A program made the position numbers and the translations under genes. Source: Methanoregula sp. (GTDB taxonomy: Archaea; Halobacteriota; Methanomicrobia; Methanomicrobiales; Methanospirillaceae). Taken from it: a DNA stretch of 64,000 bases. The stretch's first letter is position 1, and every line of letters begins with the position of its first letter. The notes beneath the pieces are model-generated. The model did no database searches and had not been told where the DNA came from. It worked only from the letters and a program-made list of their open reading frames with translations. Location of the stretch: the NCBI GenBank assembly GCA_039698055.1, contig JBDKTL010000016.1, forward strand, positions 1 to 64,000. The letters are read 5' to 3'. Positions 1 to 64,000 of the stretch are shown piece by piece.

Positions 1-95
1 ACCGCATCAATAACGTCACGATCTACAATGCAAAATGGGAGATTGTAAAAGCTGCCATCGCGGACTATCTGGCTCATCCAAAATACACGCTCTAA
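1..95 (+). CDS. 3' end of an unidentified CDS (partial)
   Basis: Open frame ...RINNVTIYNAKWEIVKAAIADYLAHPKYTL ends in TAA at 93-95, followed by a T-run. Confidence 0.5.
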   Translation, partial: RINNVTIYNAKWEIVKAAIADYLAHPKYTL

Positions 96-251
96 TTTTT
101 TTCTAGATCTTGTGCGTAAGTCCTATGGGTAAAAAAGAACAGTACCAGAGCCCGGCTGTTGTTTTCACGGCATACATCTCCGATAAAGATATGCGTTTTT
201 GGCGACTCCATCTCGCAATCATTAAACACCCCCCCGATCCCATCATTATCT

Positions 252-1538
252 ATGAAACCGGCTGTTCTGCAGGTTGCACTTGACATTTTTGAACTCAAAC
301 GTGCAGTTCCTATTGCACAGGAAGCGATCAGCGGCGGAGCAGAATGGATTGAAGCTGGTACTCCGCTTATCAAGAGTGAGGGCATGCAGGTTATCCGGAC
401 CCTGCGGGATCAGTTTCCTGATGCCACGATTGTGGCGGATATGAAAATTGCCGATACCGGCACCATGGAAGTGGAGATGGCAGCAAAGGCCGGGGCAAAT
501 ATTGTGTGCATTCTTGCCGACGCTGACGATTCAGTCATTGCTGAAGCAGTGCGGGCTGCCCGGCTCTACGGTGTTCGGCTCATGGCAGACCTGATCAATG
601 CCAGGGATCCTGTGCCCCGTGCAAAAATCCTTGAAACAATGGGTGTGGATATCATTGTAGCCCATGTGGGTATCGACCAGCAGATGATCGGGAAAAATTC
701 TCTTGACCTTCTCAACTCTCTACGCGGCGAAGTGCATGTCCCCATTGCTGTTGCCGGGGGTCTTGATGCCGCGACGGCTGGAGAGGCGGTTCAATCCGGT
801 GCCGATATTATTATTGTTGGTGGATGGATTGTCCGTTCAGCAGATGTAGCCGGTTCAACCCGGAAAATCCGGGAAGCAATGGATAATCCGGTGGTTCAAC
901 CCCGGGAAAAAAAGGATCCGGATGAAGAAATATATCTCATTCTTATGCAGGTATCAACTCCCAACATATCTGATGCGATGCACCGCAAAGGGGCTATGCC
1001 GGGTATTATCTCCGTTTGCGGGAATGTGAAGATGGCAGGAAAAGCAGTTACCGTGCAGACGTTTGCCGGTGACTGGGCAAAACCCGTGGAAGCAATTGAC
1101 GTGGCAAAAAACGGTGAGGTTCTTGTCATTAACAACGATGGCGGCATTCACGTCGCACCATGGGGAGAACTGGCAACCTTGAGCGCGATACAAAAAGGTG
1201 TTGCAGGGGTGGTCATCGATGGTGCGGTCAGGGATATTGACGATATCCGTGCAATGAAATTTCCGCTCTTTTCGCGGGCAATTGTACCCAATGCCGGTGA
1301 ACCCAAAGGATTTGGGGAGATCAATACCGAGATAACCTGTGGAGGACAGTATGTCCACCCCGGGGACTGGATTGTCGGTGATGAAAGCGGCGTTGTGGTC
1401 ATTCCTCAGGAACGGGCTTATGAAATAGCACGCAGGGCACTTGAAGTAAAGAAAAACGAGGCACGGATACGCGAAGAAATCCGTCAGGGCAGCACGCTGT
1501 CAACCGTATCAGAACTGATAAAATGGGAAAAAAAATAA
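252..1538 (+). CDS. Bifunctional 3-hexulose-6-phosphate synthase / RraA-like (HMG aldolase family) protein
   Basis: N-half [24 protein letters not shown] (HPS/KGPDC barrel); C-half [39 protein letters not shown] (RraA). Start placed at MKPAVLQ. Confidence 0.9.
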
Positions 1539-1545
1539 CGAGATA

Positions 1546-1980
1546 TCAGTGAAAAACGGAATGCTCAAGGAGCGTAGCCCCGGATTTCAGGATTTTTTCA
1601 ATTGCGTCATCGATATGGTCAACCCGCAGGATAAGCACGGCAGCCTCCTTGCCGGAATACGCATAGGAATACTCGATGTTGACACCGGCATCCCCAAGCA
1701 CCTTGGCAATCTCAAAAAGACCGCCGGGTTTGTCTTTCATCTGCACGGCGATAACGTCCGTGAATGCGACATTAAACCCGCGCGACGTCAGTTTATCATA
1801 GGCTTTTTCGGGATGATCGACCAGTGCCCTTACAACCCCAAACCCGTTCGCTTCCGCTATGCTGAAGGCAAGAATATTCACATTCTCCTCACCCAGAGCC
1901 TGTGCAATGGATGCAAGACGGCCCGGGCGGTTTTCAGAGAATATCGAAATCTGTCTGATGACAAATTTTTGTGCGTCCAT
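1546..1980 (-). CDS. ACT-domain protein
   Basis: QISIFSENRPGRL and DKPGGL tandem ACT repeats; the usual partner of phenylacetate-CoA ligases. Confidence 0.9.
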   Translation of the reverse strand: MDAQKFVIRQISIFSENRPGRLASIAQALGEENVNILAFSIAEANGFGVVRALVDHPEKAYDKLTSRGFNVAFTDVIAVQMKDKPGGLFEIAKVLGDAGVNIEYSYAYSGKEAAVLILRVDHIDDAIEKILKSGATLLEHSVFH

Positions 1981-3285
1981 TTATAACGACCTCTTATCAA
2001 TAACTTTCTTAGACTTCCCTTCAAACCGGGGAAGTGATCCTGGTTCTACTAACTCAACAGCGACAGCAACGTTCAGTGCATTTTTTATCCGGTGTTCGAC
2101 TTTACTACGGATCTGCATCAGGTCAGTAATTTTGTCACTGAATGATTCTTTGTTCAGTTCAACACGGACAAGCATATCGTCAAGAGCGCCGGTCCGTTCA
2201 ACAACTATCTGGAAATGCTGGCCGACTTCGGGAATTCCCATGAGTGCATACTCTATCTGCGATGGGAATACATTGATTCCCCGGATAATCAGCATGTCAT
2301 CTACCCTTCCTGTTATGCGCTGAATACGCGGATGTGTCCTGCCGCAGGCACACACTTCATCATTCATGCTTGAGATATCCCCAATCCGGTACCGGATCAT
2401 GGGGAGCGCTTCTTTCTGGAGCATGGTGATTGTAAGTTCACCTCTCTCCCCCGGTTCGAGGGGCTCTTGTGTCTTTGGATCGATTACTTCAACAAGTGCG
2501 ATATCTGACCAGATATGGAAACCTTTCTGTTCTGCGCACTCGGTAAACATTGGCCCGGACAGTTCACTTGTGCCATAGATGTCATATGCCCGGATACCCA
2601 GCCAGTCTTGGATTCTCTTTCGCATTCCCTCCGTCCAAGGCTCTGCACCAAGGATGCCGGCGCGCAGTTTTGTATCTGTTTTGATATTAATTCCCATCTT
2701 TTCTGCAACTTCACCAATGTGCAGCAGGTACGAGGGTGTGCAGGCGATTGCGGTTGCGCCCAGATCCTGCATGAGTTCAACCTGGCGCTCAGTGTTCCCG
2801 ACACTTGTGGGGAGGACGGTTGCACCAATCCGTTCGGCACCGTAGTGCATGCCAAGCCCACCAGTGAATAACCCATAACCATAACTCACCTGGATAACAT
2901 CTCCCCTTCCTAAACCAATCGAAGTCAGCCCCCGGGCGATTGATGTAGTCCATGCGTCCAGGTCCTTCTGGGTATAAGCGACGACGGTTGGTTTACCTGT
3001 CGTGCCGGAAGATACATGGTATCGTACGAGTTCATCCTGGGATGCAGTAAAAATTTTATCCGGGTAATTATCCCGCAGATCCCGCTTGAACATAAATGGG
3101 AGTTTTTTTACGTCGGATAGTTCCCGGATATCATCGGGATGAACGTTCTGTTGTTTCATCCGGTCATGATAAAAGGGAGAAAAACTGTACAACCGATACA
3201 CTAAACTTTTCAGTAATTTGTATTGCATCTTCTGGAGATCTTCTTTACCCATCTCCTCAATACGCGGATCCCAGCACCTCATCAC
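1981..3285 (-). CDS. Phenylacetate-CoA ligase / coenzyme F390 synthetase family
   Basis: SSGTTGKPT, YGLFTGGLG, YGTSE, RYRIGD, GRVDDMLIIRGINVFPSQIE. Confidence 0.93.
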   Translation of the reverse strand: MMRCWDPRIEEMGKEDLQKMQYKLLKSLVYRLYSFSPFYHDRMKQQNVHPDDIRELSDVKKLPFMFKRDLRDNYPDKIFTASQDELVRYHVSSGTTGKPTVVAYTQKDLDAWTTSIARGLTSIGLGRGDVIQVSYGYGLFTGGLGMHYGAERIGATVLPTSVGNTERQVELMQDLGATAIACTPSYLLHIGEVAEKMGINIKTDTKLRAGILGAEPWTEGMRKRIQDWLGIRAYDIYGTSELSGPMFTECAEQKGFHIWSDIALVEVIDPKTQEPLEPGERGELTITMLQKEALPMIRYRIGDISSMNDEVCACGRTHPRIQRITGRVDDMLIIRGINVFPSQIEYALMGIPEVGQHFQIVVERTGALDDMLVRVELNKESFSDKITDLMQIRSKVEHRIKNALNVAVAVELVEPGSLPRFEGKSKKVIDKRSL

Positions 3286-4577
3286 ATGTCCCCTCTGCGG
3301 TCGATAACTCGTTTTGCTTTTCCTTCAAATCGTGGCAGCGAACCCGGCTCAACCAGTTTTACCGTCGTTCTCAGTTCTAGAACGTCGTGGAGTTCCTTAA
3401 CAACTTTTTTCTGGAGTTTTGCAAGGTCCGCAAGTTCGCCACTGAAATATTGCCTGTTGATCTCTACTTCAACAGTCATTTCGTCAAGATGATTAATTCT
3501 ATCGATATATACCATAAACTGATTGCCCACTTCGGGTATTTTGAGGAGCACATGTTCTATCTGGGAGGGGAAGACGTTGATGCCCCTGATGACGAGCATA
3601 TCGTCGCTTCTGCCGGTGATGCGCTGGATTTTTTTTCCCCTGCTGCACAGACATCCATCTTTCATGAGCATGGTGACATCCCCGGTTCGGTATCGTAACA
3701 GGGGCATTGCCTCTTTGACAAGCGGAGTGACAACAAGTTCACCCCGTTCGCCATCAGAAAGACGTTCACCGGTTTTTGGATCGATAATCTCGACGAGATA
3801 ACTGTCATGCCAGATATGGAGCCCGTCACGCTCCGGGCATTCAAAGGCAACACCCGGGCCGAATAATTCGCTCAACCCATACGAATCGTACGCGGTAACG
3901 CCAAGCCGTGCTTCAAGAGTATGACGCATGGTTTCTGACCAGGGTTCAGCACCAAATATCCCGGTTTTCAGGCTGTCCAGCGTAACATCCATTTCTTCAG
4001 CGACTTCGGAAAGATGCATGGCATAACTGGGGGTACAGTGGATCGTAGTAACGCCAAAATCGCGGATCATCTCGATTTGGCGCCGTGTATTGCCCGTGGC
4101 ACTGGGAATCACGGTCATTCCTATTTTTTCTGCGCCGTAATGGAATCCAAGGCCTCCGGTAAACATACCGTAATTGACCATGTTCTGGAATACATCGTTC
4201 TCGCCGATCCCGATCATGGTCATGTTGCGGGCAATCAGGTTTGCCCACGTATCCAGATCTCCCTTGGTATACCCGACAACAGTTGGTTTCCCTGTTGTCC
4301 CTGAAGTCGTATGAATCCGCACAATCTTTTTTAAGGGGACGGCAAAAAAACCGAAGGGATACCCGTCACGGAGATCCTGTTTTTTTGTAAACGGTATTTT
4401 CTGGATATCGTCAAGGGTTTTTATTGCGGTATTTTTTAGCCCGGTACTATTAAGACGATTTCGGTAAAATTCTACGTTTTGCACCTGGTGCAGGGTTTTT
4501 TTCAGGCGCCTGAGCTGAAGATCCTGAAGATCAGCAGGCTTCATTGTTTCATTTTTCTTATCCCAAAACATCTGCAT
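3282..4577 (-). CDS. Phenylacetate-CoA ligase / coenzyme F390 synthetase family (paralog)
   Basis: TSGTTGKPT, YGLSE, RYRTGD, GRSDDMLVIRGINVFPSQIE; overlaps the downstream paralog by 4 bp. Confidence 0.93.
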   Translation of the reverse strand: MQMFWDKKNETMKPADLQDLQLRRLKKTLHQVQNVEFYRNRLNSTGLKNTAIKTLDDIQKIPFTKKQDLRDGYPFGFFAVPLKKIVRIHTTSGTTGKPTVVGYTKGDLDTWANLIARNMTMIGIGENDVFQNMVNYGMFTGGLGFHYGAEKIGMTVIPSATGNTRRQIEMIRDFGVTTIHCTPSYAMHLSEVAEEMDVTLDSLKTGIFGAEPWSETMRHTLEARLGVTAYDSYGLSELFGPGVAFECPERDGLHIWHDSYLVEIIDPKTGERLSDGERGELVVTPLVKEAMPLLRYRTGDVTMLMKDGCLCSRGKKIQRITGRSDDMLVIRGINVFPSQIEHVLLKIPEVGNQFMVYIDRINHLDEMTVEVEINRQYFSGELADLAKLQKKVVKELHDVLELRTTVKLVEPGSLPRFEGKAKRVIDRRGDM

Positions 4578-4784
4578 CCTCTGTTATGCTATCGCATGAC
4601 ATCGTACCTATGTACCATTATAAGTTTTATATTTCATTATTTCAAAAAAATGCATCGAATTCGCATTCATCGTGCATTTCAGGACAATTCCCTTTTTTTG
4701 CTGTGTCGACGGTACAAAACGATGCCTTAATCAGGGAAAAAGGGGCAGTAATTAGATTAATTTCATATTGCATGTACGGAATTT

Positions 4785-5717
4785 ATGTCGCAAGATATAC
4801 CCTGGCTGACGGTATACGGATTTGGTGCCCATATCAAGTCCACACAAAAAAAACTCATTATTCTCAATAAAGGAGTGGAAGCTGAATATCCGCTCGAGGC
4901 GGTGCGTCATCTTCTGGTAATAGGCGGTCATACACTGAACTCCACCACGATCTCTCACTTGATCAGGAATGGTGCGTATCTCTCATTTTTTGAACCGGAC
5001 GGAACCCCGGTAGGGACAATAAGACCCTTTGGGGGGATGAACCCCGGTGAACAAATAACCCTGCAACAAACTATCCCGCGTCATCGCTATGCCATTATGA
5101 TAGCAGAATCTGCCCTTCGCTCCCGGTTGCTTGCCCTTCACCGTCTTGAAGAAAAAAATGAGAGAACTTTATTTTATGAGGGAGAATCCCAATTCCTCCA
5201 CAAGTCGCTTGAGGAACTGGAATACCTGATAAAATTAGATGAAATCCGCAGGTTGTCGCGGCTGAGTTCGGATATGTATTATGAGATCCTGTCACGGGAT
5301 CTGCCGGAGAAATTCGGTTACCGGAGACGCTCGGCGCCTCCGCATTGTGATGTCGTGAATGCGATGATGTCATTTGGGTATGCGATGCTCTTTGGTAATT
5401 GCTGCATTTCAATTATTGGTGCAAACCTGGACCCTGATATAGGTATGTTGCACGAAGGACACGGTGCGTTGGTTTATGATCTGATGGAACCATTCAAGGC
5501 TGAAATGATAGACCCCGTTGTATGCAGGTTCGCACAGGATGAGATTGGACCTGACGATTTTGAACTGACGCCAACCCGGTGTATGTTGTCCGATGATCTG
5601 GCCAAACGTTTGATCGTGGTCTTCCAGAATACCCTTGACCGGAATAAGATCGATAAGCAGGTGGATAATTTCTCAAAATCCATAAGAAAGACCGAAGAGT
5701 TCAAAGTGATGTACTAA
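4785..5717 (+). CDS. cas1: Solo Cas1 homolog, not CRISPR-associated, probably catalytically altered
   Basis: N-terminal beta domain, NAMMSFGYAML, LDPDIGMLH, LVYDLMEPFK; the usual EG..A..YF glutamate position reads RRLSRLSSDMYY; no cas2 or array nearby. Confidence 0.85.
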   Translation: MSQDIPWLTVYGFGAHIKSTQKKLIILNKGVEAEYPLEAVRHLLVIGGHTLNSTTISHLIRNGAYLSFFEPDGTPVGTIRPFGGMNPGEQITLQQTIPRHRYAIMIAESALRSRLLALHRLEEKNERTLFYEGESQFLHKSLEELEYLIKLDEIRRLSRLSSDMYYEILSRDLPEKFGYRRRSAPPHCDVVNAMMSFGYAMLFGNCCISIIGANLDPDIGMLHEGHGALVYDLMEPFKAEMIDPVVCRFAQDEIGPDDFELTPTRCMLSDDLAKRLIVVFQNTLDRNKIDKQVDNFSKSIRKTEEFKVMY

Positions 5718-5994
5718 TACGGCCTTCGTTTTTGATGATGGAAAAATCCTCAAAATCCTGTAAGGTCAGTTCATGTGTTTTTATATCCCTGACAACTGCT
5801 CGCGGGCAGCTATAAAGCATGGAAATGAATTTTTCAAGGATCATCGGGTCCGATGTGGCAAATATCTGGACTTTCCCGTCGGGAAGGTTCATGACTGTTC
5901 CGGTGATATTTAAATTAGTGGCGATTCTTCGCGCACAGGCACGGAAACCTACGCGCTGAACCCGCCCTGAAATCAGGATTTCAAGGGTTATCAT
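5701..5994 (-). CDS. Acylphosphatase
   Basis: ISGRVQRVGFR, GTVMNLPDGKVQI. Confidence 0.85.
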   Translation of the reverse strand: MITLEILISGRVQRVGFRACARRIATNLNITGTVMNLPDGKVQIFATSDPMILEKFISMLYSCPRAVVRDIKTHELTLQDFEDFSIIKNEGRISTSL

Positions 5995-8900
5995 GGCTCC
6001 GGCCTCTGCATAATCCTGATGGCGAGTCCAAGTTCATTGAATACCTCATCCCTGAGTGCAGACTGACGGATATTTGTTGCCGCATCCATTGCGTCATCAA
6101 GAATATCCTGCGATTCAGTCTCATAGCCTGCTGCCGATATTCTCATGGCGATATCACAGAGAATATAGGCCCGTCGTGAAAGCGGGCGGATAATTGCTGC
6201 CTCTTTGACGGCATTCTGCAACATTTTTCTTGATAATTTCTGTTCGCCGTTGTTCCTGGAAAGGATAGCCAGATTACAGAAAAATGTGGCCTCTTTTCCC
6301 CGGTCAGCAACAGACCTGACCAGCCGTTCAAGTGAGGCAACGTTATTTGGTTGTACCCCATTTGAAATCATTTTTATGTAAAGCATCTTAATTTTGACAT
6401 ATACTGAGAGGTGTTCTGGCAGTTCTCCATACCCCATCTTGTGCAGGCACTGGATCTGCAACTGGTCGTCTTCAATGGTTTTAATGACACTGATTGCCGC
6501 ATCGAACACTGTTTTTTCCGCGCTTTGATGGTGAAACATGGAATACATTCTCACAATATTCTCCCGGATTGTGTCTGCAATATAGGGTATGTTGATTTTT
6601 TCCGATAGATGTTCTGCATTACGGAGCAGGGATAACGCGATTTTATCATGAGAGCTCTGTAATGCAAGTGGAATTATTTTCAGGATCATTGAGGCCCTGT
6701 CATAGGGGAATGTAATCTTTTCAGCAGATTTCGACATTTGTCTGATAAGAGAAACAAACCGCTCTTTATCGGATCGAATCATTTCAGAGGCTGCAATAAG
6801 AGCATCGATGTATTCCTCTGGATCTGAGATATTGGCAATGATCTGGAGCGCAAGATCAATCCATGACAGATCTGGTTGGATGTCATTAAGGCGTACGAGG
6901 GCATACACCATCTGGCGGCGTGCCATCGTATCAGCACCGGGTTCGACGTTTTTTAACAGGAGCAATCCTTTTTCAAGGGATAATTTTGCCTTTTCTCTGT
7001 CATGATGACTATAGACTATCGTGAGATCTGCAAGGACCATAATTTTTTGATAGTTGGTCCCAAGTCCCAAAACAGAATCCCAGACTTCCTGCAGGACCCT
7101 GTTTGCATGTTCATTATCCTGTAATCTGATGCAGGTATCTGCCAAGTTGCACATGCCGTTTAATTTTATGTACGGATCGCTGATCTTTTTGAGGAGCTGG
7201 TATTTCAGATCGATCAGCACCGGATTTAATTTTGAATGAGGGTTTATCTGGATGAGAAATGCGAGGTTCTCATAGGGATCCGGAGAATCCGGATGGGCGA
7301 TATATTCGTTGAGACTGGTGACGATCCGCGACATCATCGCGTCACGCTCGAATGAATTTTCTATTTCAACAGAAAACAGGGTGAGGGGTATGACGTAGTC
7401 GGAATTTGAGCTGGAACGAGAATACACCAGAATCGCATCGATCATTCCAGCGATTTTTAATGAGATTTGCGGTTTTTTCATCTCGTTTTTTAGTATTTCC
7501 AGTCCACGAATGAACGGTTGAAGAACTGTTGGATCATCCAGATTGCAGAGCTGGCGAGGGGTGCTTTTCAGGATGTTGCATCCAATCCTGACAAAACACT
7601 CGGCAATTCTCTCGCACATCTGCATTTTTAATGAGGGATCGTTGATATCCTTTGCTATCAGATATGCTTCTTCCAGTGCGTCAGGTGATCGTGTATCGGT
7701 TGCATATTTGATGATACCTTCAATGATATTTGCCATCGTATATGCGACAAGACTGGCATCCAGAAGAGAACTGCTCCAGACTCTCATTCGCAGGAGAAGA
7801 TCGAGGTCGCCCTGCAATGCGGCAAGCAGCGATGCTTCGTCAATGATGCTGCTGAGGGTTGCTGAACGTGTATTCTGATCTTCTATGAGACAGGTTATAC
7901 CTACTGCTCTCTGGAGAAAATCGCGGTTTTTTGTCCTGACCCCGATCTTTGCAATTTTTATGACAATGGTAGAGATAGCCCTTTCTTTAACTGCAGAATC
8001 CGTGATCGATTCGGCAAGTCTGACAAGGATCGTTGAATCCTGCGAATCAAGAAATCCCCGGTTGATAATCATCGTAATGCTGTCAAGGATTATCTGATCG
8101 TGGCCGGGATGCATGAGAATGAGTTCCTTGTATGAATCCAGATGGTTTACGATATCGGCCATGAGGGCATCGCGGTTTACTTCTGTTATCGTTTTTATTA
8201 TTGCCGGCAATACAATCGTGTCATCCTGTGTTTTCAACAGGCTTTCGTATACCTGGGAAATTGCATCATTGAAGATACCATATTTCAGGAGCACAGACAG
8301 GCAATCGATAAATTGTGCCAGATTTTCTGTTTTATTTCTGACGTTTTCAAGCATGCCGATCGAGCGGGAATAATCGTCACATGCAAGCATTATCTGTGAA
8401 AATTGAAGGTAAATTCTGGAAGAGTCGCTGGCATTGCACGTTTTCTCGATAAGTGGCATGAGATCCGAGAGAACGGTCATATCTTTTGTGTGTCGTGCAA
8501 TGGCCATTCCGGCACGAACGATCTCGCGGAGTGGATATTTTCCTTCTTTTGGAAGAAATTTTTGCAGTTCTGTTGCATAGACAAGGTACCAGTTGTCTCC
8601 GGATTTTTCTGCTTTTTTTAGGAGTGCCAGAATAACGGTTTCACTTGCAAAAGGCATGGTGATGCATGTTTTTTCAAGGATTGCCGTTATCGGGAACATG
8701 TCTTTGCTTCTTTCAAGCACCTGCTCTGTGAGGGCATGGATGATCTCCCGCTGCAATTCTGTATTCACATCTGCAAAATGCTGGAGAACTGCCGGGATAT
8801 CCAGGAGATCTTTTGCAAAACCCGATTTAGCGCCGTTTTCGATGATAGATTCAATACACTCCTGTCTCCGAATCTTCTGGTGAATGTCGGTTGAACTGTG

Positions 8901-9554
8901 AATGCTCTGGTAAAAAAGTGAAATATCTTTTTCAAGGATAGCGATGGCGCCCATTGCCATTGCGATATCTGCGTGCAGCACTGCTCGTTTTGAGATATCG
9001 CTGATCTCGTTAATAAGATCAAGTGATTGAACAAGGAGACCAACATTTTTACTGGTAACCGCCCGGACGATGAGAAGCGGGATGATATCAATCATGCTTT
9101 CAGATCGGTATTTTTGAAAACCGATTTCGTCAAGCATCGTCATACCCTGTTCGATGAGCGAGGCATCCGATCGGTTCACACCACTTGCAATAAGATCCTG
9201 TGCCATTACAGCAAAAATTTTTGATTGCGTACTTTTCTTTTTGATTTTTTGAGAGAGCATGAAAACAGAATTGAGCCATTGTGTGTCATTTGTCTGAATA
9301 TATTGCCCGATCATCCGGGAAAAAAGGGTTTCCATGTGAGAATTGTCGATCTCTGAAAGATATTCCAGCAAACCGGGTTTATTGTACCTGAACGCGGTAT
9401 CAATAATGACCGTTTGAATTTCACCGAGATGCGCCTTTCGTGCCCGGTTGCTGTTTGTCCCCCCGACCTCAGATCTGAACAAATCTAAAGATAATGCTGA
9501 TCCATTCAACAGTGCGTTTCTCATCTTTTCTGTAATTTCTGCAGACAAAACCAT
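5991..9554 (-). CDS. Large alpha-helical repeat (HEAT/TPR-like solenoid) hypothetical protein, 1187 aa
   Basis: Long ORF with recurring motifs of about 40 aa, like A..I.D...R...L..I; no catalytic motif recognised. Confidence 0.75.
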   Translation of the reverse strand: MVLSAEITEKMRNALLNGSALSLDLFRSEVGGTNSNRARKAHLGEIQTVIIDTAFRYNKPGLLEYLSEIDNSHMETLFSRMIGQYIQTNDTQWLNSVFMLSQKIKKKSTQSKIFAVMAQDLIASGVNRSDASLIEQGMTMLDEIGFQKYRSESMIDIIPLLIVRAVTSKNVGLLVQSLDLINEISDISKRAVLHADIAMAMGAIAILEKDISLFYQSIHSSTDIHQKIRRQECIESIIENGAKSGFAKDLLDIPAVLQHFADVNTELQREIIHALTEQVLERSKDMFPITAILEKTCITMPFASETVILALLKKAEKSGDNWYLVYATELQKFLPKEGKYPLREIVRAGMAIARHTKDMTVLSDLMPLIEKTCNASDSSRIYLQFSQIMLACDDYSRSIGMLENVRNKTENLAQFIDCLSVLLKYGIFNDAISQVYESLLKTQDDTIVLPAIIKTITEVNRDALMADIVNHLDSYKELILMHPGHDQIILDSITMIINRGFLDSQDSTILVRLAESITDSAVKERAISTIVIKIAKIGVRTKNRDFLQRAVGITCLIEDQNTRSATLSSIIDEASLLAALQGDLDLLLRMRVWSSSLLDASLVAYTMANIIEGIIKYATDTRSPDALEEAYLIAKDINDPSLKMQMCERIAECFVRIGCNILKSTPRQLCNLDDPTVLQPFIRGLEILKNEMKKPQISLKIAGMIDAILVYSRSSSNSDYVIPLTLFSVEIENSFERDAMMSRIVTSLNEYIAHPDSPDPYENLAFLIQINPHSKLNPVLIDLKYQLLKKISDPYIKLNGMCNLADTCIRLQDNEHANRVLQEVWDSVLGLGTNYQKIMVLADLTIVYSHHDREKAKLSLEKGLLLLKNVEPGADTMARRQMVYALVRLNDIQPDLSWIDLALQIIANISDPEEYIDALIAASEMIRSDKERFVSLIRQMSKSAEKITFPYDRASMILKIIPLALQSSHDKIALSLLRNAEHLSEKINIPYIADTIRENIVRMYSMFHHQSAEKTVFDAAISVIKTIEDDQLQIQCLHKMGYGELPEHLSVYVKIKMLYIKMISNGVQPNNVASLERLVRSVADRGKEATFFCNLAILSRNNGEQKLSRKMLQNAVKEAAIIRPLSRRAYILCDIAMRISAAGYETESQDILDDAMDAATNIRQSALRDEVFNELGLAIRIMQRPEP

Positions 9555-9800
9555 TTATATATCCTGTATGCAAATCGCTCTGGCAGAGTCAAATAGATTA
9601 AAATACTAAATAAATCTTTTGGTTTTAATTGTGAAATGAATTTCATCGATTTTTACATATAACTTAAAATTTGGAGATTTTTTGGTGTTTAAATAAAAAT
9701 TTTTGTTTAATTGATAACCGGGAAATTCGGATATGATTTTTTGTGTTGGGGGAGGATTAACCGGCAAGTTTACTGCACCAGAATTTTCGGCAGAGAAAAA

Positions 9801-11180
9801 TTACGATGGGGGAATGGTGCCCAGTACGAGGGAAATCTCCCGTTTCAATTCATCAAATAATATCATTCCCTGCTCACGGTTATCGGCATCGATGGTGATC
9901 CGGATCAAGGGTTCGGTACCGGAAACTCGTACAAGGGCCCAGCAATTTCCTCGTTTTAGTTTCAGGCCATCAGTATAGTCAAGTGATTCGTGAGAATATT
10001 TTTTAGTCAGATAATTAACTATTTGCAGCCCATATGGCGTTGCGATCTTATCTTTTATCATCTGTCGCTGCGGCAGCTGCTGAACCAGTGATGACAGGCT
10101 CATGTGCCGGCCGGCAAGGATCGCCACCATCATCGCGGCAGTCATTGCGCCATCCCGGCAGAACTGGTGGTTGGGGAAGATCAGGCCACCATTTCCCTCC
10201 CCACCAAATATTACTGTTTTACCACTATCGATAAGACTCCGCATGGTTCGAGCGACATAGATACTTCCCACCGCAGTGTACATCACAGAGCTTCCAGCCT
10301 TATTTGCCACCATCTCGACAACCTGTGAGGTACTTACTGGAGTAACAATGAGCCCTCTCGCAGTTTGAGTAATATACTGCACCATAAGTGCAAATTCCTG
10401 GTTTTCTTCAACGAATTGACCGGTTTCATCAACAAATACTGCCCGGTCTGCGTCACCATCATGAGCCACACCAAATGCTGCCTTGCTTGCCACAACCATG
10501 GATGAAAGATTTTTGAGACCTTCCGGCGAGGGTTCTGGCAGTCGGCCGGGAAACGTGCCATCCATTATTCCATTTATTGTGAGCACTTTACATCCCATTG
10601 CCCGGAGAATTTCTGGAGTTGTTTTACAGGCTGGACCGGACCCGGGGTCAACAACAACCGTGATACCAGCGCCAGGTTTACTGGGGAAATGGTTTACAAT
10701 TGCGTCAATGTATTCATCGATGAGGTGATGGGCAATGATCTCTTTTCCAACCAGATTCCATGATTTTAATGGAGGTGTATGATCAAAAACAAGGGATTCG
10801 ATTTTAAGGGTCTCTTCATCCCCCATCTCAGTGCCATCCGGTTCAATAATTTTTACACCATTATATTCGGGTGGATTATGGGAAGCGGTGATCATCGCCC
10901 CGCCGTCATAATGCTCCTTTACAAGATATTGGAGGGCGGGAGTTGGCAAAATACCGCAATCGACAACATCACAGCCGGTAGCAAGCAGTCCTGCCTTCAT
11001 CGCCATAATGAGGGTTTCTCCAGAAGTCCTCGTATCTCTGCCCACGGCAATGCGTCCTTTTCGCAATGTCCCCAGTGCTTCCCCAATATGGAGTACCAGA
11101 TCCGGCGTGACTTCTTTACCTATGACGCCCCGCACACCATTTGTGCCGAACAACCGTTTTTGCATCTTTTTTGCGACCAT
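9801..11180 (-). CDS. Phosphohexomutase (phosphoglucosamine mutase / PMM-PGM family)
   Basis: LFGTNGVRG, ITASHNP, HDGDADR, GGEGNGG, RVSGTEPLIRI. Confidence 0.92.
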   Translation of the reverse strand: MVAKKMQKRLFGTNGVRGVIGKEVTPDLVLHIGEALGTLRKGRIAVGRDTRTSGETLIMAMKAGLLATGCDVVDCGILPTPALQYLVKEHYDGGAMITASHNPPEYNGVKIIEPDGTEMGDEETLKIESLVFDHTPPLKSWNLVGKEIIAHHLIDEYIDAIVNHFPSKPGAGITVVVDPGSGPACKTTPEILRAMGCKVLTINGIMDGTFPGRLPEPSPEGLKNLSSMVVASKAAFGVAHDGDADRAVFVDETGQFVEENQEFALMVQYITQTARGLIVTPVSTSQVVEMVANKAGSSVMYTAVGSIYVARTMRSLIDSGKTVIFGGEGNGGLIFPNHQFCRDGAMTAAMMVAILAGRHMSLSSLVQQLPQRQMIKDKIATPYGLQIVNYLTKKYSHESLDYTDGLKLKRGNCWALVRVSGTEPLIRITIDADNREQGMILFDELKREISLVLGTIPPS

Positions 11181-11201
11181 TGTCCTTTAGATCCATCAGG
11201 T

Positions 11202-11621
11202 TTATTCTATATAAAAATCTTCGAATGCATCGAGCGATTCAATAACCTGCCCGGTTGATGGATTGCGAAGTACACAATTTCCTATATTCAGATCGCCGAT
11301 TACAATCTTTGGGAATGGTCGTGTTTTAAATCCTTCAATAATCACAAAATCCATTTTTTCAAAGGAGAGCAGGGAAAGGATATCATCCAGGGTGTTTTTG
11401 TGTAATGTAACAACCGATTTATCAGAATCAATACCGACCGAGACCGTTGCACCGTTATGAAAAAAAAGTGTAGTGTCTTTGTCCTCTTCCAACTGGTATT
11501 GGTGATCTCCCAGATGTTTTATCACCGCAACCTGACCTTTCTGTCTGAGAACCGGTATGAGATTATTGATAAATGTCGTCTTTCCGGAATTTGCTCCCCC
11601 CACAATCTGGATAATTTTCAT
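11202..11621 (-). CDS. mobB: Molybdopterin-guanine dinucleotide biosynthesis protein B
   Basis: GGANSGKTT, VAVIKH, DKDT, VIIEGFK. Confidence 0.88.
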   Translation of the reverse strand: MKIIQIVGGANSGKTTFINNLIPVLRQKGQVAVIKHLGDHQYQLEEDKDTTLFFHNGATVSVGIDSDKSVVTLHKNTLDDILSLLSFEKMDFVIIEGFKTRPFPKIVIGDLNIGNCVLRNPSTGQVIESLDAFEDFYIE

Positions 11622-12487
11622 GATTGGTATTCTCCGGAATCGGTGATTACTGGTTTCATTTCATGGTCATTTTTCGGGGTGGGATCCGGGAGGCGGGCCT
11701 GGGACGTTTCTTTTTCCACCGGATTTCCTGAATCATCGGGAGGGGCATCTGAATTTATACTCATTGCATCGTGACTCTCCTGGTCGGGAATGTCTCTTTC
11801 TATTGCACCCGGTGGTATTATCGTATCAGCATCGGTGGTTTTGGCGGGCTGGTCCGATAGGTGAGGTGTTGCGTCAGTCGCATCATTTGTTAATTGACGG
11901 CGGGATCGTTTTTTTCGTGGTTTTGTGATTTCAGGCACCGTTACCGGCAAATCGGGAACCGGGCGTACCCGGTCATCAGAATCATCGCCACGGGTTTTTA
12001 ATATGGTTTTAGCTGCTTCTCCAACGCCTCTCATGACTTTGGTTATCCTGTCCTCAATATCAATTTCCTCGTCAATATCAAGCGTTGTCCCCTCAACTTC
12101 CAGTAAAAACCTCGATACTTCACTGGCTTCAAAAAGGAGATCATCCAGTTCATCGGTGGTGAAAAACCCACACATCGCACCATAGAAAAAAGTGGCGCTT
12201 GCCTTGCGCACTTTCTTTTTAAACGAATGCCGTGCCTGGTTAACTGCCTGGGGTGAATAAGGTTCTTCCATAAAGGGAACCAGCTCGGGAAGGTGTTTGC
12301 CAATAAATGTCATTTCAGCGCCGCTTGATGTGCGGAAATCTGTGCACAGGCGGGCAAGTGCCCATTCCCGGGCGGTGATATAAGTACGCTTTCGCAGGAA
12401 ATTGTTCACCTTACGGTACGTGGCGCCATCGACTTTCTTGAATTTTTTATACTTATTGATTTCCTGTTGTATGATCGACTCGTCCAT
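11618..12487 (-). CDS. Conserved euryarchaeal hypothetical protein (DUF5806-like) with disordered C-terminus
   Basis: KYKKFKKVDGATY, ITAREWALARLCTDFRT, FFYGAMCGFF. Confidence 0.65.
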   Translation of the reverse strand: MDESIIQQEINKYKKFKKVDGATYRKVNNFLRKRTYITAREWALARLCTDFRTSSGAEMTFIGKHLPELVPFMEEPYSPQAVNQARHSFKKKVRKASATFFYGAMCGFFTTDELDDLLFEASEVSRFLLEVEGTTLDIDEEIDIEDRITKVMRGVGEAAKTILKTRGDDSDDRVRPVPDLPVTVPEITKPRKKRSRRQLTNDATDATPHLSDQPAKTTDADTIIPPGAIERDIPDQESHDAMSINSDAPPDDSGNPVEKETSQARLPDPTPKNDHEMKPVITDSGEYQS

Positions 12488-12938
12488 TTTCCTCTCCTGT
12501 CAATGTTACGGTCTGTCAGTTTGAATCCGGTACTTCAACGTCAGATCTTTTAACCTTTTTATATATAGCGTTATAGGGTTTATACCCGTCTGAAATTTGT
12601 ATGCGGTGTCACAATTTTTTTGGGAGAAGAAAGTTTTCAATTATTTCCCGGGCAATCACGTTTTTCTGATTTTCATGGAGATCTGGAAGTGAATTGGGGG
12701 CTTTTTCTTATTTGTGTGAATAAATCCCGGCTATGATAACTGATTTTAAAAGCGAAACGAATCGTAATTATCAGAAAACACGATAGTAACGCCATGTCTG
12801 ACCCTGATACTCTACGAGGAAAATTCAATCATGAGTATCTGTGAGAATGGAAATGGGTCGTATCTGTGGTCCCATGTGGAATGTAAACCGGTAAATAAAG
12901 AAAAGGCATCTTTGGGATTAACGGGTTATAATTCACTA

Positions 12939-13301
12939 TCAGTGTTCGTGGGACTCTTCACCCATGATGTCCCGGATATATAATCTCATTTTTGATTGAA
13001 TAGGAATATGGGGATATGTACTTGGGTCGGGATTATTCTCTTGAGAAACAAGTGTTGATTGTGTATCCATGATAGTTTCGGCAACGGGAGTGTTCACGTG
13101 GTACTTGTTGCTGTTCCTGCTAACAAATGCATCAAGTGCTGATTGCGGAACACGCCAGGCACGGTATGAAATTTTTGTTCCTTCAAGTTTTCCGGTGCGC
13201 AGCCATTGGTGTACGGTTTTCTGGTGAACTCCAAGGATAGAGGCGACGTCATTGGGCGTTAAAAAGCGTGTTTCGTCTGGCATGTGTCTGTTACCAATCA
13301 T
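12939..13301 (-). CDS. Excisionase/MerR-like helix-turn-helix DNA-binding protein
   Basis: FLTPNDVASILGVHQKTVHQWLRTGKLEGTKI...WRVP. Confidence 0.8.
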   Translation of the reverse strand: MIGNRHMPDETRFLTPNDVASILGVHQKTVHQWLRTGKLEGTKISYRAWRVPQSALDAFVSRNSNKYHVNTPVAETIMDTQSTLVSQENNPDPSTYPHIPIQSKMRLYIRDIMGEESHEH

Positions 13302-14365
13302 TCCCTTTGATTCTACATAAATAATTCATCTGCGTGAGAGCGATTCCTGTTTTAGCGAAGTGTCTTCCTGGACACTGTTTTTTTCTGTGGAGGACTTTTA
13401 CAAATGTCAGTAATCTGCGTTCCACTCGATAAAATGCATTTAATTAAAAAATCCGTGAATACTCGCTTCACCGCAGGCTTGTGCTGGCAAGGACAATACC
13501 TTCTCATCCTTCTTATATCCCGATTTCACCATTAGGCAGCCCTAGCATCCAGAAAATACGTTCACACCGATATGTATGGTCTTTTATGTTCCCCCATAAC
13601 TGTGAAGATAAATGCACAACCTCTCGTGAAATATATCTTTTTTTGAGGTTGCATCATTGTGAGTCCAGTCAAAATGGCCAATTTTGTGTATAGCATCATA
13701 TGGTTTACACATTTCCTTAAGAAAAAATTCATTTTCTTAAAATAACCATAAATTTTCCCTATTTTTGAATAATAAGTTCATATTGTGGATAATTGACAAC
13801 CCTCCAAAACCGGGAACCGACACATCTTCCGGTTGCCCTGCAATGAAGATTATTGCATTCCCCGACCCCTCCACCTTCGGTTTTGATTGAAATATTGTAT
13901 AATAACTCATTGACTATTGACCGGAACAATGGCAATGCCGATATCCGGTTTACGATAACTCATGAGGACTGCCTTGAAGAAATTGTAACGGTTCAAATGA
14001 ATGATTCAGAGGTGATTTCGTGATATCGATTGCAAACTAAAAAGTTTTTCTTGAATTATCATGTATTCTCGCCCGATCAAGGCAAATAATAAAAAAAACC
14101 TGACCGCTGGGAAAATATGCCGGTTAACCAGATCCTGTTTGTTACGTACCTGAATGGTGAGTTATCACATCATTTCCATTGAGAGACTTGTAATAATCGT
14201 TGAGGTATACCGACGTTATGGTGTTCTTTTGGTTATTTGTGTAAAAAAATGAGAAAATTCACAGGAAATGGATCTTATTTTGTAAAGTTTAACGGGGTCT
14301 TCTTACCCTTAAAATTAATCTGGCAAATACAAATTGATGTGAATTTATCGTAAAAAAAATCAATA

Positions 14366-15498
14366 GAGAATAGCTACAAACCCAGCTTAGGTTTTTATTT
14401 TAGTACTTCGAATGAAAAACTATGAGCGATTTCGGGGACTATTTTCTGAGTCAGGAATACACAAAGATTGCCGGATTGGGGCAACAAGTTAGGAGAGATC
14501 CGGGACATCATAGACTGGGAGAAAATCCGGCCGATAATCGCCGAAATGTACCGGGATAACAAAGAGACCGGTGGGAGACCACATAACGATGAGATCCTGA
14601 TGATCAAGATGCACATCCTCGCCGGATGGCACGGTTTGTCGGATTACGAGGTTGAACTTCTGGCAATGGATCGGTTATCGTTCCGGCATTTTCTCGGATA
14701 TCCGGATAAGATTCCTGATCGGTCGACCGTCTGGGCATTCAAGGAAAAACTGACCTCGAAGGGAAAAGTTCACCTGATCTGGGATGAACTCCAGCGCCAA
14801 CTAGACGAGAAAGGATACGCGATAAAGCGCGGTACTATCCAGGATGCAACGTTCATCACATCCGATCCGGGCCATGCTCCGACAGACAAGCCCCGGGGAG
14901 ATGAAGCGAAGACCCGGCGAAGCCGGGATGGAACCTGAGGAAAGAAAGGGACGAAATCGGAATTCGGATTCAAACTTCACACGATCGTCGACAAGGAAAA
15001 CCAGTTCATCCGTCGGTTCGATACGTCAACCGCATCGGTTCATGACAGCCAGATCGATCTCTCGCAAAAGGGTGAAACGGTGTACCGAGACAAAGGATAT
15101 TTCGGATCTGTCCCCTTCGCATCAATGGATAAAACCATGAAGCGATCGGTGCGGGGTCATCCGATCTCAACGAAAGATAAACGAAGAAACCGGGCTATCA
15201 GTCGTGTCCGATCTTTGGTTGAACGCCCGTTCGCCGTCATCAAACGAGTGTTCCGTTCAGGTAACGTACGAGTCCCCACTCATCTTCGGGCACATGTGAA
15301 AAATCTCTTCACCTGTTTTTCGTATAACCTGTTCAATCTCGTCACCGTTCAGAAAGTCCATCCAGGTCAGTAACTGGTTTAGAACGGTTCTCAATGAGGG
15401 GGATTGGAAGGTACAGATCACGCTCTTGGATCTAAATTGAATCGTTGTTTAAGTTTATCTGGCTTCAAGAAAAAAAACGGGGGTATGTAGCTATTCTC
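14366..15498 (+). mobile_element. IS5-family insertion sequence, about 1133 bp
   Basis: Terminal inverted repeats GAGAATAGCTACAAACCC (14366-14383) and GGGTATGTAGCTATTCTC (15481-15498), 17/18 match; flanked by an AATA direct repeat. Confidence 0.9.
14422..15373 (+). pseudogene. IS5-family transposase pseudogene
   Basis: MSDFGDYFL...; +1 frameshift in a G-run near 14478; in-frame TGA at 14936 replaces Trp of GTWGKKG; DDE motifs IQDATF, VYRDKGY, RSLVERPF. Confidence 0.88.
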
Positions 15499-16819
15499 AA
15501 TAAATTTTTTTCCGTTATTACACATCGTGCCAGGTTTCATTGTTCCGGGTGGATATCTCCCCCTCAGTTTCCACAAAATGAAATAGACCTTCATATCAGG
15601 GAGGATACCCCTGCGGTAATGCTCATCCGGGATTTTCTCCGTCGAAGGAAAAACAGTATTTTTTGAGATCATTTGTGAAGGATACCGGTGAATAACCTGG
15701 ATTTTTTCCCTGGAGGGAGCCGGTATTTACAGATCAACCGTGATTTTCTGGACCTATTTATCCCCTTTTGCTAATATCGGCTCGATGTTATTTTGTGGAT
15801 GAAAATTTCTCCAGATTGGATGAACAGACGATTCGTTTGCTGTTTTTTTGGTTTCTGACCAAAATGCGAGCAGGGAAATCGGGATACTCGGTAATTGATT
15901 CATGAGTTCCAGGACACCGGTTTTGGAATAATCGGCAATCCGATTTGGTTACACGACTCTTTAAAAAAATATGAGAAATATCGGGTTTTAGATTTCCGGA
16001 TACCTTATACCGGGTGATTATCTATCAATATGGAATAACAATGATCGGTGTTTTCAGGCCACCTGTGTCGTGTTCTGCCGGCTTTTTCTTGAATTATTTG
16101 GCGTAAGATAAGCTGGAAATGGATGAATCCATGCTAGGTAAGGAGATCTTTTACGCCCGCCCGTTAAACAATTTTTATTTGACTCAAATCGGTTAATCAG
16201 ACATATTCGATAACTGAAAATGCACTTCAGAAAAATTTCATTTTATCGTTTTTTTGGGTATTTTTTTGCGGTTATCCTTTGAAAATATCTGTTCTATCGC
16301 CTCAAAACAGGATACTCTCATCAGTTTGAGGCTGGTTATCACCGTTTTGATAGCACCAGGCCCCATCAAACTATGAGATTAACGGTTGTATGATACATTC
16401 CTCTTGGGAAAATATCCCTTCCCGACTCCAAAATTCACATACCTGCTTTGGTCGGCAGTTGCGAGTATTTTAAAAAACCAGATATCCTAAAAATAAAATT
16501 GGTTGTCATCTAAATGGAAAGCCGTTGGTTATGTACCCGGGTATCCTGCTTTAGTGAAGGGGGGCTCAGGGTGTGTGTTCCATCAACTCACCGGCGATAA
16601 ACCTTCACCATGCCTCTTTTTTCCCTGTTTATTCAGGAGGTTAGGTAAAAATATGTCCGAATTGGAAAAAACCCCTGTTTTCACCAGGGTAAGAAGTGGA
16701 ATGAAATGTAATATGATACTGTGAATAATTTTGGTGGATCGTGTTTTTAGCAAGGATTTTTTTAAAACCGGTTCTACGTTTATGCTCCCTCACGGCTCGG
16801 AAATATCCTCAAATTGCCT

Positions 16820-16847
16820 TTGTCGCAGAATAGGTGTTCTGCGCAAA
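16820..16847. promoter_or_regulatory. Candidate dif-like Xer recombination/binding site
   Basis: TTGTCGCAGAA-TAGGTG-TTCTGCGCAAA: 11-6-11 inverted arms (9/11 match) about 35 bp upstream of xerA. Confidence 0.5.
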
Positions 16848-16880
16848 CCTTTATTTACGGGAGATAAGAAAGAATAGAGC

Positions 16881-17801
16881 ATGGAAAGCGGGTATTTTTC
16901 GGAATGGGTTAAAAGTTACCGAAACTACCTGCGGATGCGCAATTATTCTACCCGCACGCTCGAAAGTTATGAGCAGGTCATCAAACATTTTGGTTATTAT
17001 GTCTGGCTTCGCAGGAATACCGAAATAACCAAACTGGTGATTTTCTGGAAGGATTTTGAGAATGCCCGTTTAGATACCGGTGTTGACGTTACGCCGGTTA
17101 TGGTTACGGATTTCCTTGCGTTTGTCTCATCCATGAGAACCTACAAGCCAAAAACCTTCCACCGGATTATCTCGACACTCAGCTCTTTTTACCGGTTCCT
17201 GTACACGCAGGGGGCCGTCGTCACAAATCCCCTGATGGGCATAGAACGTCCCCGTATCAAACAACAGGAAGTCAAGTACCTGAAACACAGCCAGGTGCTC
17301 CGTCTTATTGATTCAATTGACGATCCGCGTGACAAACTCATTGTCCGGACCATCTATTCCACGGGTGTCCGCGTATCAGAACTGTGCAACATGAACATAG
17401 AAGATATCGATTTTGAAGAGCACACCATACGTATTCTTGGGAAAGGCGACAAGATCCGGATGGTCTTTGTCGACGAAGAAACGCTTGACGATATCAGGAA
17501 ATTTATCGGCAATACCATTGTCGGGCCCCTGTTTGTCGGCCAGCAGGGAAAACATATCTCACCCCGGGCCATCCAGCATATTTTCAAGCACTATGCACCA
17601 TTGGGGATCACGCCTCATAAGATCCGGCACAGTTATGCAAGCGAATTATACCGCCGTTCAAAGAACCTCCGCGTCGTGCAGGAAAACCTTGGGCATACGT
17701 CCATCAAGACGACGGAAATTTATCTTCATACCGACATTGATGAACGCCGCCAGGTATACCAGCAGTTCTTTCCCTTGGGAAATGACCAGGAGAGTTCCTG
17801 A
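16881..17801 (+). CDS. xerA: Site-specific tyrosine recombinase XerA
   Basis: RNYSTRT N-terminal SAM-like domain; TGVRVSEL, GKGDK, TPHKIRHSYA, LGH, TTEIY catalytic residues. Confidence 0.88.
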   Translation: MESGYFSEWVKSYRNYLRMRNYSTRTLESYEQVIKHFGYYVWLRRNTEITKLVIFWKDFENARLDTGVDVTPVMVTDFLAFVSSMRTYKPKTFHRIISTLSSFYRFLYTQGAVVTNPLMGIERPRIKQQEVKYLKHSQVLRLIDSIDDPRDKLIVRTIYSTGVRVSELCNMNIEDIDFEEHTIRILGKGDKIRMVFVDEETLDDIRKFIGNTIVGPLFVGQQGKHISPRAIQHIFKHYAPLGITPHKIRHSYASELYRRSKNLRVVQENLGHTSIKTTEIYLHTDIDERRQVYQQFFPLGNDQESS

Positions 17802-18666
17802 ACCGGTAATCAGCAGCCGGTCGTTGTATTTTGTTTCCTCGCATTGAACCGGGAATGAAACATTTTAATTTGCCGTGAATCCGGTTTTTATCGTTATTAT
17901 GGCATCGTTTTTTTTGAGCCTGCTTTTGTTTTTTAGCGATCGGACCTGTTCTCTCATTGTCTTTTTATCAGAATTTCTCTGGAAACCAAGAATTCATCAT
18001 TTGGAATGCCGTCAGAATATTTTTTAGATGTGCTGTTTCCTGCGTATCGGAAGCCTGCTGCTCACTGATGTATGTTACGGTATTTTTTATAATCTTAAGG
18101 ACCGTATAGATGCCTGCCTGTGCAGCAAAGTCATCAGGTGATTCATATTTTCCCGGTTCGGGTTTTTTTTATACCACGAAGTCCCCGTCATGGGTGAACG
18201 GGGATCAAACGATTGGGTTTCCCCATATTATTATGAAAAACCGGTATCATCCTGGCAAAAAATCCTTTGATTGATAATCCTTGTCATTCTCTCATGAATA
18301 ATCTCAAATATTGACTATTTTGCCAAAATATCTTAAAATTTCGGGTATTTTTATGATCTCCGGGTGCGTTGATTTCCCTATCATAAACCATATGATGCTA
18401 TACAACAAATGCACATTTTTTCCAGCAGAAATATTGTAATTTAATGATGGATCAACAATCTGCCACGTATATTACTGGCAAATCTTTCGCGTTCCGTGTT
18501 CATGAGCAATCTCATCAGACACAGTGGTTTATCCGATGATAAAAAATCACAACAACCCTGCGTTCTTAAAACAGGAATGCTCAAATTCCATATCCTCAAA
18601 TGGGATTGGCCAATGGTATTTTAATAAAGCAAAAGGACAGAACAGAGTAAGTACTGGTATACGCTC

Positions 18667-19629
18667 ATGAGACAGCAACTGCTATTTATCTCTCTTCTTG
18701 TTCTCTTGTCAGCCGTCTTGGGAGTGGTTGCGCACGTAATCAATGAGCCGGTTGTCGCCGATATTTTCTACACTTCCCTTGCACTGACCGTTACCTACCT
18801 TATTTTTCCGGTAATTATCGGGCTGCTCTTTGTCAGGAGAATAGACAACCTGAAAACCCGGTACACTGCCAATAAAGCCATTTCCGTTGTGTCCGTTATT
18901 TTCATTATTCTCATCTGCCTTCGGATTTGGGTGACTGATACTTCTGCGCTTATTGTATCGTACGGTATTATCGGCGCCGCTCTTGCATTTTCCCTGCAGG
19001 ATGTGTTCAAGAATTTTGTCGGGGGGTTCCTGATCATTATTTCCAGCATGTACCGAATCGGTGACCGTATCGCCATTAACGACAATTACGGGGATGTTAT
19101 GGATATTGGTGTTATGAGTACGACACTCATGGAGATCCGGGGCTGGGTTTCCGGGGACCAGCCTACAGGCCGCCTGCTTGTCATTCCCAACGGTCTTGTG
19201 ATCAGTCAGCCGTTATACAATTATACCCGCGACCACTCGTTTGTCTGGGATGAGATTTCCATTTCCCTGACGTATGATAGCGACTGGAGGCGGGCAAGAG
19301 ATCTCATCCTTGGCATAATAACAAAAGAAACTGCTGCGATGACGATACAGGCTGATGCAGAGATCGATCGGATTGGTGAAAAATACTATCTCCCAAAAAA
19401 AGTTGTCGAACCCTCGGCTTACATTACGCTCGAGGATAACTGGATCCGACTGGATTTGCGGTACGTTACCGATGCCCGCAACCGCCGGATACTCCACTCC
19501 CGGCTGAGTGAGCTGAGCCTTGCAGCGATTGAATCTGAAGACCGGATTACGGTTGCCTATTCTACCGTGACCGTCAAAACGCCTGCCGGGGTAACCAATC
19601 CGCAGACGGATAAAAACACACACGGATGA
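18667..19629 (+). CDS. MscS-family mechanosensitive channel
   Basis: N-terminal TM helices; ALAFSLQD..KNFVGG, YRIGDRI, GDVMDIG, IPNG. Confidence 0.9.
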   Translation: MRQQLLFISLLVLLSAVLGVVAHVINEPVVADIFYTSLALTVTYLIFPVIIGLLFVRRIDNLKTRYTANKAISVVSVIFIILICLRIWVTDTSALIVSYGIIGAALAFSLQDVFKNFVGGFLIIISSMYRIGDRIAINDNYGDVMDIGVMSTTLMEIRGWVSGDQPTGRLLVIPNGLVISQPLYNYTRDHSFVWDEISISLTYDSDWRRARDLILGIITKETAAMTIQADAEIDRIGEKYYLPKKVVEPSAYITLEDNWIRLDLRYVTDARNRRILHSRLSELSLAAIESEDRITVAYSTVTVKTPAGVTNPQTDKNTHG

Positions 19630-19730
19630 ACATCAATTTTTTCTGCGGGGAGCCCCCAGCCAGAATGTCCTGCAGGATTTTGCATACCCTTTAATAATCC
19701 AACAGGACTCTCTCTAGTAAGGGATGACGG

Positions 19731-20774
19731 ATGGATATGACCGGTACAGAGAAAAGTGGTTCCCAAAGACCCGTTATTGGATATGACCGGGAATTCCATG
19801 ATATTACTGCGGCCCTTGAACGATCAGGGTCCGGCGCACCGGAACATATCGCCCTTGTTGGCGAACCGATGAGTGGCCGGACGAGAATCGTCAATGAGAT
19901 CCGGGGCATTTACGGGGACAAGGTGCACTACCTTTGCCTGGATTTTGTCATACAACCGGGTACCTTGCCGGATTTCTCGACGCTCCCCGAAGAGATTATC
20001 CTGATCGATAACTGCCAGTTCCTTGCAACACGAAAAATCGGGGGTTTTGATGTCCTCGATACGTTCCTGCGCACGCAGATCAACTCAAAAAAACTCTTTA
20101 TCACCGTATGGAATGCGTTCAGCTGGCAGTACCTCTCATCGGTAATGAATCTTGATGCATATTTTCCCACCCTTGTTATGCTGACCCGGCTGGATACGCC
20201 GGTTATCAAGCAGGTGATTATGGCAAGGTATTCACCCGGCGAAATCAATTTTCTCGATGAAGGAGCCGCCGAGCGGTCGATGTTTTACTCGATAATTCAT
20301 AAAAAAATCCGTCTGCCGCTGATAGCAAGGGAAATTTCTGTGCCTTGGATTAAACTGAATTTTACCGTGATGCTCCGCCGATTGCCCCGAAAAAAGCGCG
20401 TCCAGATTTCGCTTGAAGACGTTATTTTTGAAAAGATCAACAGGATAGCCCGGGGAAATTCCGGTGTTGCGCTCCTGCTCTGGGAAATGAGCCTGAAAGA
20501 CAATGTAATAGCACTCAGTGCAATTTCTGAAAACCCGTATTCCATCGTACTTGATACAAATGAATCATTTATCCTCTCGGTCATCATATCCATGGAATCC
20601 CTGCATGCAAAGGACCTTTCCGCAATTGCAGGATCCGAGATGGATATCGAGCAGGTGATCTACCGGCTCGTCCAGCGGCGCCTTATCCAGGACCATGACG
20701 GGTATTACAGCATCGAACCGTTTGCGTTTGGGCCGGTAACTGAATATCTCAGGAAAACCCGTCGGTTGTGGTGA
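19731..20774 (+). CDS. P-loop NTPase-like protein with degenerate Walker A and C-terminal wHTH-like region
   Basis: IALVGEPMSGRT, IILIDNCQ; lies between two mscS genes. Confidence 0.6.
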   Translation: MDMTGTEKSGSQRPVIGYDREFHDITAALERSGSGAPEHIALVGEPMSGRTRIVNEIRGIYGDKVHYLCLDFVIQPGTLPDFSTLPEEIILIDNCQFLATRKIGGFDVLDTFLRTQINSKKLFITVWNAFSWQYLSSVMNLDAYFPTLVMLTRLDTPVIKQVIMARYSPGEINFLDEGAAERSMFYSIIHKKIRLPLIAREISVPWIKLNFTVMLRRLPRKKRVQISLEDVIFEKINRIARGNSGVALLLWEMSLKDNVIALSAISENPYSIVLDTNESFILSVIISMESLHAKDLSAIAGSEMDIEQVIYRLVQRRLIQDHDGYYSIEPFAFGPVTEYLRKTRRLW

Positions 20775-21658
20775 CTATGGCCGATATGCTCTCCAATATT
20801 ACTGCGGAATTGTCGACATCCACCAATTCCACCACCCTGCTTTCCAATGTTACCGCAGAACTCCCGCTCAAGACCATTGATCCACCTCTTGTTCTGAACA
20901 TCATTCTTGTCATCATCGTTGCGTATGTCCTTACGTACGTGCTGAGTTACATTCTCGTTCATTTCTCGGAGCGGATCAGCTGGTACCGGTCTTCTCTCAC
21001 AATGGTTATTCCCCTGCTAAAACTCCTTATCTACACGATTGCCTTCTATTACATCATAACCTCGGTGATCGAACTTTCCCTGACCCAGATGGTTGCATTA
21101 TCAGGGCTCTTTGGTGCTGCAATCGGTTTTGGGTTAAAAGATCTCTTTGCCGATATTGTCGGGGGTGTCGTGATCATCTTTGAAAAACCGTACCAAATCG
21201 GCGACAAGGTAACAATCGGCGACACATACGGGGAAGTAAAAAATATCGGTATCCGCTCGACACGCATCCAGAGCCCTTCTGACGAACTGGTATCGGTGCC
21301 GAACTTTACCCTCTTCAGCCAGCCGGTAACCAGCGGCAATGCCGGCGATTTGGCCATGATGGTCGTGATCGACCTCTTTATTCATCCGGATTCCGATGCG
21401 GAGCGTGCGATGAAAATCCTCAAAGAGGCACTTGTTACCTCGAAGTACGTGACCATCTCAAAAAAATATTCCTATACCGTGTTGCTTGATGACTTCCCGT
21501 TCTATAAGCGTCTCCGTGCGAAAGGGTATGTCAACGATCTCCGTCTTGAGTTTGAGTTTAAATCTGAAGTTACAAGGAGGGCGTGGGCGGAATTTAAGAA
21601 GGAGGGGATCCAACCGCCTTCGTTTGTTCCGGCTCTCCCCACTCCTGTTGAGAAATGA
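20768..21658 (+). CDS. MscS-family mechanosensitive channel
   Basis: AIGFGLKDLFADIVGG, PYQIGDKV, GEVKNIGIRST, VPN. Confidence 0.9.
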   Translation: MVTMADMLSNITAELSTSTNSTTLLSNVTAELPLKTIDPPLVLNIILVIIVAYVLTYVLSYILVHFSERISWYRSSLTMVIPLLKLLIYTIAFYYIITSVIELSLTQMVALSGLFGAAIGFGLKDLFADIVGGVVIIFEKPYQIGDKVTIGDTYGEVKNIGIRSTRIQSPSDELVSVPNFTLFSQPVTSGNAGDLAMMVVIDLFIHPDSDAERAMKILKEALVTSKYVTISKKYSYTVLLDDFPFYKRLRAKGYVNDLRLEFEFKSEVTRRAWAEFKKEGIQPPSFVPALPTPVEK

Positions 21659-21856
21659 TTAAGAGTATTTTTAGATAATGGAGGTCAGGAACGGGTGGTT
21701 CCGGTTTTTTTGTTGATGCTGATCCATTCATCAGAAAAATCCCCGCCAGCACATCAGCAACAAGTCCCAAATACTATCGGATGTAATAATGGGATGGATT
21801 GTTACACGGGTTGAATTTAGCAACTAAAAAAACGTGTCGTGGTCCGGATATCTTAA

Positions 21857-21929
21857 ACCCCCGTAGTGTAGCGGTCAATCATGCAGGACTTTGGATCCGG
21901 CGACACCAGTTCGAATCTGGTCGGGGGTA
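21857..21929 (+). tRNA. tRNA-Gln(TTG)
   Basis: Acceptor ACCCCCG/CGGGGGT, anticodon loop CTTTGGA, T-arm ACCAG-TTCGAAT-CTGGT; one A-G mismatch in the anticodon stem. Confidence 0.92.
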
Positions 21930-21990
21930 TACAGACCAAAAGTTGGAATCGCATCACAACTCTTTTAGGTAGACTGGTCAACCCTCTTTC

Positions 21991-23211
21991 ATGTCTACCC
22001 CAGCTACACAGTCAGATCTTTTCTCAACTATCAAACCGGAATATTCGAACCACACGATCTCAGCCGGTCTTGCATCCGGACTTTTGACCAAAGAGGACGC
22101 CGCTCTGATCGGTGAATTCATTGCAGAGAAACGGGCCTCCGTGGGAATCTGCACCGGCCGGGCCAACATGCTAACCTTTAACCTGGTCGGGTGGCGCCGG
22201 TTCATCGGTCCGTATAATGAGCTCACCATTGCCAGTGTCTATGCCGGCATCGATGCCCTGAAAGCCGGGAAAAGCCAGCGAGGGAAGCCTTTCAAACAGA
22301 ACACCCTCGCGGACCATGTGGTGATCCTCAAGCGGTTCCTGCTCTGGGCAATCGATAATGGGTACAGCACGATCCCGGAGAAGAAAGTCCGGGCTCTCAA
22401 GCCTCCGGCAAAAAATACGATGACCAAAAAGGCGTCGGACCTCCTGACCCCGGATGAGATCAAAGAGATCATCCAGGCATGCAAGAAGAGTGAGGACCGG
22501 GCTCTCATCATGCTGCTGTACGAAGGCGGGTTCCGGATCGGCGAGATAGCCCAGATGAAATGGGAAGATCTGATTTTCAATAACGGGGGTGTGGCAACCA
22601 GTGTCAAATTCAAAACAGCATTTACCCGGCACGTCAGGGCCTACATGTGCACTCAGTACCTGCAGAACTGGAGAGCCGATTACCCGGGCAACCCGGAAGG
22701 TCCGGCTTTTGTATTCGTGAACAGCTGGGGGAAACCGTTCATCCACGCAACCATCGCAAAACGGATCCAGCGGATCGTGGAGCGGGCCGGGATAACCAAG
22801 CATGTCACCCCGCACCTCTTCCGCCATTCGAGAATTACGCATATGATAAATGATGGAGTCGGGGAGAGCGTGATCAAGATGATGATGTGGGGGACGGTCA
22901 ACACCACAATGTTCGAAACCTATGCTCACCTGACCGGAAAAGACATCGATACCGAGATCTCCCGTGTCTACGGCCTTGTGAAGCCGGATGAGAAAAAGAA
23001 AGAGCCCATGGTCGCCCCCCGCCAGTGCCCCCACTGCCAGCACATCAACCCGCCGACAACAACCTGGTGCTTTGGATGCGGAGAATCACTGAGCCCGGAG
23101 AGTGTCGCCACCGAGGATCAGATCAAGCAGTTCATCATCCGGCACGGGAAGGAACTCGGTGAATACCTCATAAATATGAACAAAAATTCAGAATCACCCA
23201 AAATTCGGTAA
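21991..23211 (+). CDS. Tyrosine integrase with C-terminal zinc ribbon
   Basis: GGFRIGE, KFKT, TPHLFRHSRITH, WG...TYAHL; C-terminal CPHC...CFGC. Confidence 0.92.
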   Translation: MSTPATQSDLFSTIKPEYSNHTISAGLASGLLTKEDAALIGEFIAEKRASVGICTGRANMLTFNLVGWRRFIGPYNELTIASVYAGIDALKAGKSQRGKPFKQNTLADHVVILKRFLLWAIDNGYSTIPEKKVRALKPPAKNTMTKKASDLLTPDEIKEIIQACKKSEDRALIMLLYEGGFRIGEIAQMKWEDLIFNNGGVATSVKFKTAFTRHVRAYMCTQYLQNWRADYPGNPEGPAFVFVNSWGKPFIHATIAKRIQRIVERAGITKHVTPHLFRHSRITHMINDGVGESVIKMMMWGTVNTTMFETYAHLTGKDIDTEISRVYGLVKPDEKKKEPMVAPRQCPHCQHINPPTTTWCFGCGESLSPESVATEDQIKQFIIRHGKELGEYLINMNKNSESPKIR

Positions 23212-23320
23212 CTATATAGCCTCCAATATATCAGTTTGTTTCGTGCAAGCCAAAGCATGTGGGTTGAGGCCCACATAGACAAACCCTTTTCAAAAATCTT
23301 ACTTGCACAGGTGAATCGTT

Positions 23321-23455
23321 ATGGATCAACTTTACGTGACACGTGAAGCCATCGAAGCCTACGAACGCCGGACCGGTTTTCAGGGCCTCGGGCAATTCAT
23401 GATCGACAAAGGACTGTTCGTTATGACGGAGGAAAATACATGCAAAACGGCTTGA
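23321..23455 (+). CDS. Small hypothetical protein, 44 aa
   Basis: MDQLYVTREAIEAYERRTGFQGLGQFMIDKG...; GGTGA RBS upstream; below the ORF-track size cutoff. Confidence 0.5.
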   Translation: MDQLYVTREAIEAYERRTGFQGLGQFMIDKGLFVMTEENTCKTA

Positions 23456-23585
23456 GCCCCTGCCCGCTTTCTATGCCGGTCTACCACAACTACACTGAAA
23501 TACGAACAGGGGGGGTAGATCACTCTACCCTTGACCTCTTTAATTTTTTCATGGTTAATTCTGCCGAAAGGGTCTGGTGAATTTC

Positions 23586-23918
23586 ATGACGGTAAGCCAG
23601 GCGATCATTCGCAGAACTAGCGGAGGCAAGGTTTTCATCGAGACTCCCGAGGGATTGTATCCGCTTTCACAGGAACATCTCCGGAACATTCTCTTCTATG
23701 GACACCGGGTTCCAGTTATACGGGACAGTGGCGACACCGACAGCAAAGCGGTCATCTTCGGGAAACGTCCCGGGTTCAACGGTGCGAGGAGGATTTTCTT
23801 CGTTACGGCTGGACGGTCATTCTCAATCGCGGATATTTCGTTTATCTCTGTGGTGAAGGGCAAGTGGGCCGCAGCCTCGATGGTCCCGGATCCCAGCCAG
23901 GTGGCCGGCAATGCATGA
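23586..23918 (+). CDS. Hypothetical protein of the element
   Basis: ORF with GGTGA RBS, co-oriented upstream of the replication gene. Confidence 0.55.
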   Translation: MTVSQAIIRRTSGGKVFIETPEGLYPLSQEHLRNILFYGHRVPVIRDSGDTDSKAVIFGKRPGFNGARRIFFVTAGRSFSIADISFISVVKGKWAAASMVPDPSQVAGNA

Positions 23919-23983
23919 CTTGGAGCGCTCTGCATGGATGAGCGAATGCAGAAGTTCGGTCTCCTTACCCTTACCGGGGAACC

Positions 23984-26900
23984 ATGGGGGATGAGGTCCT
24001 ACCCGCCGCACGTATCCTTATCACTCCCGGCCAAATCGTCGAAGTCCGGGCCATCACCGATGACGGGATAGCCTCGGGTTATTTCGATTCCCCGGAAGAA
24101 CTGGCGGCAAAAGTCGGGGCGCTTGACAGCGTGCCCTCGGTGCAGGGCATCTACGTCACGCTCAACCCGGTCAACCCCGCCCTGCTCTCCCGCCGGTCCA
24201 ACCGGATCAAGATGCGGCTGGGCAAGAAGGACGTGACAACCGCGGACAGCGATATCGTGAAGCGCCAGTGGCTGCCGATCGATGTCGACCCGGTCCGGCC
24301 ATCGGGTGTTTCGTCAACCGAATATGAGCACAGTGCGGCGATCTCGAAAGCTCGGCGGATAACTGAGTACCTGACCGGTATGGGCTGGCCGTCGCCGGTC
24401 CTTGCGGATTCGGGGAACGGTGCCCACCTGCTGTACCGGATTGATCTGCCGAACGATGATGGATCTCGGGACCTGGTAAAACGCTGTCTCGAAGTCCTCG
24501 CGTCGGTTTTCAACGATGCGGTGGCACAGGTCGACGTCGCAAACTTCAACGCAGCCCGGATCTGGAAGCTTTACGGCACGATGAGCCGGAAGGGTGACAG
24601 TACCGCGGACCGGCCGCATCGCCGGTCTGCCATCATTCAGGCACCCGTGGAACCAGGTGTTGTCGATCAGCTGATGCTCACCCGGCTAGCTGGGACCCTG
24701 CCGGACCCTCCCGCCGTACCCGCAGCGGTCTGCCCGACCGGGAAGGCCGGAGTTCAGCAGGCGCGGGTTCCGTTGGATCTCCGTCGCTGGCTTTCCGATC
24801 ACGGTATCTCGGTGCAGACCGAGAAGCCATACCAGGGCGGCACGCTATTTCTTCTCGGGCAGTGCCCGTTTTCCAGCGCGCACAAGGACGGAGCATATGC
24901 GATCCAATTCGCGAATGGCGCGATCCATGCCGGCTGCCATCACGAGAGCTGCGGCGGCGGATCGCAGCGGTGGCCGGAGTTGCGGGAGAAGTACGAGCCG
25001 GGAAAGAAGCGGGCTGTTCCGAAACCGGACAGCCCCCCGCCCGGGATCCTGCCGGGTCCTGCACAAGCGCCCGGGGATAAACACACCGAAGAGGCCCTGC
25101 TGGTACTCCGGTCCGGCAATCCCATCCGGACCATGATCCGGACTTTCGCGCTCGATCATGAAGGCGACGAGACGGTCGCCGAGTGCCTGATCATGTCGCT
25201 TGCCTCCCGCTCTGTCCTCAACACGACAGGATTGCACGTCTCCGTATCCGGGGAGAGCGGGAAAGGAAAATCGCATACTTTCTCGACACTGATCAGGCAG
25301 GTACCCGAGCGCCACCAGCTCTCCGGCTCGATGTCGAACAAGGCCCTCTTCTATATTGACAATCTCCAGCCAGGCACCGTGATCGTGCTCGACGATACGA
25401 GTCTCTCGGACGACATGTCCGAGATCCTGAAGGGTGTCACCACGTCGTTTCGGAAACCGTTCATCTACCGGACCGTGAACAAAGACCGGAAAGGTTTCAT
25501 CTGTACTATTCCGGAACGGTGTGTCTGGTGGGTCGCGAAGGTCGAGGGCAGCGGCGACGACCAGGTATTCAACCGGATGCTCACCTGCTGGATCGACGAT
25601 ACGATCGAGCAGGACAACCGGGTGCTCACCCGGATTCTGGAAGATAGCGAAGCCCTGCCCGAGCACGGCGAAGACGAACATCCCGATGTCCTGCTGTGCC
25701 GGGCGATGTGGGAAGCGCTCGGGCGCGAGCGGCTGCACGTCGTCATCCCGTACGCAAAACGGATCCGGTTCCAGAGCCAGACCAACCGGCGGAACCCGGA
25801 GATGCTGCTGGGCCTGGTGAAAGCGCATGCCCTTCTCTTCTCGCTCCAGCGCGAGAGGCAGGAGGTTAACGGCGTGCCCTGCATCATGGCGATCCGCGCG
25901 GACTTCGATGGCGCGGCCCGGCTCTACAGCCTCCTCAACAGCTCTGCCGGTGGGCAGACAACGAAACTCACGAAGATGGAGTCGGACCTGCTCTCGGCGA
26001 TCGAAACCCTGCACTGGGTCGAGTTCACGATCCCAATGCTCCAGAAAGCAACGGGGCAATCGAATGCGGTCCTGCACCGGCTGATCCACGGGTACACAAG
26101 CCGTGGAGCGGCCTACACCGGCCTGCTGGAGAAATGTCCCGCGATTGCGTACACCGACCGCACCGTCGTCTCCGAAGACGAGTTTACCGGATTTTCCACG
26201 CGTCGGCGTACGAACGCCTACACGTTCGATCACGATCTTTTCCGACAGTGGCTGGCGGGCGGGGCTGTCTGGCTTGATGACGGCCCGGGCCCGGACCGCG
26301 ACGAGCCGGCGGAATCACGGCAATCCGGCAGCATGACTACGGAAGGTTCCGTGAGATCGGGACCCGCTGAATCCGGCGGGGATTCTGATGTTCTTTGTAC
26401 AAACACCGATTTAAGTGTACAAAAGAGTGAATCCGGTGGAAATCCGGATCACACCAGCGATTTACCCTCAGCTGATACCTCAGCAGAATCACAAGCGGGT
26501 GACACCGGAAGCTCCGTGAGACCGGATCCAGAAACCGGGCCGGGCCCGCAAAATTCCGAACCGGAGGAATCCCGACTCGGGATTACCTCACGGAAACCTG
26601 CCGGACCTTCCGCCGGCGAAGGCCATTCTGCAGCCGGACAGGAAAACCGACCGGTGGCCGGCCTTCCCACGGAACGCCGGTCGATCAAGGCAGCCGACTA
26701 CAAAAAGCTCGAGATTCCTGAGAGCAGGACCGTTTGTTATTGCTGTGGCAAGAAAGGAGCCCTGTATGTCGAAAAATTAACTGCCGAACGAAAGGCCCGC
26801 CCGAAAGTCCAGCAGGAGGCACGGCGGATCTGCAAGATCTGTTACCTCGCAGCGGTCCAGAGGAAGCGGACCGAGTCGCCGCCTCTCCCCGGGACAATTT

Positions 26901-27088
26901 CCTTGGCATCGATGCAGCGGATTGGGAGCAGTGTCGGGCGGTGCTCGATCTGCGACCTGGCTCCGGCCGTGTATCTTGATCGAGAGACCGGCATTCGGCT
27001 CTGCGAAGCCTGCTACTCCCGGGAAGCAGTACAACAGACGCAGAAAAAACGATTGTCGCCGGTGTCTCCCCCGGGAGGGAATCCATGA
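23984..27088 (+). CDS. Putative replication protein: AEP-like primase, Zn-binding domain, P-loop NTPase/helicase and C-terminal Zn fingers
   Basis: WLPIDVDP, DSGNGAHL (AEP motifs I/II); CPF..HKD..CHHESC; GESGKGKS and VIVLDD (Walker A/B); CYCC..CKIC and CSIC..CEAC. Confidence 0.75.
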   Translation: MGDEVLPAARILITPGQIVEVRAITDDGIASGYFDSPEELAAKVGALDSVPSVQGIYVTLNPVNPALLSRRSNRIKMRLGKKDVTTADSDIVKRQWLPIDVDPVRPSGVSSTEYEHSAAISKARRITEYLTGMGWPSPVLADSGNGAHLLYRIDLPNDDGSRDLVKRCLEVLASVFNDAVAQVDVANFNAARIWKLYGTMSRKGDSTADRPHRRSAIIQAPVEPGVVDQLMLTRLAGTLPDPPAVPAAVCPTGKAGVQQARVPLDLRRWLSDHGISVQTEKPYQGGTLFLLGQCPFSSAHKDGAYAIQFANGAIHAGCHHESCGGGSQRWPELREKYEPGKKRAVPKPDSPPPGILPGPAQAPGDKHTEEALLVLRSGNPIRTMIRTFALDHEGDETVAECLIMSLASRSVLNTTGLHVSVSGESGKGKSHTFSTLIRQVPERHQLSGSMSNKALFYIDNLQPGTVIVLDDTSLSDDMSEILKGVTTSFRKPFIYRTVNKDRKGFICTIPERCVWWVAKVEGSGDDQVFNRMLTCWIDDTIEQDNRVLTRILEDSEALPEHGEDEHPDVLLCRAMWEALGRERLHVVIPYAKRIRFQSQTNRRNPEMLLGLVKAHALLFSLQRERQEVNGVPCIMAIRADFDGAARLYSLLNSSAGGQTTKLTKMESDLLSAIETLHWVEFTIPMLQKATGQSNAVLHRLIHGYTSRGAAYTGLLEKCPAIAYTDRTVVSEDEFTGFSTRRRTNAYTFDHDLFRQWLAGGAVWLDDGPGPDRDEPAESRQSGSMTTEGSVRSGPAESGGDSDVLCTNTDLSVQKSESGGNPDHTSDLPSADTSAESQAGDTGSSVRPDPETGPGPQNSEPEESRLGITSRKPAGPSAGEGHSAAGQENRPVAGLPTERRSIKAADYKKLEIPESRTVCYCCGKKGALYVEKLTAERKARPKVQQEARRICKICYLAAVQRKRTESPPLPGTISLASMQRIGSSVGRCSICDLAPAVYLDRETGIRLCEACYSREAVQQTQKKRLSPVSPPGGNP

Positions 27089-27630
27089 CGGTCCCGCCCG
27101 CGCTGCTCTCCCACGAAAGTACCGAGCACTACACTCCTCAGTATATCCTTGATGCGGTGATCGCGTGCTTGGACAAAATCGATCTCGACCCGTGCAGCAA
27201 CAGTCAGGAGATCCCGAACGTGCCGGCAGCGATCCACTATACCGCTCTGGACAACGGCCTCCTGCGGCCGTGGGTGGGGAAGCTCTTCATCAATCCGCCA
27301 TTCGGTTACGACGTCGAGCAATGGTTCTCGAAACTTTACCTGGAGCGGCTTGAGGGCCGGACCACAGAGGCGATTGTCCTCTGGAAGTCCGCGACCGAGA
27401 CCGCGGCCTGGAAGACGCTTACTCAATTATCGTGCCGGGTGTGTTTCCCCTCCTCGCGGATCCGGTTTGTCGGTCCATCGGGCGATGATGGCCCCGGGCC
27501 GACGTTTTCACCAGCGCTGTTCTATGTCGGGGACCGTCCCGAGCGGTTCGAGGATTCATTCCGGTCGATCGGAGATGTATGGATTGTACCGAAGGTTGCG
27601 GGTCGGGGTCCCGAGCGGGGGATTGCGTGA
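27085..27630 (+). CDS. Phage-type DNA N6-adenine methyltransferase
   Basis: EHYTP, IDLDPCS, FINPPFG, RIRF; overlaps the stop codon of the upstream gene (ATGA). Confidence 0.85.
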   Translation: MTVPPALLSHESTEHYTPQYILDAVIACLDKIDLDPCSNSQEIPNVPAAIHYTALDNGLLRPWVGKLFINPPFGYDVEQWFSKLYLERLEGRTTEAIVLWKSATETAAWKTLTQLSCRVCFPSSRIRFVGPSGDDGPGPTFSPALFYVGDRPERFEDSFRSIGDVWIVPKVAGRGPERGIA

Positions 27631-27761
27631 ACGACCAGAGTCTCAATCTCGGGGAGGCGCTGCGGCTGGCCCGGGAGAAGGCTAACCGGGAACGAAACCG
27701 GGCGAAGTGCAAGAAGTATTACCGGAACCGGACCGAGAAAGGGAAGGGAGGTGGTGAGTGA
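27627..27761 (+). CDS. Small basic hypothetical protein, 44 aa
   Basis: GTGA overlap with the MTase; RERNRAKCKKYYRNR. Confidence 0.4.
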   Translation: MNDQSLNLGEALRLAREKANRERNRAKCKKYYRNRTEKGKGGGE

Positions 27762-27802
27762 ACAATTAAAAACCCGACCGTATAGTACTAAATTGATATT
27801 GC

Positions 27803-29137
27803 ATGATTTTCCTTGAAGAAGAATTTTCTGACGCTGTTACCAGACTCCAGACAAATCCTCTTCAAACCGATGAAATTCTAAATCTTCTTTTGGGATCTAT
27901 TCGAAAAGGGATACTTTATCAAATTTTGAATGTTGAACAGCGCGTTCACGAAATTGCCAACTCGAATCCCATTTTTTCTCAGGAATATATTCGGAAGTAT
28001 GTGAAATTGTGTAATGACTTGTGGTTTTTACCTCAGCCTCCGAGCGTTCATTTTTTCCTTTCGGATAACATTGGACCCTTGATACCAGTTGTATCAGGAA
28101 TTGATCATTCACTCCTTCATGAAAGATTAATCAAAATGCAGTTTTTCCGAGCACTGATCCAAAAATGCGATTCAAATTGTAAAAATTTAAGCGAGATGCA
28201 GGTGTTAGCTGAACGGCTTTCTGAAATAGCTGAATCCACTCCTTTTGTGACAAATCCCTACAAACATAGAGATTTGAGCAATTACAATGCACTTGTGGAT
28301 AAATCTCTTCAATTGATTGAAGATATTGAGGATCGTGCTCAATACAATGTCCATTATTATCAAATTTGTAGAAATCTGAGTAGATGCCCGACCCTAAAGG
28401 GATATGTAGAATTATTTTTGATCGAATGTATCCGGGACCAACGTTTTTCTTCCTTGCTGTGGTTATTGGCAGAAAATACTGAATTACATGATGCTTACTT
28501 GTGTGAATTTGAACGAGGACTTCAATTATATGAATCACTCCCGAATGAAAAACATACGACAATTGGTAGAATTAAAAAAGAAATTAAAAATCAACTTGAA
28601 AAAAATGAGGATTTTGGAGATTTTCTTTCGGAACTTCTCATTATGAATAAAGTTGGAAGAGGCCAAATACTTGTCAAAGATAAAAAAATTGGGAAAAAAT
28701 TTATCGACCTCGAAATCCGTTTAGGAAATAAAAAAGTCCTTTTTGAGATCAGAGCTCCTGAGATGCAAAGGGACTCAACAATAACTGGGGGAGGTTTTCT
28801 TAAAAATAAATACGATGATGCTATTGTCGATAAACGAAGGCAATTGAAGGAAGGACTAGATCATAATCTCGATCCTTTGATTGTCACCGAAGATATTTTC
28901 TTTTACGTCGTAATTGATGGAAGCAAAACTCCAATAGCGCATGATTGCATGGATTTATTCGTAAATGAAAATCAGGAGAATGATCTCGTCAGTGGAGTGA
29001 TTGTATTTCGGCCAATCAATAAGGTCACGAAGGCACATCACCTCTCATTATCTGGGTGGATAAAAAATAATCCAAAGGGGAGAAACGTGCTTTCACTGGA
29101 TGAATTAACAGAACTTAGTCAGATTCTATTTAGCTAA
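27803..29137 (+). CDS. AT-rich hypothetical protein with possible C-terminal PD-(D/E)XK nuclease domain
   Basis: DFLSELL...FIDLEIRLGNKKVLFEIRAP; abrupt shift to AT-rich sequence. Confidence 0.6.
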   Translation: MIFLEEEFSDAVTRLQTNPLQTDEILNLLLGSIRKGILYQILNVEQRVHEIANSNPIFSQEYIRKYVKLCNDLWFLPQPPSVHFFLSDNIGPLIPVVSGIDHSLLHERLIKMQFFRALIQKCDSNCKNLSEMQVLAERLSEIAESTPFVTNPYKHRDLSNYNALVDKSLQLIEDIEDRAQYNVHYYQICRNLSRCPTLKGYVELFLIECIRDQRFSSLLWLLAENTELHDAYLCEFERGLQLYESLPNEKHTTIGRIKKEIKNQLEKNEDFGDFLSELLIMNKVGRGQILVKDKKIGKKFIDLEIRLGNKKVLFEIRAPEMQRDSTITGGGFLKNKYDDAIVDKRRQLKEGLDHNLDPLIVTEDIFFYVVIDGSKTPIAHDCMDLFVNENQENDLVSGVIVFRPINKVTKAHHLSLSGWIKNNPKGRNVLSLDELTELSQILFS

Positions 29138-29479
29138 TGACTTCCATTCGAGGATAAATTATGACCCGTACCAAAATAACCCCAAATTGAGCCCCGTTTC
29201 CCATGCCCCTATCCGGAAAACCCCGTAAAATCGAGATTTTTCCCGCCCCTAAAAAATAAGCCCAAAATAGCCCCTGTTTGCCAAAATACGGCAGATAACC
29301 GCATCGCCAAAAGGCCACCGGAGCCCTTTCCTTGGCGGTCTTTTTGGCACCTACTTTTCTCCATCCGGACCCGAAATATGCCACCGGAACGCGAATACGG
29401 GGCTCGTCTTTTCCGGCGGTATTTTTATAAAATCGGCAAAATGGGCATTAAACCTGAAAACAAGGTTTTGGAGGGGAGA

Positions 29480-29854
29480 TCAGCGGATGTATTCACGTAA
29501 TTTTCCGACGAGGGCAAGCTGATTTTTAGCTTCTTTCTTTTTCTCTTCTTCGATAAATCCCATGATTTTCGTCATGGGCACTGCCAGCTCATAGACTTTC
29601 TGCGGGCGGCCCTTGTTCTCGGAGGACTTCTCGCTCTCTTTGATCCAGCCTTGGTCCGCCAGGTATTTCATCGCAATGCTGACTTCGGGCTGGCGAAGGT
29701 CCGTTCCCCGTTCGATCGACCGGGATGTTGCCTCAGTTGTGTTCGCCAGGAACACCAGTAACTTTGCAACATTTTTCTTCGTCCCTATTTCGATCAACAG
29801 GTTCACGAACGCTTCTTCCTTATCTGTAAAATACTGAACGCTCTCTGTTCTCAA
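29480..29854 (-). CDS. wHTH transcriptional regulator (archaeal ArsR/TrmB-like)
   Basis: SRSIERGTDLRQPEVSIAM, KGRPQKVYEL. Confidence 0.82.
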   Translation of the reverse strand: MRTESVQYFTDKEEAFVNLLIEIGTKKNVAKLLVFLANTTEATSRSIERGTDLRQPEVSIAMKYLADQGWIKESEKSSENKGRPQKVYELAVPMTKIMGFIEEEKKKEAKNQLALVGKLREYIR

Positions 29855-29951
29855 TATATCACCAAATTTTTCTTTGTCGTTTCACTCTCGTTTTTATTAT
29901 GCCGATAAATGCATTCCGGTTTATTTTTTCGGGATTGACAGAATCCACCGT

Positions 29952-30320
29952 TTATCCTGGTTTTTGGCCGGAAGGGATTTTCAGGAACCTCGCAACCATG
30001 ACAACCAAACTATTCCAACCTCGATACAACCGGAAACCGGAATAAATGGTAAGGATTGTGAAAATGGCGCTGAAAATATACCAACTTGTCCAGATTTCAC
30101 AGACGTATTCCCCGCCACTCTCGATAATTACGCGTCCACACTGATAGGGAACGAAAATAAACAAAATTATGAGCATATCGAACGAGACGATGAACGTCAG
30201 CCAAATTGCGATTATGTTCCATGGAGTTGTGGTAGACCGGCACATATTACGCGGGCAGAATTTACTGTTACTTATTGCCCTGCCCTCCTGTTGAGGAGAG
30301 CAGCGACGTTCAGTCATCAT
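29952..30320 (-). CDS. Small membrane hypothetical protein
   Basis: Two hydrophobic stretches; co-oriented with its neighbours. Confidence 0.4.
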   Translation of the reverse strand: MMTERRCSPQQEGRAISNSKFCPRNMCRSTTTPWNIIAIWLTFIVSFDMLIILFIFVPYQCGRVIIESGGEYVCEIWTSWYIFSAIFTILTIYSGFRLYRGWNSLVVMVARFLKIPSGQKPG

Positions 30321-30323
30321 GTT

Positions 30324-30652
30324 TCAGGGGAGTCTCAGCGTATCGATGGGGTTCATGTTCGCTACCTGCCATGCAAGGTAAATACCGCAGATAATACAGA
30401 TCGCAATGCCAAAACCCACACCCTCTGCAACGGTAATTGCATTCGTGACGGAGAACAGGTACTTTGTTGAACCAACCATGAGGGCATTTACGAGGTATCC
30501 GGCAAGGACACTCATGATCCCTCCGGCAATACACCCCAGGAATCCGATGACTGCCGCTTCATAGATGAACATGCTCATTACCTTTTTTTTCCGGGGGTCT
30601 ATACTTCGCATGATTCCAACTCCTTAATCCGCTCAATCACAGACATCATCAT
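30324..30652 (-). pseudogene. ABC transporter permease (FtsX/MacB-like) C-terminal remnant
   Basis: MMSVIERIKE|frameshift|GIMRSI...FIYEAAVIGFLG...CGIYLAWQVANMNPIDTLR; N-terminal part absent. Confidence 0.75.
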
Positions 30653-30700
30653 GATCAGTGAGGTTTTTCAGTTGCTGTTGTATTTACGATTGGTGACTTT

Positions 30701-32203
30701 TCACTTCGGATGGATTTGCATGCCAACCGCTGACGCAACAGAATCTCTTGCTTTTCCCTTCAGAGAGAAGAAGATCCCGACTATGCAGAGAACTGTGAAG
30801 AATATGAAACCGATATGCATGCTCGTTATGAACTGGGGATAGTATGCCGGCGTTATCTCGACCGGGCCGATAATTATCGCGAATATCATCATAGCGATTC
30901 CCATGGAGATCATCTGGCCGAAAAGTCGAATCGTGCCGACTATCCCGGAAGCGACCCCGTAAAAACGCTTCTCCACTGAATTCATAATTGTGATAGTATT
31001 TGGAGTGGCGAAGAGTCCGAGACCCGCACCAAGCACAAGTAAACTTACGATCAAGTACCAGACAGTCGTTGCTTCTGTGATGAAGATAAGAAGGAAAAGC
31101 CCGAACGTGGTGAGTGCCATTCCTGCTGATGCGACGATACGTGGTTCGATCCTATCCGAGAGCTTGCCGGCAATGGGTGTGAATAGGGTCTGAACCACGG
31201 TCTGCGCGATGATGATGATTCCTGCGTACTCTGGTGAGAACCCCTTGGTGTACTGGAGATCAAGGCTCAATAAAAATGTCACCGCCCATGTGGCGCTATA
31301 ACTGATGAGTGCTGCAAGATTTGAGAAAGCAAAGGCCCGGTTCCCGGTTAGTAGTTTTATGTCAAGGACCGGGAAGGGGATCCGCATTTCATACAGAGCG
31401 AAGACGATTCCCCCGACGATTCCTGCGAGAATGAGAATCATACCAATGCTGTTTGGCAGGATGGAGAGCCCGTACATGACGGCGACAATCGCTGCGCCGT
31501 AAATAATGGAGCCTGTAAGGTCGAACTTCTCGGTATGGCATTCAGCCCATTCACCTTCCAGCTTCCAGAGAACAAGGAGAGTTATTGCAATCCCTATCGG
31601 CACGTTTACGAAGAAGATGCTCCTCCAGCCAAGGTACTGGGTCATAAATCCGCCAAGACATGGGCCGACTGATAAGCCGAAATAGACCGCTGTGAGATAG
31701 ATACCCATCGTCTTTCCGCGCTCGCCCGGAGGAAAGACTGATGTGAGGATCGCCATGGCAGTCCCGAAGATCATTGCAGCGCCAAGACCCTGAACAACCC
31801 GGAGGGCGATCAACGCTCCGCTTGTGGGGGCCATCGTTGTTGCCAAGGAAGCAAAGCTGAAGACCGCAATACCGTATAAAAAGATCCTTTTTCTGCCGTA
31901 AATGTCAGCAATTTTTCCAAATGGGACGGAAAAAAGTGCTGCTGCAAGAAGGTAAGCTGTCACGATCCACATGAGGGCGATTGCATCCATATGGAATTCT
32001 CCGCCAATACTGGGGAGGGCGATGTTCATGGCAGATGCATCAAACGGTGTGATAAATCCGGTAAGAACTGCGATAAAGAGGACAATAATTTTCCCGGTAC
32101 GCGTTACCGGGTTGGGCGGAGTATGGCAGATCTCCGGCGTTTCTGTTTCCGCGCCGGTTTCGGGATGCAGCCGGTCCATCTTTTCTGGAATGGCCGAACT
32201 CAT
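30701..32203 (-). CDS. MFS drug-resistance-type transporter (DHA2/EmrB-like)
   Basis: NIALPSI, GKIADIYGRK, RVVQGLGAA, FFVNVPIG; about 14 TM segments. Confidence 0.92.
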   Translation of the reverse strand: MSSAIPEKMDRLHPETGAETETPEICHTPPNPVTRTGKIIVLFIAVLTGFITPFDASAMNIALPSIGGEFHMDAIALMWIVTAYLLAAALFSVPFGKIADIYGRKRIFLYGIAVFSFASLATTMAPTSGALIALRVVQGLGAAMIFGTAMAILTSVFPPGERGKTMGIYLTAVYFGLSVGPCLGGFMTQYLGWRSIFFVNVPIGIAITLLVLWKLEGEWAECHTEKFDLTGSIIYGAAIVAVMYGLSILPNSIGMILILAGIVGGIVFALYEMRIPFPVLDIKLLTGNRAFAFSNLAALISYSATWAVTFLLSLDLQYTKGFSPEYAGIIIIAQTVVQTLFTPIAGKLSDRIEPRIVASAGMALTTFGLFLLIFITEATTVWYLIVSLLVLGAGLGLFATPNTITIMNSVEKRFYGVASGIVGTIRLFGQMISMGIAMMIFAIIIGPVEITPAYYPQFITSMHIGFIFFTVLCIVGIFFSLKGKARDSVASAVGMQIHPK

Positions 32204-32706
32204 TGTTTGTCCCCGCTGGGCATATGAGCGGCAGCTCGGGAATTTTCTTCGATACTTTTGGTATAGAATAAATCAATAGATGAAAAGACCCGCTCCAGAG
32301 TGGCTCTTTCCTCCAAACTGAGAGGACCGATTTGTTTGAAGAGCCCATCACACTTCTCCGCATGGATCTTTTCATGATTATGGTACGCAATGAGTCCTTT
32401 GGGAGTCAGTTTCAGGAGAATCTCTTTGTCGTTCCGGACTCCCTTTACCTTCTGTACCAGTCCTCGTTTTGCCAGTTTCGTGATAACTTGCGATGCGGCA
32501 GAATGTGTCACTCCCGTAAGATCAGCAATAATCCCAATATTATTATCAGGAGTCATCCCGATTGCCTGAAGGGTATGCATCTCGGCAACATAGAGCGGTT
32601 CGGGAAGTCCGAAATCCCAGCGGGTTCTCTCAACGATATTTATCTTGTTCGAGACACGCATCAACATCTGATACAGTTCCGGCAAATCAGCGGGTGTTTG
32701 TTTCAT
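32200..32706 (-). CDS. MarR-family transcriptional regulator
   Basis: IADLTGVTHSAASQVITKLAKRGLV...NDKEILLKLTPKG. Confidence 0.88.
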   Translation of the reverse strand: MKQTPADLPELYQMLMRVSNKINIVERTRWDFGLPEPLYVAEMHTLQAIGMTPDNNIGIIADLTGVTHSAASQVITKLAKRGLVQKVKGVRNDKEILLKLTPKGLIAYHNHEKIHAEKCDGLFKQIGPLSLEERATLERVFSSIDLFYTKSIEENSRAAAHMPSGDKQ

Positions 32707-32735
32707 AGCTATCAACTGTCTGATCACTGGTTTGT

Positions 32736-32746
32736 TTAGTTACTAA
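32736..32746. promoter_or_regulatory. Candidate MarR operator palindrome
   Basis: TTAGT-T-ACTAA about 30 bp upstream of marR, next to an AT-rich TATA-like stretch. Confidence 0.35.
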
Positions 32747-33040
32747 TAAATATTTTACTGAAGTCTGGGTGATTTTCCTAGGATTTCCGGCATATCTCTT
32801 CGTAAGTTATTTGCAGTCTCATGATGATTTGCAGTGACCGTCCAAAATATTTATTAGATCCTAATCAAATTAGAATATACGCAATTGATTGAAATATACA
32901 ATCGCTTGTCGGGAGGAACGCTTCTTGAATACCATAAAAGTAATCGGTTTGATTGCCAGTCCTCGCGGAAGGAACCTTTTCGCCTATGAGTACGACTGGT
33001 ATACCCGAAACGGCTGGATGAAACAGGGAGGTTGAATGTG

Positions 33041-33877
33041 ATGAAGAGTATCGTTGCAGAAAAACTCAAACTGAAATACGAACCTACGGCAATCCTCTGG
33101 AGCAATACCAAGCCCGAAGGTGCGCTCCAGATAAAACCGCACGCGTATGCCTGCGTTATGATGTTCTTTGCGCAGGTGGCAGTAAAGGGAAAAACCGCGG
33201 TCTTCGACCGGGAAACCTACGGCTGTCCCGGGGCCCGCGCCGGTCTTGGTTTCGGGAACGGTTTTGACGGTGCATTCGGGGGAGAAGGCACGGATTTCGT
33301 GTGTGCGTTCCTGACAAAAGGGGCAGAAAGCAGCAAAAACCCCGAAGCCTATCGTCAGATGGTACAGCATGTCCCCGAACGTGAACGCCCGAAGTTCCTG
33401 TACGGCGAACGGATATACAAGAACACGGAACGCGCAACACGGCATATCGAGAATTTTCCCATCACGAATATTCCCGAGAAATATGTGATTTTCACTCCCT
33501 TAAGCAAGGTAAAGCCCGGTGACCATCCGGTTGCCGTTGTTTTTTTGGCAGACACCCTGCAGGTTACCGGACTTGCTACCCTTGTCGGATCGTTTTACGA
33601 GGGGCTGGATGCCGTTTATCTCCCCCCGGTGAGTGGCTGCGAGCAGATCGGGACCATGGTATACGAGGAAGCGAAACGCGAACATCCGAGAGCGGTGCTC
33701 GGATACACCGATCCCACCGCCCGGGAAAACGTCGGGAAAACAATTCCACGGAATATGTTCACCTTCGCTGTGCCGTACAAACTTTTCGAGAAAATGGAGG
33801 AGGCAGCACATGACGGCCTGTTCGAAAGCCCGACCTGGAAATCGATAACCAAAGACCCGGAAGTACCGGCCGGTTGA
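33041..33877 (+). CDS. DUF169-family protein
   Basis: ACVMMFF, YGCPGARAGLGF, SGCEQIG, RAVLGYTDPTAR, FAVPY. Confidence 0.8.
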   Translation: MKSIVAEKLKLKYEPTAILWSNTKPEGALQIKPHAYACVMMFFAQVAVKGKTAVFDRETYGCPGARAGLGFGNGFDGAFGGEGTDFVCAFLTKGAESSKNPEAYRQMVQHVPERERPKFLYGERIYKNTERATRHIENFPITNIPEKYVIFTPLSKVKPGDHPVAVVFLADTLQVTGLATLVGSFYEGLDAVYLPPVSGCEQIGTMVYEEAKREHPRAVLGYTDPTARENVGKTIPRNMFTFAVPYKLFEKMEEAAHDGLFESPTWKSITKDPEVPAG

Positions 33878-33968
33878 ATACACAGTTGGGGGATTTCCCC
33901 GGGTGCCCCGGAGGGATCCGGCAGGGGAGTTTCTCCAGCGGGAGCCTGATGTAAGGGAGTTGATTTGT

Positions 33969-35468
33969 ATGCAGGAGATTGTAAAAAAGATGATCACCGA
34001 GGCGATGGCTGCCCAGCACGCTGACGTGAACCAGATCAAAAAGAAGCGCGGACAGAATTTTGTCATTGATGACACGAAGGCCTATGTCGATGCTGTCAAA
34101 GGCATGAAACCGGCAGGAGAGCAAAGCAAGGCAGTCTTTGCCCTTCACAAGGATTCGGTCGATGCACACTACACGATCCTCAAAACCCTCACCACGACGA
34201 TCCGACCCGAAGACGACCCGTTTGTCGAACACTACCAGACGCCGGTGATCATGGAGATCCTGTATGACGAGGACCCGGAGTTCAGGAAAAGTGCGGATGT
34301 GTTCATTGAGGCGATCGGGAAAGCCGAGGCCCTGATCGGAAAGGAATCGGCCCGGCGCTACGCAGGATTCTACGGCCCGACCTGTGTCGTGGACTTTGCC
34401 CTGATCCCGGGCAGCAGCAGCAACATCGTCAATCAGATCCTCAAGACAACGAAGATCCCGACCGCCCACAAACAGGCGATCCTCGCAGCAAAATCGTGGG
34501 GCATGAACACCTCGTACGGGATCGGGGATGTCTTTGCCCACTCAGTGGAGAGCGGCGCGACCCTTGCCGATGCAGTCAAAAAAGAGATCGCGATGATCCA
34601 GTCCATCTACGAGACGCCGGTTGCGGCCCAGGCAAAACTCATGGACAGCGTTGGCCAGTCTTCGTTTGACTGCCGGAAGTACATGAAGGATTACCGCACG
34701 AAGATGACAGGAGCGGTAAAGGCCGCGATCGACGATGACGTCCACTACGGGAACATCGTGACCGTGCCGGCCTACTGCGTTGGCGACATCGCCCACCACA
34801 TCGCCCAGTCCACGTACAACATGTGCAAGGACGACGTGATCATGGCGGTCATTGAATCGGTGACCGAGGTGATGGACACGACCCTGCATGCCGCAGCGCC
34901 GAAGATACAAACTCCCAACGAGGTTCTTCCGCTCGCGACCGGGGCATCGGCAAGTGCTGCTGAGTACCTGCTCGAACTCGACGGGTTCAACGCGATCATG
35001 GTCGTGGACATGCTCACCAAGCGTTACCACAACTATGTTCAGCTCTACCCGAAGCGCGGGGCAGCCGTCGAACTGCACAACTGCGATTTCATGGACATGG
35101 TGTACCGGGGCTGGAAGCTCGTGGACAAGGCCCGCCGGATGCAGGCCGGGACGCCCGGGCTTATCACGCCCAAGGTCGGCGGGTTTGACGTGAACCTTGC
35201 ACCGATCTTAAAGAACGATGTGATCGCCAACCCGCAGCGGTACGCTTATCCTGCCTGTGCCATGACCGTGCGGTTCTCGGCGATGATGCGCCTTGCCGAC
35301 TACCCGTGCCTGCTCACGAGCGAACCGGTCACCGCGACGCTGATGACCAATATCATCGCGCTCAACAAGACCGTCGCCGCCGCCCCTGCCCGGATCTGCA
35401 AGGACTGCGCGTCTGCCGCCCTCATGGACTTCCGGCACTGCTCCTGCCAGTGGAAGGATGCAGTCTGA
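33969..35468 (+). CDS. DUF2193-family methanogen protein (C-terminal Cys motif)
   Basis: EAMAAQHADV, PEDDPFVEHYQTP, GFYGPTCVVDFA, CKDC...RHCSCQW. Confidence 0.8.
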   Translation: MQEIVKKMITEAMAAQHADVNQIKKKRGQNFVIDDTKAYVDAVKGMKPAGEQSKAVFALHKDSVDAHYTILKTLTTTIRPEDDPFVEHYQTPVIMEILYDEDPEFRKSADVFIEAIGKAEALIGKESARRYAGFYGPTCVVDFALIPGSSSNIVNQILKTTKIPTAHKQAILAAKSWGMNTSYGIGDVFAHSVESGATLADAVKKEIAMIQSIYETPVAAQAKLMDSVGQSSFDCRKYMKDYRTKMTGAVKAAIDDDVHYGNIVTVPAYCVGDIAHHIAQSTYNMCKDDVIMAVIESVTEVMDTTLHAAAPKIQTPNEVLPLATGASASAAEYLLELDGFNAIMVVDMLTKRYHNYVQLYPKRGAAVELHNCDFMDMVYRGWKLVDKARRMQAGTPGLITPKVGGFDVNLAPILKNDVIANPQRYAYPACAMTVRFSAMMRLADYPCLLTSEPVTATLMTNIIALNKTVAAAPARICKDCASAALMDFRHCSCQWKDAV

Positions 35469-35499
35469 TCCCCGCTGGGGAAAACAGGGGGGAAAGACG

Positions 35500-35712
35500 A
35501 TGAAATGTTACGTGTGTGCCCGTGAGGGAAATGACGCGGACGCGGTTGCCGTCTGCACGGTCTGCGGTATGGGAACCTGCATGAAACATACGATCCGAAA
35601 GGAGGTCGATGTCTGGGAGGGCAGCTATCCCCTCCCCTCCCGCAAATTGCCTAAAAAAATGCCGCGGATGCTCTGCCCCGACTGCAGCGAAGCGTACGGG
35701 GAGGGAAAGTAG
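35500..35712 (+). CDS. DUF2180-family small Zn-binding protein
   Basis: MKCYVC...AVAVCTVCGMGTCMKH...RMLCPDC. Confidence 0.8.
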   Translation: MKCYVCAREGNDADAVAVCTVCGMGTCMKHTIRKEVDVWEGSYPLPSRKLPKKMPRMLCPDCSEAYGEGK

Positions 35713-36453
35713 ATGGCATCGCTCTTCTCCCGCAGCCTTGCGGAAGGGGTAGGCACCCTCCTTTTGGTCTATTTTGGGACCGGGGCTGCCGTGATCACCC
35801 TGCTGATCGCAGCAGGAACAAAGCCTGCGACTACATTCAACGTCGGGATCGGACAGTTGGGGGGGCTCGGCGACTGGCTGGCGATCGGCCTTGTCTTCGG
35901 GATCGTGGTCGCCGCTGTGATCTGCGCGCTGGGCCGGGTCTCGGGCGCCCACATCAACCCGGCGGTGACCATCGCACTCTGGGCGACAAAACGGTTTCCC
36001 GCGAACGAGACTGTTGCCTACGTGATCGCCCAGTGTATCGGGGCTGCGGCAGGAAGCCTGATCCTTTTCCTCACGCTCGGGGCTGCTGCGGTAACGACCG
36101 GTGGCCTTGGGGCAACCTCGCCATTCCCGGGGATCGGGTACGGGCAGGCGATGCTTGTCGAAGGGGTCGCCACGTTTGTCCTGATGCTCGTCATTATGGG
36201 GGTCGCGGTAGACCCGCGTGCCACGCCGGGTTTTGCCGGCCTGGTGATCGGCCTTACCGTCGCCGGAATGATCACGATGGCCGGTAACATCTCCGGTGCA
36301 TCGATCAACCCGGCCCGCACGTTCGGGCCGTATCTCATGGAAAACCTTCTGGGTGGTGCAAATCTCTGGCAGTACTTCCCGATCTATGTGATCGGGCCTG
36401 TCGTCGGGGCGGTCACGGCAGCGTTCTTCTACGACAGGATTACGGCGCAATAA
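35713..36453 (+). CDS. MIP-family channel (aquaporin AqpM-like)
   Basis: SGAHINPAVT and SINPARTFGP NPA motifs. Confidence 0.93.
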   Translation: MASLFSRSLAEGVGTLLLVYFGTGAAVITLLIAAGTKPATTFNVGIGQLGGLGDWLAIGLVFGIVVAAVICALGRVSGAHINPAVTIALWATKRFPANETVAYVIAQCIGAAAGSLILFLTLGAAAVTTGGLGATSPFPGIGYGQAMLVEGVATFVLMLVIMGVAVDPRATPGFAGLVIGLTVAGMITMAGNISGASINPARTFGPYLMENLLGGANLWQYFPIYVIGPVVGAVTAAFFYDRITAQ

Positions 36454-36582
36454 AGAGAGACTGCACGTCCCCTTAAAGAAACGATGAAGAGTGTAGAATG
36501 GCTCACCGGCCCGAAGCGTCCGGAAAATGTATCCGAGCCAAGAGGCGGATAGGATTCCACAAGCACAAACGAAGGAAGGATA

Positions 36583-36909
36583 GTGATGAGATGCCCGGCA
36601 TGTTTCCCCGATCTCCTGGAACAATTCATGATTGCCTGCAACAACACGGAACACTGGACCACCGTGGAAGAGTTCCGCGAAAAAATGTCCCTTGACACAT
36701 CATCTGCCCTCGCCATTTCGGGATTCCTGCGCAGGCTCTACAATAACCCGACCGTACCCGGCAGGTATACGGTTGTACGGATTGAAAACGTGAAAGTTGA
36801 TCGTCCCTACCACCGGATCATCCGGCGCTACCTTGTCCGGGAAAGAGCAGTACACCGGCAGGTACGTGCCCCGGCGGGAGAAAAATGCCCCGGACAGATC
36901 CGGGAATAG
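36583..36909 (+). CDS. Hypothetical protein (possibly wHTH-like)
   Basis: WTTVEEFREKM...ALAISGFLRRLY...RRYLV. Confidence 0.5.
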   Translation: MMRCPACFPDLLEQFMIACNNTEHWTTVEEFREKMSLDTSSALAISGFLRRLYNNPTVPGRYTVVRIENVKVDRPYHRIIRRYLVRERAVHRQVRAPAGEKCPGQIRE

Positions 36910-37026
36910 CGGCACAGCCAGGCACCGATGAAAAGTGGTTGGTCAACAGATGGGGAACCGGATATTTTTGCGAAGTTTAGCTGGAATCGGGTAGAATTCA
37001 GAAAGTAAAAGACGGGAAGTGAAATT

Positions 37027-37764
37027 ATGGGACGCATTGAAGGAAGGGTAGCACTTATCAGTGGCGGTGCACGGGGCTTGGGCGCGACCAATGCCCGGGC
37101 CCTGGCGGCAGAAGGAGCGAAGGTCATAATCGGTGACACTCTCGAATCCGAAGGAAAACAGGTTGCAAAAGATCTGGGTCCCCGCGGCTGCTACGTTACG
37201 CTCGATGTTACTGAATCGTCTGACTGGATTGAAGCGGTAGAGATCGCAGAAAATACCTTCGGCCCGGTAAGCATTCTCGTGAATAGCGCAGGGATGGTGA
37301 GCCCTGCACCTTTTGATGAGTGCACAAACCAGCAATTCGGGGAAAGTATCGAATCCAACATTTACGGAACATTCTACGGAATGAAAGCCGTTATTCCCTC
37401 GATGAGAAAGGCTGGGGGTGGATCGATCATCAATATTTCATCCTTTTCCGGGCGGCGCGGGTATCCCATGGCACCGGGCTGCATTGCATCCAAATGGGGC
37501 ATCCGCGGCCTGACGAAATCGGCGGCCCTGGATCTCGCACGGTACCATATCCGGGTAAATTCGATTCACCTTGGACAAATCCTGACATCCGCGACAAGAG
37601 CAAACGATCTGGAGACCGGGCATGTGGCCATGAACCGGGCAGGCATGCCCGAAGAGCTTGCAAATGCCGTGCTCTTTCTTGCAGGCGATGAGTCCAGTTT
37701 CATCACCGGTGCCGAGATAGCAGTTGACGGCGGGGAAAGTGCGGGACTGGCAGACTGGGGATGA
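37027..37764 (+). CDS. SDR oxidoreductase (3-alpha/20-beta-HSD-like), catalytic Tyr apparently lost
   Basis: SGGARGLG, GSIINISS, GCIASKW at the YxxxK position, FITGAEIAVDGG. Confidence 0.85.
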   Translation: MGRIEGRVALISGGARGLGATNARALAAEGAKVIIGDTLESEGKQVAKDLGPRGCYVTLDVTESSDWIEAVEIAENTFGPVSILVNSAGMVSPAPFDECTNQQFGESIESNIYGTFYGMKAVIPSMRKAGGGSIINISSFSGRRGYPMAPGCIASKWGIRGLTKSAALDLARYHIRVNSIHLGQILTSATRANDLETGHVAMNRAGMPEELANAVLFLAGDESSFITGAEIAVDGGESAGLADWG

Positions 37765-37822
37765 GAAAGTCACTCAATTGTGAAATAAAATCATACTCGG
37801 AATAACACGCAAGGACACCTCG

Positions 37823-39361
37823 ATGACAGATGACATAACAGCGTCTATGGCGGCAGTCGAGCGATGGATTGGAAATCCGGTCTCGCGAGCCTGCCTCCGG
37901 TTTGTTGCGACGCATGATGAATGCGGAGACCGGTTGTCGAATGCAATCGATCTCTACCTGGGAAAGGAAAAGCATCTATGTTGGAAATGCAGGCTTGCCG
38001 GAAAGATTGTAGGGTATACCCTGAAGAAAAGCAGCCACCTGTTTGGCGTCAGCGACGCTGACATCAGGAAAGGACTGGCGGAACCGGTCTTCAAACGGGG
38101 GCTCATGAACGTGCTCAATGGCATTGCACAGTACGGGGTCACCCGGCCCCAGATCGTCAATGCACCGTTCCTGGTGGTCTGGGATTTTACCCACCGGTGC
38201 AACCTGCAGTGCAAACACTGCTACCAGGATGCCCAGCGGGCATTGCCGGATGAACTCACCACCGATGAGGCAAAAAAGCTTATCGACCAACTTGCAGACG
38301 TCGGGGTTGTCGTCATAGCATTCTCCGGCGGTGAACCCCTCATGAGAAAGGACTTCTTTGAGATCGCTTCCTACGCCCACGAGCACGATCTCTACGTCGC
38401 CCTTGCCAGCAACGGCACCATGATCACCCCGGAAGTGGCAAAAAGACTGCACGATACCGGCGTGGATTACGTGGAGATCTCCATTGACGGGAAAGATGCC
38501 GCACACCATGATGCCCTGCGGGGAATTGACGGTGCGTTCGAACGAAGCGTTGCCGGGATCCGGAACTGTGTAAAAAACGGGATCTATACCTGCATTGCCA
38601 CGACAGTAACGCAGGATAATTACGACCAGGTACCGGAAATCCACTGTCTCGCGAAAGATCTAGGGGTGACTCGCATGATCTGTTTCAATTTTAGCCCGAC
38701 CGGACGGGGTGTGGAGATGGCTGACAAGGACATAACTCCCTGCCAGCGGGATCATCTCCTCATGTTCATCTTGGTAAAAAACACACGCGGCCAGAAGCCT
38801 GAGGTGCTCTCCACCGCCCCGCAGTTAGCCCGGGTCGCTACCCAGAAAGTGGATTTGGGTATACCGGTGGGGCATTTCTATCTTGGTTCTGAATTGAGCG
38901 GCAGGGCCCGGATGCTTGCGGATTTTATCGGCGGATGCGGTGCCGGCAGGCTTTATTGCAGTGTCGAACCGCAGGGCGATATCCAGCCATGCGTCTTCAT
39001 GCCCATCAAAGTCGGGAATATTCGGAAGACACCGTTCCTTGAGATCTGGCATAATGCCGATGTGCTCAATAAGTTACGGGACCGCGATCTCCTGACCGGT
39101 AACTGCGGATCGTGCACGAACAAGTACATCTGCGGCGGCTGCCGTGCACGGGCGTGGGCGTATTTCCATGACCTGACAAAGCCGGATCCGGGATGCATCA
39201 GGAACACTGCAGTCTGGGATGAAATGATGGGACGGAGCGGGACTGTTACATCTCTGGTTAGTGACGGATTTTTCAATTCGGAGCAATTTGCAAATCAACT
39301 GCAGACGCAACAAAATCGAGCGAGGTATTCCCTAGGTAGGGATGATTACGATGGCCGGTAA
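37823..39361 (+). CDS. Radical SAM / SPASM domain protein
   Basis: CNLQCKHC, FSGGEPL, GCGAG..CSVEPQGDIQPC, CGSC..ICGGCRAR..DPGC. Confidence 0.92.
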   Translation: MTDDITASMAAVERWIGNPVSRACLRFVATHDECGDRLSNAIDLYLGKEKHLCWKCRLAGKIVGYTLKKSSHLFGVSDADIRKGLAEPVFKRGLMNVLNGIAQYGVTRPQIVNAPFLVVWDFTHRCNLQCKHCYQDAQRALPDELTTDEAKKLIDQLADVGVVVIAFSGGEPLMRKDFFEIASYAHEHDLYVALASNGTMITPEVAKRLHDTGVDYVEISIDGKDAAHHDALRGIDGAFERSVAGIRNCVKNGIYTCIATTVTQDNYDQVPEIHCLAKDLGVTRMICFNFSPTGRGVEMADKDITPCQRDHLLMFILVKNTRGQKPEVLSTAPQLARVATQKVDLGIPVGHFYLGSELSGRARMLADFIGGCGAGRLYCSVEPQGDIQPCVFMPIKVGNIRKTPFLEIWHNADVLNKLRDRDLLTGNCGSCTNKYICGGCRARAWAYFHDLTKPDPGCIRNTAVWDEMMGRSGTVTSLVSDGFFNSEQFANQLQTQQNRARYSLGRDDYDGR

Positions 39362-39528
39362 CATTGCCGGCGGGGTTGCTCAACCCGGCACGGACGTTCG
39401 GGCCGTACGTGGTGGACGGCCTGCTCGGCGGCGCAGATCTTTGGCAGTACTTCTCAATCTACGTGATCGGGCCGGTTTGCGGAGCGGTTGCTGCCGCGTT
39501 TTTCTACGACGGAATCACGATACAATGA
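39342..39528 (+). pseudogene. Frameshifted 3' fragment of a second aquaporin gene
   Basis: Aligns by eye to 36268-36453 (MITMAGNI..NPARTFGPY..LWQYF.IYVIGPV.GAV.AAFFYD). Confidence 0.8.
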
Positions 39529-39656
39529 TGGGGTGCGATTTTTTTTGTATTTCTTACAATAGTAACTTATTTTCACCCCGTTTTTCCCAAACGTTAAAAA
39601 ATCCGTCGTAATACACTGCTTGTGGTTCGTAAAAGAACCAAGGAGCTACCACAACT

Positions 39657-40160
39657 ATGGCAGATTTTGTACAGAGTGCAAACGTGAAGAGCGCGATCCG
39701 CAAGCTTGCGGAACCGATCGCTGATGTTACGGCGTTCAACGCGCTCGTCCAGTCGGTCATCACGTCAAACCCGTTTGCATGTGTCGCATATATGACCGCA
39801 GGGGAGAACAACCCGCCTGTCGAGAAGACCAAGGAAGGGTACACCGCGCGAATCGTCTATCAGGATACTGATGCAAAGACGGTCGGGACCGGTACTCACA
39901 AATTCGACACCCTCGCCGGGTATAACTCCGGGGTGACCGCGCTGCTTGCTGCTGCTGCGGTCAGCACGGCACACGGCGGTTCTGCGGCCCATGACACCGA
40001 CAAGGACACGTTCAGCGCGACCCTCAAGTGTCATGACCCGAACGGCGAACTTTACACGGTGAACTTCTCCCGCGACCAGCTCACCCTTACCTCCTATGAG
40101 GATGATGCAATCCGGACCAAGGTCGAGACCTGGGCGGACTCAGTCCCTGCTCTTGCCTGA
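39657..40160 (+). CDS. Hypothetical protein, 167 aa
   Basis: Clean ORF with AGGAG RBS; MADFVQSANVKSA...LKCHDPNGELY...ETWADSVPALA. Confidence 0.75.
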   Translation: MADFVQSANVKSAIRKLAEPIADVTAFNALVQSVITSNPFACVAYMTAGENNPPVEKTKEGYTARIVYQDTDAKTVGTGTHKFDTLAGYNSGVTALLAAAAVSTAHGGSAAHDTDKDTFSATLKCHDPNGELYTVNFSRDQLTLTSYEDDAIRTKVETWADSVPALA

Positions 40161-40244
40161 ACTTTTCTGACGAAACTACCCGGAGGGGAGGCGACCCCCC
40201 GGTCCCTCTCTTTTTGGTTCCCTCGTCGTTAACAGAGGACTCTA

Positions 40245-40409
40245 ATGGATATTGAAACGTTAGGGATTTTGCTGGGAGCCGTGCTTCCGATTTATCCTGT
40301 GTTGTTTACGATCCACCAGAAGATCGGGCAATATGATGAGATCGTCGAGGAGTTCAAGAGACTCCGGACGGAACACGAAAGTTACAAGGAGAAATACCAT
40401 GGAACCTGA
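40245..40409 (+). CDS. Small protein with N-terminal TM helix and charged tail, 54 aa
   Basis: MDIETLGILLGAVLPIYPVLFTIHQKIGQYDEIVEEF...; GAGGA RBS; overlaps the next start. Confidence 0.55.
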   Translation: MDIETLGILLGAVLPIYPVLFTIHQKIGQYDEIVEEFKRLRTEHESYKEKYHGT

Positions 40410-40881
40410 AAAAGCAGTGCAGCCGGTCGCGACGGTGACCGGCCTGTACCGGGGAAAGTTTGGCGGCCTTGAGCCGCTCACGCCGGATAAGCCGCTGACC
40501 CCGGAAGAAGTGCGTCGCAATCCCATTTTTTACGAGCTTGACCTTCACCCGGAACAGGGTGACGAGAACCTGATTATTGACTTGATTTACGACAACCTCG
40601 CACCCATCCGGTTGCAGGACCTGTACCGGGGAACCGATATTCCGCGGAACATCCGGTTCTGGCCGGACTGGTTCGACATTCCTCCCTACGAGGAGATGCA
40701 CGACATCGACGGCCGCCGGGTTTACCCGCGGGCCCCCGGGATCCACACGGTCCAGATCCGGACCGGTCGCCGGAAGTGGGCACAGATGGGCCGGGTCCGG
40801 GATTTCAGCCCGGAGAATGGCGGGTACACGAGCCCGGTCTTCGAGGTCCTGATCGCCAAAGGCGTGAATGCCAATGATTGA
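40399..40881 (+). CDS. Hypothetical protein
   Basis: MEPEKAVQP...RFWPDWFDIPPY...; AGGAG RBS. Confidence 0.65.
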   Translation: MEPEKAVQPVATVTGLYRGKFGGLEPLTPDKPLTPEEVRRNPIFYELDLHPEQGDENLIIDLIYDNLAPIRLQDLYRGTDIPRNIRFWPDWFDIPPYEEMHDIDGRRVYPRAPGIHTVQIRTGRRKWAQMGRVRDFSPENGGYTSPVFEVLIAKGVNAND

Positions 40882-41326
40882 CGGTTCGGCGGTTCACGCG
40901 TTCTGGTGCGGGATCCTGCACACGATCGGTGCGTTTGACCTGTCCGCGCTCACCGATGCGGAGAAGGTCGATATCGCCGGGCGGAGAACCTGGTTCTGGC
41001 TCGGCGAAGTGAGCGTGGCCGCGGTTCTGGCTGGGTTCATCGCGATCCCTGCGGGGATCTGGTTTGCCGGCCGGACCGAGATCTCCCTTGCATTCATCGC
41101 GGCTGCGGTCCTGTTCCTGCCGCTCTTTGTCTTCCTGCCGAAGCTGATCCAGCGCGGGATGAATGCGGACACCGATGCGGCGATTGACGCGTTCGGGAAG
41201 AATGAGCAGGTGAAGAAAATCTTCTGGGCGCTGTTCGTCGCGATGGCGGGACTGGTGCTGGCCCGGGTACTGGACCCGGCGACAGCTCAGCAGATTATCA
41301 CGCTCGTCACGTCGGCGGTGCCGTGA
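40868..41326 (+). CDS. Hypothetical membrane protein
   Basis: Three hydrophobic segments; overlaps the upstream gene. Confidence 0.6.
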   Translation: MPMIDGSAVHAFWCGILHTIGAFDLSALTDAEKVDIAGRRTWFWLGEVSVAAVLAGFIAIPAGIWFAGRTEISLAFIAAAVLFLPLFVFLPKLIQRGMNADTDAAIDAFGKNEQVKKIFWALFVAMAGLVLARVLDPATAQQIITLVTSAVP

Positions 41327-41411
41327 GGTTCTGGTTTTTCACCCGGAAAACGATACTGGTTTGGGTTGGGATGGTGATATCGTAGTGTCCCTTCGGGGAT
41401 AACTGGGTAGA

Positions 41412-41448
41412 CGGGTGGGGAGAGATTTCCTCGCCCGGATCTTTTTTG
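41412..41448 (+). terminator. GC hairpin followed by a T-run
   Basis: CGGGTGGGGA-GAGATT-TCCTCGCCCG then ATCTTTTTT, at the junction with the AT-rich operon. Confidence 0.45.
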
Positions 41449-41538
41449 GATTTTTCGGTTTCTCATTTGTGATTGGCATTACCATTTGAAAAGTTGTAAG
41501 TAGATATGAGATAGAATCACATTGAAGGAGGATTCTAT

Positions 41539-43479
41539 TTGGGAAAGCCCTTTCAATCTGAATTGAATAAAATCCCAGATACCATAGTTTGGGCGTTGAA
41601 TGAAAAAATAGAGGAAATTGTTTCGTTTATCGAGTCCTCTTATGATTCACCCCTCTACATAATTGGTTCAGGCGGCTCATTAACCGCTGCTCATTTGGTG
41701 AAATTACTCCACGAAGAGCTTGGAGCTTTTGCGCGAGTAATCACACCATATGAACTGCTGACAATGGACGCATCGTTGCGAAATTCAAGCATCCTGATGA
41801 TAACTGCAGGAGGTCGCAATCCCGATATTCTTTTTTCTTTTAAACATGCTGCAAAATCAGAGCCCAAGAATCTACTGGCCGTTTGTATGCGACCTAATAG
41901 CCCGCTTAAGGAAATAGAGAATACATATAATTTCGCGAAAGTTATTGATTTCCACATCCCTTCTGGAAAAGATGGTTTTTTGGCAACAAATTCGTTGGTT
42001 GCTTTTTGTATGCTCTTTTCTCGTGCTTATAGCGAAGTCTTGCAACAAAATACCACTTTCGATACTGGAATTACCCGTGACATTGAGATCTTCCCAGATA
42101 CCTCTTTTATGAATCAACTAAAAGTTTTATCGACGTTTAGCGTTCTTTATGGAAAGTGGAGTCTTCCAGCTGCTATCGACTTAGAATCAAAATTTACTGA
42201 AGCCGCTCTTGGAAATGTTCAGATTGCGGATTTTAGGAATTTTGCTCACGGACGACATTATTGGTTAGCGGGAAAAGGCGAACAATCTGGAATTGTCGCA
42301 ATTTATACTCTTGATGAAGAAAAAATTGTCAACAAAACATTGGACCTCATTCCAAAAGAAATTCCCGTCTTTAGAATATCTTCAGATTTTTTGGGCTCAA
42401 AGGGTGCGATTCAGTTATTGATTAAAAATTATTATTTTACAAATCTCGTTGCAGCGTATCAGGGAGTTGATCCGGGTTGTCCGACAGTTCCCATGTTCGG
42501 ACGTAAAATATATCGATTAAATGTCAATCCAATAATTCCCAAAGAAAAAATTCCTACGGGGATTAGTCATCAAGAATACGTCTCGATTAAAAGAAAAGTC
42601 GATTATATCACGTTGAAAGATCAGGAAATTCTCTCTATTTGGGTTAAAGCATACCGCGATTTTCTGAAAAAAATTAAATTATGTAAGTTTGGCTCAATCA
42701 TACTCGACTATGATGGTACACTTTCTGCAAAAACCGACAGAGAACTAAACCTTCCCACAGCGATATGCTCTGCTTTAACTCGATTATTGGAAAATGGTGT
42801 GATAATCGGTATTGCTACAGGGAGAGGCAAATCAGTTAGAGAGGAGATGCAAAAAGCAATTCCTCGTGAATTCTGGAATTCTATTGTCATAGGATATTAT
42901 AATGGTGCAGATATTAGTGATCTCTCCGATGAGGCACATCCAGATCTGGGAATTGAAACAGACCCTATTTTACTAAAATTAGAAGCCGTGTTAAATCAGG
43001 ATCCTCTCTTAACAAAATATTCCAAATGGGATCCTCGTCCCCATCAAATCTCAATATTTCTAAGAAAGGCTCATTTCAGGAATACCGTCAAATCCAAACT
43101 GGCTGATATCCTATCCCAGAATGACTTTGTAAGCTTAAAGTTTTTCGAATCTTCACATTCTTTCGATATAGTCACTGATGGTGTATCTAAGAAAAATCTA
43201 TTTTCTTTCGTTGAAAATAAAGCAGAGAGTAAAGGGAGACCTAAGGAAATTCTTTGTATCGGAGATAAAGGCAAGATCCCGGGAAATGACTTCGAGCTTT
43301 TACAGTCACCTCTTGCTCTGAGCGTCGATGAAGTATCTCATTGCTTCGAGAATTGTTGGAATTTAGCCCCTGAAGGATATCGGGGACCTCAGGCAACATT
43401 GGAGTATCTCGAATCAATAAAAACGCACGATAACTATATGAAATTTAATTTTCATATCGAGGGGAATATAAATGAATGA
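41539..43479 (+). CDS. SIS (sugar isomerase) domains fused to a Cof-type HAD phosphatase
   Basis: IIGSGGSLTAA, ITAGGRNPDI, ESKFTEAAL..NFAHGRH (GlmS-like SIS pair); ILDYDGTL, IATGR, GVSKK, IGDKG..GNDFELL (HAD motifs I-IV). Confidence 0.85.
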   Translation: MGKPFQSELNKIPDTIVWALNEKIEEIVSFIESSYDSPLYIIGSGGSLTAAHLVKLLHEELGAFARVITPYELLTMDASLRNSSILMITAGGRNPDILFSFKHAAKSEPKNLLAVCMRPNSPLKEIENTYNFAKVIDFHIPSGKDGFLATNSLVAFCMLFSRAYSEVLQQNTTFDTGITRDIEIFPDTSFMNQLKVLSTFSVLYGKWSLPAAIDLESKFTEAALGNVQIADFRNFAHGRHYWLAGKGEQSGIVAIYTLDEEKIVNKTLDLIPKEIPVFRISSDFLGSKGAIQLLIKNYYFTNLVAAYQGVDPGCPTVPMFGRKIYRLNVNPIIPKEKIPTGISHQEYVSIKRKVDYITLKDQEILSIWVKAYRDFLKKIKLCKFGSIILDYDGTLSAKTDRELNLPTAICSALTRLLENGVIIGIATGRGKSVREEMQKAIPREFWNSIVIGYYNGADISDLSDEAHPDLGIETDPILLKLEAVLNQDPLLTKYSKWDPRPHQISIFLRKAHFRNTVKSKLADILSQNDFVSLKFFESSHSFDIVTDGVSKKNLFSFVENKAESKGRPKEILCIGDKGKIPGNDFELLQSPLALSVDEVSHCFENCWNLAPEGYRGPQATLEYLESIKTHDNYMKFNFHIEGNINE

Positions 43480-44581
43480 GGATCTTGCCAAAAAAATTCT
43501 CAGAACATCTCTTGACTGGACGACAGATGAGATAAGAGATGAGATGTCAACTATTCAATTAATGGCCAGTTATAAGTATGATAATTATCAGCGTTTTTTT
43601 CCCGGTATGCGTTTTATTGAGAGCCTTTCTCAGTGGTTAAATCAATTCAAAACAATTGAGGAAAGGAAAGTAGCATATGAATTCATTAAAAAACGGTTGA
43701 TATTTTTCTCTGAAAGAGAAATCGAGCAACTCGTTTCAATGTCATATCCCGATCTGATAAAACCCATCCTTTATGAAAAAACGGCGTCAAATTTACATTG
43801 CTCTGAATATCAAATAAAGAAAATTTTTGAGAGTACCGAATTCAAAATTCTTCAAAGAAAATCTCTATTTTTAGGTTTAAGTGATGGGGCCCATATGGAT
43901 TTATTCAGGAGAATGAATCGTGAAGTGGGGTTGAAACACGATCAAATTAGTATTGGTTATGACATTAATGACACAAAACGTATTGAGCTTCTCGAAGAAC
44001 TCAAGAACGACCTAGAGAAAATTCCAGGATGTTCCACCTCGCAAGAAAATCTTCTTTTTAAAAATATTTTTTTAATTGATGATTTTTCAGCAAGTGGAAA
44101 AAGTTACTTTCACATTAAGAATGGCGAAATAAAGGGAAAAGTTGCTAAGGTAATGGATCAAATCAATAATCCAGATAGTGAGATCTCAAAAATAATCGAT
44201 AAATCTGATTTATTGGTTTGTGTTATTCTATATATAGCAACTGATACCAGCCTCAACTATCTGAGGCCGTTACTGAATGAAATTGCTGAAGCGAAAAAAT
44301 TTAAAATAAAAATTGTCTGCATTCAGAAACTAGATGATCAAACAAAAATTCAAAATGGCGAGGCTTTTTTGAAATTGATAGAAAACGATGCTTATTATGA
44401 TTCGGATGTGGAATCGAATGCAACTATGGTGGGCGGCACTAAAAGCGTAAAATTGGGCTTTGCCAATTGTGCTTTACCTGTGATATTGTATCACAATACT
44501 CCCAACGATTCTGTCGCAATTCTATGGCTGCATGAATATTTGAAGATAAAGGGGCTTTTTCCAAGAGTCACTCGCCATTAG
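43472..44581 (+). CDS. Phosphoribosyltransferase-like protein (conflict-system PRTase type)
   Basis: WLNQF, IFLIDDFSASGKS PRPP-binding loop, LGF..CALPVILYHNTPNDS, GLFPR. Confidence 0.75.
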   Translation: MNEDLAKKILRTSLDWTTDEIRDEMSTIQLMASYKYDNYQRFFPGMRFIESLSQWLNQFKTIEERKVAYEFIKKRLIFFSEREIEQLVSMSYPDLIKPILYEKTASNLHCSEYQIKKIFESTEFKILQRKSLFLGLSDGAHMDLFRRMNREVGLKHDQISIGYDINDTKRIELLEELKNDLEKIPGCSTSQENLLFKNIFLIDDFSASGKSYFHIKNGEIKGKVAKVMDQINNPDSEISKIIDKSDLLVCVILYIATDTSLNYLRPLLNEIAEAKKFKIKIVCIQKLDDQTKIQNGEAFLKLIENDAYYDSDVESNATMVGGTKSVKLGFANCALPVILYHNTPNDSVAILWLHEYLKIKGLFPRVTRH

Positions 44582-44589
44582 GATAGATC

Positions 44590-46467
44590 ATGATCGAACC
44601 ACGAAATCCGTTTATGATACAAACTTCGGAACAAATCGATTCCGAAAGAATATTTCTCCGATTATTCTCTCCTGGCGTACTGTCTTTATTAACAAATAAG
44701 GAACTTTGGGACAGAGTCAGTTTAATACTAAGCTCCCCCGGGGGGGGGAAAAGTTCCCTGATACGCCTTTTTACTCCGGGATCTCTTCTTGAACTCCATA
44801 ACCACCGAACTCATGAATTATTTAAAGAACTTTATCAAAGGATGAATCAATTGGGTGTTATTAATGACAATGGGCCTCAGATTTTAGGAATTTCGATATC
44901 CTGCGTCAGAAACTACGATTCTCTCGAAGACTTAAATCTCGAAGACGTTGATAAAAAGAGACTTTTTTTTGCATTACTAGATTCGAGGATTATCATATCG
45001 GCATTACGAGGATTAGTGGAGTTAAATCATTTGAAATTCGATGAAGATTTGAAAGCCATTACTTATATTTTACCTAACGATCTCCCATTGCCGACTGATT
45101 TTCCACAGAGGGGAAATGGACACGATTTATTTACCTGGGCTCAGAAGGCCGAAGAAAATGTGTATTCTATCATTGACAGTTTCGGCCCGATAAAGAAAGA
45201 ATCGTTGAAGGGTCATGATAGATTGATCAGTGCATTTGTTCTCAAACCAGATTATTTCAAATGCAATTCTAATTCTATTCCTCCACGAACTGTCATAATG
45301 TTGGACGATTGTCATAAATTGACCTCCACCCAACGAAAATCACTTTACGAAATTATTGACCAAAGACCTCCGATTGGTATCTGGATTGCGGAAAGATTTG
45401 ATCATTTTTCAATTGATCAATTAATCAATAAAGGGGCCTACCATGGTCGAGAAATTAATTTTATTGAATTGGAGGATTTTTGGAGCCAATCAAGCAAATT
45501 TGAAAAAATAGCGGAGAATATCGCTGATAAAAGAGCCCGATTTGCATCAACTGTAGATATTCAATCATTTGCCTCAAGATTACAATTTGAATGTGGCGAC
45601 TCTGAACAAAAACACCTTGAAGAAATTTGTAAAAAAATCGAAGAAAAAATTTTAAATAAAGGCAAAATTTCAGAAAAGTATATCGAGAGAATTGAATCTT
45701 TGCGAAATTCTCAGGAAAGACCCTTTGAAAGAGCAATATCTTGGAGATCGCTTGAGATCTTGATTGATCGGGATTTGAAGAAAGAACAAAAATTGATCTC
45801 TGATTATTCGGATGATCTCATCATCCCAATCGAAGAAGAATCTTTGGTTGATCGAGAAAATTCCGATGTAAGAAATGCCGCGGAATTATTCCTATCGAAG
45901 GACTATAAACTACCTTACTATTATGGCATGTCTCGTCTCGTCAAGGTGTCATCCTCAAATATATCCCAATTCTTGTGGATTAGTGGGAATATTTTTGAAG
46001 AAATTCTTGCTCAAAATTTAATGGATCCCTCAAAACTTATTGGCCTTAAACCTCAAGAAAAAATTATTAAAAAAATTATTGATGAGCGATGGAATCAACT
46101 TCCATACCGAGTTCAGTATGGTCGGGAGATCCAAAAATTCCTGACCTCGGTTGGAAAATTTTGTGCAAATGAGACCTATAAAGCGAATGCCTGGAATGCG
46201 CCAGGTGTAACAGGTATCGCAATACTAATGTCCGATGTAAAAAGACTGAATGAAGAAAAAAAGTACAAAAAACTGAATACAATCCTGAGAGAATGCATCG
46301 CAAATAAATTGTTAGAGGCGAGTCCTGGGAAAAAATGCAAAAATAAGGAATGGATGGTTCTATATTTCAACCGAATGTATTGCGTTTATTTTAATTTACC
46401 TCTGCAATACAGTGGAAAATTCAAGGAGAAAAAACTGGATGATGTTCTTAGCTGGCTAGAAAATTAA
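44590..46467 (+). CDS. P-loop ATPase (ORC/CDC6-STAND-like)
   Basis: NPF at the N-terminus, LILSSPGGGKSS Walker A, VIMLDDCH Walker B, YYG...SSNISQFL helical region. Confidence 0.75.
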   Translation: MIEPRNPFMIQTSEQIDSERIFLRLFSPGVLSLLTNKELWDRVSLILSSPGGGKSSLIRLFTPGSLLELHNHRTHELFKELYQRMNQLGVINDNGPQILGISISCVRNYDSLEDLNLEDVDKKRLFFALLDSRIIISALRGLVELNHLKFDEDLKAITYILPNDLPLPTDFPQRGNGHDLFTWAQKAEENVYSIIDSFGPIKKESLKGHDRLISAFVLKPDYFKCNSNSIPPRTVIMLDDCHKLTSTQRKSLYEIIDQRPPIGIWIAERFDHFSIDQLINKGAYHGREINFIELEDFWSQSSKFEKIAENIADKRARFASTVDIQSFASRLQFECGDSEQKHLEEICKKIEEKILNKGKISEKYIERIESLRNSQERPFERAISWRSLEILIDRDLKKEQKLISDYSDDLIIPIEEESLVDRENSDVRNAAELFLSKDYKLPYYYGMSRLVKVSSSNISQFLWISGNIFEEILAQNLMDPSKLIGLKPQEKIIKKIIDERWNQLPYRVQYGREIQKFLTSVGKFCANETYKANAWNAPGVTGIAILMSDVKRLNEEKKYKKLNTILRECIANKLLEASPGKKCKNKEWMVLYFNRMYCVYFNLPLQYSGKFKEKKLDDVLSWLEN

Positions 46468-46473
46468 ATTTTA

Positions 46474-47637
46474 ATGGATGGGGAAGAAATGGATGAGATT
46501 ATAAACGAAATGCGATGGGAAAATTATTTTTTACGTCGAGGAATGGATTTTAAAAAGTACTGGAAAGAATTCCTCGCCTCAAAACAAAGAGATGTCTGTT
46601 ATATTCTTGGTCTTGGATTTGATCCCCGTATGTGTTCCGCCATTGATTATATCATAAAGTGCGATGGGGAGGGTATTAGAGATTGTTATCTGATAAAGTT
46701 TAATGAAGGGGAAACATCGCAATCGAAAAATTATGAGCCTGAAATCGCAGAGAATGAAAAAAAATTAACTAAAATAATGTCAGATCGCGGCAGAATAATT
46801 CCTAAAGAAATTGAGATGATATCCTCAGATCGACGGAGAATTGGGGGGAGAGCAATAATTAAATGTTTAAATGATGTTGATTTCTCAAAATATTCTGATA
46901 TTATAGTCGATATTAGTGCCCTACCACGTCCATTATATTTTCCAATTATCAGAAAATTCCTGCACGAATTTGATGAAAAACGGAAAAATGGTCAGCGAAA
47001 ATTCAATCTTCACATAATCATTGTGGAAAATCCCAAGTTGGATTCATTGATTAAAGCATTGGGTGTAGAGGACAAAGCAGATTATATCGTTGGTTTCAGA
47101 GGACGAGTTGAATTGGAATCCACCGGAAATCTACCGACGGTCTGGATTCCGATTTTAGGTGAGGGGAAAGCAATACAATTAGACAGAATATATACACTGG
47201 TTAGACCCCAAGAAATATGTCCGGTTCTACCATTTCCAGCGCTAAATCCCCGAAGGGGAGATGATATCATCATTGAATATAGGGAAATGTTATTCGACAA
47301 CCTGCGAATAGATCCGGTTAATATCCTCTATGCCTCCGAACAAAATCCTTTTGAAGTCTATCGGAAAATCGTTCGGACGGTATCACAATATCATAGAACT
47401 TTAAATGTACTAGGTGGATGCAAAATCGTCGTATCAATATTGTCAAGTAAATTGCTTTCGATGGGAGCCCTTCTTGCAGTTTATGATATATCTGAAGATC
47501 TTCAGCCTAAAATCCCGATCGCGATCGCTCATGTGGAAAGTCAGGGATATGAGCTAGATCCATTCGATAAAGACGAAATTATGAAACATGAAGAGCTATA
47601 TTCTATGTGGCTAGCCGGCGAATGCTATGACGACTGA
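46474..47637 (+). CDS. Hypothetical protein, possibly tandem Rossmann/CARF-like domains
   Basis: YILGLGFDPR, IIVDISALPR, WIPILGEG, CPVLPFP, LSSKLLSMG. Confidence 0.6.
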   Translation: MDGEEMDEIINEMRWENYFLRRGMDFKKYWKEFLASKQRDVCYILGLGFDPRMCSAIDYIIKCDGEGIRDCYLIKFNEGETSQSKNYEPEIAENEKKLTKIMSDRGRIIPKEIEMISSDRRRIGGRAIIKCLNDVDFSKYSDIIVDISALPRPLYFPIIRKFLHEFDEKRKNGQRKFNLHIIIVENPKLDSLIKALGVEDKADYIVGFRGRVELESTGNLPTVWIPILGEGKAIQLDRIYTLVRPQEICPVLPFPALNPRRGDDIIIEYREMLFDNLRIDPVNILYASEQNPFEVYRKIVRTVSQYHRTLNVLGGCKIVVSILSSKLLSMGALLAVYDISEDLQPKIPIAIAHVESQGYELDPFDKDEIMKHEELYSMWLAGECYDD

Positions 47638-48718
47638 CGAATTAAATTTTTTTGAAAATAAGGACCCAAAACCAATAGCTACCGGAACCGGACTCATAGC
47701 ATTGGATGTAATAATTAATGGCCATAATAGAAATGAGCCTTATTACATGACCGGAGGATCATGTGGGAATGTTTTAATAATTCTCTCGTATTTTGGGTGG
47801 CACACATATCCTCTTGGCCGGTTTAAAGAGGATAATTTCTCAAAATTTATTATCGGCGATTTGAAAAAGTGGGGCGTAGATACCTCATATCTTAAATTTG
47901 ACGATAAGGCAAGTACACCTGTTATTATCGAAAAAGTCAGACAAAAGGAAAATGGCGAATCAACCCATGCCTTCAGCTTCTTTTGTCCTGAATGTAATTC
48001 GTTTTTACCGAGATATCGACCCGTCACAATAAAACAAGTCGAGTCTATTCTGGATAATTTACCTACATCCAGTGTTTGCTATATTGATCGAGTATCCGGT
48101 GGGACCCTTGAATATGCAAAATCTTGTAAAAATAAAGGAGCTTTGATCTTCTTTGAACCCACAAAAATTGATGATAATAGCAATTTTCGTAAAATTCTTG
48201 AAATTTGTGATGTTTTAAAATATTCAAATGAAATTTGCATTACCGATCCAAATATTGTGCGCGATAGCTACGTTCCGTTGAAAATCGAAACGCTAGGTTC
48301 ATCCGGATTATTGTTTAGTTTTAACAACGGCCTCTCTAGAAAAAGAAACGAAAAATGGCAAAAAATGAGGGCGTTTCCTATCAAAAACTTCGTTGATGCA
48401 GCGGGTGCAGGTGATTGGTGTAGCGCAGGACTAATTCATTTTTTAAATATGAAAAAAATAACGGACATCAATCAATTAGATGAAAAAACGTTAAAAACCG
48501 CATTAAATTTTGGACAAGCTCTTGCGGCGGCAAATTGCAGATTTTTTGGAGCACGAGGTAGTATGTATGCACTCTCTAAAGATAACTTTCACAAATTCGT
48601 TAATGACATTCTTAAAAAGAAGGATATTTCGACCTCTAATATGCCCCCTTTGCAATTAAAACGACCGAAAAAAAACAAAGGTTGTTGTCCAATTTGCAAT
48701 GAAAAGAACCGTGTGTAA
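47627..48718 (+). CDS. PfkB/ribokinase-family kinase with CxxC insert
   Basis: GTGLIALDVI, GGSCGNV, VDAAGAGDWCSAG anion hole; FFCPEC. Confidence 0.88.
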   Translation: MTTDELNFFENKDPKPIATGTGLIALDVIINGHNRNEPYYMTGGSCGNVLIILSYFGWHTYPLGRFKEDNFSKFIIGDLKKWGVDTSYLKFDDKASTPVIIEKVRQKENGESTHAFSFFCPECNSFLPRYRPVTIKQVESILDNLPTSSVCYIDRVSGGTLEYAKSCKNKGALIFFEPTKIDDNSNFRKILEICDVLKYSNEICITDPNIVRDSYVPLKIETLGSSGLLFSFNNGLSRKRNEKWQKMRAFPIKNFVDAAGAGDWCSAGLIHFLNMKKITDINQLDEKTLKTALNFGQALAAANCRFFGARGSMYALSKDNFHKFVNDILKKKDISTSNMPPLQLKRPKKNKGCCPICNEKNRV

Positions 48719-49066
48719 TAATTTTGAATCTCTTTTTCTATTCCTATTATTTCGGAATGCATCGGCACTACGGGCGAATGATAAGACCGTGACGGACTTA
48801 GTTAGTGATCACAATTGGATTATGGTGGCTTCGAAGCAGATTATCGTCAGCCAATTTTCATGGGGTCCGGGGTCCCATGTTTCCTGCAGAGCGTGATCAT
48901 GCGGCTGGTCCCGGTCCATCCCTCTCTTCCCAAATCTAATATTCTCCCAGACACTATACTGAATCAGAAATTGAGCTGCATCCGCCCCGGAACTTCCATT
49001 TTGGGAAAGAAACCGGATTTCGGCTCGGTACAAAAACGTGGAAAATCCCTTACATAAGGTTCGGAC

Positions 49067-50530
49067 ATGACAGAACAGATGAATATCCGGGAACTCGTTG
49101 ATACTCTGCGACGTAAGGACACCGAAGAGGAATGGTTTGAGTTCAAAGTCGATTACGCCGAACCTCAAAAGATCGGTGAATATCTGTCGGCGTTGAGCAA
49201 TTCAGCGGCATTGTCCCACGAGGAGTACGGCTATCTTGTCTACGGTCTGGATGATTCGCATCACAGGATCGTCGGCACCGGGTTTCAGCCAAAAAAGGCA
49301 AAAGGAAAAGGGAACGAGGATCTCGAGCCATGGCTGACCCGCCTTCTGGATCCCCGTGTTGATTGTGCGATTTGGGAAGAGGAGATAAATGGGGCCCGGG
49401 TTGTAGTTTTCCGGGTTGCGGCAGCACGGGAACGCCCCGTCAGGTTTTCCGGCGTTGCGCATATCCGTGTCGGTTCCAACAACCATAAACTGGCAGATTA
49501 TCCGGAAAAAGAAAGAAAATTGTGGAGTATTATTCATTCGGTACCGTTTGAGGAGGGTATAGCCCTTACCGGACAGTCAAGCGACGATATCTTACAAAAG
49601 ATCGATTATCCGAAATTCTTCGAGCTCATGAAAATCCCCCTCCCTGATAACCGGGCGGGGATACTCAGCAGGCTTGAGGAAGAGAAAATTATCCAGAAAA
49701 CAAAGGATCATTACTATTCTATAACCAATTTAGGTGCAATTCTCTTCTCAAAAAACTTCGAGGATTTCCCACCACTCACCCGCAAATCCCTGAGAATTGT
49801 TGTGTACGATGGGGACGGCCGCCTGAATGCAAAGAAAGAGCATATCGTCAAGAGCGGTTATGCAACATCGTTCGAATCGACTATCGACTGGATATTTGAT
49901 CAGGTCCCTTCCAATGAGGTAATCAAGGATGCATTGCGCGTCGAGCGAAAGATGTACCCGAAAGTTACGATCCGTGAAGTTGTTGCAAATGCGTTGATCC
50001 ACCAGGATTTTTCCATAACCGGTGCCGGGCCGATGGTTGAGGTGTTTTCGAGAAGGATGGAAATTTCGAATCCCGGCAAACCGTTAATCAGTCCGGACCG
50101 GTTTATTGATCATCCTCCCCGATCGCGGAACGAGAAACTGGCGTCGGTGATGCGCCGCGTAAATATTTGTGAAGAGCGGGGTAGCGGGATTGATCGGGCG
50201 ATCGATTGCATAGAGGTATTTCAGTTACCCGCGCCGGAATTTCTTGACGACAATGATTTCATGCGCATTACGTTGTTCGGACACCAGAATATCGGCGAAA
50301 TGGGAAAAGCAGATAAGATTAGGGCTTGCTACCAGCACTGCTGCCTGAGATGGGTGTGCCGGGACTATATGACAAACGCAACTCTCCGGAAGCGGCTGGG
50401 GATTGACGACCTGAATTATCCCATGGCTTCACGGATTATCAAGGACACCATGGACCAGGGCTTGATCCGGTTGTATGATCCGGAAAACAAATCGAACAGG
50501 ACCCGGAAGTACATCCCGTTCTGGTCATAA
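49067..50530 (+). CDS. Schlafen/AlbA_2 domain with RecG-C-like (HATPase_c_4) domain and wHTH
   Basis: EEEWFEFK, SALSNS, GYLVYG, IRVGS; REVVANALIHQD, ISNPG, RSRNEKLA, CEERGSG. Confidence 0.85.
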   Translation: MTEQMNIRELVDTLRRKDTEEEWFEFKVDYAEPQKIGEYLSALSNSAALSHEEYGYLVYGLDDSHHRIVGTGFQPKKAKGKGNEDLEPWLTRLLDPRVDCAIWEEEINGARVVVFRVAAARERPVRFSGVAHIRVGSNNHKLADYPEKERKLWSIIHSVPFEEGIALTGQSSDDILQKIDYPKFFELMKIPLPDNRAGILSRLEEEKIIQKTKDHYYSITNLGAILFSKNFEDFPPLTRKSLRIVVYDGDGRLNAKKEHIVKSGYATSFESTIDWIFDQVPSNEVIKDALRVERKMYPKVTIREVVANALIHQDFSITGAGPMVEVFSRRMEISNPGKPLISPDRFIDHPPRSRNEKLASVMRRVNICEERGSGIDRAIDCIEVFQLPAPEFLDDNDFMRITLFGHQNIGEMGKADKIRACYQHCCLRWVCRDYMTNATLRKRLGIDDLNYPMASRIIKDTMDQGLIRLYDPENKSNRTRKYIPFWS

Positions 50531-50559
50531 ATTTGGGCGTAGCAAAATATCATCGGCCA

Positions 50560-50663
50560 ATGTAACTGGCATGTGCATATGCACAAAGAAAAAGGGCAGA
50601 TTGAGGGGGTTACCCCGTTTGCTCGTCAATTTGATGTAACAGGTTATGTAACGGGCATGTAAC
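50560..50663 (+). repeat. ATGTAAC heptamer repeats (x4; three in tandem)
   Basis: Copies at 50560, 50634, 50646 and 50657. Confidence 0.6.
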
Positions 50664-50740
50664 TGAAAGGGATAATCTCCCGGACCGCCCACCCTGGAGT
50701 CCCGCCCACCAACCGAGGGCGGGAACCATTGTGTCCGGTT

Positions 50741-51312
50741 GACACGCAGACGCTCGGTCATGTTCACTCGTCCTCGCTGATGCTCCGGCTCGCTTCACAT
50801 CACCTCGCTGTTTCTTTCGGTTGATTGCTGGGATGAGGACGCCCCTGGCTTGTCGCGCTGCTCCGGCGCCAGCGGCTGCCCCGGCCCGCTCCTCACACCA
50901 TGCTCCGCATCGTGTTCGTCGCTGTTGATGCGAAAACGCAGACGCTCAGTGACTCGCTCGCACGACGCACAGGGGGCTCGGACTCGCCGCTGATGCGGCT
51001 CCTTACCTTCGCGCCCCTGTCGCGGTGCTCGCTCGGGCCGCTGGGCCCCGGACCTTTCTCCCGCTTCGCTCCTCCCTCCCTTGAAAAGGAGGGCAGTCAT
51101 TGCGATAGGAACGGAGGAGGTTTCAGGGCCGGGCGGGAGGACAAAGCGACGGTTACCGGACGCATCAGCGGACGGTCGCTCGCTTTGTCGGGCGGGTCCA
51201 ACCGAAGCGATCGCGTACCAACAGGAAACTAAAGAGGGCGGGTCATGGCCACACGGCGCGGTTACGGGACGCATCAGCGGCCTGTCGCGCTGTGTGCCTG
51301 GGCGGGCCTTGC
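50741..51312. repeat. Structured GC-rich non-coding element, copy 1 (inverted homolog of 53207-53792)
   Basis: 50881-50929 matches the reverse complement of 53605-53653 at 48/49; colinear similarity and conserved hairpins along the whole length. Confidence 0.85.
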
Positions 51313-51443
51313 GAAAAATAAAAATTTAATTCTGCGCAATTGCCTTATTTCGCAAATCGGACAACGCACCGCTTTTACTTTCACCCTGCGCACGCCGATG
51401 TACTATATGCTCTAACGTCGATAGATGTATGGTGAAAAACACC

Positions 51444-51824
51444 ATGAGGCCAACAACAAAAACAGATGTGAAGTTCGAGCACATAGGGGCAGCCCGCCTC
51501 TATCAGAGCTCGGTCCGTATCGATGTCAAGACAATGCAGGCAGTCATTCCCACCAGTGAAGTACACAAACTTGAACAGCACTGGCCTGCGGCAGTCTATG
51601 ACATATCCGATGTTATGAAGAACGCGGACGCGGCCCCGGTCGGGAAGGCATGGATCACCCGGTCCGGTAAAGCCGTGATGATCTCCATCAACGATGTGCA
51701 GTATGTCTCCCCTCTCGCACAGGTAAAGGGGATGCTCAAGGGCGAGCGGAAATATGCAAACGTCTCAACCATGTGCACCGTGCAGCCCATGACCACAAAC
51801 CAGCCGGCAGGGGCGACAGCATGA
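51444..51824 (+). CDS. Hypothetical protein upstream of ardC
   Basis: GGTGA RBS before MRPTTKTD; VGKAWITRSGKAV; overlaps the ardC start (ATGA). Confidence 0.65.
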   Translation: MRPTTKTDVKFEHIGAARLYQSSVRIDVKTMQAVIPTSEVHKLEQHWPAAVYDISDVMKNADAAPVGKAWITRSGKAVMISINDVQYVSPLAQVKGMLKGERKYANVSTMCTVQPMTTNQPAGATA

Positions 51825-52732
51825 AGGCCGCTGACGTAAAGGCGCAAATAAACGAGAGGATCATAAAATCTCTCGCGGAAGGAAAGATCCCCTGGCTGAA
51901 GCCGTGGACCGAGAACGGGCCGCGCAACCTCTTCAGCGGCAGGGCATATACCGGGCTGAACCGGCTGATCCTCGGGCTCAGTCCCTATCCTCTCCCCTTT
52001 TGGGCAACCTACCGCCAGTATCTCGCAGCAGGGCTACAGGTCCAGTTTGGTGAGCACGGCACCGGGATTATCTACGCAGGCCGGACCGTGAAGACCGACA
52101 CGGAAAGGGACGAGAACGGCGAGGAGACCGAGCGCAGGAAACAGATCCGTTTCCTGAAAGCCTTCGTTGTTTTCAACATCGCCCAAACCGATTACAAGGA
52201 GAAGGGCTACAAGATCCCGGACCAGAAAGAGAACCCGCACCTTCTCGGATGCGATACAATCATTCAGGACTACACGGGCCGGGAGTCGATAAGGATCGCA
52301 GGAGGAAGCCGAGCCGCATACTCCCCGCAGATGGATATTATCACCTGCCCGGAGATCGGCCAGTTCAGGACTTCCGAGCACTATTATGCGACGATGTTTC
52401 ATGAGTGCGTTCACTCCACCGGGCCCCGGCTCGACCGGTTCAAGCGGACCGATCCGGTCTGCTTCGGGTCCGACACCTACGGGCGCGAGGAACTGGTAGC
52501 CGAGATCGGGAGTGCATACCTGGCCGCACTCACCGGGATTGATTCAACGGCGATCATTCAGAATCAGGCCGCCTACCTCCAGAACTGGGCGACGGCGATT
52601 AAGGCCGATGCGGATCTTGTGATGTATGCCGCAGGCAGGGCAGAGAAGGCAGCGGACTTTATGATCGGGGCTTCGGCCCCGGACCCTGCCAGCGCTGCAG
52701 GAACAGAAATGGCGGGAGGGGTGGCAGCATGA
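51821..52732 (+). CDS. ardC: ArdC-family antirestriction / ssDNA-binding protein
   Basis: IPWLKPW, PRNLFSGRAYTGLN, WATYRQ, VFNIAQ, HECVHSTG, YGREELVAEIG, AAYLQNW. Confidence 0.9.
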   Translation: MKAADVKAQINERIIKSLAEGKIPWLKPWTENGPRNLFSGRAYTGLNRLILGLSPYPLPFWATYRQYLAAGLQVQFGEHGTGIIYAGRTVKTDTERDENGEETERRKQIRFLKAFVVFNIAQTDYKEKGYKIPDQKENPHLLGCDTIIQDYTGRESIRIAGGSRAAYSPQMDIITCPEIGQFRTSEHYYATMFHECVHSTGPRLDRFKRTDPVCFGSDTYGREELVAEIGSAYLAALTGIDSTAIIQNQAAYLQNWATAIKADADLVMYAAGRAEKAADFMIGASAPDPASAAGTEMAGGVAA

Positions 52733-52995
52733 CCCCGACCATTTACGACGCCATGCCGATCAAAGTGCTTGAAGAACTCGAACGCATCGAGATTGCGATC
52801 CCTGCAATGGAGCGCCGGGCATTCATGCTGCAAGCCGATGCGCAGGACCTCCGCTTGAGACATGATGAGATCATCAAGTCATGGACAGACAAGGCTGCAT
52901 GGGAGGGGCTCGACAACCTGATCGCAGAACGGCACCGGCTTGATATGATCGCGTGGCACTGCGATCCGCTGCCGAGCGGGATCCGGACGGAGTAG
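52729..52995 (+). CDS. Hypothetical protein, 88 aa
   Basis: ATGA overlap with ardC; helical. Confidence 0.55.
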   Translation: MTPTIYDAMPIKVLEELERIEIAIPAMERRAFMLQADAQDLRLRHDEIIKSWTDKAAWEGLDNLIAERHRLDMIAWHCDPLPSGIRTE

Positions 52996-53206
52996 ATCCT
53001 GTGCTCAGCTTGCGGGAACTCCGGGAGTACCGGAAAAAACGATCAACCATTTTTGGGATGTGGAAAAGTCTGATCTGGTGGCTGCACAGGACAAAGAAAA
53101 GAATTCTTTTGCTCCGGTAAAAACGGTGGCCCGGACAGGGACACCATGAGGCCAATCACGAGCCCTGCCTGGGTTGGTACAATATCGACTCCTGGCATTA
53201 TCTTTC

Positions 53207-53792
53207 TTGGCAAAGGTTGGCCCACCCCGAAGGCTCACGCGACGGGCCCGCCCGGCGGTCCCGTATCCGGCTCGCCTTCTTCCCGCCCGGACCGCTACCC
53301 GGTGGCTGTCCTGTTGAGATATCCTGATCTTCCTGGGCCCGCCCGATGCTCACGCGACACGGCGATGGTCGCCGTGTTCCGGCTCGCATCCTCCCACCCC
53401 CACCCGGAAACCTTATCCCGTGGTTATCCTAATGACTGCCCGTCCCTTTCAAGGGCGGGAGGAGCGAAGCGGGAGGCGGGTCGTGGCCGCAGTGGCCCGA
53501 ACGAGCACCGCTTCAGGGTGCGAAGGTAACGAGACGCATCAGTGTCGAGTCCGAGCCCCTGATGCGTCGTGCGAGTGAGTCACTGAACGAGCGGCGTGAG
53601 TACGATCAACAGCGACGAACACGATGCGAAGCATGGTGTGAGGAGCGGGCCGGAACAGCAAGCCCCGCCGCGAGCCTGCGAGCAAGGGGGTGCGTCTTCG
53701 TCTGCCCAATCAACCGAAGAAAAGCAGCGAAGTGATGTGAGCGTAACGGGCGTGAGCCCGTGGAGACGAACATGACTGAGCGTCTGCATATC
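53207..53792. repeat. Structured GC-rich non-coding element, copy 2 (inverted)
   Basis: Reverse complement aligns to 50741-51312; perfect stem GACGCATCAG/CTGATGCGTC; GCGAAGC motifs. Confidence 0.85.
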
Positions 53793-54633
53793 ACGCGAAC
53801 ACTGAGGGAGGAACGCCGCCCCGCTCCGCACGCTTCGTGCACCTTCGGCGCACTCGCACATGCTCCGCGGACCGGCTTTTTGTGCGCGATTTGAAATTTT
53901 GATCATTTTTTTGATGAGCGAAGTTCAGGAAAATATTTATTTATGCTGCGTGCCAAATAATTTCAAATCAGATTTCATTTGAAAATTGGACAAAAATTAG
54001 AGTGTTTGCGCATTGAACTTGCGGTCAGGAATCCTGCTTCTCGCACTCTCTTCTTGTCTGCATTCCCCGGCATGTGAACGTGATCAGTTGGATTCGATTA
54101 TCCCGATAATCTTTGAATCCGGTTGAGAGGACAATGTTTAAAAAAAAAATTTTACAACCAGAATAAACACTTCGTTTTTTGGGCCATCTTGTGCTCTCTT
54201 TATTGAAAATCACCATGTCTATCCACCATCATATCACCCGGTTTTCATCGGTTACTGCTCTGGAACTGCCATTTTTTTACGATTCAAGCATAAAACCTGC
54301 GATCATATGCGGTTACACGAAAAAGAAGAGAACAAGAATAGGAAAATGCACGTCTCTTTTCAGGATCAAAACCAGCAAATCCGGATTTTCCCTCCTGTTG
54401 AACGCAATATTCTCACCTCAATAACTATGCATATCCTGTTTATGCCGTACATTTCCTGATCCAGGAATCCTGTCGTTCGCAGAAAATTATGTGGAGATCC
54501 GTGAGCCATAAAGACCTCTTGCATATTTTTAAAAATCACTGTTTTTACAGGATCCATCGTGACGGGGGATAATTATTTTATTGAGGATAAAAAAAATTAT
54601 TTACGCATGTGTAAAAAAGCAGGAGTGGTTTGA

Positions 54634-54945
54634 CTGACCGATAAAACCACTCAGGGACCATCAGGCAGCGATGAGATCGTCCGGGTAAAATTACCCCAGA
54701 AACGCTACCGTGAGCAGTTCGGATGCGCCGAATTAATGATGGGTGCCAATCATATTCGCATCCGGTGTTTCGATGGTGTTACCCGGATGGGAAGGATCAA
54801 AGGAAAGATCAAGAAGAAAGTCTGGATCCGCGAAGGGGATCTTCTCATTGTCATCCCATGGAATTTCCAGGATGAAAAATGCGATATCATGTACCGATAT
54901 ACCGGGCCACAGGTGGAATGGTTGCGCCGGAACAAATACCTTTAA
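54634..54945 (+). CDS. eif1A: Translation initiation factor aIF1A (probable CTG start)
   Basis: EIVRVKLP..REQFG.AELMMGANH, GRIKGKIKKKVWIREGD, PWNFQDEK; the frame opens at CTG right after an in-frame TGA. Confidence 0.92.
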   Translation: MTDKTTQGPSGSDEIVRVKLPQKRYREQFGCAELMMGANHIRIRCFDGVTRMGRIKGKIKKKVWIREGDLLIVIPWNFQDEKCDIMYRYTGPQVEWLRRNKYL

Positions 54946-55060
54946 AGTACGGCACGGGCTTGCTGGCTCTTTTTATATCCCGATGTAACCGTTACCCTTT
55001 TTTATAAATGGAGGGCCAGGGTATATTTATCCCCGTCTCAATGAAGCGCTCAGAAAAAAA

Positions 55061-55876
55061 TTACAGGGATTTGATTTCAATCTCATATTGTTTAACGACA
55101 AGCAGGGCGGGCTCGCTCGTATCGGTAGGGACCAGGTACTTCCCCGGGCTTCCGCCGACCTCGGACATCTTCAGCGTATTTTTGAAGTAATTGCTCCATG
55201 CGATGGAATAATCAACGTCTGCATTGGGGGTGTACTGCACATAGATATGATCCCCGGCAGGTATACTGTACTCCGTATAATTGCCTGCCCCAAACGCCAT
55301 CTGTGCCGTCCCCACGCCGGAACGTGCGAACATATCTGTGGAATTAAAAGAAATTAAATAGATCACCGCGGTGTTTGTTTTATCGTCGACAAACCAGCGG
55401 GGTTCTGCAAGCATGACCGATCCTTGCAGGGCCACTTTACGGAGCACCACCGCACCGTTCTCTAAGGAGATCATGGTCTCGGCAGCGGTTGAATGGTACC
55501 GGAGATCGCCGGTATGGACGGTCAGGGGCAGGGGCGGGCCGGTTGTAACGGCACCCCCGTCATCAGAGATGGTAAACGACGAGGTGGTTGCATCATCATA
55601 GCTCGTATTGTAGATGGTCAGCGCACCTCCGCCCACTTTCATCGACGTCTCCTTGTACGGTACCGTTTTGTAGGCCAGGCTCTTGACATCGTTCTGCAGC
55701 ACGATCATATTCTTTTCCATTATCTGTTCGTCGGCGCTGGTCTGTTGCTTCAACAGCATCGGGTACCCGTACAGGGTCACCAGGCCAATCCCTGCAATAA
55801 TGATCGAAAAAATCAACAGAAATCCAATCGATTCTGAAACTCCCGACTCTTTGGCCCGTTCCTTACTCCCGCTCAT
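55061..55876 (-). CDS. Archaeal pilin-like protein (class III signal peptide)
   Basis: KESGVSESIGFLLIFSIII; LENGAV. Confidence 0.75.
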   Translation of the reverse strand: MSGSKERAKESGVSESIGFLLIFSIIIAGIGLVTLYGYPMLLKQQTSADEQIMEKNMIVLQNDVKSLAYKTVPYKETSMKVGGGALTIYNTSYDDATTSSFTISDDGGAVTTGPPLPLTVHTGDLRYHSTAAETMISLENGAVVLRKVALQGSVMLAEPRWFVDDKTNTAVIYLISFNSTDMFARSGVGTAQMAFGAGNYTEYSIPAGDHIYVQYTPNADVDYSIAWSNYFKNTLKMSEVGGSPGKYLVPTDTSEPALLVVKQYEIEIKSL

Positions 55877-56334
55877 TAAAATCCTCCCGAATCGTACACG
55901 ATCTTGTTCATTCCAATGCCCGTCGTGTTCCCTGTCACACCTCTTGTCGCCCCGATACCGGCAAGGCTCACGTTGCTGGCGATAGTATCACGGGAGACCC
56001 GCACATTCTGGTCAACGGGATTATCCCCCGGCCCGATCTCGACGAAATATCCTCTTCCGCCAACATCGTCCGGGATATCAAAAGACGTGTTGATTGTTCC
56101 ATTCTGTGGCGCGATCTCGTACACATCGACAATCCGGGTGGACACGCCGTTCCCGATATCGGAAAATGCGGTGTAGGCAAGCGTGTTTGCCGGACCTTCC
56201 ATAACATTTGCATTTACCAACAGCATCATCACTACCAGCAGGAACATCAGAATCCCGCTCACCATCACGTACTCGATCATCGTCGCCACACCGGATTCAT
56301 TATCATGTTCAGAGCGATGCCCACATTTCATCAT
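55876..56334 (-). CDS. Archaeal pilin-like protein
   Basis: ESGVATMIEYVMVSGILM. Confidence 0.7.
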   Translation of the reverse strand: MMKCGHRSEHDNESGVATMIEYVMVSGILMFLLVVMMLLVNANVMEGPANTLAYTAFSDIGNGVSTRIVDVYEIAPQNGTINTSFDIPDDVGGRGYFVEIGPGDNPVDQNVRVSRDTIASNVSLAGIGATRGVTGNTTGIGMNKIVYDSGGF

Positions 56335-56674
56335 ACAAGGTCACCCCGTTGTTGTAATGGATATCGATGTACGTGTGGGTATCAGCCGGTGGATTGGGCA
56401 GGATCACCGAATAATTCACCACTGCACTTTTTCGGCTTAGCGCAATAGACTGGAGATCGGTCCGGAAATCCGCATCGGTGGGCACAGATGAAGACTGGAT
56501 GATTACTGCTCTTACATCACGGATATCATTTTTTGGGAAATCCAGAACACCTTCAGCAGTTGTCTGGCCGACAACCGTCGCCTGGTTGAGGATCATCGCA
56601 AGGAAGAAGAAACTGAAACTTACGATAAATCCCATGAGCACGATCCACTGTGCATCATCGTTCATCCTCGCCAT
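56309..56674 (-). CDS. Archaeal pilin-like protein
   Basis: DDAQWIVLMGFIV. Confidence 0.65.
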   Translation of the reverse strand: MARMNDDAQWIVLMGFIVSFSFFFLAMILNQATVVGQTTAEGVLDFPKNDIRDVRAVIIQSSSVPTDADFRTDLQSIALSRKSAVVNYSVILPNPPADTHTYIDIHYNNGVTLYDEMWASL

Positions 56675-57165
56675 AGCATTACCTCCACCAGTGCCGCACG
56701 GTTTTTCTGGACATTACTCCCCCCAAGTTTTTTATTCACAATTACCCATTCCGTCACTTTGACTGCATGCTCTCCTCCCGTGAGGCTACGACTGGCGTAA
56801 AGTGGGTATGAGTCGATTGTGTTGTTGTAAATGTCCCGGTAGGTTACCGAAGCGCTGAACTGAAGGTCTTCTGACCGGGACCAGGTTTCATTATTACAAT
56901 AATTCAGGAACGTCGTGTTAAATCCTGCACCGTCATCTGTTTCGATCATCGACTGGAGCGGACTCTTTGCGATCGTTCCATTCAATGGTGTATTCATCAT
57001 ACGGAGCGCATCGTTCCCGAGCTGTTCCAGCTGCATGTCGCTGATATGCGTATCCCCGGGGGTATAGATGGATGTCGAACCAAGTACGATGTATGCTGTA
57101 AGGAGCATGATCACTCCTGCCGATACCCCTTCGATTGTATAGAGCTGCCCGTCGCTGTTTACCAT
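56662..57165 (-). CDS. Archaeal pilin-like protein
   Basis: DGQLYTIEGVSAGVIML; C-terminal VEVMLW. Confidence 0.7.
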   Translation of the reverse strand: MVNSDGQLYTIEGVSAGVIMLLTAYIVLGSTSIYTPGDTHISDMQLEQLGNDALRMMNTPLNGTIAKSPLQSMIETDDGAGFNTTFLNYCNNETWSRSEDLQFSASVTYRDIYNNTIDSYPLYASRSLTGGEHAVKVTEWVIVNKKLGGSNVQKNRAALVEVMLWRG

Positions 57166-58214
57166 ACTGCAACCTCCACGATACCGTCATATAACTGGGG
57201 CTGGGTGACATTTTCTGAATAATAGTTATAGTCAAACGGCCCGCTTACCGAGCTGTTGAGGTACCAGCTCGGCGTGTCGTGTTCGAACGTGTAGTTGATG
57301 TACAGCTGGGTATTGTGTGAAGCCATATCATAGAAAAATCCCCCCGGGAATATGAGCGAAACACTGTTGTTGACGTAGTGAGGAAGTGACAGGACTGCCG
57401 TCGAATTATCATCAATATAGGGAGTATCGTATGTCCGGACTTCCGCTAATGGCGGGAACGGATCAAATGGTGTGGGTTCCGAACGGTAGATGATGATGCT
57501 TGACAGGTTGGTGATCGGCATCGGGATAGGTGGGGGATTAACCGTTGTGCTGAGATCGGTAAGGTTGATGACGATCTGCTCCCGGCGCGGATCGATCTGG
57601 TATGCAGGATTTGTTACCTGCTCCAGCAGTTTTGTGCAGTTGATGTGGACTGAAAATATATCCGTGGTCACATTATCTTTTGACTGGTAGTTATGCGCTG
57701 TGATCTGGGTGGTGCCAATCGTGGCGTTACTCGTCCCCTTGATCTTTACAACACGGCGGATATACCCATACCCGTCAGGAATGAGATCCCCAATTGAGCG
57801 GGTGACTTCTGAACCTGTTTCCTGAACAGAAATATTGAAGTGGTACGGGTAGTCCCCGAAGATCACCCGCTGGTGGTAATCATCCGGGTAAGAAAATGCT
57901 GTACTGCAGAAAAACCGGTCGACCTTTGCACTGGACAGGATATTGGGGGTGTCTTTTGACAGGGAGAGTCCAAACCGCACTACCAGATCCTTTTCAAGAT
58001 CGGTCCGGGTTTCCCATGGTGGATTAACGGGCATTCCCGGGTCTTCCACGAGAATTACACCGGTCCGGTACGCCACTGCATCGTAATCGATGGTATTGCT
58101 CTGGAGCCCAATCAGAAGCGACGGGATCATCGTTGCAACATAAATGAATGCAACCATGAAGATGGCAAACCCTGCCAGAAAATCAATGGAAAGGTTGCCC
58201 GCGTCATCAGTCAT
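57159..58214 (-). CDS. Archaeal pilin-like protein
   Basis: DAGNLSIDFLAGFAIF; LVEDPG; C-terminal VEVAVW. Confidence 0.7.
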   Translation of the reverse strand: MTDDAGNLSIDFLAGFAIFMVAFIYVATMIPSLLIGLQSNTIDYDAVAYRTGVILVEDPGMPVNPPWETRTDLEKDLVVRFGLSLSKDTPNILSSAKVDRFFCSTAFSYPDDYHQRVIFGDYPYHFNISVQETGSEVTRSIGDLIPDGYGYIRRVVKIKGTSNATIGTTQITAHNYQSKDNVTTDIFSVHINCTKLLEQVTNPAYQIDPRREQIVINLTDLSTTVNPPPIPMPITNLSSIIIYRSEPTPFDPFPPLAEVRTYDTPYIDDNSTAVLSLPHYVNNSVSLIFPGGFFYDMASHNTQLYINYTFEHDTPSWYLNSSVSGPFDYNYYSENVTQPQLYDGIVEVAVW

Positions 58215-58809
58215 AGACAGAAACCAACGCTCCTGTGGTTGCATTGAACGTGAGAATCTGCGGCGAACTCCCCTGCGGACGGGTGATGATATAGTTCCCG
58301 TCCATAAGTTCGAGTACTACGCCGGTTTGCACCAATGATGAATTTATTGAGGGTATCTGGAGCCGGTCTGAAGTGATCAACTCACCGGGGGTTAGTACTG
58401 TAGAAAAATCGATATCCTGTAGGGGAAGTCCTGCATCCCAGGGAATTATTGCCACGCCGTTACGGTCATATATGTAGATCGTGGTCACATTATTATTGCG
58501 CACTCCAAAAATCCAGCTGGTTGCTGCCCCGGCATCGTTCAGGTTCTTTGCCCCGATATAGTGGATTGTCTCGTTCATCCTGTTCATCGCCGGGTCAGGC
58601 TGGTATCTTTTTATCTCATTGAGTGCGAACTGCATCTCGATTGGCTGGATCAATGCCAGGGGCTGAATCGCCGTGATGCCGACATTCCCGGGTGTAATAT
58701 GTGCCGGTGCTGACGATTTCGGCTGCAGGGCAGGCAGGACAAAGGTGGCACCGATGCAGAACGCACATACCAGGATAATTGCAAGAAAAAGAATGCTAAT
58801 CCGGCGCAT
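58207..58809 (-). CDS. Secreted or membrane-anchored hypothetical protein
   Basis: N-terminal signal/TM MRRISILFLAIILVC; C-terminal FNATTGAL. Confidence 0.65.
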   Translation of the reverse strand: MRRISILFLAIILVCAFCIGATFVLPALQPKSSAPAHITPGNVGITAIQPLALIQPIEMQFALNEIKRYQPDPAMNRMNETIHYIGAKNLNDAGAATSWIFGVRNNNVTTIYIYDRNGVAIIPWDAGLPLQDIDFSTVLTPGELITSDRLQIPSINSSLVQTGVVLELMDGNYIITRPQGSSPQILTFNATTGALVSVYD

Positions 58810-58922
58810 ATGGTCTCCTAATGGGGTATGGATAGGGTAAGAGATATAAATATTGGTTTTTTATTCCGGTGCCCGGTTCAGGGCGCGGCATACAAAAAAA
58901 AGTCCCGTTTTAAAAAAAGGGG

Positions 58923-59795
58923 TTAGGAAACGATCTTTGAGATCGGGATCTCAAGGATATCTTCTGCACCACAGCTCTTGAGTTTCGGAATCAGCCCGTT
59001 GACCGCATTTTTTGGTACCACGGTCTGGATGCTGTAGTAATCGATCCCGTGGAGCTGGCTCACGGTCGGTTTTTTCATTGCGGGAAGAGCAGCGACAATC
59101 TTTTCCAGGGACGCTCCCGGCACATTCATGGTCAGCAGCACTTTGTGCCGTGCCGCGATCACGCCAAAGAGAAGGGTCGTTATCTCTTCGATCTCTTTTC
59201 TCTTCTCCGGGTCTGCCCAGCTCTGTTTATTGGCGATGATGACCGTGTGCGACTCCATGATCTGCCCGATGATCTTGAGACCATTCTTGCGCAGTGTCGT
59301 TCCTGTCTCGGTGAGATCGACAACTACATCCATAAGATCCGGTACCTTTGCTTCCGAAGCACCAAACGAGTGGAATAACTGCACCGGGACACCCAGGGAC
59401 TCAAAATATTTTTTTGTGAGCTCGGGGTATTCCGTGGTCACGCGGCTGTCCGGCCGAATCTGGTGTGCGTTCTCTATGGGCTCGTCGCGGTGAACCGCAA
59501 TGACGATTTTCACATTTCCTTCACCGGTTTTACTGTAGGACAGGTCGGCGACTTCCACGACATCAGAACCTGTCTCCCTGACCCAGTCAAGACCGGAGAT
59601 CCCGAGATCGAAATAACCTTTATCCACATAGGTAGGGATCTCCTGCGGGCGCAGGATCTTGATTTTGCCGATACGGGGGTCATCGATGCGGGGATTGTAA
59701 TCGCGATCCGTGCGCTTGACCTCAAGATCAGCCTCTTTGAAGAGCTGGAGCGTCTGTGCTTCGAGGCTGCCTTTCGGGAGTGCGAGGGTAAACAT
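58923..59795 (-). CDS. hisG: ATP phosphoribosyltransferase
   Basis: LALPKGSL, RPQEIP, DLGISG, GASEAK, VVDLTETGTTL, GAEDIL. Confidence 0.95.
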   Translation of the reverse strand: MFTLALPKGSLEAQTLQLFKEADLEVKRTDRDYNPRIDDPRIGKIKILRPQEIPTYVDKGYFDLGISGLDWVRETGSDVVEVADLSYSKTGEGNVKIVIAVHRDEPIENAHQIRPDSRVTTEYPELTKKYFESLGVPVQLFHSFGASEAKVPDLMDVVVDLTETGTTLRKNGLKIIGQIMESHTVIIANKQSWADPEKRKEIEEITTLLFGVIAARHKVLLTMNVPGASLEKIVAALPAMKKPTVSQLHGIDYYSIQTVVPKNAVNGLIPKLKSCGAEDILEIPISKIVS

Positions 59796-59850
59796 ACCGT
59801 AGACAATTGGCGGGAAAAAAGATAAAGATAAATGGTGCGGCCCTTGCCGG

Positions 59851-61116
59851 TCAATCGAACGTATGAATGACCAGCCCGCTCAGCAGCTTGGGTTCAAACC
59901 AGGTTGATTTCGGGGGCATCACGTTGTTGGCATCGGCAACATCAAGGACGGTTTCAACCCGGACCGGCTGCATGGCAAACGCGACCGTGAATTTTCCTTC
60001 ATCGATAAGTCTTTCGAGATCGGCCACCGGCCGTGCGCCTCCAAGGTACTGGAGTCGGGCATCGCCCCGGGGATCCGTGATATTGAGCATACCTTCGAGC
60101 ACGAACTTCTGGAGCACTGCGACATCAAGGGTCTCGAGTGGTGCCGCTCTGGTATCGATCGGGCGGGTGCACTCGTACCAGGTTCCGCCAAGATACATGT
60201 GGATGATATGGTATTTTTCCGGGCTGGCAACCTTTGGCGCAATATTATACCCGGTGTTGTCCACGGTACCGCAGGCCCTCACCTCGAAAAATTTCCCAAT
60301 GTGCGTCATAAATGATTCGGGGGTAAACGAACCAATATCCGTGAGCAGACGGCTATATCCGTGAATCCTGACCCGGTCATGGGCAAACAATACACCCATA
60401 AACCGGCTGACATCTCCCTCAACGGGCAATCCGGCCGCTCTTCTCCGGTCAGCCACGTTTACTGCTGCTTTTGCCCGGTGGTGGCCATCTGCAATATACA
60501 GGCTTGGCACCGATGAGAAAAGGTCTTCAAGCCGGGTCAGGTCTTGTGGGTCGGTGATACAGAAGATCTGGTGTATTCCCCCTTCCGTGGTGGCCACTTC
60601 TGCATCCGGTTTTTTTGTTGGGGGAACCAGCGATTCAACGAATGAAAAAAGGGAGTCGGCGTCCCGGTACAGCAACACAACAGGGCCGTTATGGGCTTTT
60701 ACCGCTTCGATATGCCGGGTCCGGTCCTCTTCCTTATCGTACCGGGTATGCTCGTGGCGCCGGATCCGGTTTGTGCGGTAGTCTTCCACGTCTAGCCCAC
60801 AACAGAGCCCGACAAATGTCTCGCCGTTCTGGCGCACCCGGTACACGTAGAACGAAGATGCAGCATCCCTCCGCAGGCGCCCGCATGAGATCAACGCGGC
60901 AAAATTATCATGCGCCCGCTGGTAGACGCGATCATCGTGCGGGGGGATATCGGGGAGTTCTGCGTCAGACCGGCTCACTCGCAAAAAACTATCGGGATTC
61001 TGCCGGATGATCTCACGTGCCTCTTCTGCTGTCACCACGTCATATGGTACTGCCGCGATGGCCGCAGCTTCAAGGGGAGCGGGGCGGACCCCTGCAAAAG
61101 GAAATATCTTCACCAT
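59851..61116 (-). CDS. DUF1015-family protein
   Basis: VPYDV, IRRHEHT, YIADGHHR, MPPKSTWFEPKL. Confidence 0.88.
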   Translation of the reverse strand: MVKIFPFAGVRPAPLEAAAIAAVPYDVVTAEEAREIIRQNPDSFLRVSRSDAELPDIPPHDDRVYQRAHDNFAALISCGRLRRDAASSFYVYRVRQNGETFVGLCCGLDVEDYRTNRIRRHEHTRYDKEEDRTRHIEAVKAHNGPVVLLYRDADSLFSFVESLVPPTKKPDAEVATTEGGIHQIFCITDPQDLTRLEDLFSSVPSLYIADGHHRAKAAVNVADRRRAAGLPVEGDVSRFMGVLFAHDRVRIHGYSRLLTDIGSFTPESFMTHIGKFFEVRACGTVDNTGYNIAPKVASPEKYHIIHMYLGGTWYECTRPIDTRAAPLETLDVAVLQKFVLEGMLNITDPRGDARLQYLGGARPVADLERLIDEGKFTVAFAMQPVRVETVLDVADANNVMPPKSTWFEPKLLSGLVIHTFD

Positions 61117-61305
61117 GAAAAACTACCAGAACCCTGTATGTTTTTATGAGCGTTCTTTTTCTCATAATTGGGTGCGGACACATATATAATCAAAGACTGG
61201 CCGCACACCTGTATCGTTCCCTTGACGACAAGCGGGCGATCTGCGTAATCCTTATGGCTTTATGGATACAGAAAATGATACTGCATTTCCCCGTGGTGCC
61301 TGACT

Positions 61306-61791
61306 ATGATTCGTTCCCATGATATCATTCCCCCTGCTCTTCCCTTCATACGGCGGGTCACCCTTGCAGATATCCCTGCCATCGTTGCGATCGAAAATGA
61401 GGCGTTTGCTGACCCGTGGGACCATGCAATTTTCACCGAGGCTTTGAGCTATTACCCGACAACGTACTTTGTTGCTGTCCGCGATGGGAACATTGCCGGG
61501 TTTGTTGTCGGTGCCATAGAAGATACCGGGGAAAATATCTATGGGCATATCTGCAACTTTGCTGTCCACCCACAGTACCGCAAGCAGAAGATCGGATCAT
61601 CCCTGCTCCACCGCCTCGAGCAGCAGTTCATGATCGAACGCGCTACCGGCTCTCAGCTGGAAGTGCGTGAATCCAATCTTGCCGCCCAGCGGTTCTATAG
61701 GTGCAAGGGCTACCAGAATGTCTTCCAGGTAGGGGGCTACTACGCAAATGGCGAAGATGCCCTTGTCATGATGAAGTGGTTCCGGTTTTAA
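61306..61791 (+). CDS. rimI: RimI-like N-acetyltransferase
   Basis: AVHPQYRKQKIG, LEVRESN, YYANGEDALVM. Confidence 0.88.
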   Translation: MIRSHDIIPPALPFIRRVTLADIPAIVAIENEAFADPWDHAIFTEALSYYPTTYFVAVRDGNIAGFVVGAIEDTGENIYGHICNFAVHPQYRKQKIGSSLLHRLEQQFMIERATGSQLEVRESNLAAQRFYRCKGYQNVFQVGGYYANGEDALVMMKWFRF

Positions 61792-62024
61792 GAACCGGTA
61801 TCCCCTTTCATGGACCCGGAAAAGAAAAGATTTAATGAACACTTCCCTGCCACGTGGGTGAGCCTGCAGGCAACAAGAAATATTCCCGCTTTTACCCGTT
61901 TCGAATTTTTTTCGGGCACAAATTGTACGAAAAGAGCGCCAGTGTCTTAAAAAGTGTTCAACAGGGATTACGTTGCCGGGGCGTCCTGTTACCAAGTGTA
62001 CGATGCCCCCTATTTAAAAAGAAA

Positions 62025-63302
62025 TTATCCCCTCCCGAGCTGCTGGTGGGCGCGGGCAAGGTGCTGGGCGGCAAGTGCGCCAAGAAGAGATAATTCACCT
62101 GCGAGCACTGCTGAAGCAATAATCTCAGCAAGTTTTTTGGCGTTCGTGCCTGCGGGATTTCCTCCACCGGCAACCCCGAGGATTTTCAGGCAATCCTGCT
62201 GGGTTCCGATACCTGTGCCGCCGCCAACGGTTCCAACGGGCAGCGAAGGCAGGGTGATGGAGACGTATACTCCGGTATCCGTGGGATCGACTGTCGTGAT
62301 ACAGGTGGCGCCATCAATTGCATGGGCCGGGTCCTGCCCGCAGGCGATGAACATCGCCGCAACGACATTTGCTGCATGGGCATTGAACCCCATAGAACCG
62401 GCACGGGCGGAACCGATGAGGTTCTTGCGGGTGTTGACTTCGCAGAGCGTCGCGGCGTCGGTCTTTAAGATTTTTTCAATCAGTTCGTGGGAGAGCGCGA
62501 CGCCGGCTACCGCGCTGCGCCCCCTCCCCATAATCCCATTAATGGCAGCGGGTTTCTTGTCGGTGCACATATTGCCTGAGAGTGCAATGAGCCGCGCCCG
62601 GGTCTGGTGCGCGATCTCATCTGCGACTTTGGCGCTTGCGATAGTGACCATGTTCATGCCCATCGCGTCTTTTGTGTCAAATTCGAGCCTGACAAAAACG
62701 CTCGTGCCGGTGATGAAAGTGACAATGTCGGTGAGTTTTCCATGTGAAGTGGTAGCCTGTGCGATGCCGGTAAGTTCTGCCCGGTGTGCCTGTACCCAGT
62801 CCACGATCTCTTTTGCATGGATGACATTCTCTGCTGCAAAGACCGGGGCCCGGGTCATGCCATCATGGAGGATGCGGACCTGTGCGCCACCGGCTTTGGT
62901 GATGGCACTGCACCCCCGGTTTACGGAAGCAATCAGCGCGCCTTCAGTGGTAGCAAGCGGCAGCCAGAACGAGCCGTTTGCATATTCGCCGGTGATTGCG
63001 ATGGGCCCGGCAACGCCCAACGGTACCTGAATGGTGCCGATCATGTTCTCGCAGTTCCGCACAACAACCCGGTCAATGTCGATAGAGAAAATTCCGATAT
63101 TTTCAAGCGCGGTCCCGGTTTCCTGTTCGATAAAACGGCGCCGTACCCGGACGGCGTCCAGAGGTGCGAGTTCCTTGTCGAGCTCGTAGAGTTTTATCGA
63201 GCCGTTTTTGAGTTTTTCGCACATCTGCTCTTCGTGTTCCCTGCCGGCGCCTGATTCTGCACAGCAGTCGCGCCCCTTGCGGTGCTCACCATCATCAGCC
63301 AT
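62025..63302 (-). CDS. hmgA: HMG-CoA reductase (NADPH, class I)
   Basis: CENMIG, PLATTEGALIAS, DAMGMNM, GQDPAH, VGTVGGGT, ELSLLGAL; start trimmed to MADDG. Confidence 0.95.
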   Translation of the reverse strand: MADDGEHRKGRDCCAESGAGREHEEQMCEKLKNGSIKLYELDKELAPLDAVRVRRRFIEQETGTALENIGIFSIDIDRVVVRNCENMIGTIQVPLGVAGPIAITGEYANGSFWLPLATTEGALIASVNRGCSAITKAGGAQVRILHDGMTRAPVFAAENVIHAKEIVDWVQAHRAELTGIAQATTSHGKLTDIVTFITGTSVFVRLEFDTKDAMGMNMVTIASAKVADEIAHQTRARLIALSGNMCTDKKPAAINGIMGRGRSAVAGVALSHELIEKILKTDAATLCEVNTRKNLIGSARAGSMGFNAHAANVVAAMFIACGQDPAHAIDGATCITTVDPTDTGVYVSITLPSLPVGTVGGGTGIGTQQDCLKILGVAGGGNPAGTNAKKLAEIIASAVLAGELSLLGALAAQHLARAHQQLGRG

Positions 63303-63348
63303 GAATAATGGTAGCACGTATAAATTTATGATACCGGTGGTTTCGAAG

Positions 63349-64000
63349 ATGACGGTTGAACAGTGGGGCATACGGGTACCGCTTGGAGAGGGAGAACCTG
63401 TACGGCAGGCGCTTATTCGTGAAGGGGCGCTTGACCCGGCTCTCAAACCCTGTAAGGATGGCGGTGCGCTCCTGTTGCCCGTGCTTGCGTGGCGGGAGGG
63501 GGCCATAATGTGCGGGTTCGAACCCTTGCCTGACCGGCCGGAGCTCCCGCGCCACGAATTGGTGGGGGGCATTGCGATCATGCAGGACTGCGATGTGGCC
63601 GGTGCGGCACAGGTGCTTGCGTCACGCCCGTCGCTTCATACCGTTCTGTATGCGACAAGTGAAGTATCGGGCGAGTACCGGACCCGGGACTACAAGGTTC
63701 TCGCCGGCACGCTTACCACGCGGACGCAGGTTACTGAGCACGGGCACCGGTTCACAGTCGATCTTGCCGGTGCGTATTTCTCCGCCCGTCTCTCCACCGA
63801 GCGCAACCGGATCCTTCAGCAAATGGGTAAAAACGAACTCGTGCTGGATATGTTTGCTGGTGTGGGGCCGTTTGCCATCTCCCTTGCAGCGCGTGCGGCG
63901 CTCGTTGTGGCATCCGATATCAACCCGCTGGCGATAGAACTGATGATGGAAAACTGCGTGCAGAACCGGTCAAAAAATGTGCTGCCCGTTCTTGCAGATG
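63349..64000 (+). CDS. Trm5/Met-10+ family tRNA methyltransferase (partial)
   Basis: VSGEYRTR, EHGHRFTVDL, YFSARLSTER, VLDMFAGVGPF, SDINP; runs off the window end. Confidence 0.85.
   Translation, partial: MTVEQWGIRVPLGEGEPVRQALIREGALDPALKPCKDGGALLLPVLAWREGAIMCGFEPLPDRPELPRHELVGGIAIMQDCDVAGAAQVLASRPSLHTVLYATSEVSGEYRTRDYKVLAGTLTTRTQVTEHGHRFTVDLAGAYFSARLSTERNRILQQMGKNELVLDMFAGVGPFAISLAARAALVVASDINPLAIELMMENCVQNRSKNVLPVLAD

Follow-up and report, generated by a model that had tools for sequence, protein, structure and literature searches.

A mobile five-gene cassette with an ORC/Cdc6-like ATPase and a tandem CARF protein resembles a predicted microbial immune system

Results

Five tightly packed genes in an AT-rich block

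Five open reading frames, all on the + strand, occupy positions 41539-48718 of the window (the whole 64,000-nucleotide stretch of Methanoregula sp. DNA that we analysed). An earlier reading, made from the sequence alone, had described them as co-oriented and tightly spaced, and the ORF coordinates bear this out: the junctions are, in order, an overlap of 8 nt (SIS-HAD/PRTase), gaps of 8 and 6 nt, and an overlap of 11 nt (CARF6/PfkB). The features of the locus are:

41307..41538, +, 5' leader of the operon and left edge of the AT-rich block (boundary of X4 contig match, GC drop, GGAGG)
41539..43479, +, gene 1, double SIS module fused to a HAD-IIB phosphatase, 646 aa, TTG start (Pfam, NCBIfam, PDB profile search)
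43472..44581, +, gene 2, PRTase-CE type I phosphoribosyltransferase, 369 aa (PF24390, PADLOC, AF2 model)
44590..46467, +, gene 3, ORC-CDC6-like AAA+ ATPase, 625 aa (PF24389, ESM Atlas clusters)
46474..47637, +, gene 4, CARF6-family protein with two CARF domains in one chain, 387 aa (PADLOC CARF6, AF2 fold)
47627..48718, +, gene 5, PfkB-family sugar kinase, fructokinase/ketohexokinase-like, 363 aa (PF00294, PDB profile search)
48719..48749, +, right edge of the transferred block (end of X4 contig match, GC rise)

The block was also correctly seen as markedly AT-rich: its GC content is 36.7%, compared to 53.8% and 54.9% in its flanks (21991-41400 and 48719-54000) and 51.4% in the host genome. 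Contigs from another metagenome (run X4) mark its edges. The cassette match of a 7789-nt contig begins at 41307, before which it diverges from the window, and the matches of X4 contigs end at 48731-48749, beyond which they are unlike the window; GC climbs back from about 49 kb. The TTG start of gene 1 has a GGAGG 7 nt upstream and gives an N-terminus (MGKP...) that is conserved among orthologues. A weak sign that the cassette is transcribed comes from a metatranscriptome library, in which five contigs match at 100% identity and two of these span gene junctions; contigs in RNA libraries can derive from contaminating DNA.

The five proteins

Pfam, NCBIfam and PADLOC agree on the HAD-IIB, PRTase-CE, ORC-CDC6-like and PfkB assignments. 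Catalytic or ligand-binding motifs are retained in all five proteins, and those picked out by the sequence-only reading (SIS, the HAD set, IDDFSASG, GGGKS, LDD and GAGD) are all present in the translations, at positions with at least 95% conservation in 65-75 orthologues.

Gene 1 has an N-terminal double SIS module of the phosphosugar isomerase/deaminase-like kind (residues ~1-340) and a C-terminal HAD-IIB (Cof/SPP-type) phosphatase (~385-600). The HAD side matches Hydrolase_3 (E = 4.2e-08) and also S6PP in Pfam, HAD-SF-IIB in NCBIfam (3.6e-11), and the sugar phosphatases 4qjb, PfHAD1 and BT4131 in a PDB profile search; the SIS side matches NagB-II (0.0017, over residues 21-128), the SIS protein 2aml (2.9e-05) and the NagB-II/GlmS-like structures 8eol and 3hba. 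Relatives are labelled 'HAD hydrolase/fructoselysine-6-P-deglycase FrlB-like' in one source. The translation contains GSGGS (SIS) and DYDGT, TGR and GD..GND (HAD), and residues G43-S47, H237-H240, D390, D392, T427-R429, K551, D576, N583 and D584 are conserved or invariant in the orthologue alignment.

The N-terminal region of gene 2 is helical, and the PRPP loop is intact (IDDFSASG: D203 D204 F205 S208 G209). It matches PF24390 in Pfam (4.1e-22; 79.7 bits, cut-off 27) and the PADLOC PRTase_III-A profile (1.7e-15). When its AF2 model (pLDDT 85.4) was used in a structural search, the first 21 matches were all type I PRTases, the best being the UPRT 1vst_A (Z 8.8, 155 residues aligned, rmsd 3.9). 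The gene 3 product matches PF24389 in Pfam across residues 6-608 (1.3e-19), and its closest ESM Atlas clusters have PF24389 in 90-99%. It has Walker A (GGGKS; G51 G53 K54) and Walker B (LDD; D239 D240) motifs, and an N-terminal R5-N6-P7-F8 that is invariant among orthologues. The Pfam scores of the PRTase and ATPase are modest (80 and 71 bits, versus 200-380 bits for methylase-linked loci), so this branch is divergent. PF24390 and PF24389 are families built for conflict systems, in keeping with the earlier suggestion that a PRTase paired with an ORC/Cdc6-like ATPase is of a conflict-system type.

Gene 4 had been regarded as generically Rossmann-like. It is instead a tandem CARF protein, with domains at ~40-190 and ~200-385, no effector domain and no Pfam family match. 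It matches the PADLOC profile PDLC01910 'CARF6' over its full length (1.8e-121), and CARF6 proteins from other ORC-like loci by hhalign (97.8% probability, E 7.4e-13). In a VIA-align search of 48,161 chains with the AF2 model (pLDDT 88.6, pTM 0.90), the top match was Can1 (6sce_A; Z 14.6, 234 residues aligned, rmsd 3.1). CARF proteins also fill ranks 2-14 and 16-19 (Csm6, Csx1, Card1, Cam1, Can2, Cdn1, Csa3, Crn1-type, Cad1 and Cami1), rank 15 is the unannotated VC1899, and SAVED domains appear from rank 20 (Z 7.2-8.1); the matches include the CARF-only ring nucleases Sso2081 and Sso1393. A motif conserved among orthologues, D146-x-S148-x3-R152, is what we take to be the CARF signature. Among protein clusters, CARF6 is known in fusions with PfkB (two clusters, 768 and 740 aa) and with ORC.

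Gene 5 matches PF00294 in Pfam (8.6e-17) and the NCBIfam fructokinase profile (1.7e-15, with a score far under the profile cut-off). Its PDB profile matches are led by the PH1459 sugar kinase (2.1e-12), followed by ketohexokinases and fructokinases. The catalytic motif is DAAGAGD (GAGD), and D27, G43, G44, N48, E177, D257, G260, G262 and D263 are conserved. Two cysteine pairs (CPxC ... CPxC) suggest a putative zinc ribbon.

The cassette is conserved and moves as a block

A species-level scan (one genome per species) found 260 loci, from which 80 were kept for analysis. The complete set of five genes is present in 68 of the 80, and the other 12 are interrupted by a contig end inside the cassette, so the homologs do co-occur as a unit, as the earlier note had proposed to check by synteny. 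By tblastn, CARF6 was present in 80 loci, ORC in 79, PfkB in 78, PRTase in 74 and SIS-HAD in 69, and gene order is identical in every kept locus except one (L030). The five-gene form is strictly conserved over many phyla, and is found whole in methanogens, in soil bacteria and on plasmids. We found no recurrent sixth gene in the flanks of these loci. An extra dCTP-deaminase-like gene lies beside the PRTase in four loci.

The cassette occurs in 19 plasmid records, of which 9 are conjugative. The same five genes are found on Sulfitobacter and Agrobacterium plasmids, and on one conjugative plasmid the cassette is flanked by the coupling-protein gene on one side and the virB operon on the other. 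None of 50,697 phage records contains it, and it did not turn up in a scan of viral contigs. Within the host's family it is present in only 1 of 100 other genomes, in a copy that is just 37-44% identical, and a contig from another metagenome is ~92% identical with different flanks. The cassette moves as one block among bacteria, archaea and plasmids.

Genomic neighborhood and absence of a CRISPR link

The neighbors that the earlier reading named, a Schlafen-AlbA gene and ardC, are both there: a protein with SLFN_AlbA_2 and HATPase_c_4 domains is encoded at 49067-50530, and ArdC, 3 kb from the cassette, at 51773-52732. The proposal that the cassette lies inside an integrative element is only partly supported: a tRNA-Gln gene (21857-21929) adjoins an integrase (21991-23211), but a search for an att repeat found none.

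Of 124 selected nearest flanking proteins, 101 were scanned. Ten of these belong to restriction-modification or BREX systems and 12 to mobile elements, ~15 are further helicases, nucleases, HEPN, CHAT or PIN proteins of the conflict type, and 40 have no family match; these are raw counts, uncorrected for background, and flanks are common to several closely related loci (L005/L006; L007/L009/L010). Housekeeping genes make up about a quarter of the flanking genes. Together with the plasmid copies, these flanks fit the defence or mobile setting that had been anticipated, rather than one of sugar-catabolism loci.

None of the 101 flanking proteins is a Cas protein, and the host genome (93% complete) gave no match to the Cas10 palm and none above threshold to SMODS. 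A Cas10 palm match above cut-off was found in 12 of 50 carrier genomes and not in the other 38, figures that depend on how complete these genomes are and on a profile that also matches an E. coli control and so is not fully specific. The cassette is not tied to cas genes and is probably CRISPR-independent.

Relationship to known systems

PADLOC assigned the five genes to no named system, consistent with the view that the layout is uncharacterised, but the layout is not wholly new because Pfam and PADLOC already hold profiles for parts of it. Neighborhoods combining PF24389, CARF6 and a 'CE' effector are known only as computational predictions, from the Aravind and Koonin groups. Such loci share with the cassette a core order of effector, ATPase and then CARF6 (with PRTase-CE, PF24390, or HD-CE, PF24391), a homologous CARF6, and a scattered, island-like occurrence. 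In 24 other PF24389 loci that we surveyed, a CARF6-family gene is adjacent or fused in 20, a DNA methylase is adjacent in 17, and the effector slot holds PRTase-CE (5), HD-CE (5), Metallophos, a calcineurin-like phosphoesterase (1), TIR (1), SIR2 (2) or Pkinase (4); TIR, SIR2 and protein-kinase domains are fused to the ATPase in relatives of the class. The core of the cassette is a triad of effector, ATPase and CARF6, common to the HD, TIR, SIR2 and kinase versions. The cassette differs from these loci in having no DNA methylase, whose usual position is taken by the SIS-HAD fusion, in the PfkB kinase that comes after CARF6, in a PRTase that is 40-70 aa longer, and in the much weaker Pfam profile scores of both PRTase and ATPase.

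Type III-A retrons such as Retron-Eco11 have an effector from the same Pfam/PADLOC family as the cassette PRTase, and PRPP depletion and abortive infection are experimentally supported for them; PRTase-CE families are described as the effectors of these retrons (PMC13712802). The cassette proteins, however, have no RT domain and there is no msr/msd RNA (no Rfam match); control would lie with the ATPase and CARF protein instead. The CARF proteins of type III CRISPR-Cas systems (Can1, Csm6, Csx1, Card1, Crn1) share the fold and CARF-type motif of gene 4, and Can1 also has two CARF domains per chain, but gene 4 has no nuclease or effector domain, no cas genes are nearby, and the host, like most carriers, has no Cas10 match. 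The ShosTA toxin-antitoxin defence system also includes a PRTase-fold protein, the toxin ShosT, which is reported to act by disrupting purine metabolism (PMC11961720). The cassette has neither a DprA-like domain nor a ShosA partner, and PADLOC found no ShosT or ShosA match.

A SIS enzyme, a PfkB kinase and a HAD phosphatase also come together in sugar-phosphate enzyme sets, namely FrlB/FrlD (a fructosamine kinase and deglycase set) and GmhA/HldA/GmhB (the ADP-heptose pathway). The SIS part of gene 1 is of the same double kind as FrlB, NagB-II and GlmS, in contrast to the single GmhA type, and its HAD domain is IIB (Cof) and not of GmhB type. Unlike these sets, the cassette lacks a transporter, regulator and nucleotidyltransferase, and its context is mobile or defence-like and not metabolic.

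Discussion

We give a probability of about one half to the interpretation that the cassette is a self-contained, horizontally mobile conflict system with an ORC/Cdc6-like ATPase, CARF6 and a swappable effector. Its conflict role is most likely anti-phage or anti-plasmid defence, and it looks like a predicted microbial immune system. In such a system the ATPase would be the sensor or switch that responds to an invader cue, and CARF6 would bind a nucleotide-type ligand and gate the output, possibly via the PfkB kinase that is sometimes its fusion partner. The PRTase-CE would act as the effector, draining PRPP or otherwise disturbing nucleotide pools as the Retron-Eco11 PRTase does, and the upset might halt invader replication, possibly at the cell's expense. 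SIS-HAD and PfkB could form a branch of phosphosugar chemistry that feeds or extends the PRTase reaction, or renders it irreversible. Because the methylase of most of its relatives is missing, self/non-self discrimination may differ or be absent. The idea of a nucleotide-based defence candidate keeps its unit and its context, but had missed the CARF6 sensor and the triad.

What counts against a defence system is that three of the five proteins look like ordinary sugar-phosphate enzymes, superfluous to PRPP depletion, and that none of the five is an enzyme known to make a CARF ligand. In a rival reading, PfkB, SIS, HAD and PRTase would form one short pathway to a non-canonical nucleotide or sugar-nucleotide, in which a sugar is phosphorylated, isomerised, dephosphorylated and then joined to a base or nucleotide, and in which the product itself–a second messenger for CARF6 or an antiviral antimetabolite–is the output, not PRPP loss. 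We think this unlikely. The catalytic residues of all four enzymes are kept in the 65-75 orthologues, the overlapping gene pairs and the CARF6-PfkB fusions fit it, and there is no known cyclase in the cassette or host genome, so the CARF domain would be accounted for by a ligand made in cis. For Ter systems, sets of PRTase and HAD proteins have been proposed to make nucleoside-derived signals (PMC7824862). Yet related CARF6/ATPase loci have no sugar enzyme, which means that the CARF6 ligand does not generally require them; the cassette has no nucleotidyltransferase or pyrophosphokinase, unless the PRTase fold does that job; and no product can be named from the sequence.

It is improbable that the cassette is counter-defence or establishment cargo of conjugative elements that protects the incoming element and not the cell, with the effector-less CARF protein, in the manner of ring nucleases, sequestering or cleaving the cyclic-oligonucleotide alarm signals of the host, and the enzymes recycling the products. 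Its copies on conjugative plasmids (including the one next to virB), its closeness to ardC in an element with an integrase, and the structural matches to Sso2081 and Sso1393 would suit this role, but the ATPase/CARF6 core is found elsewhere with TIR, SIR2, HD or kinase modules and a DNA methylase, a host-type suicide or restriction pattern, and neither the phage and viral searches nor the 38 carriers without an above-cut-off Cas10 palm match favour it.

A mobile operon for the catabolism or salvage of a rare sugar, an amino-sugar (Amadori-type) compound or a nucleoside, regulated by the ATPase and CARF-like protein, is very improbable: FrlB/NagB-II-like double SIS, fructokinase-like PfkB and Cof-type sugar phosphatase are typical catabolic enzymes and some flanks hold housekeeping genes, but a Pfam search of the five proteins found no transporter or DNA-binding regulator, there is no conserved neighbor, the distribution in the host's family is very patchy, restriction, BREX and mobile-element genes abound in the flanks, and loci with TIR, SIR2 and HD effectors have the same core.

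A conserved five-gene cassette

The block at 41539-48718 holds five open reading frames, all on the + strand and matching exactly the coordinates that an earlier sequence-only reading had assigned to them.

Predicted genes of the cassette (coordinates, strand, product and basis of the assignment)
41539-43479, + strand: gene 1, SIS-HAD fusion (domain profiles)
43472-44581, + strand: gene 2, PRTase-CE (PF24390)
44590-46467, + strand: gene 3, ORC-CDC6-like AAA+ ATPase (PF24389)
46474-47637, + strand: gene 4, CARF6, tandem CARF (PADLOC PDLC01910 and fold match)
47627-48718, + strand: gene 5, PfkB kinase (profile matches)

Genes 1 and 2 overlap by 8 nt, gaps of 8 nt and 6 nt follow genes 2 and 3, and genes 4 and 5 overlap by 11 nt. 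Gene 1 begins with an unusual TTG codon, which is credible as a start because a GGAGG motif lies 7 nt upstream of it and because the N-terminus (MGKP...) is kept in the orthologs. The block is AT-rich, as that reading had noted, with 36.7% GC compared to 53.8% and 54.9% in its two flanks and 51.4% in the 2.26 Mb host genome. All the motifs listed in the same reading are found in the translated proteins, each at positions with 95% or higher conservation among 65–75 orthologs.

By scanning one genome per species from 185,579 species we found 260 related loci and retained 80. These span many bacterial phyla and, among archaea, Methanosarcina, Methanotrichaceae, Bathyarchaeota, Thaumarchaeota and Thermoplasmata, and their proteins have 28–50% identity to those of the window. 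TBLASTN searches detected the five window proteins in 69 (SIS-HAD), 74 (PRTase), 79 (ATPase), 80 (CARF6) and 78 (PfkB) of the 80 loci. All five genes recur as a unit in 68 loci, and in the other 12 a contig end falls inside the cassette. Gene order is constant except in one locus (L030), and three copies (L021, L045 and L069) look degraded or interrupted. Clustering of 730 flanking ORFs did not reveal a sixth recurring gene; the largest flank family is present in 6 loci.

Four of the 80 loci (L001, L008, L028 and L030) have an extra gene beside the PRTase. Its product resembles dCTP deaminases and dUTPases and ends in a hydrophobic stretch that resembles a transmembrane helix; in L001 (6253-6915) it is 220 aa long (PF22769, 4.3e-10). 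With this gene, some versions of the cassette may have another activity directed at nucleotides.

Gene 4 is a CARF6 protein

Gene 4 matched no Pfam family, and 'Rossmann-like', the label it was first given, proved to be a generic description of a tandem CARF protein. It matches the PADLOC CARF6 profile PDLC01910 from end to end (1.8e-121). We aligned its AF2 model (pLDDT 88.6, pTM 0.90) structurally against 48,161 PDB representatives, and the top match was Can1 (6sce_A; Z 14.6 over 234 residues, rmsd 3.1), a type III CRISPR nuclease with two CARF domains per chain. The ranks after Can1 are mostly CARF proteins (Csm6, Csx1, Card1, Cam1, Can2, Cdn1, Csa3, Crn1-type ring nucleases, Cad1 and Cami1), with an unannotated protein, VC1899, at rank 15 and SAVED domains from rank 20 (Z 7.2–8.1). 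The two CARF domains fill all 387 residues of the protein, so it has no effector domain. Foldseek placed USP-like tandem transporter domains at the top for CARF6 (TM 0.22–0.26, rmsd about 18), and we preferred the full structural alignment. Weak PADLOC matches to DpdJ and Cas8b (E about 0.01) were taken as chance.

In a protein collection clustered at 90%, CARF6 has 1077 relatives at E <= 1e-3, none with a Pfam domain. Rare fusions physically tie CARF6 to both its neighbors: one protein of 1025 aa is an ATPase-CARF6 fusion, and two clusters, one of them with 12 member sequences on 15 contigs, are CARF6-PfkB fusions. A complex prediction for CARF6 with PfkB gave no answer (score 0.00, mark 0.32) and speaks neither for nor against binding.

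The enzymes and the ATPase

Gene 1 encodes a double SIS module fused to a HAD-IIB phosphatase. The HAD part matches TIGR01484 (NCBIfam HAD-SF-IIB) with 43.5 bits against a cut-off of 41.8, and all four HAD motifs (DxD, T/S, K and GDxxxND) are kept, as D390, D392, T427, K551, D576, N583 and D584. The PDB profile matches of the SIS part (2aml, 8eol and 3hba) are double-SIS proteins of the GlmS-isomerase, NagB-II and FrlB kind, and one source names relatives 'FrlB-like'. Fructokinases and ketohexokinases are closest to the PfkB kinase of gene 5. A substrate cannot be assigned to either of these two sugar-phosphate proteins from their sequences.

Gene 2 belongs to the PRTase-CE family (PF24390, 4.1e-22; PADLOC PRTase_III-A, 1.7e-15) and has the type I PRTase fold with its PRPP-binding acidic loop. 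Ranks 1–21 of the structural matches to its AF2 model (pLDDT 85.4) are all type I PRTases (Z 6.9–8.8), and the loop residues are invariant (D203 D204 x x x S208 G209). Gene 3 matches PF24389 over nearly its full length (residues 6–608; 1.3e-19, 70.8 bits against a cut-off of 27), and 90–99% of its Atlas neighbors belong to PF24389. PDB sequence searches with the CARF6, PRTase or ATPase proteins gave nothing usable.

The cassette is a variant of a wider ATPase/CARF6 class

To survey PF24389 more widely we searched 401 genomes of the host's phylum, of which 19 were over the cut-off, and 301 Bacteroidota genomes, of which 12 were. We inspected 24 PF24389 loci, all of them other than the five-gene cassette. 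A CARF6-family gene immediately follows the ATPase gene, or is fused with it, in 20 of the 24: 11 of the 13 archaeal loci, judged with PADLOC CARF6 profiles, and 9 of the 11 bacterial loci, judged with our own HMMs. The cassette CARF6 and the CARF6 proteins of these loci are homologous (hhalign probability 97.8%, E 7.4e-13, 271 columns). The gene upstream of the ATPase, or the domain fused to the ATPase N-terminus, varies: it is PRTase-CE in five loci, HD-CE in five, protein kinase in four, SIR2 in two, and a calcineurin-like phosphoesterase (Metallophos) and TIR in one each. Variability of this kind is what characterizes an effector position.

The window shares this layout, having a PF24389 ATPase gene, a CARF6 gene 6 nt downstream of it, and a PRTase-CE gene 8 nt upstream of it, in the effector slot. 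Because the survey shows the same adjacency and the CARF6 proteins are homologous, genes 2–4 are the PRTase-CE version of the effector, ATPase and CARF6 triad. One difference is a DNA methylase gene, which is adjacent in 17 of the 24 loci, and so frequent but perhaps not obligatory, whereas the window cassette has no adjacent DNA methyltransferase. None of the five cassette proteins is a methylase, and the flanks of the 80 cassette loci have no recurring methylase family. Compared to its methylase-bearing relatives, the cassette carries SIS-HAD where they usually have the methylase, and PfkB downstream of CARF6. In two archaeal loci that have a methylase, PRTase-CE, ATPase and CARF6, an HhH-GPD/EndoIII-type DNA glycosylase gene follows CARF6 (L116, 6981-7622; L118, 9034-9852), at the position that PfkB occupies in the window. 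The ORC-CDC6-like ATPases of two Bacteroidota genomes (L139, 4003-7665; L140, 4240-10140) have long N-terminal extensions, and our HMMs found no CARF6 in either locus. The L139 ATPase gene adjoins a Druantia DruA-family gene, and that of L140 adjoins a C5 methylase gene and a Glycos_transf_3 gene (anthranilate-PRTase/nucleoside-phosphorylase fold).

Databases already list the parts of the cassette: PRTase-CE, ORC-CDC6-like and HD-CE are Pfam families, and PADLOC has a series of CARF6 profiles, one of them specific for the cassette's CARF6. The class is therefore known computationally, and we rate the five-gene cassette as a variant of this predicted defense class. The profiles probably derive from the CARF classification by Makarova and colleagues (NAR, 2020) and from Burroughs and colleagues (NAR, 2015), and the five-gene neighborhood may already be drawn in those papers. 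The ATPase is without a model in PADLOC v2 (0 matches), which also has no named system that matches the cassette, and the NCBI annotation calls the three core proteins (PRTase, ATPase and CARF6) hypothetical. A search of a collection of full-text papers gave no description of the cassette or of ORC-like/CARF6 systems, and no experiment on the cassette.

Comparison with known systems

To our knowledge, what is understood of CARF and SAVED sensors concerns almost exclusively their role in receiving the products of Cas10 or of CD-NTases. The cassette resembles type III CRISPR-Cas cyclic oligoadenylate modules in having a CARF-domain protein, but it shows no linkage to cas10 or to any other cas gene (0 of 101 flanking proteins scanned). 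The Cas10 palm2 profile had no match in the host genome (93% complete); it was over the cut-off in 12 of 50 carrier genomes, a count to be read with the facts that this profile also responds in the E. coli control and that the carrier genomes may be incomplete. None of the five cassette proteins is a cyclase (INDEPENDENCE from known cyclases). SMODS, the CBASS cyclase domain, matches none of the five, and its one match in the host genome is sub-threshold and on another contig (21 bits, cut-off 26.5). Because there is no cyclase in the cassette and no Cas10 match in the host, and because the SMODS match is only sub-threshold, the ligand of the CARF protein is not explained by known synthases.

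The PRTase-CE type effector gene is a likeness to type III-A retrons, but the five cassette proteins have no RT domain and we found no msr/msd RNA; an Rfam search of 39000-51000 gave nothing except one chance-level match. Likewise, no riboswitch or leader RNA was matched by Rfam upstream of the window cassette or in seven related loci, except for pieces of group II introns upstream of a cyanobacterial cassette (L019, 1819-2517), where there are three tandem domain V–VI matches (RF00029, 51–59 bits). A pathway like that of ADP-heptose (GmhA/HldA/GmhB/HldC) is ruled out: its GmhA has a single SIS, its HAD is of the GmhB type and it includes a nucleotidyltransferase, whereas the cassette has a double SIS (NagB-II/GlmS-like), a type IIB HAD and no nucleotidyltransferase domain.

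A mobile cassette

Of 100 other genomes in the host's family, a single one carries the cassette. This copy (L130, in a genome of the host's genus) has 37–44% identity to that of the window, and its CARF6 gene has one in-frame TGA, with the match ending at residue 359. Because of this low identity and the TGA, the two copies were probably acquired separately, and the L130 copy may be decaying. More distant versions are present in 19 plasmid records (CARF6 27–37% identity), nine of which are conjugative. Plasmids of Sulfitobacter and Agrobacterium carry the same five genes, annotated as HAD, three hypothetical proteins and PfkB. No relatives were found in 50,697 phage records or in a pattern scan of IMG/VR viral contigs.

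A 7789-nt contig from an unrelated metagenome (run X4) covers 41307-48731 at about 92% identity, with unrelated sequence on both sides. The X4 matches start at 41307 on the left and end at 48731-48749 on the right, which marks the transferred block with base-level edges. Relative to the window, 12 nt are inserted in the contig after 44362, and a 71-nt patch at 43980-44052 has diverged. Two other DNA runs with small shares (X3 and X5) gave fragments only. We found no direct or inverted repeats bracketing the block within 41100-49200. The patchy occurrence in the family, the carriage on plasmids and the flanks of the X4 contig point to horizontal transfer.

We also surveyed the flanks of the related loci, taking on either side the nearest ORF with 180 aa or more (124 proteins, of which 23 were dropped for size and 101 scanned). 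Restriction-modification or BREX proteins (HsdR/M/S, MmeI-type, BrxL, Mrr) account for 10 of the 101, mobile-element proteins (integrases, serine recombinases, TnsD, Mu transposase, relaxase, phage Gp157, IrrE-type peptidase) for 12, and other conflict-type proteins (SNF2/ResIII/UvrD helicases, HEPN_Swt1, CHAT-TPR, PIN-TPR-GreABC, Fic, NADAR, PD-(D/E)XK, Nmad2, YgjP-like) for about 15. A further 40 belong to no family, the remainder are housekeeping or generic, and none matches a Cas family. The tally is suggestive of a defense and mobile setting rather than a statistic, because it has no background control and some loci share flanks.

Proposed mechanism and alternatives

In the model we favor, the ATPase would be a sensor or switch, CARF6 would bind a nucleotide-type ligand and gate the output, and PRTase-CE would be the effector. 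SIS-HAD and PfkB would form a branch that feeds or extends the PRTase reaction or makes it irreversible, which is the weakest step of the model. PRTase effectors have precedents. PRTase-CE families mark the effectors of type III-A retrons (PMC13712802). [quoted passage not shown]

The main alternative is that the cassette's four enzymes build a new nucleotide-like product, serving as a messenger or an antimetabolite; the conserved catalytic motifs and the CARF ligand left unexplained by known synthases are compatible with it, and so is the CARF6-PfkB fusion, while no product can be named from sequence. In its most specific form, which we think rather unlikely, this would be a cyclase-free CARF pathway in which the tandem CARF protein directly gates PfkB as a small-molecule kinase and, with SIS-HAD and the PRTase, the cassette makes its own sugar-modified nucleotide as an immune second messenger or antiviral antimetabolite. 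If true, it would add a way of making immune nucleotides that has no relation to Cas10, CD-NTases, TIR or viperin, and in evolution it would have replaced the DNA-methylase module of its relatives. A counter-defense role on conjugative elements is less likely: the conjugative plasmids suit it, and membership of a class with swappable effectors suits the defense model. Plain catabolism, to which the fructokinase-like gene 5 could belong and the triad of genes 2–4 would be foreign, is also less likely.

A metatranscriptome library from a study that is possibly the source of this DNA contains five contigs 100% identical to parts of the ATPase, CARF6 and PfkB genes, two of which bridge the ATPase/CARF6 and CARF6/PfkB junctions. 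They are a weak hint of co-transcription, because they give neither strand nor level and DNA carry-over is possible; the stretches of the cassette they do not cover are no sign of silence.

With a CARF family joined to an ORC/Cdc6-like ATPase across hundreds of species and no cyclase apparent, the ligand and the signal relay become testable, and the cassette is a compact, strictly conserved, cross-domain unit for asking what CARF senses without a cyclase. Its three ordinary-looking sugar-phosphate enzymes, where relatives have a DNA methylase, hint at an immune chemistry of phosphosugars and PRPP and raise the questions of what such enzymes would do in a putative immune operon and why they replaced the methylase. 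If the cassette is protective, it is a defense system that crosses domains (methanogens, Thaumarchaeota, cyanobacteria, myxobacteria, Bacteroidota and alphaproteobacterial plasmids), possibly with a new metabolite or depletion mechanism. If it is instead a plasmid counter-defense or plain metabolism, this corrects the reading of CARF6 and PRTase-CE profiles in defense-annotation pipelines.

The surrounding element

The block was first described as part of an integrative element. A tRNA-Gln gene (anticodon TTG) and, 62 nt after it, a tyrosine integrase gene with a C-terminal zinc-ribbon match lie 18 kb upstream (21857-23211), and an integrated element classically begins with such a pair at its left end. 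The att repeat was not found: neither the 3' half of the tRNA gene nor the 60 nt after it is repeated downstream (18–30-mers, about 10% mismatches).

The window cassette lies between small ORFs without a family (four of them, 39342-41326) and a gene for a Schlafen AlbA_2 and HATPase_c_4 protein, which directly follows it and weakly matches an Aga SIR2-type PADLOC profile (4.3e-07). An ArdC gene (ArdcN plus zincin peptidase, 51773-52732) is 3 kb further on, and the ORFs between the two belong to no family; the whole stretch spans 49067-52732. Nearer the integrase, at 23984-29137, a 1034-aa ORF without a Pfam family overlaps a small Dam-like N6-adenine methylase gene (27085-27630), and an uncharacterized 444-aa ORF comes next, in a patch of 35.5% GC; this may be another defense or restriction-type module of the same element. 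Also inside the putative element, at 33032-39361 and just before the four small ORFs, is a GC-rich run (54–62%) coding for DUF169 and DUF2193 (1e-266) proteins, a short-chain dehydrogenase and a radical SAM/SPASM enzyme.

Follow-up and report, generated by a model that had tools for sequence, protein, structure and literature searches.

The ardC operon of this Methanoregula sp. is enclosed by two inverted, non-coding arms, and we conclude that these arms are a new family of folded nucleic-acid elements that is neither a MITE, a gene remnant, nor a known RNA family. The window, the whole 64,000-nucleotide stretch of DNA that was analyzed, had been described in an earlier note as holding an inverted, colinear pair of elements of about 580 bp around the operon, and this description is borne out by repeat search, MAFFT, and blastn. 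By blastn against the 2.26-Mb genome, positions 50736–51312 match the reverse complement of 53207–53802 at 78% over 422 nt (E 1.2e-76). The MAFFT alignment of 50700–51330 with the reverse complement of 53190–53830 has a mean column identity of 81%, and the repeat search returns a colinear chain of inverted matches (50731–50765/53768–53802, 50875–50929/53605–53659, 50943–51016/53516–53589, and 51015–51093/53440–53518), the second of which spans 55 nt at 95% identity. The 49-nt block with one mismatch that had been pointed out is present (alignment columns 193–241), its lone mismatch is indeed the middle base of a triloop (GCGGAGC at 50902–50908 on the minus strand, GCGAAGC at 53626–53632 on the plus strand), and the stem said to change between the copies does so (CCCTCC..GGAGGG vs CCCGCCC..GGGACGGG, columns 390–412). 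The inverted repeat is slightly longer than first claimed, with a 76-nt terminal hairpin (53803–53878) found at both ends in related loci.

Each arm is about 580–650 nt long with at least 10 helices, and the two are 1.9 kb apart around the operon. The arms are mosaics of hairpin modules that end sharply in the terminal hairpin; at about 65% G+C, their predicted folds are arrays of short helices without an A+T-rich or TATA-like stem. The upstream arm U (50736–51312), recognized by its inverted match to 53207–53802, covarying helices, and mini-hairpins, is assigned to the minus strand, which is the strand with purine-rich loops in the outer core. It consists of that outer core (50736–51050), a middle part (51051–51140), and an inner part (51141–51312) of two hairpin modules, each ending in GGGCGGG on the plus strand, that prefer the strand opposite to the outer core. 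The downstream arm D (53207–53802, plus strand), delimited by inverted match, alignment, and covariation, pairs with U in inverted orientation but has inner modules of its own, and the innermost ~170 nt differ in module content between the two arms. The sharp outer end of the inverted repeat is formed by the terminal hairpin module D_ext (53803–53878, minus strand), a predicted long hairpin that is also present in related loci. In five of these (L060, L067, L073, L075, and L081), D_ext stands at both ends, inverted, and similarity stops at AAGCCGGTC(C)GCGGAGC. The arms had been called non-coding, and we agree: conserved blocks contain indels of 1 and 2 nt, which are not multiples of three, and the ORFs that cover the arms have no Pfam family, ruling out the remnant of a protein-coding gene.

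Between U and the first gene lies an A+T-rich spacer (igU, 51313–51443) in which we read an inverted repeat, TTGCGAAA..TTTCGCAA, and a TATA-like box that may be a promoter; this spacer is kept with the cassette in 14 loci. It is followed by ORF131 (51444–51824, plus strand; 126 aa from the ATG at 51444), a conserved protein with 264 relatives; each of the 120 listed shows 70% identity or more and is without a Pfam family. The AlphaFold2 model of ORF131 is of low confidence (pLDDT 58.6). The ardC-like gene (51818–52732, plus strand) encodes a 304-aa product that matches Pfam ArdcN (PF08401, 1.4e-27) and MPTase-PolyVal (PF18818, 2.6e-28), both past the cut-offs, as well as PHROG 7245 (anti-restriction protein, 9.2e-59). 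The product thus has the domain arrangement of ArdC, with an N-terminal ArdcN and a C-terminal zincin-like metallopeptidase domain. No ArdC relatives were found in viral contigs. The third gene, ORF88 (52729–52995, plus strand), encodes a small protein whose place is taken by a DUF6876 protein in other cassettes (the C30 copy and L081). Neither ORF131 nor ORF88 has a family in Pfam, PHROGs, or NCBIfam, and an Atlas search returned only clusters of their own type under 0.9. A conserved non-coding spacer (igD, 52996–53206), likewise kept in 14 loci, separates ORF88 from D and, by repeat search, holds a 15-nt exact copy (53141–53155) of the ORF131 start region (51439–51453).

Three further non-coding modules flank the cassette. 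On the left, M_it (50546–50671) contains four ATGTAAC repeats spaced ~11–12 nt apart, which we read as iteron-like; it is matched at 75–87% in at least 10 genomes of the genus and adjoins arm copies in L067, L116, and L122. Next to it, M_hp (50669–50735) comprises the hairpin TCCCGCCC-N9-GGGCGGGA with its flanks, is matched at 85–98% in at least 14 genomes, and stands immediately before arm copies in L115, L116, L117, and L067. On the right, an A+T-rich module with TTTGA repeats (R_AT, 53879–54035) recurs beside cassettes in L063, L067, L075, L121, and several genomes of the genus.

Comparison of arms across genera indicates that the hairpins are under selection. In 29 arms, 98.6% of cells pair, compared with 89.6% in shuffles (0 of 500 reach 98.6%) and 30–45% when the partners were slid, and double-sided changes occur in 31 of 82 pairs, compared with 3–5 when slid. 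Diverged copies picked up by a covariance model also preserve the pairs, with double changes in 24 of 37; including these copies, there are 60 further pair types vs 39.2 ± 2.0 in shuffles (0 of 500). The proposal that stems are kept while their sequence changes therefore holds in the form of compensatory change, against both shuffle and slide controls. Among the covarying helices, internal loops and junctions are invariant. Of the 4227 Rfam families, only tRNA-Gln passes in the window, and searching 50500–54100 at E up to 5 gives three chance-level snoRNA matches (~16 bits), none within the arms.

The cassette travels as a unit with ardC. The whole 3.1 kb recurs at 79–98% identity in the approximately 20 loci examined, and the left arm has matches in 109 of the 201 genomes of the family, in 12 of its 19 genera. 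The same architecture is found at 14 of the 16 ArdC loci with 6-kb flanks, upholding the suggested tie between the arms and ardC. Known phage or plasmid DNA gave no match for 50700–53900. A MITE or multi-copy transposon remnant was rejected on copy number, which is low: genome G000 has seven arm matches, on two contigs by or near two cassettes, and no other genome has more than six listed. The outcomes that the earlier note had set against its own claim, among them a genome-wide MITE and a coding remnant, did not occur.

The arms carry mini-hairpins of the d(GCGNAGC) type, as had been noticed from the window. GCGNAGC occurs six times in the 1.35 kb of arms, where ~0.5 is predicted from the window-wide rate, and the density of GCGNAGC and CCGAAGG is about 13-fold that expected from the window. 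The GCGNAGC sites are GCGGAGC at 50902 and GCGAAGC at 51063 in U (both minus), GCGAAGC at 53464 and 53626 in D (both plus), and GCGGAGC at 53823 and 53862 in D_ext (both minus); CCGAAGG is found at 53227 (plus) in D and 53842 (minus) in D_ext. In the arm bodies these motifs are on the minus strand in U and on the plus strand in D, matching the suggestion of one signal per strand. Most of 35 matches retain GC-GNA-GC in the core hairpin, and the H1 loops inside GC..GC are GCGA, GTGA, and GCAA. In the accessible part of one source (PMC13037366), motifs of the GCGNAGC/CCGAAGG type are located at the G4 origin, RSF1010 ssiA, and N4 promoters, and the RNA versions of these mini-hairpins are described as much less stable.

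The strand on which the arms might act differs by module. On both sides, the outer-core strand that runs 5' to 3' outward is the one with the stable motifs of loops and mismatches (GCGNAGC, GCGNNAGC, and tandem G.A), and 67% of its unpaired positions are purine in both arms. In the inner modules and terminal hairpin, it is the opposite strand that has the G.T pairs and the purine-rich loops, so that one functional strand per arm is too simple. Helices are predicted on both strands with few wobbles (1680 Watson–Crick, 5 G.T, 17 A.C), and model-fitted matches contain 75 G.U (47 without one invariant pair) vs 22 A.C; these wobble counts are not decisive for strand. Wobble counts, loop types, and purine bias favor different strands in different modules and so do not discriminate between ssDNA and RNA.

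We tentatively read the arms as cis-acting hairpin arrays that would work in single-stranded DNA, one per strand and each pointing into the ardC operon, a reading that we prefer without calling it probable. If either strand of the element were exposed as ssDNA, on cell entry or through unwinding next to the flanking iteron-like and A+T-rich modules, the arm belonging to that strand would fold and could be where synthesis of the complementary strand begins. With the 3' end of the folded strand facing outward, a primer made there would be extended inward across ORF131, ardC, and ORF88, and the anti-restriction operon would be double-stranded, hence expressible, first, whichever strand is present. 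The priming enzyme could be a host primase or the 1034-aa protein of the surrounding element (23984–27088), a putative AEP-like primase-helicase by motifs recognized by eye; the latter has no match in Pfam, PHROGs, NCBIfam, or PDB sequences, save a zinc-ribbon trace. The earlier note had linked the arms to this protein. Arm copies lie 7–51 kb from a gene of its family on the 12 contigs where the coordinates of both were listed, but the association is loose: the family is found in 140 of 201 genomes, including 23 of 25 in genus g14, none of whose 25 genomes yielded the arm; arms occur in several genomes that lack the family (e.g., G124, G155, G160, and G161); and in G050 a second cassette is 1.25 Mb from the sole copy. 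Another version of the proposal, in which the arms are ssDNA promoters for early ardC expression, we set aside, as they are 65% G+C arrays of short hairpins and not one long promoter-rebuilding hairpin.

A broader form of the ssDNA reading is that Methanoregula mobile elements pass through a single-stranded stage, by uptake or conjugation-like transfer, and that the cassette is framed by archaeal second-strand initiation signals, both directing inward, with ardC the first to be made double-stranded and expressed; we consider this unlikely. The mini-hairpin motifs, the few wobble pairs, and the outward purine bias of the outer core speak for the ssDNA reading, as does context, with ArdC presented as a leading-region anti-defence gene of plasmids in the accessible part of PMC11541004. 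Against it, we know of no single-stranded stage for these elements, and no relaxase, rolling-circle Rep, or type IV secretion genes were found among the window ORFs scanned.

Other observations count against the ssDNA reading as well: a structured RNA would likewise show GNRA-type loops and unpaired blocks of high conservation, contigs from RNA libraries over both arms fit transcription just as well, and single-sequence folding z-scores are modest (−1.4 to −3.0). The arms could be two paralogous genes for large (~560–650 nt) structured ncRNAs, with A+T-rich boxes at the inner edges driving outward transcription, that the mobile element carries alongside ardC, an explanation that we regard as somewhat doubtful. 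The covariation found supports a conserved secondary structure, as a generic test for structured ncRNA asks, with many covarying helices and with junctions and internal loops that do not vary. The outward strand of the outer core is where GNRA-type tetraloops, GNA triloops, and tandem G.A loops are all located, although the inner modules and terminal hairpin favor the opposite one, and G.U exceeds A.C in the model-fitted matches given above. A+T-rich, TATA-like stretches lie ~20–25 nt inside GGCCCRCCC at both inner edges, but the D-side box is weak. In the window, T5 follows the terminal hairpin on the outward strand; the T-run is not kept in other loci, and the hairpin was rejected as a terminator on this ground. 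Four RNA libraries, from two studies, have contigs over both arms, but these contigs give neither strand nor ends, and such libraries can hold DNA; the lack of contig cover at 50154–50615 and 54158–54600 is uninformative, as the flanks differ between strains. A scan for sigma-70 promoters and intrinsic terminators, which is not suited to archaea, gave chance-level counts. Solitary outer-core copies beside other genes are what an independent gene could produce, yet an RNA gene has no need of conserved inverted pairing around an operon, and the arms have no Rfam match even at E up to 5.

The sharpness of the ends points in another direction, namely to a small cassette with the arms as its long terminal inverted repeats, moved or exchanged between sites by a recombinase or transposase acting in trans or by homologous recombination within the arms, with the hairpins as recognition or processing sites. 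In five or more loci, similarity ends on either side at one and the same terminal sequence, RNA-library contigs continue into unlike sequence at 50735/6 and 53877/8, the ordinary neighbor genes are quite different between genomes, and two genomes (G000 and G050) have two or more cassettes. One cassette (L059), 98.4% identical to that of the window, sits next to the sequence that flanks the other G000 locus (on C30) on its left, and which variant of the outermost hairpin stands in U and which in D changes between genomes. We nevertheless judge this explanation quite unlikely. The cassette contains no transposase or recombinase gene, no direct repeat indicating target-site duplication surrounds the termini at the four loci inspected on both sides (L060, L067, L073, and L075), and double-strand binding sites would need no compensatory stem changes. 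No empty site was found among the flanks of 14 cassettes compared with G000 or for L077 with its flanks compared with 81 genomes of the genus; the candidate G180:C1 proved to be a contig end. The one left flank that is shared ends with the 3' end of a tRNA, and there the two genomes carry different islands. Because one traced cassette sits in an island beside a tRNA gene and integrases lie near other loci, a larger element may be what moves. A search for attR gave no downstream repeat of the tRNA-Gln 3' part, only 11–15 nt chance matches. Flanking inverted repeats could also make the ardC segment an invertible DNA switch, which we consider very improbable. Relative to the operon, outer-module variants have the order (1,2) in the window and in L047 but (2,1) in L039, L041, L042, L044, and L045, a pattern that a past crossover between arms would give and that hints at rare exchange, and three opposite-strand arm joints occur in four single RNA-library contigs. 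These joints, however, are 7–60 nt off homologous positions and could be explained by mosaic arms of other strains; the cassette has no invertase gene, and 78% identity is poor for homologous recombination. In L068 and L071, the operon has the same orientation relative to the shared left flank. U-type and D-type arms moreover form separate lineages (U-U 0.81, D-D 0.80, U-D 0.68; U-D 0.62–0.73 within one genome) that keep their sides relative to the operon in closer loci, so exchange between arms must be rare.

Whichever reading is correct, the cassette is a compact, testable unit that is widespread in an environmentally important methanogen family. As ssDNA signals, the arms would give a first hint of early switch-on of anti-defence genes in an archaeal host and be evidence that the elements travel as single strands; were inward second-strand initiation true, it would be the first leading-region logic described for archaea, and the ssDNA signals would be of a new class. 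As RNAs, the arms would constitute a new family of large, structured molecules, and the natural variation already available would suffice to model their fold. A targeted literature search found no catalogued conserved folded non-coding element in methanogen mobile elements, nor did Rfam provide a match, and to our knowledge such elements of this size are rare in archaea.

Among known systems, the arms resemble the terminal inverted repeats of transposons and MITEs, and the bacterial mosaic palindromic elements BIME/REP, in having sharp identical termini and mosaic palindromic units shuffled between copies. They differ in having at most seven matches per genome, no target duplication, no transposase found, and stems that covary, the last of which sets them apart because double-strand binding sites would not require covariation. 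GOLLD, ROOL, and HEARO are large structured ncRNAs of mobile elements, which the arms recall in their length of several hundred nucleotides, many covarying helices, GNRA loops, and location in integrated elements; unlike them, the arms have no Rfam match and form an inverted pair around an operon. Frpo consists of a single long, imperfect hairpin by which promoter boxes are rebuilt, and only on the transferred strand, whereas the arms, rich in G+C, are made up of many short hairpins, lack a TATA-like stem, and are present on both strands. As with Frpo-type ssDNA promoters and the anti-defence genes of plasmid leading regions, the latter covered in the accessible part of PMC11541004, an anti-restriction gene is here joined to a folded non-coding element on a mobile element. 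The IncQ ssi signals are ~40-nt single hairpins, together in oriV and served by a dedicated primase, while the arms are ~15 times longer with at least 10 helices, stand 1.9 kb apart around an operon, and belong to an archaeon, in which priming by them is our proposal. With ssiA they share a mini-hairpin of the CCGAAGG type, as located in the accessible part of PMC13037366, and with the ssiA/ssiB pair of RSF1010 they share hairpin signals that are inverted, on opposite strands, and beside repeats and an A+T-rich stretch.

The two arms, U (50736-51312) and D (53207-53802), are inverted copies of each other. A repeat search returned a colinear chain of inverted matches between them, MAFFT alignment gave a mean column identity of 81%, and blastn against the 2.26-Mb genome matched them at 78% over 422 nt (E 1e-76), bearing out the inverted, colinear arrangement proposed in the earlier note. 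The finer claims made there also hold: a 49-nt block differs at one base only, the central one of a triloop (GCGGAGC versus GCGAAGC), and a stem reads CCCTCC/GGAGGG in one arm and CCCGCCC/GGGACGGG in the other. Because conserved blocks of the arms contain indels of 1 and 2 nt and the ORFs crossing the arms have no family match, we regard the arms as non-coding. Neither of the other origins considered previously, a MITE or a coding remnant, materialized, the latter being ruled out by the same indels and familyless ORFs.

The arms enclose ORF131 (51444-51824) and ORF88 (52729-52995), for neither of which a family was found, and between these the ardC gene (51818-52732), which encodes an ArdcN domain and a zincin-like peptidase domain. 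ORF131 has 264 relatives; identity is 70% or higher in every one of the 120 listed. An exact 15-nt direct repeat, ACACCATGAGGCCAA, spans the ORF131 start codon (51439-51453) and recurs in the spacer before arm D (53141-53155), where it opens a 127-aa ORF (53146-53529) reaching into the arm. The entire unit (50736-53877) was found at 79 to 98% identity in about 20 fetched loci. Of 16 ArdC loci retrieved together with 6 kb of flanking sequence, 14 share one order: an inverted terminal hairpin, sometimes the window's two pre-U modules, outer core, middle part and inner modules (50736-51050, 51051-51140 and 51141-51312 in arm U); then spacer, ORF131, ArdC, ORF88 or a DUF6876 protein, and spacer; then the same modules inverted and a terminal hairpin (53803-53878 in the window). 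The two loci without flanking arms encode the most distant ArdC (77-78% identity). Of 201 genomes sampled from the family, 109 (from 12 of 19 genera) have a blastn match to the left arm. A covariance model built on a 164-nt core and searched in 151 genomes sampled across the order had matches in 24: 19 of 29 in the same family (the window's own genome left out), 3 of 20 in a second family, 1 of 30 in a third, and 0 of 71 in three further families. A second cassette, 83% identical, is present on contig C30 of the window's own genome, with partial arm copies close by. At that locus (L008, 4691-7769), three short radical-SAM ORFs in a row (248, 264 and 217 aa) lie between partial arm copies in direct orientation, and this group adjoins the second ardC cassette.

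The hairpin structure of the arms is under selection. RNAalifold predicted 99 pairs from 31 arms, 33 of them with two-sided changes. When one defined structure was imposed on 29 arms, 98.6% of cells held standard pairs, compared with 89.6% in column shuffles (0 of 500 reaching the observed value) and 30-45% when partners were slid by 1-3 columns; double changes occurred in 31 of 82 pairs, against 3-5 in the slid controls. In a set of 35 model hits, some of them far more diverged copies, double changes were seen at 24 of 37 pairs; the number of further pair types, which shared ancestry inflates less than the other measures, was 60 against 39.2 ± 2.0 in shuffles (0 of 500). This last alignment was fitted to the model and so leans towards structure, although its slid controls (22-50% paired) still stand clearly apart. 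The proposal that stems are kept through sequence change is borne out by the pairing, double changes and pair types set against shuffles and slides. Since folding of single sequences gave only a modest gain over shuffles (z -1.4 to -3.0), the case for structure rests on comparison, not energy. We conclude that the arms are a conserved, modular, hairpin-forming non-coding element that occurs as inverted pairs around ardC in integrated elements of Methanoregulaceae.

Each arm is a mosaic of hairpin modules. Mean identity is 0.81 for U-U, 0.80 for D-D and 0.68 for U-D comparisons (0.62-0.73 for U-D inside one genome), and U and D are distinct old lineages; single modules have nonetheless been exchanged between sides and genomes. 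GGGYGGG closes every inner module on the U + strand. The core hairpin retains a GC-GNA-GC apex and, five pairs under the loop, a mismatch of two like bases (G.G or T.T) that is likewise conserved; in the outermost variable hairpin, GC..GC closes a loop of GCGA, GTGA or GCAA. Over the window GCGNAGC is at chance level (22 found, 22.4 expected), with 6 of the 22 in the 1.35 kb of the arms, about 13 times their expected share. Left of U lie two additional conserved non-coding modules, an iteron-like module (50546-50671) and a hairpin module (50669-50735), one carrying four ATGTAAC repeats; an A+T-rich module recurs right of D. At several loci the A+T-rich module is separated from the terminal hairpin by a further conserved module of about 90 nt, including ACGCTCAACGGGGC..GCCGCGTGGGCTTCCCC (immediately beyond the right-hand hairpin in L063, L067 and L075, and near 4430-4470 in L077); this further module is absent from the window.

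The cassette is bound to no single neighbourhood. Its flanks vary between genomes and include ordinary chromosomal genes. In one traced case synteny with a cassette-free genome breaks off 0.7 kb away, at the 3' end of a tRNA, placing that cassette in a tRNA-linked island. In the window, a tRNA-Gln and integrase lie at 21.9-23.2 kb, and 21857-29854 holds, in order, the tRNA-Gln, the tyrosine integrase (21991-23211), a 1034-aa protein (23984-27088), a Dam-like methylase (27085-27630) and a MarR-like wHTH gene (29480-29854); a search for a repeat of the tRNA-Gln that could mark attR, and with it the element's far end, found none. Elsewhere integrases adjoin isolated outer-core copies, and a small MarR-like gene recurs near cassettes. 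Between such a copy and the integrase gene, L115 (8750-9085) and L117 (6370-6700) carry repeated GGGGT..CCGGATGGGG..GGCAAA motifs, conserved between the two genomes, which may be iterons. At another locus (L122, contig G134:C1, 4555-7847) the iteron-like module, the hairpin module and an outer-core fragment sit between a Fic gene and a gene for a 935-aa UvrA-like ABC ATPase; the modules thus accompany genes besides ardC. Beside the window's cassette, a low-G+C (0.35-0.39) stretch at 41539-50530, with genes matching PRTase-CE, ORC-CDC6-like (both conflict-system families), HAD-like hydrolase and PfkB kinase, looks like an inserted defence island; a Schlafen/AlbA_2 and HATPase_c_4 gene follows it, abutting the modules left of U. 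Farther left, a 147-nt direct repeat (36305-36451 and 39380-39526, 77% identity; second pair 36265/39339) lies inside a DUF2193/radical-SAM region of which contigs C30 and C25 carry duplicates.

The 1034-aa protein had been called a primase-helicase. It had no match in the libraries searched, but carries IDVD and SGNGAH motifs with Walker A and B boxes, recognized by eye, which may represent an AEP primase and a P-loop helicase. Its family is present in 140 of 201 family genomes, and arm copies lie 7-51 kb from the gene on the 12 contigs with both coordinates listed. The association is loose: of the 25 genomes of genus g14, 23 encode the protein and none has the arm (0 of 25), several genomes (among them G124, G155, G160 and G161) have arms and no hit to the protein, and in G050 a second cassette is far from the only 1034-aa copy.

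Several readings of function were weighed. That the arms are terminal repeats of an exchangeable cassette seems rather unlikely. In at least 5 loci the inverted repeat breaks off abruptly at AAGCCGGTC(C)GCGGAGC on either side, beyond which the sequences are unrelated, and no target duplication was found at these ends. Cassettes have been exchanged between sites, as L059 pairs a cassette 98.4% identical to the window's with the left flank of the other locus in the window's own genome (contig C30). A pair of outward-transcribed structured RNAs is nearly as probable as the reading preferred below. Both arms and the operon are covered by contigs of four RNA libraries (two studies); such contigs reveal neither strand nor ends nor transcript level, and DNA may be present in RNA libraries. 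All stable motifs of the outer core (GNRA-type loops, GNA loops and three invariant tandem G.A internal loops) lie on the outward-running strand (- for U, + for D), where 67% of its unpaired positions are purines. The inner modules favour the opposite strand, which bears their G.T pairs; purines make up 39% on the outward one. The terminal hairpin carries GCGGAGC and CCGAAGG on the inward strand. Helices predicted on both strands contain very few wobble-type cells (Watson-Crick 1680, G.T 5, A.C 17; U + strand reading). An inversion switch, or something else, takes the small probability left over.

Our tentative preference is that the arms act as single-strand DNA signals, one per strand, whose orientation would direct complementary-strand synthesis inward over the ardC operon. 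The version in which they are single-strand promoters is not supported, because they are G+C-rich arrays of short hairpins and not one promoter-rebuilding hairpin. Targeted literature searches on methanogen ArdC proteins or mobile elements turned up no pertinent paper. The stability and the phage-origin and N4-promoter occurrence that the earlier note gave for GCGNAGC agree with one paper, which describes GCGNAGC and GCGNNAGC mini-hairpins as exceptionally stable in DNA form, with far lower stability in RNA, and places them at the phage G4 origin, RSF1010 ssiA and N4 early promoters (PMC13037366).
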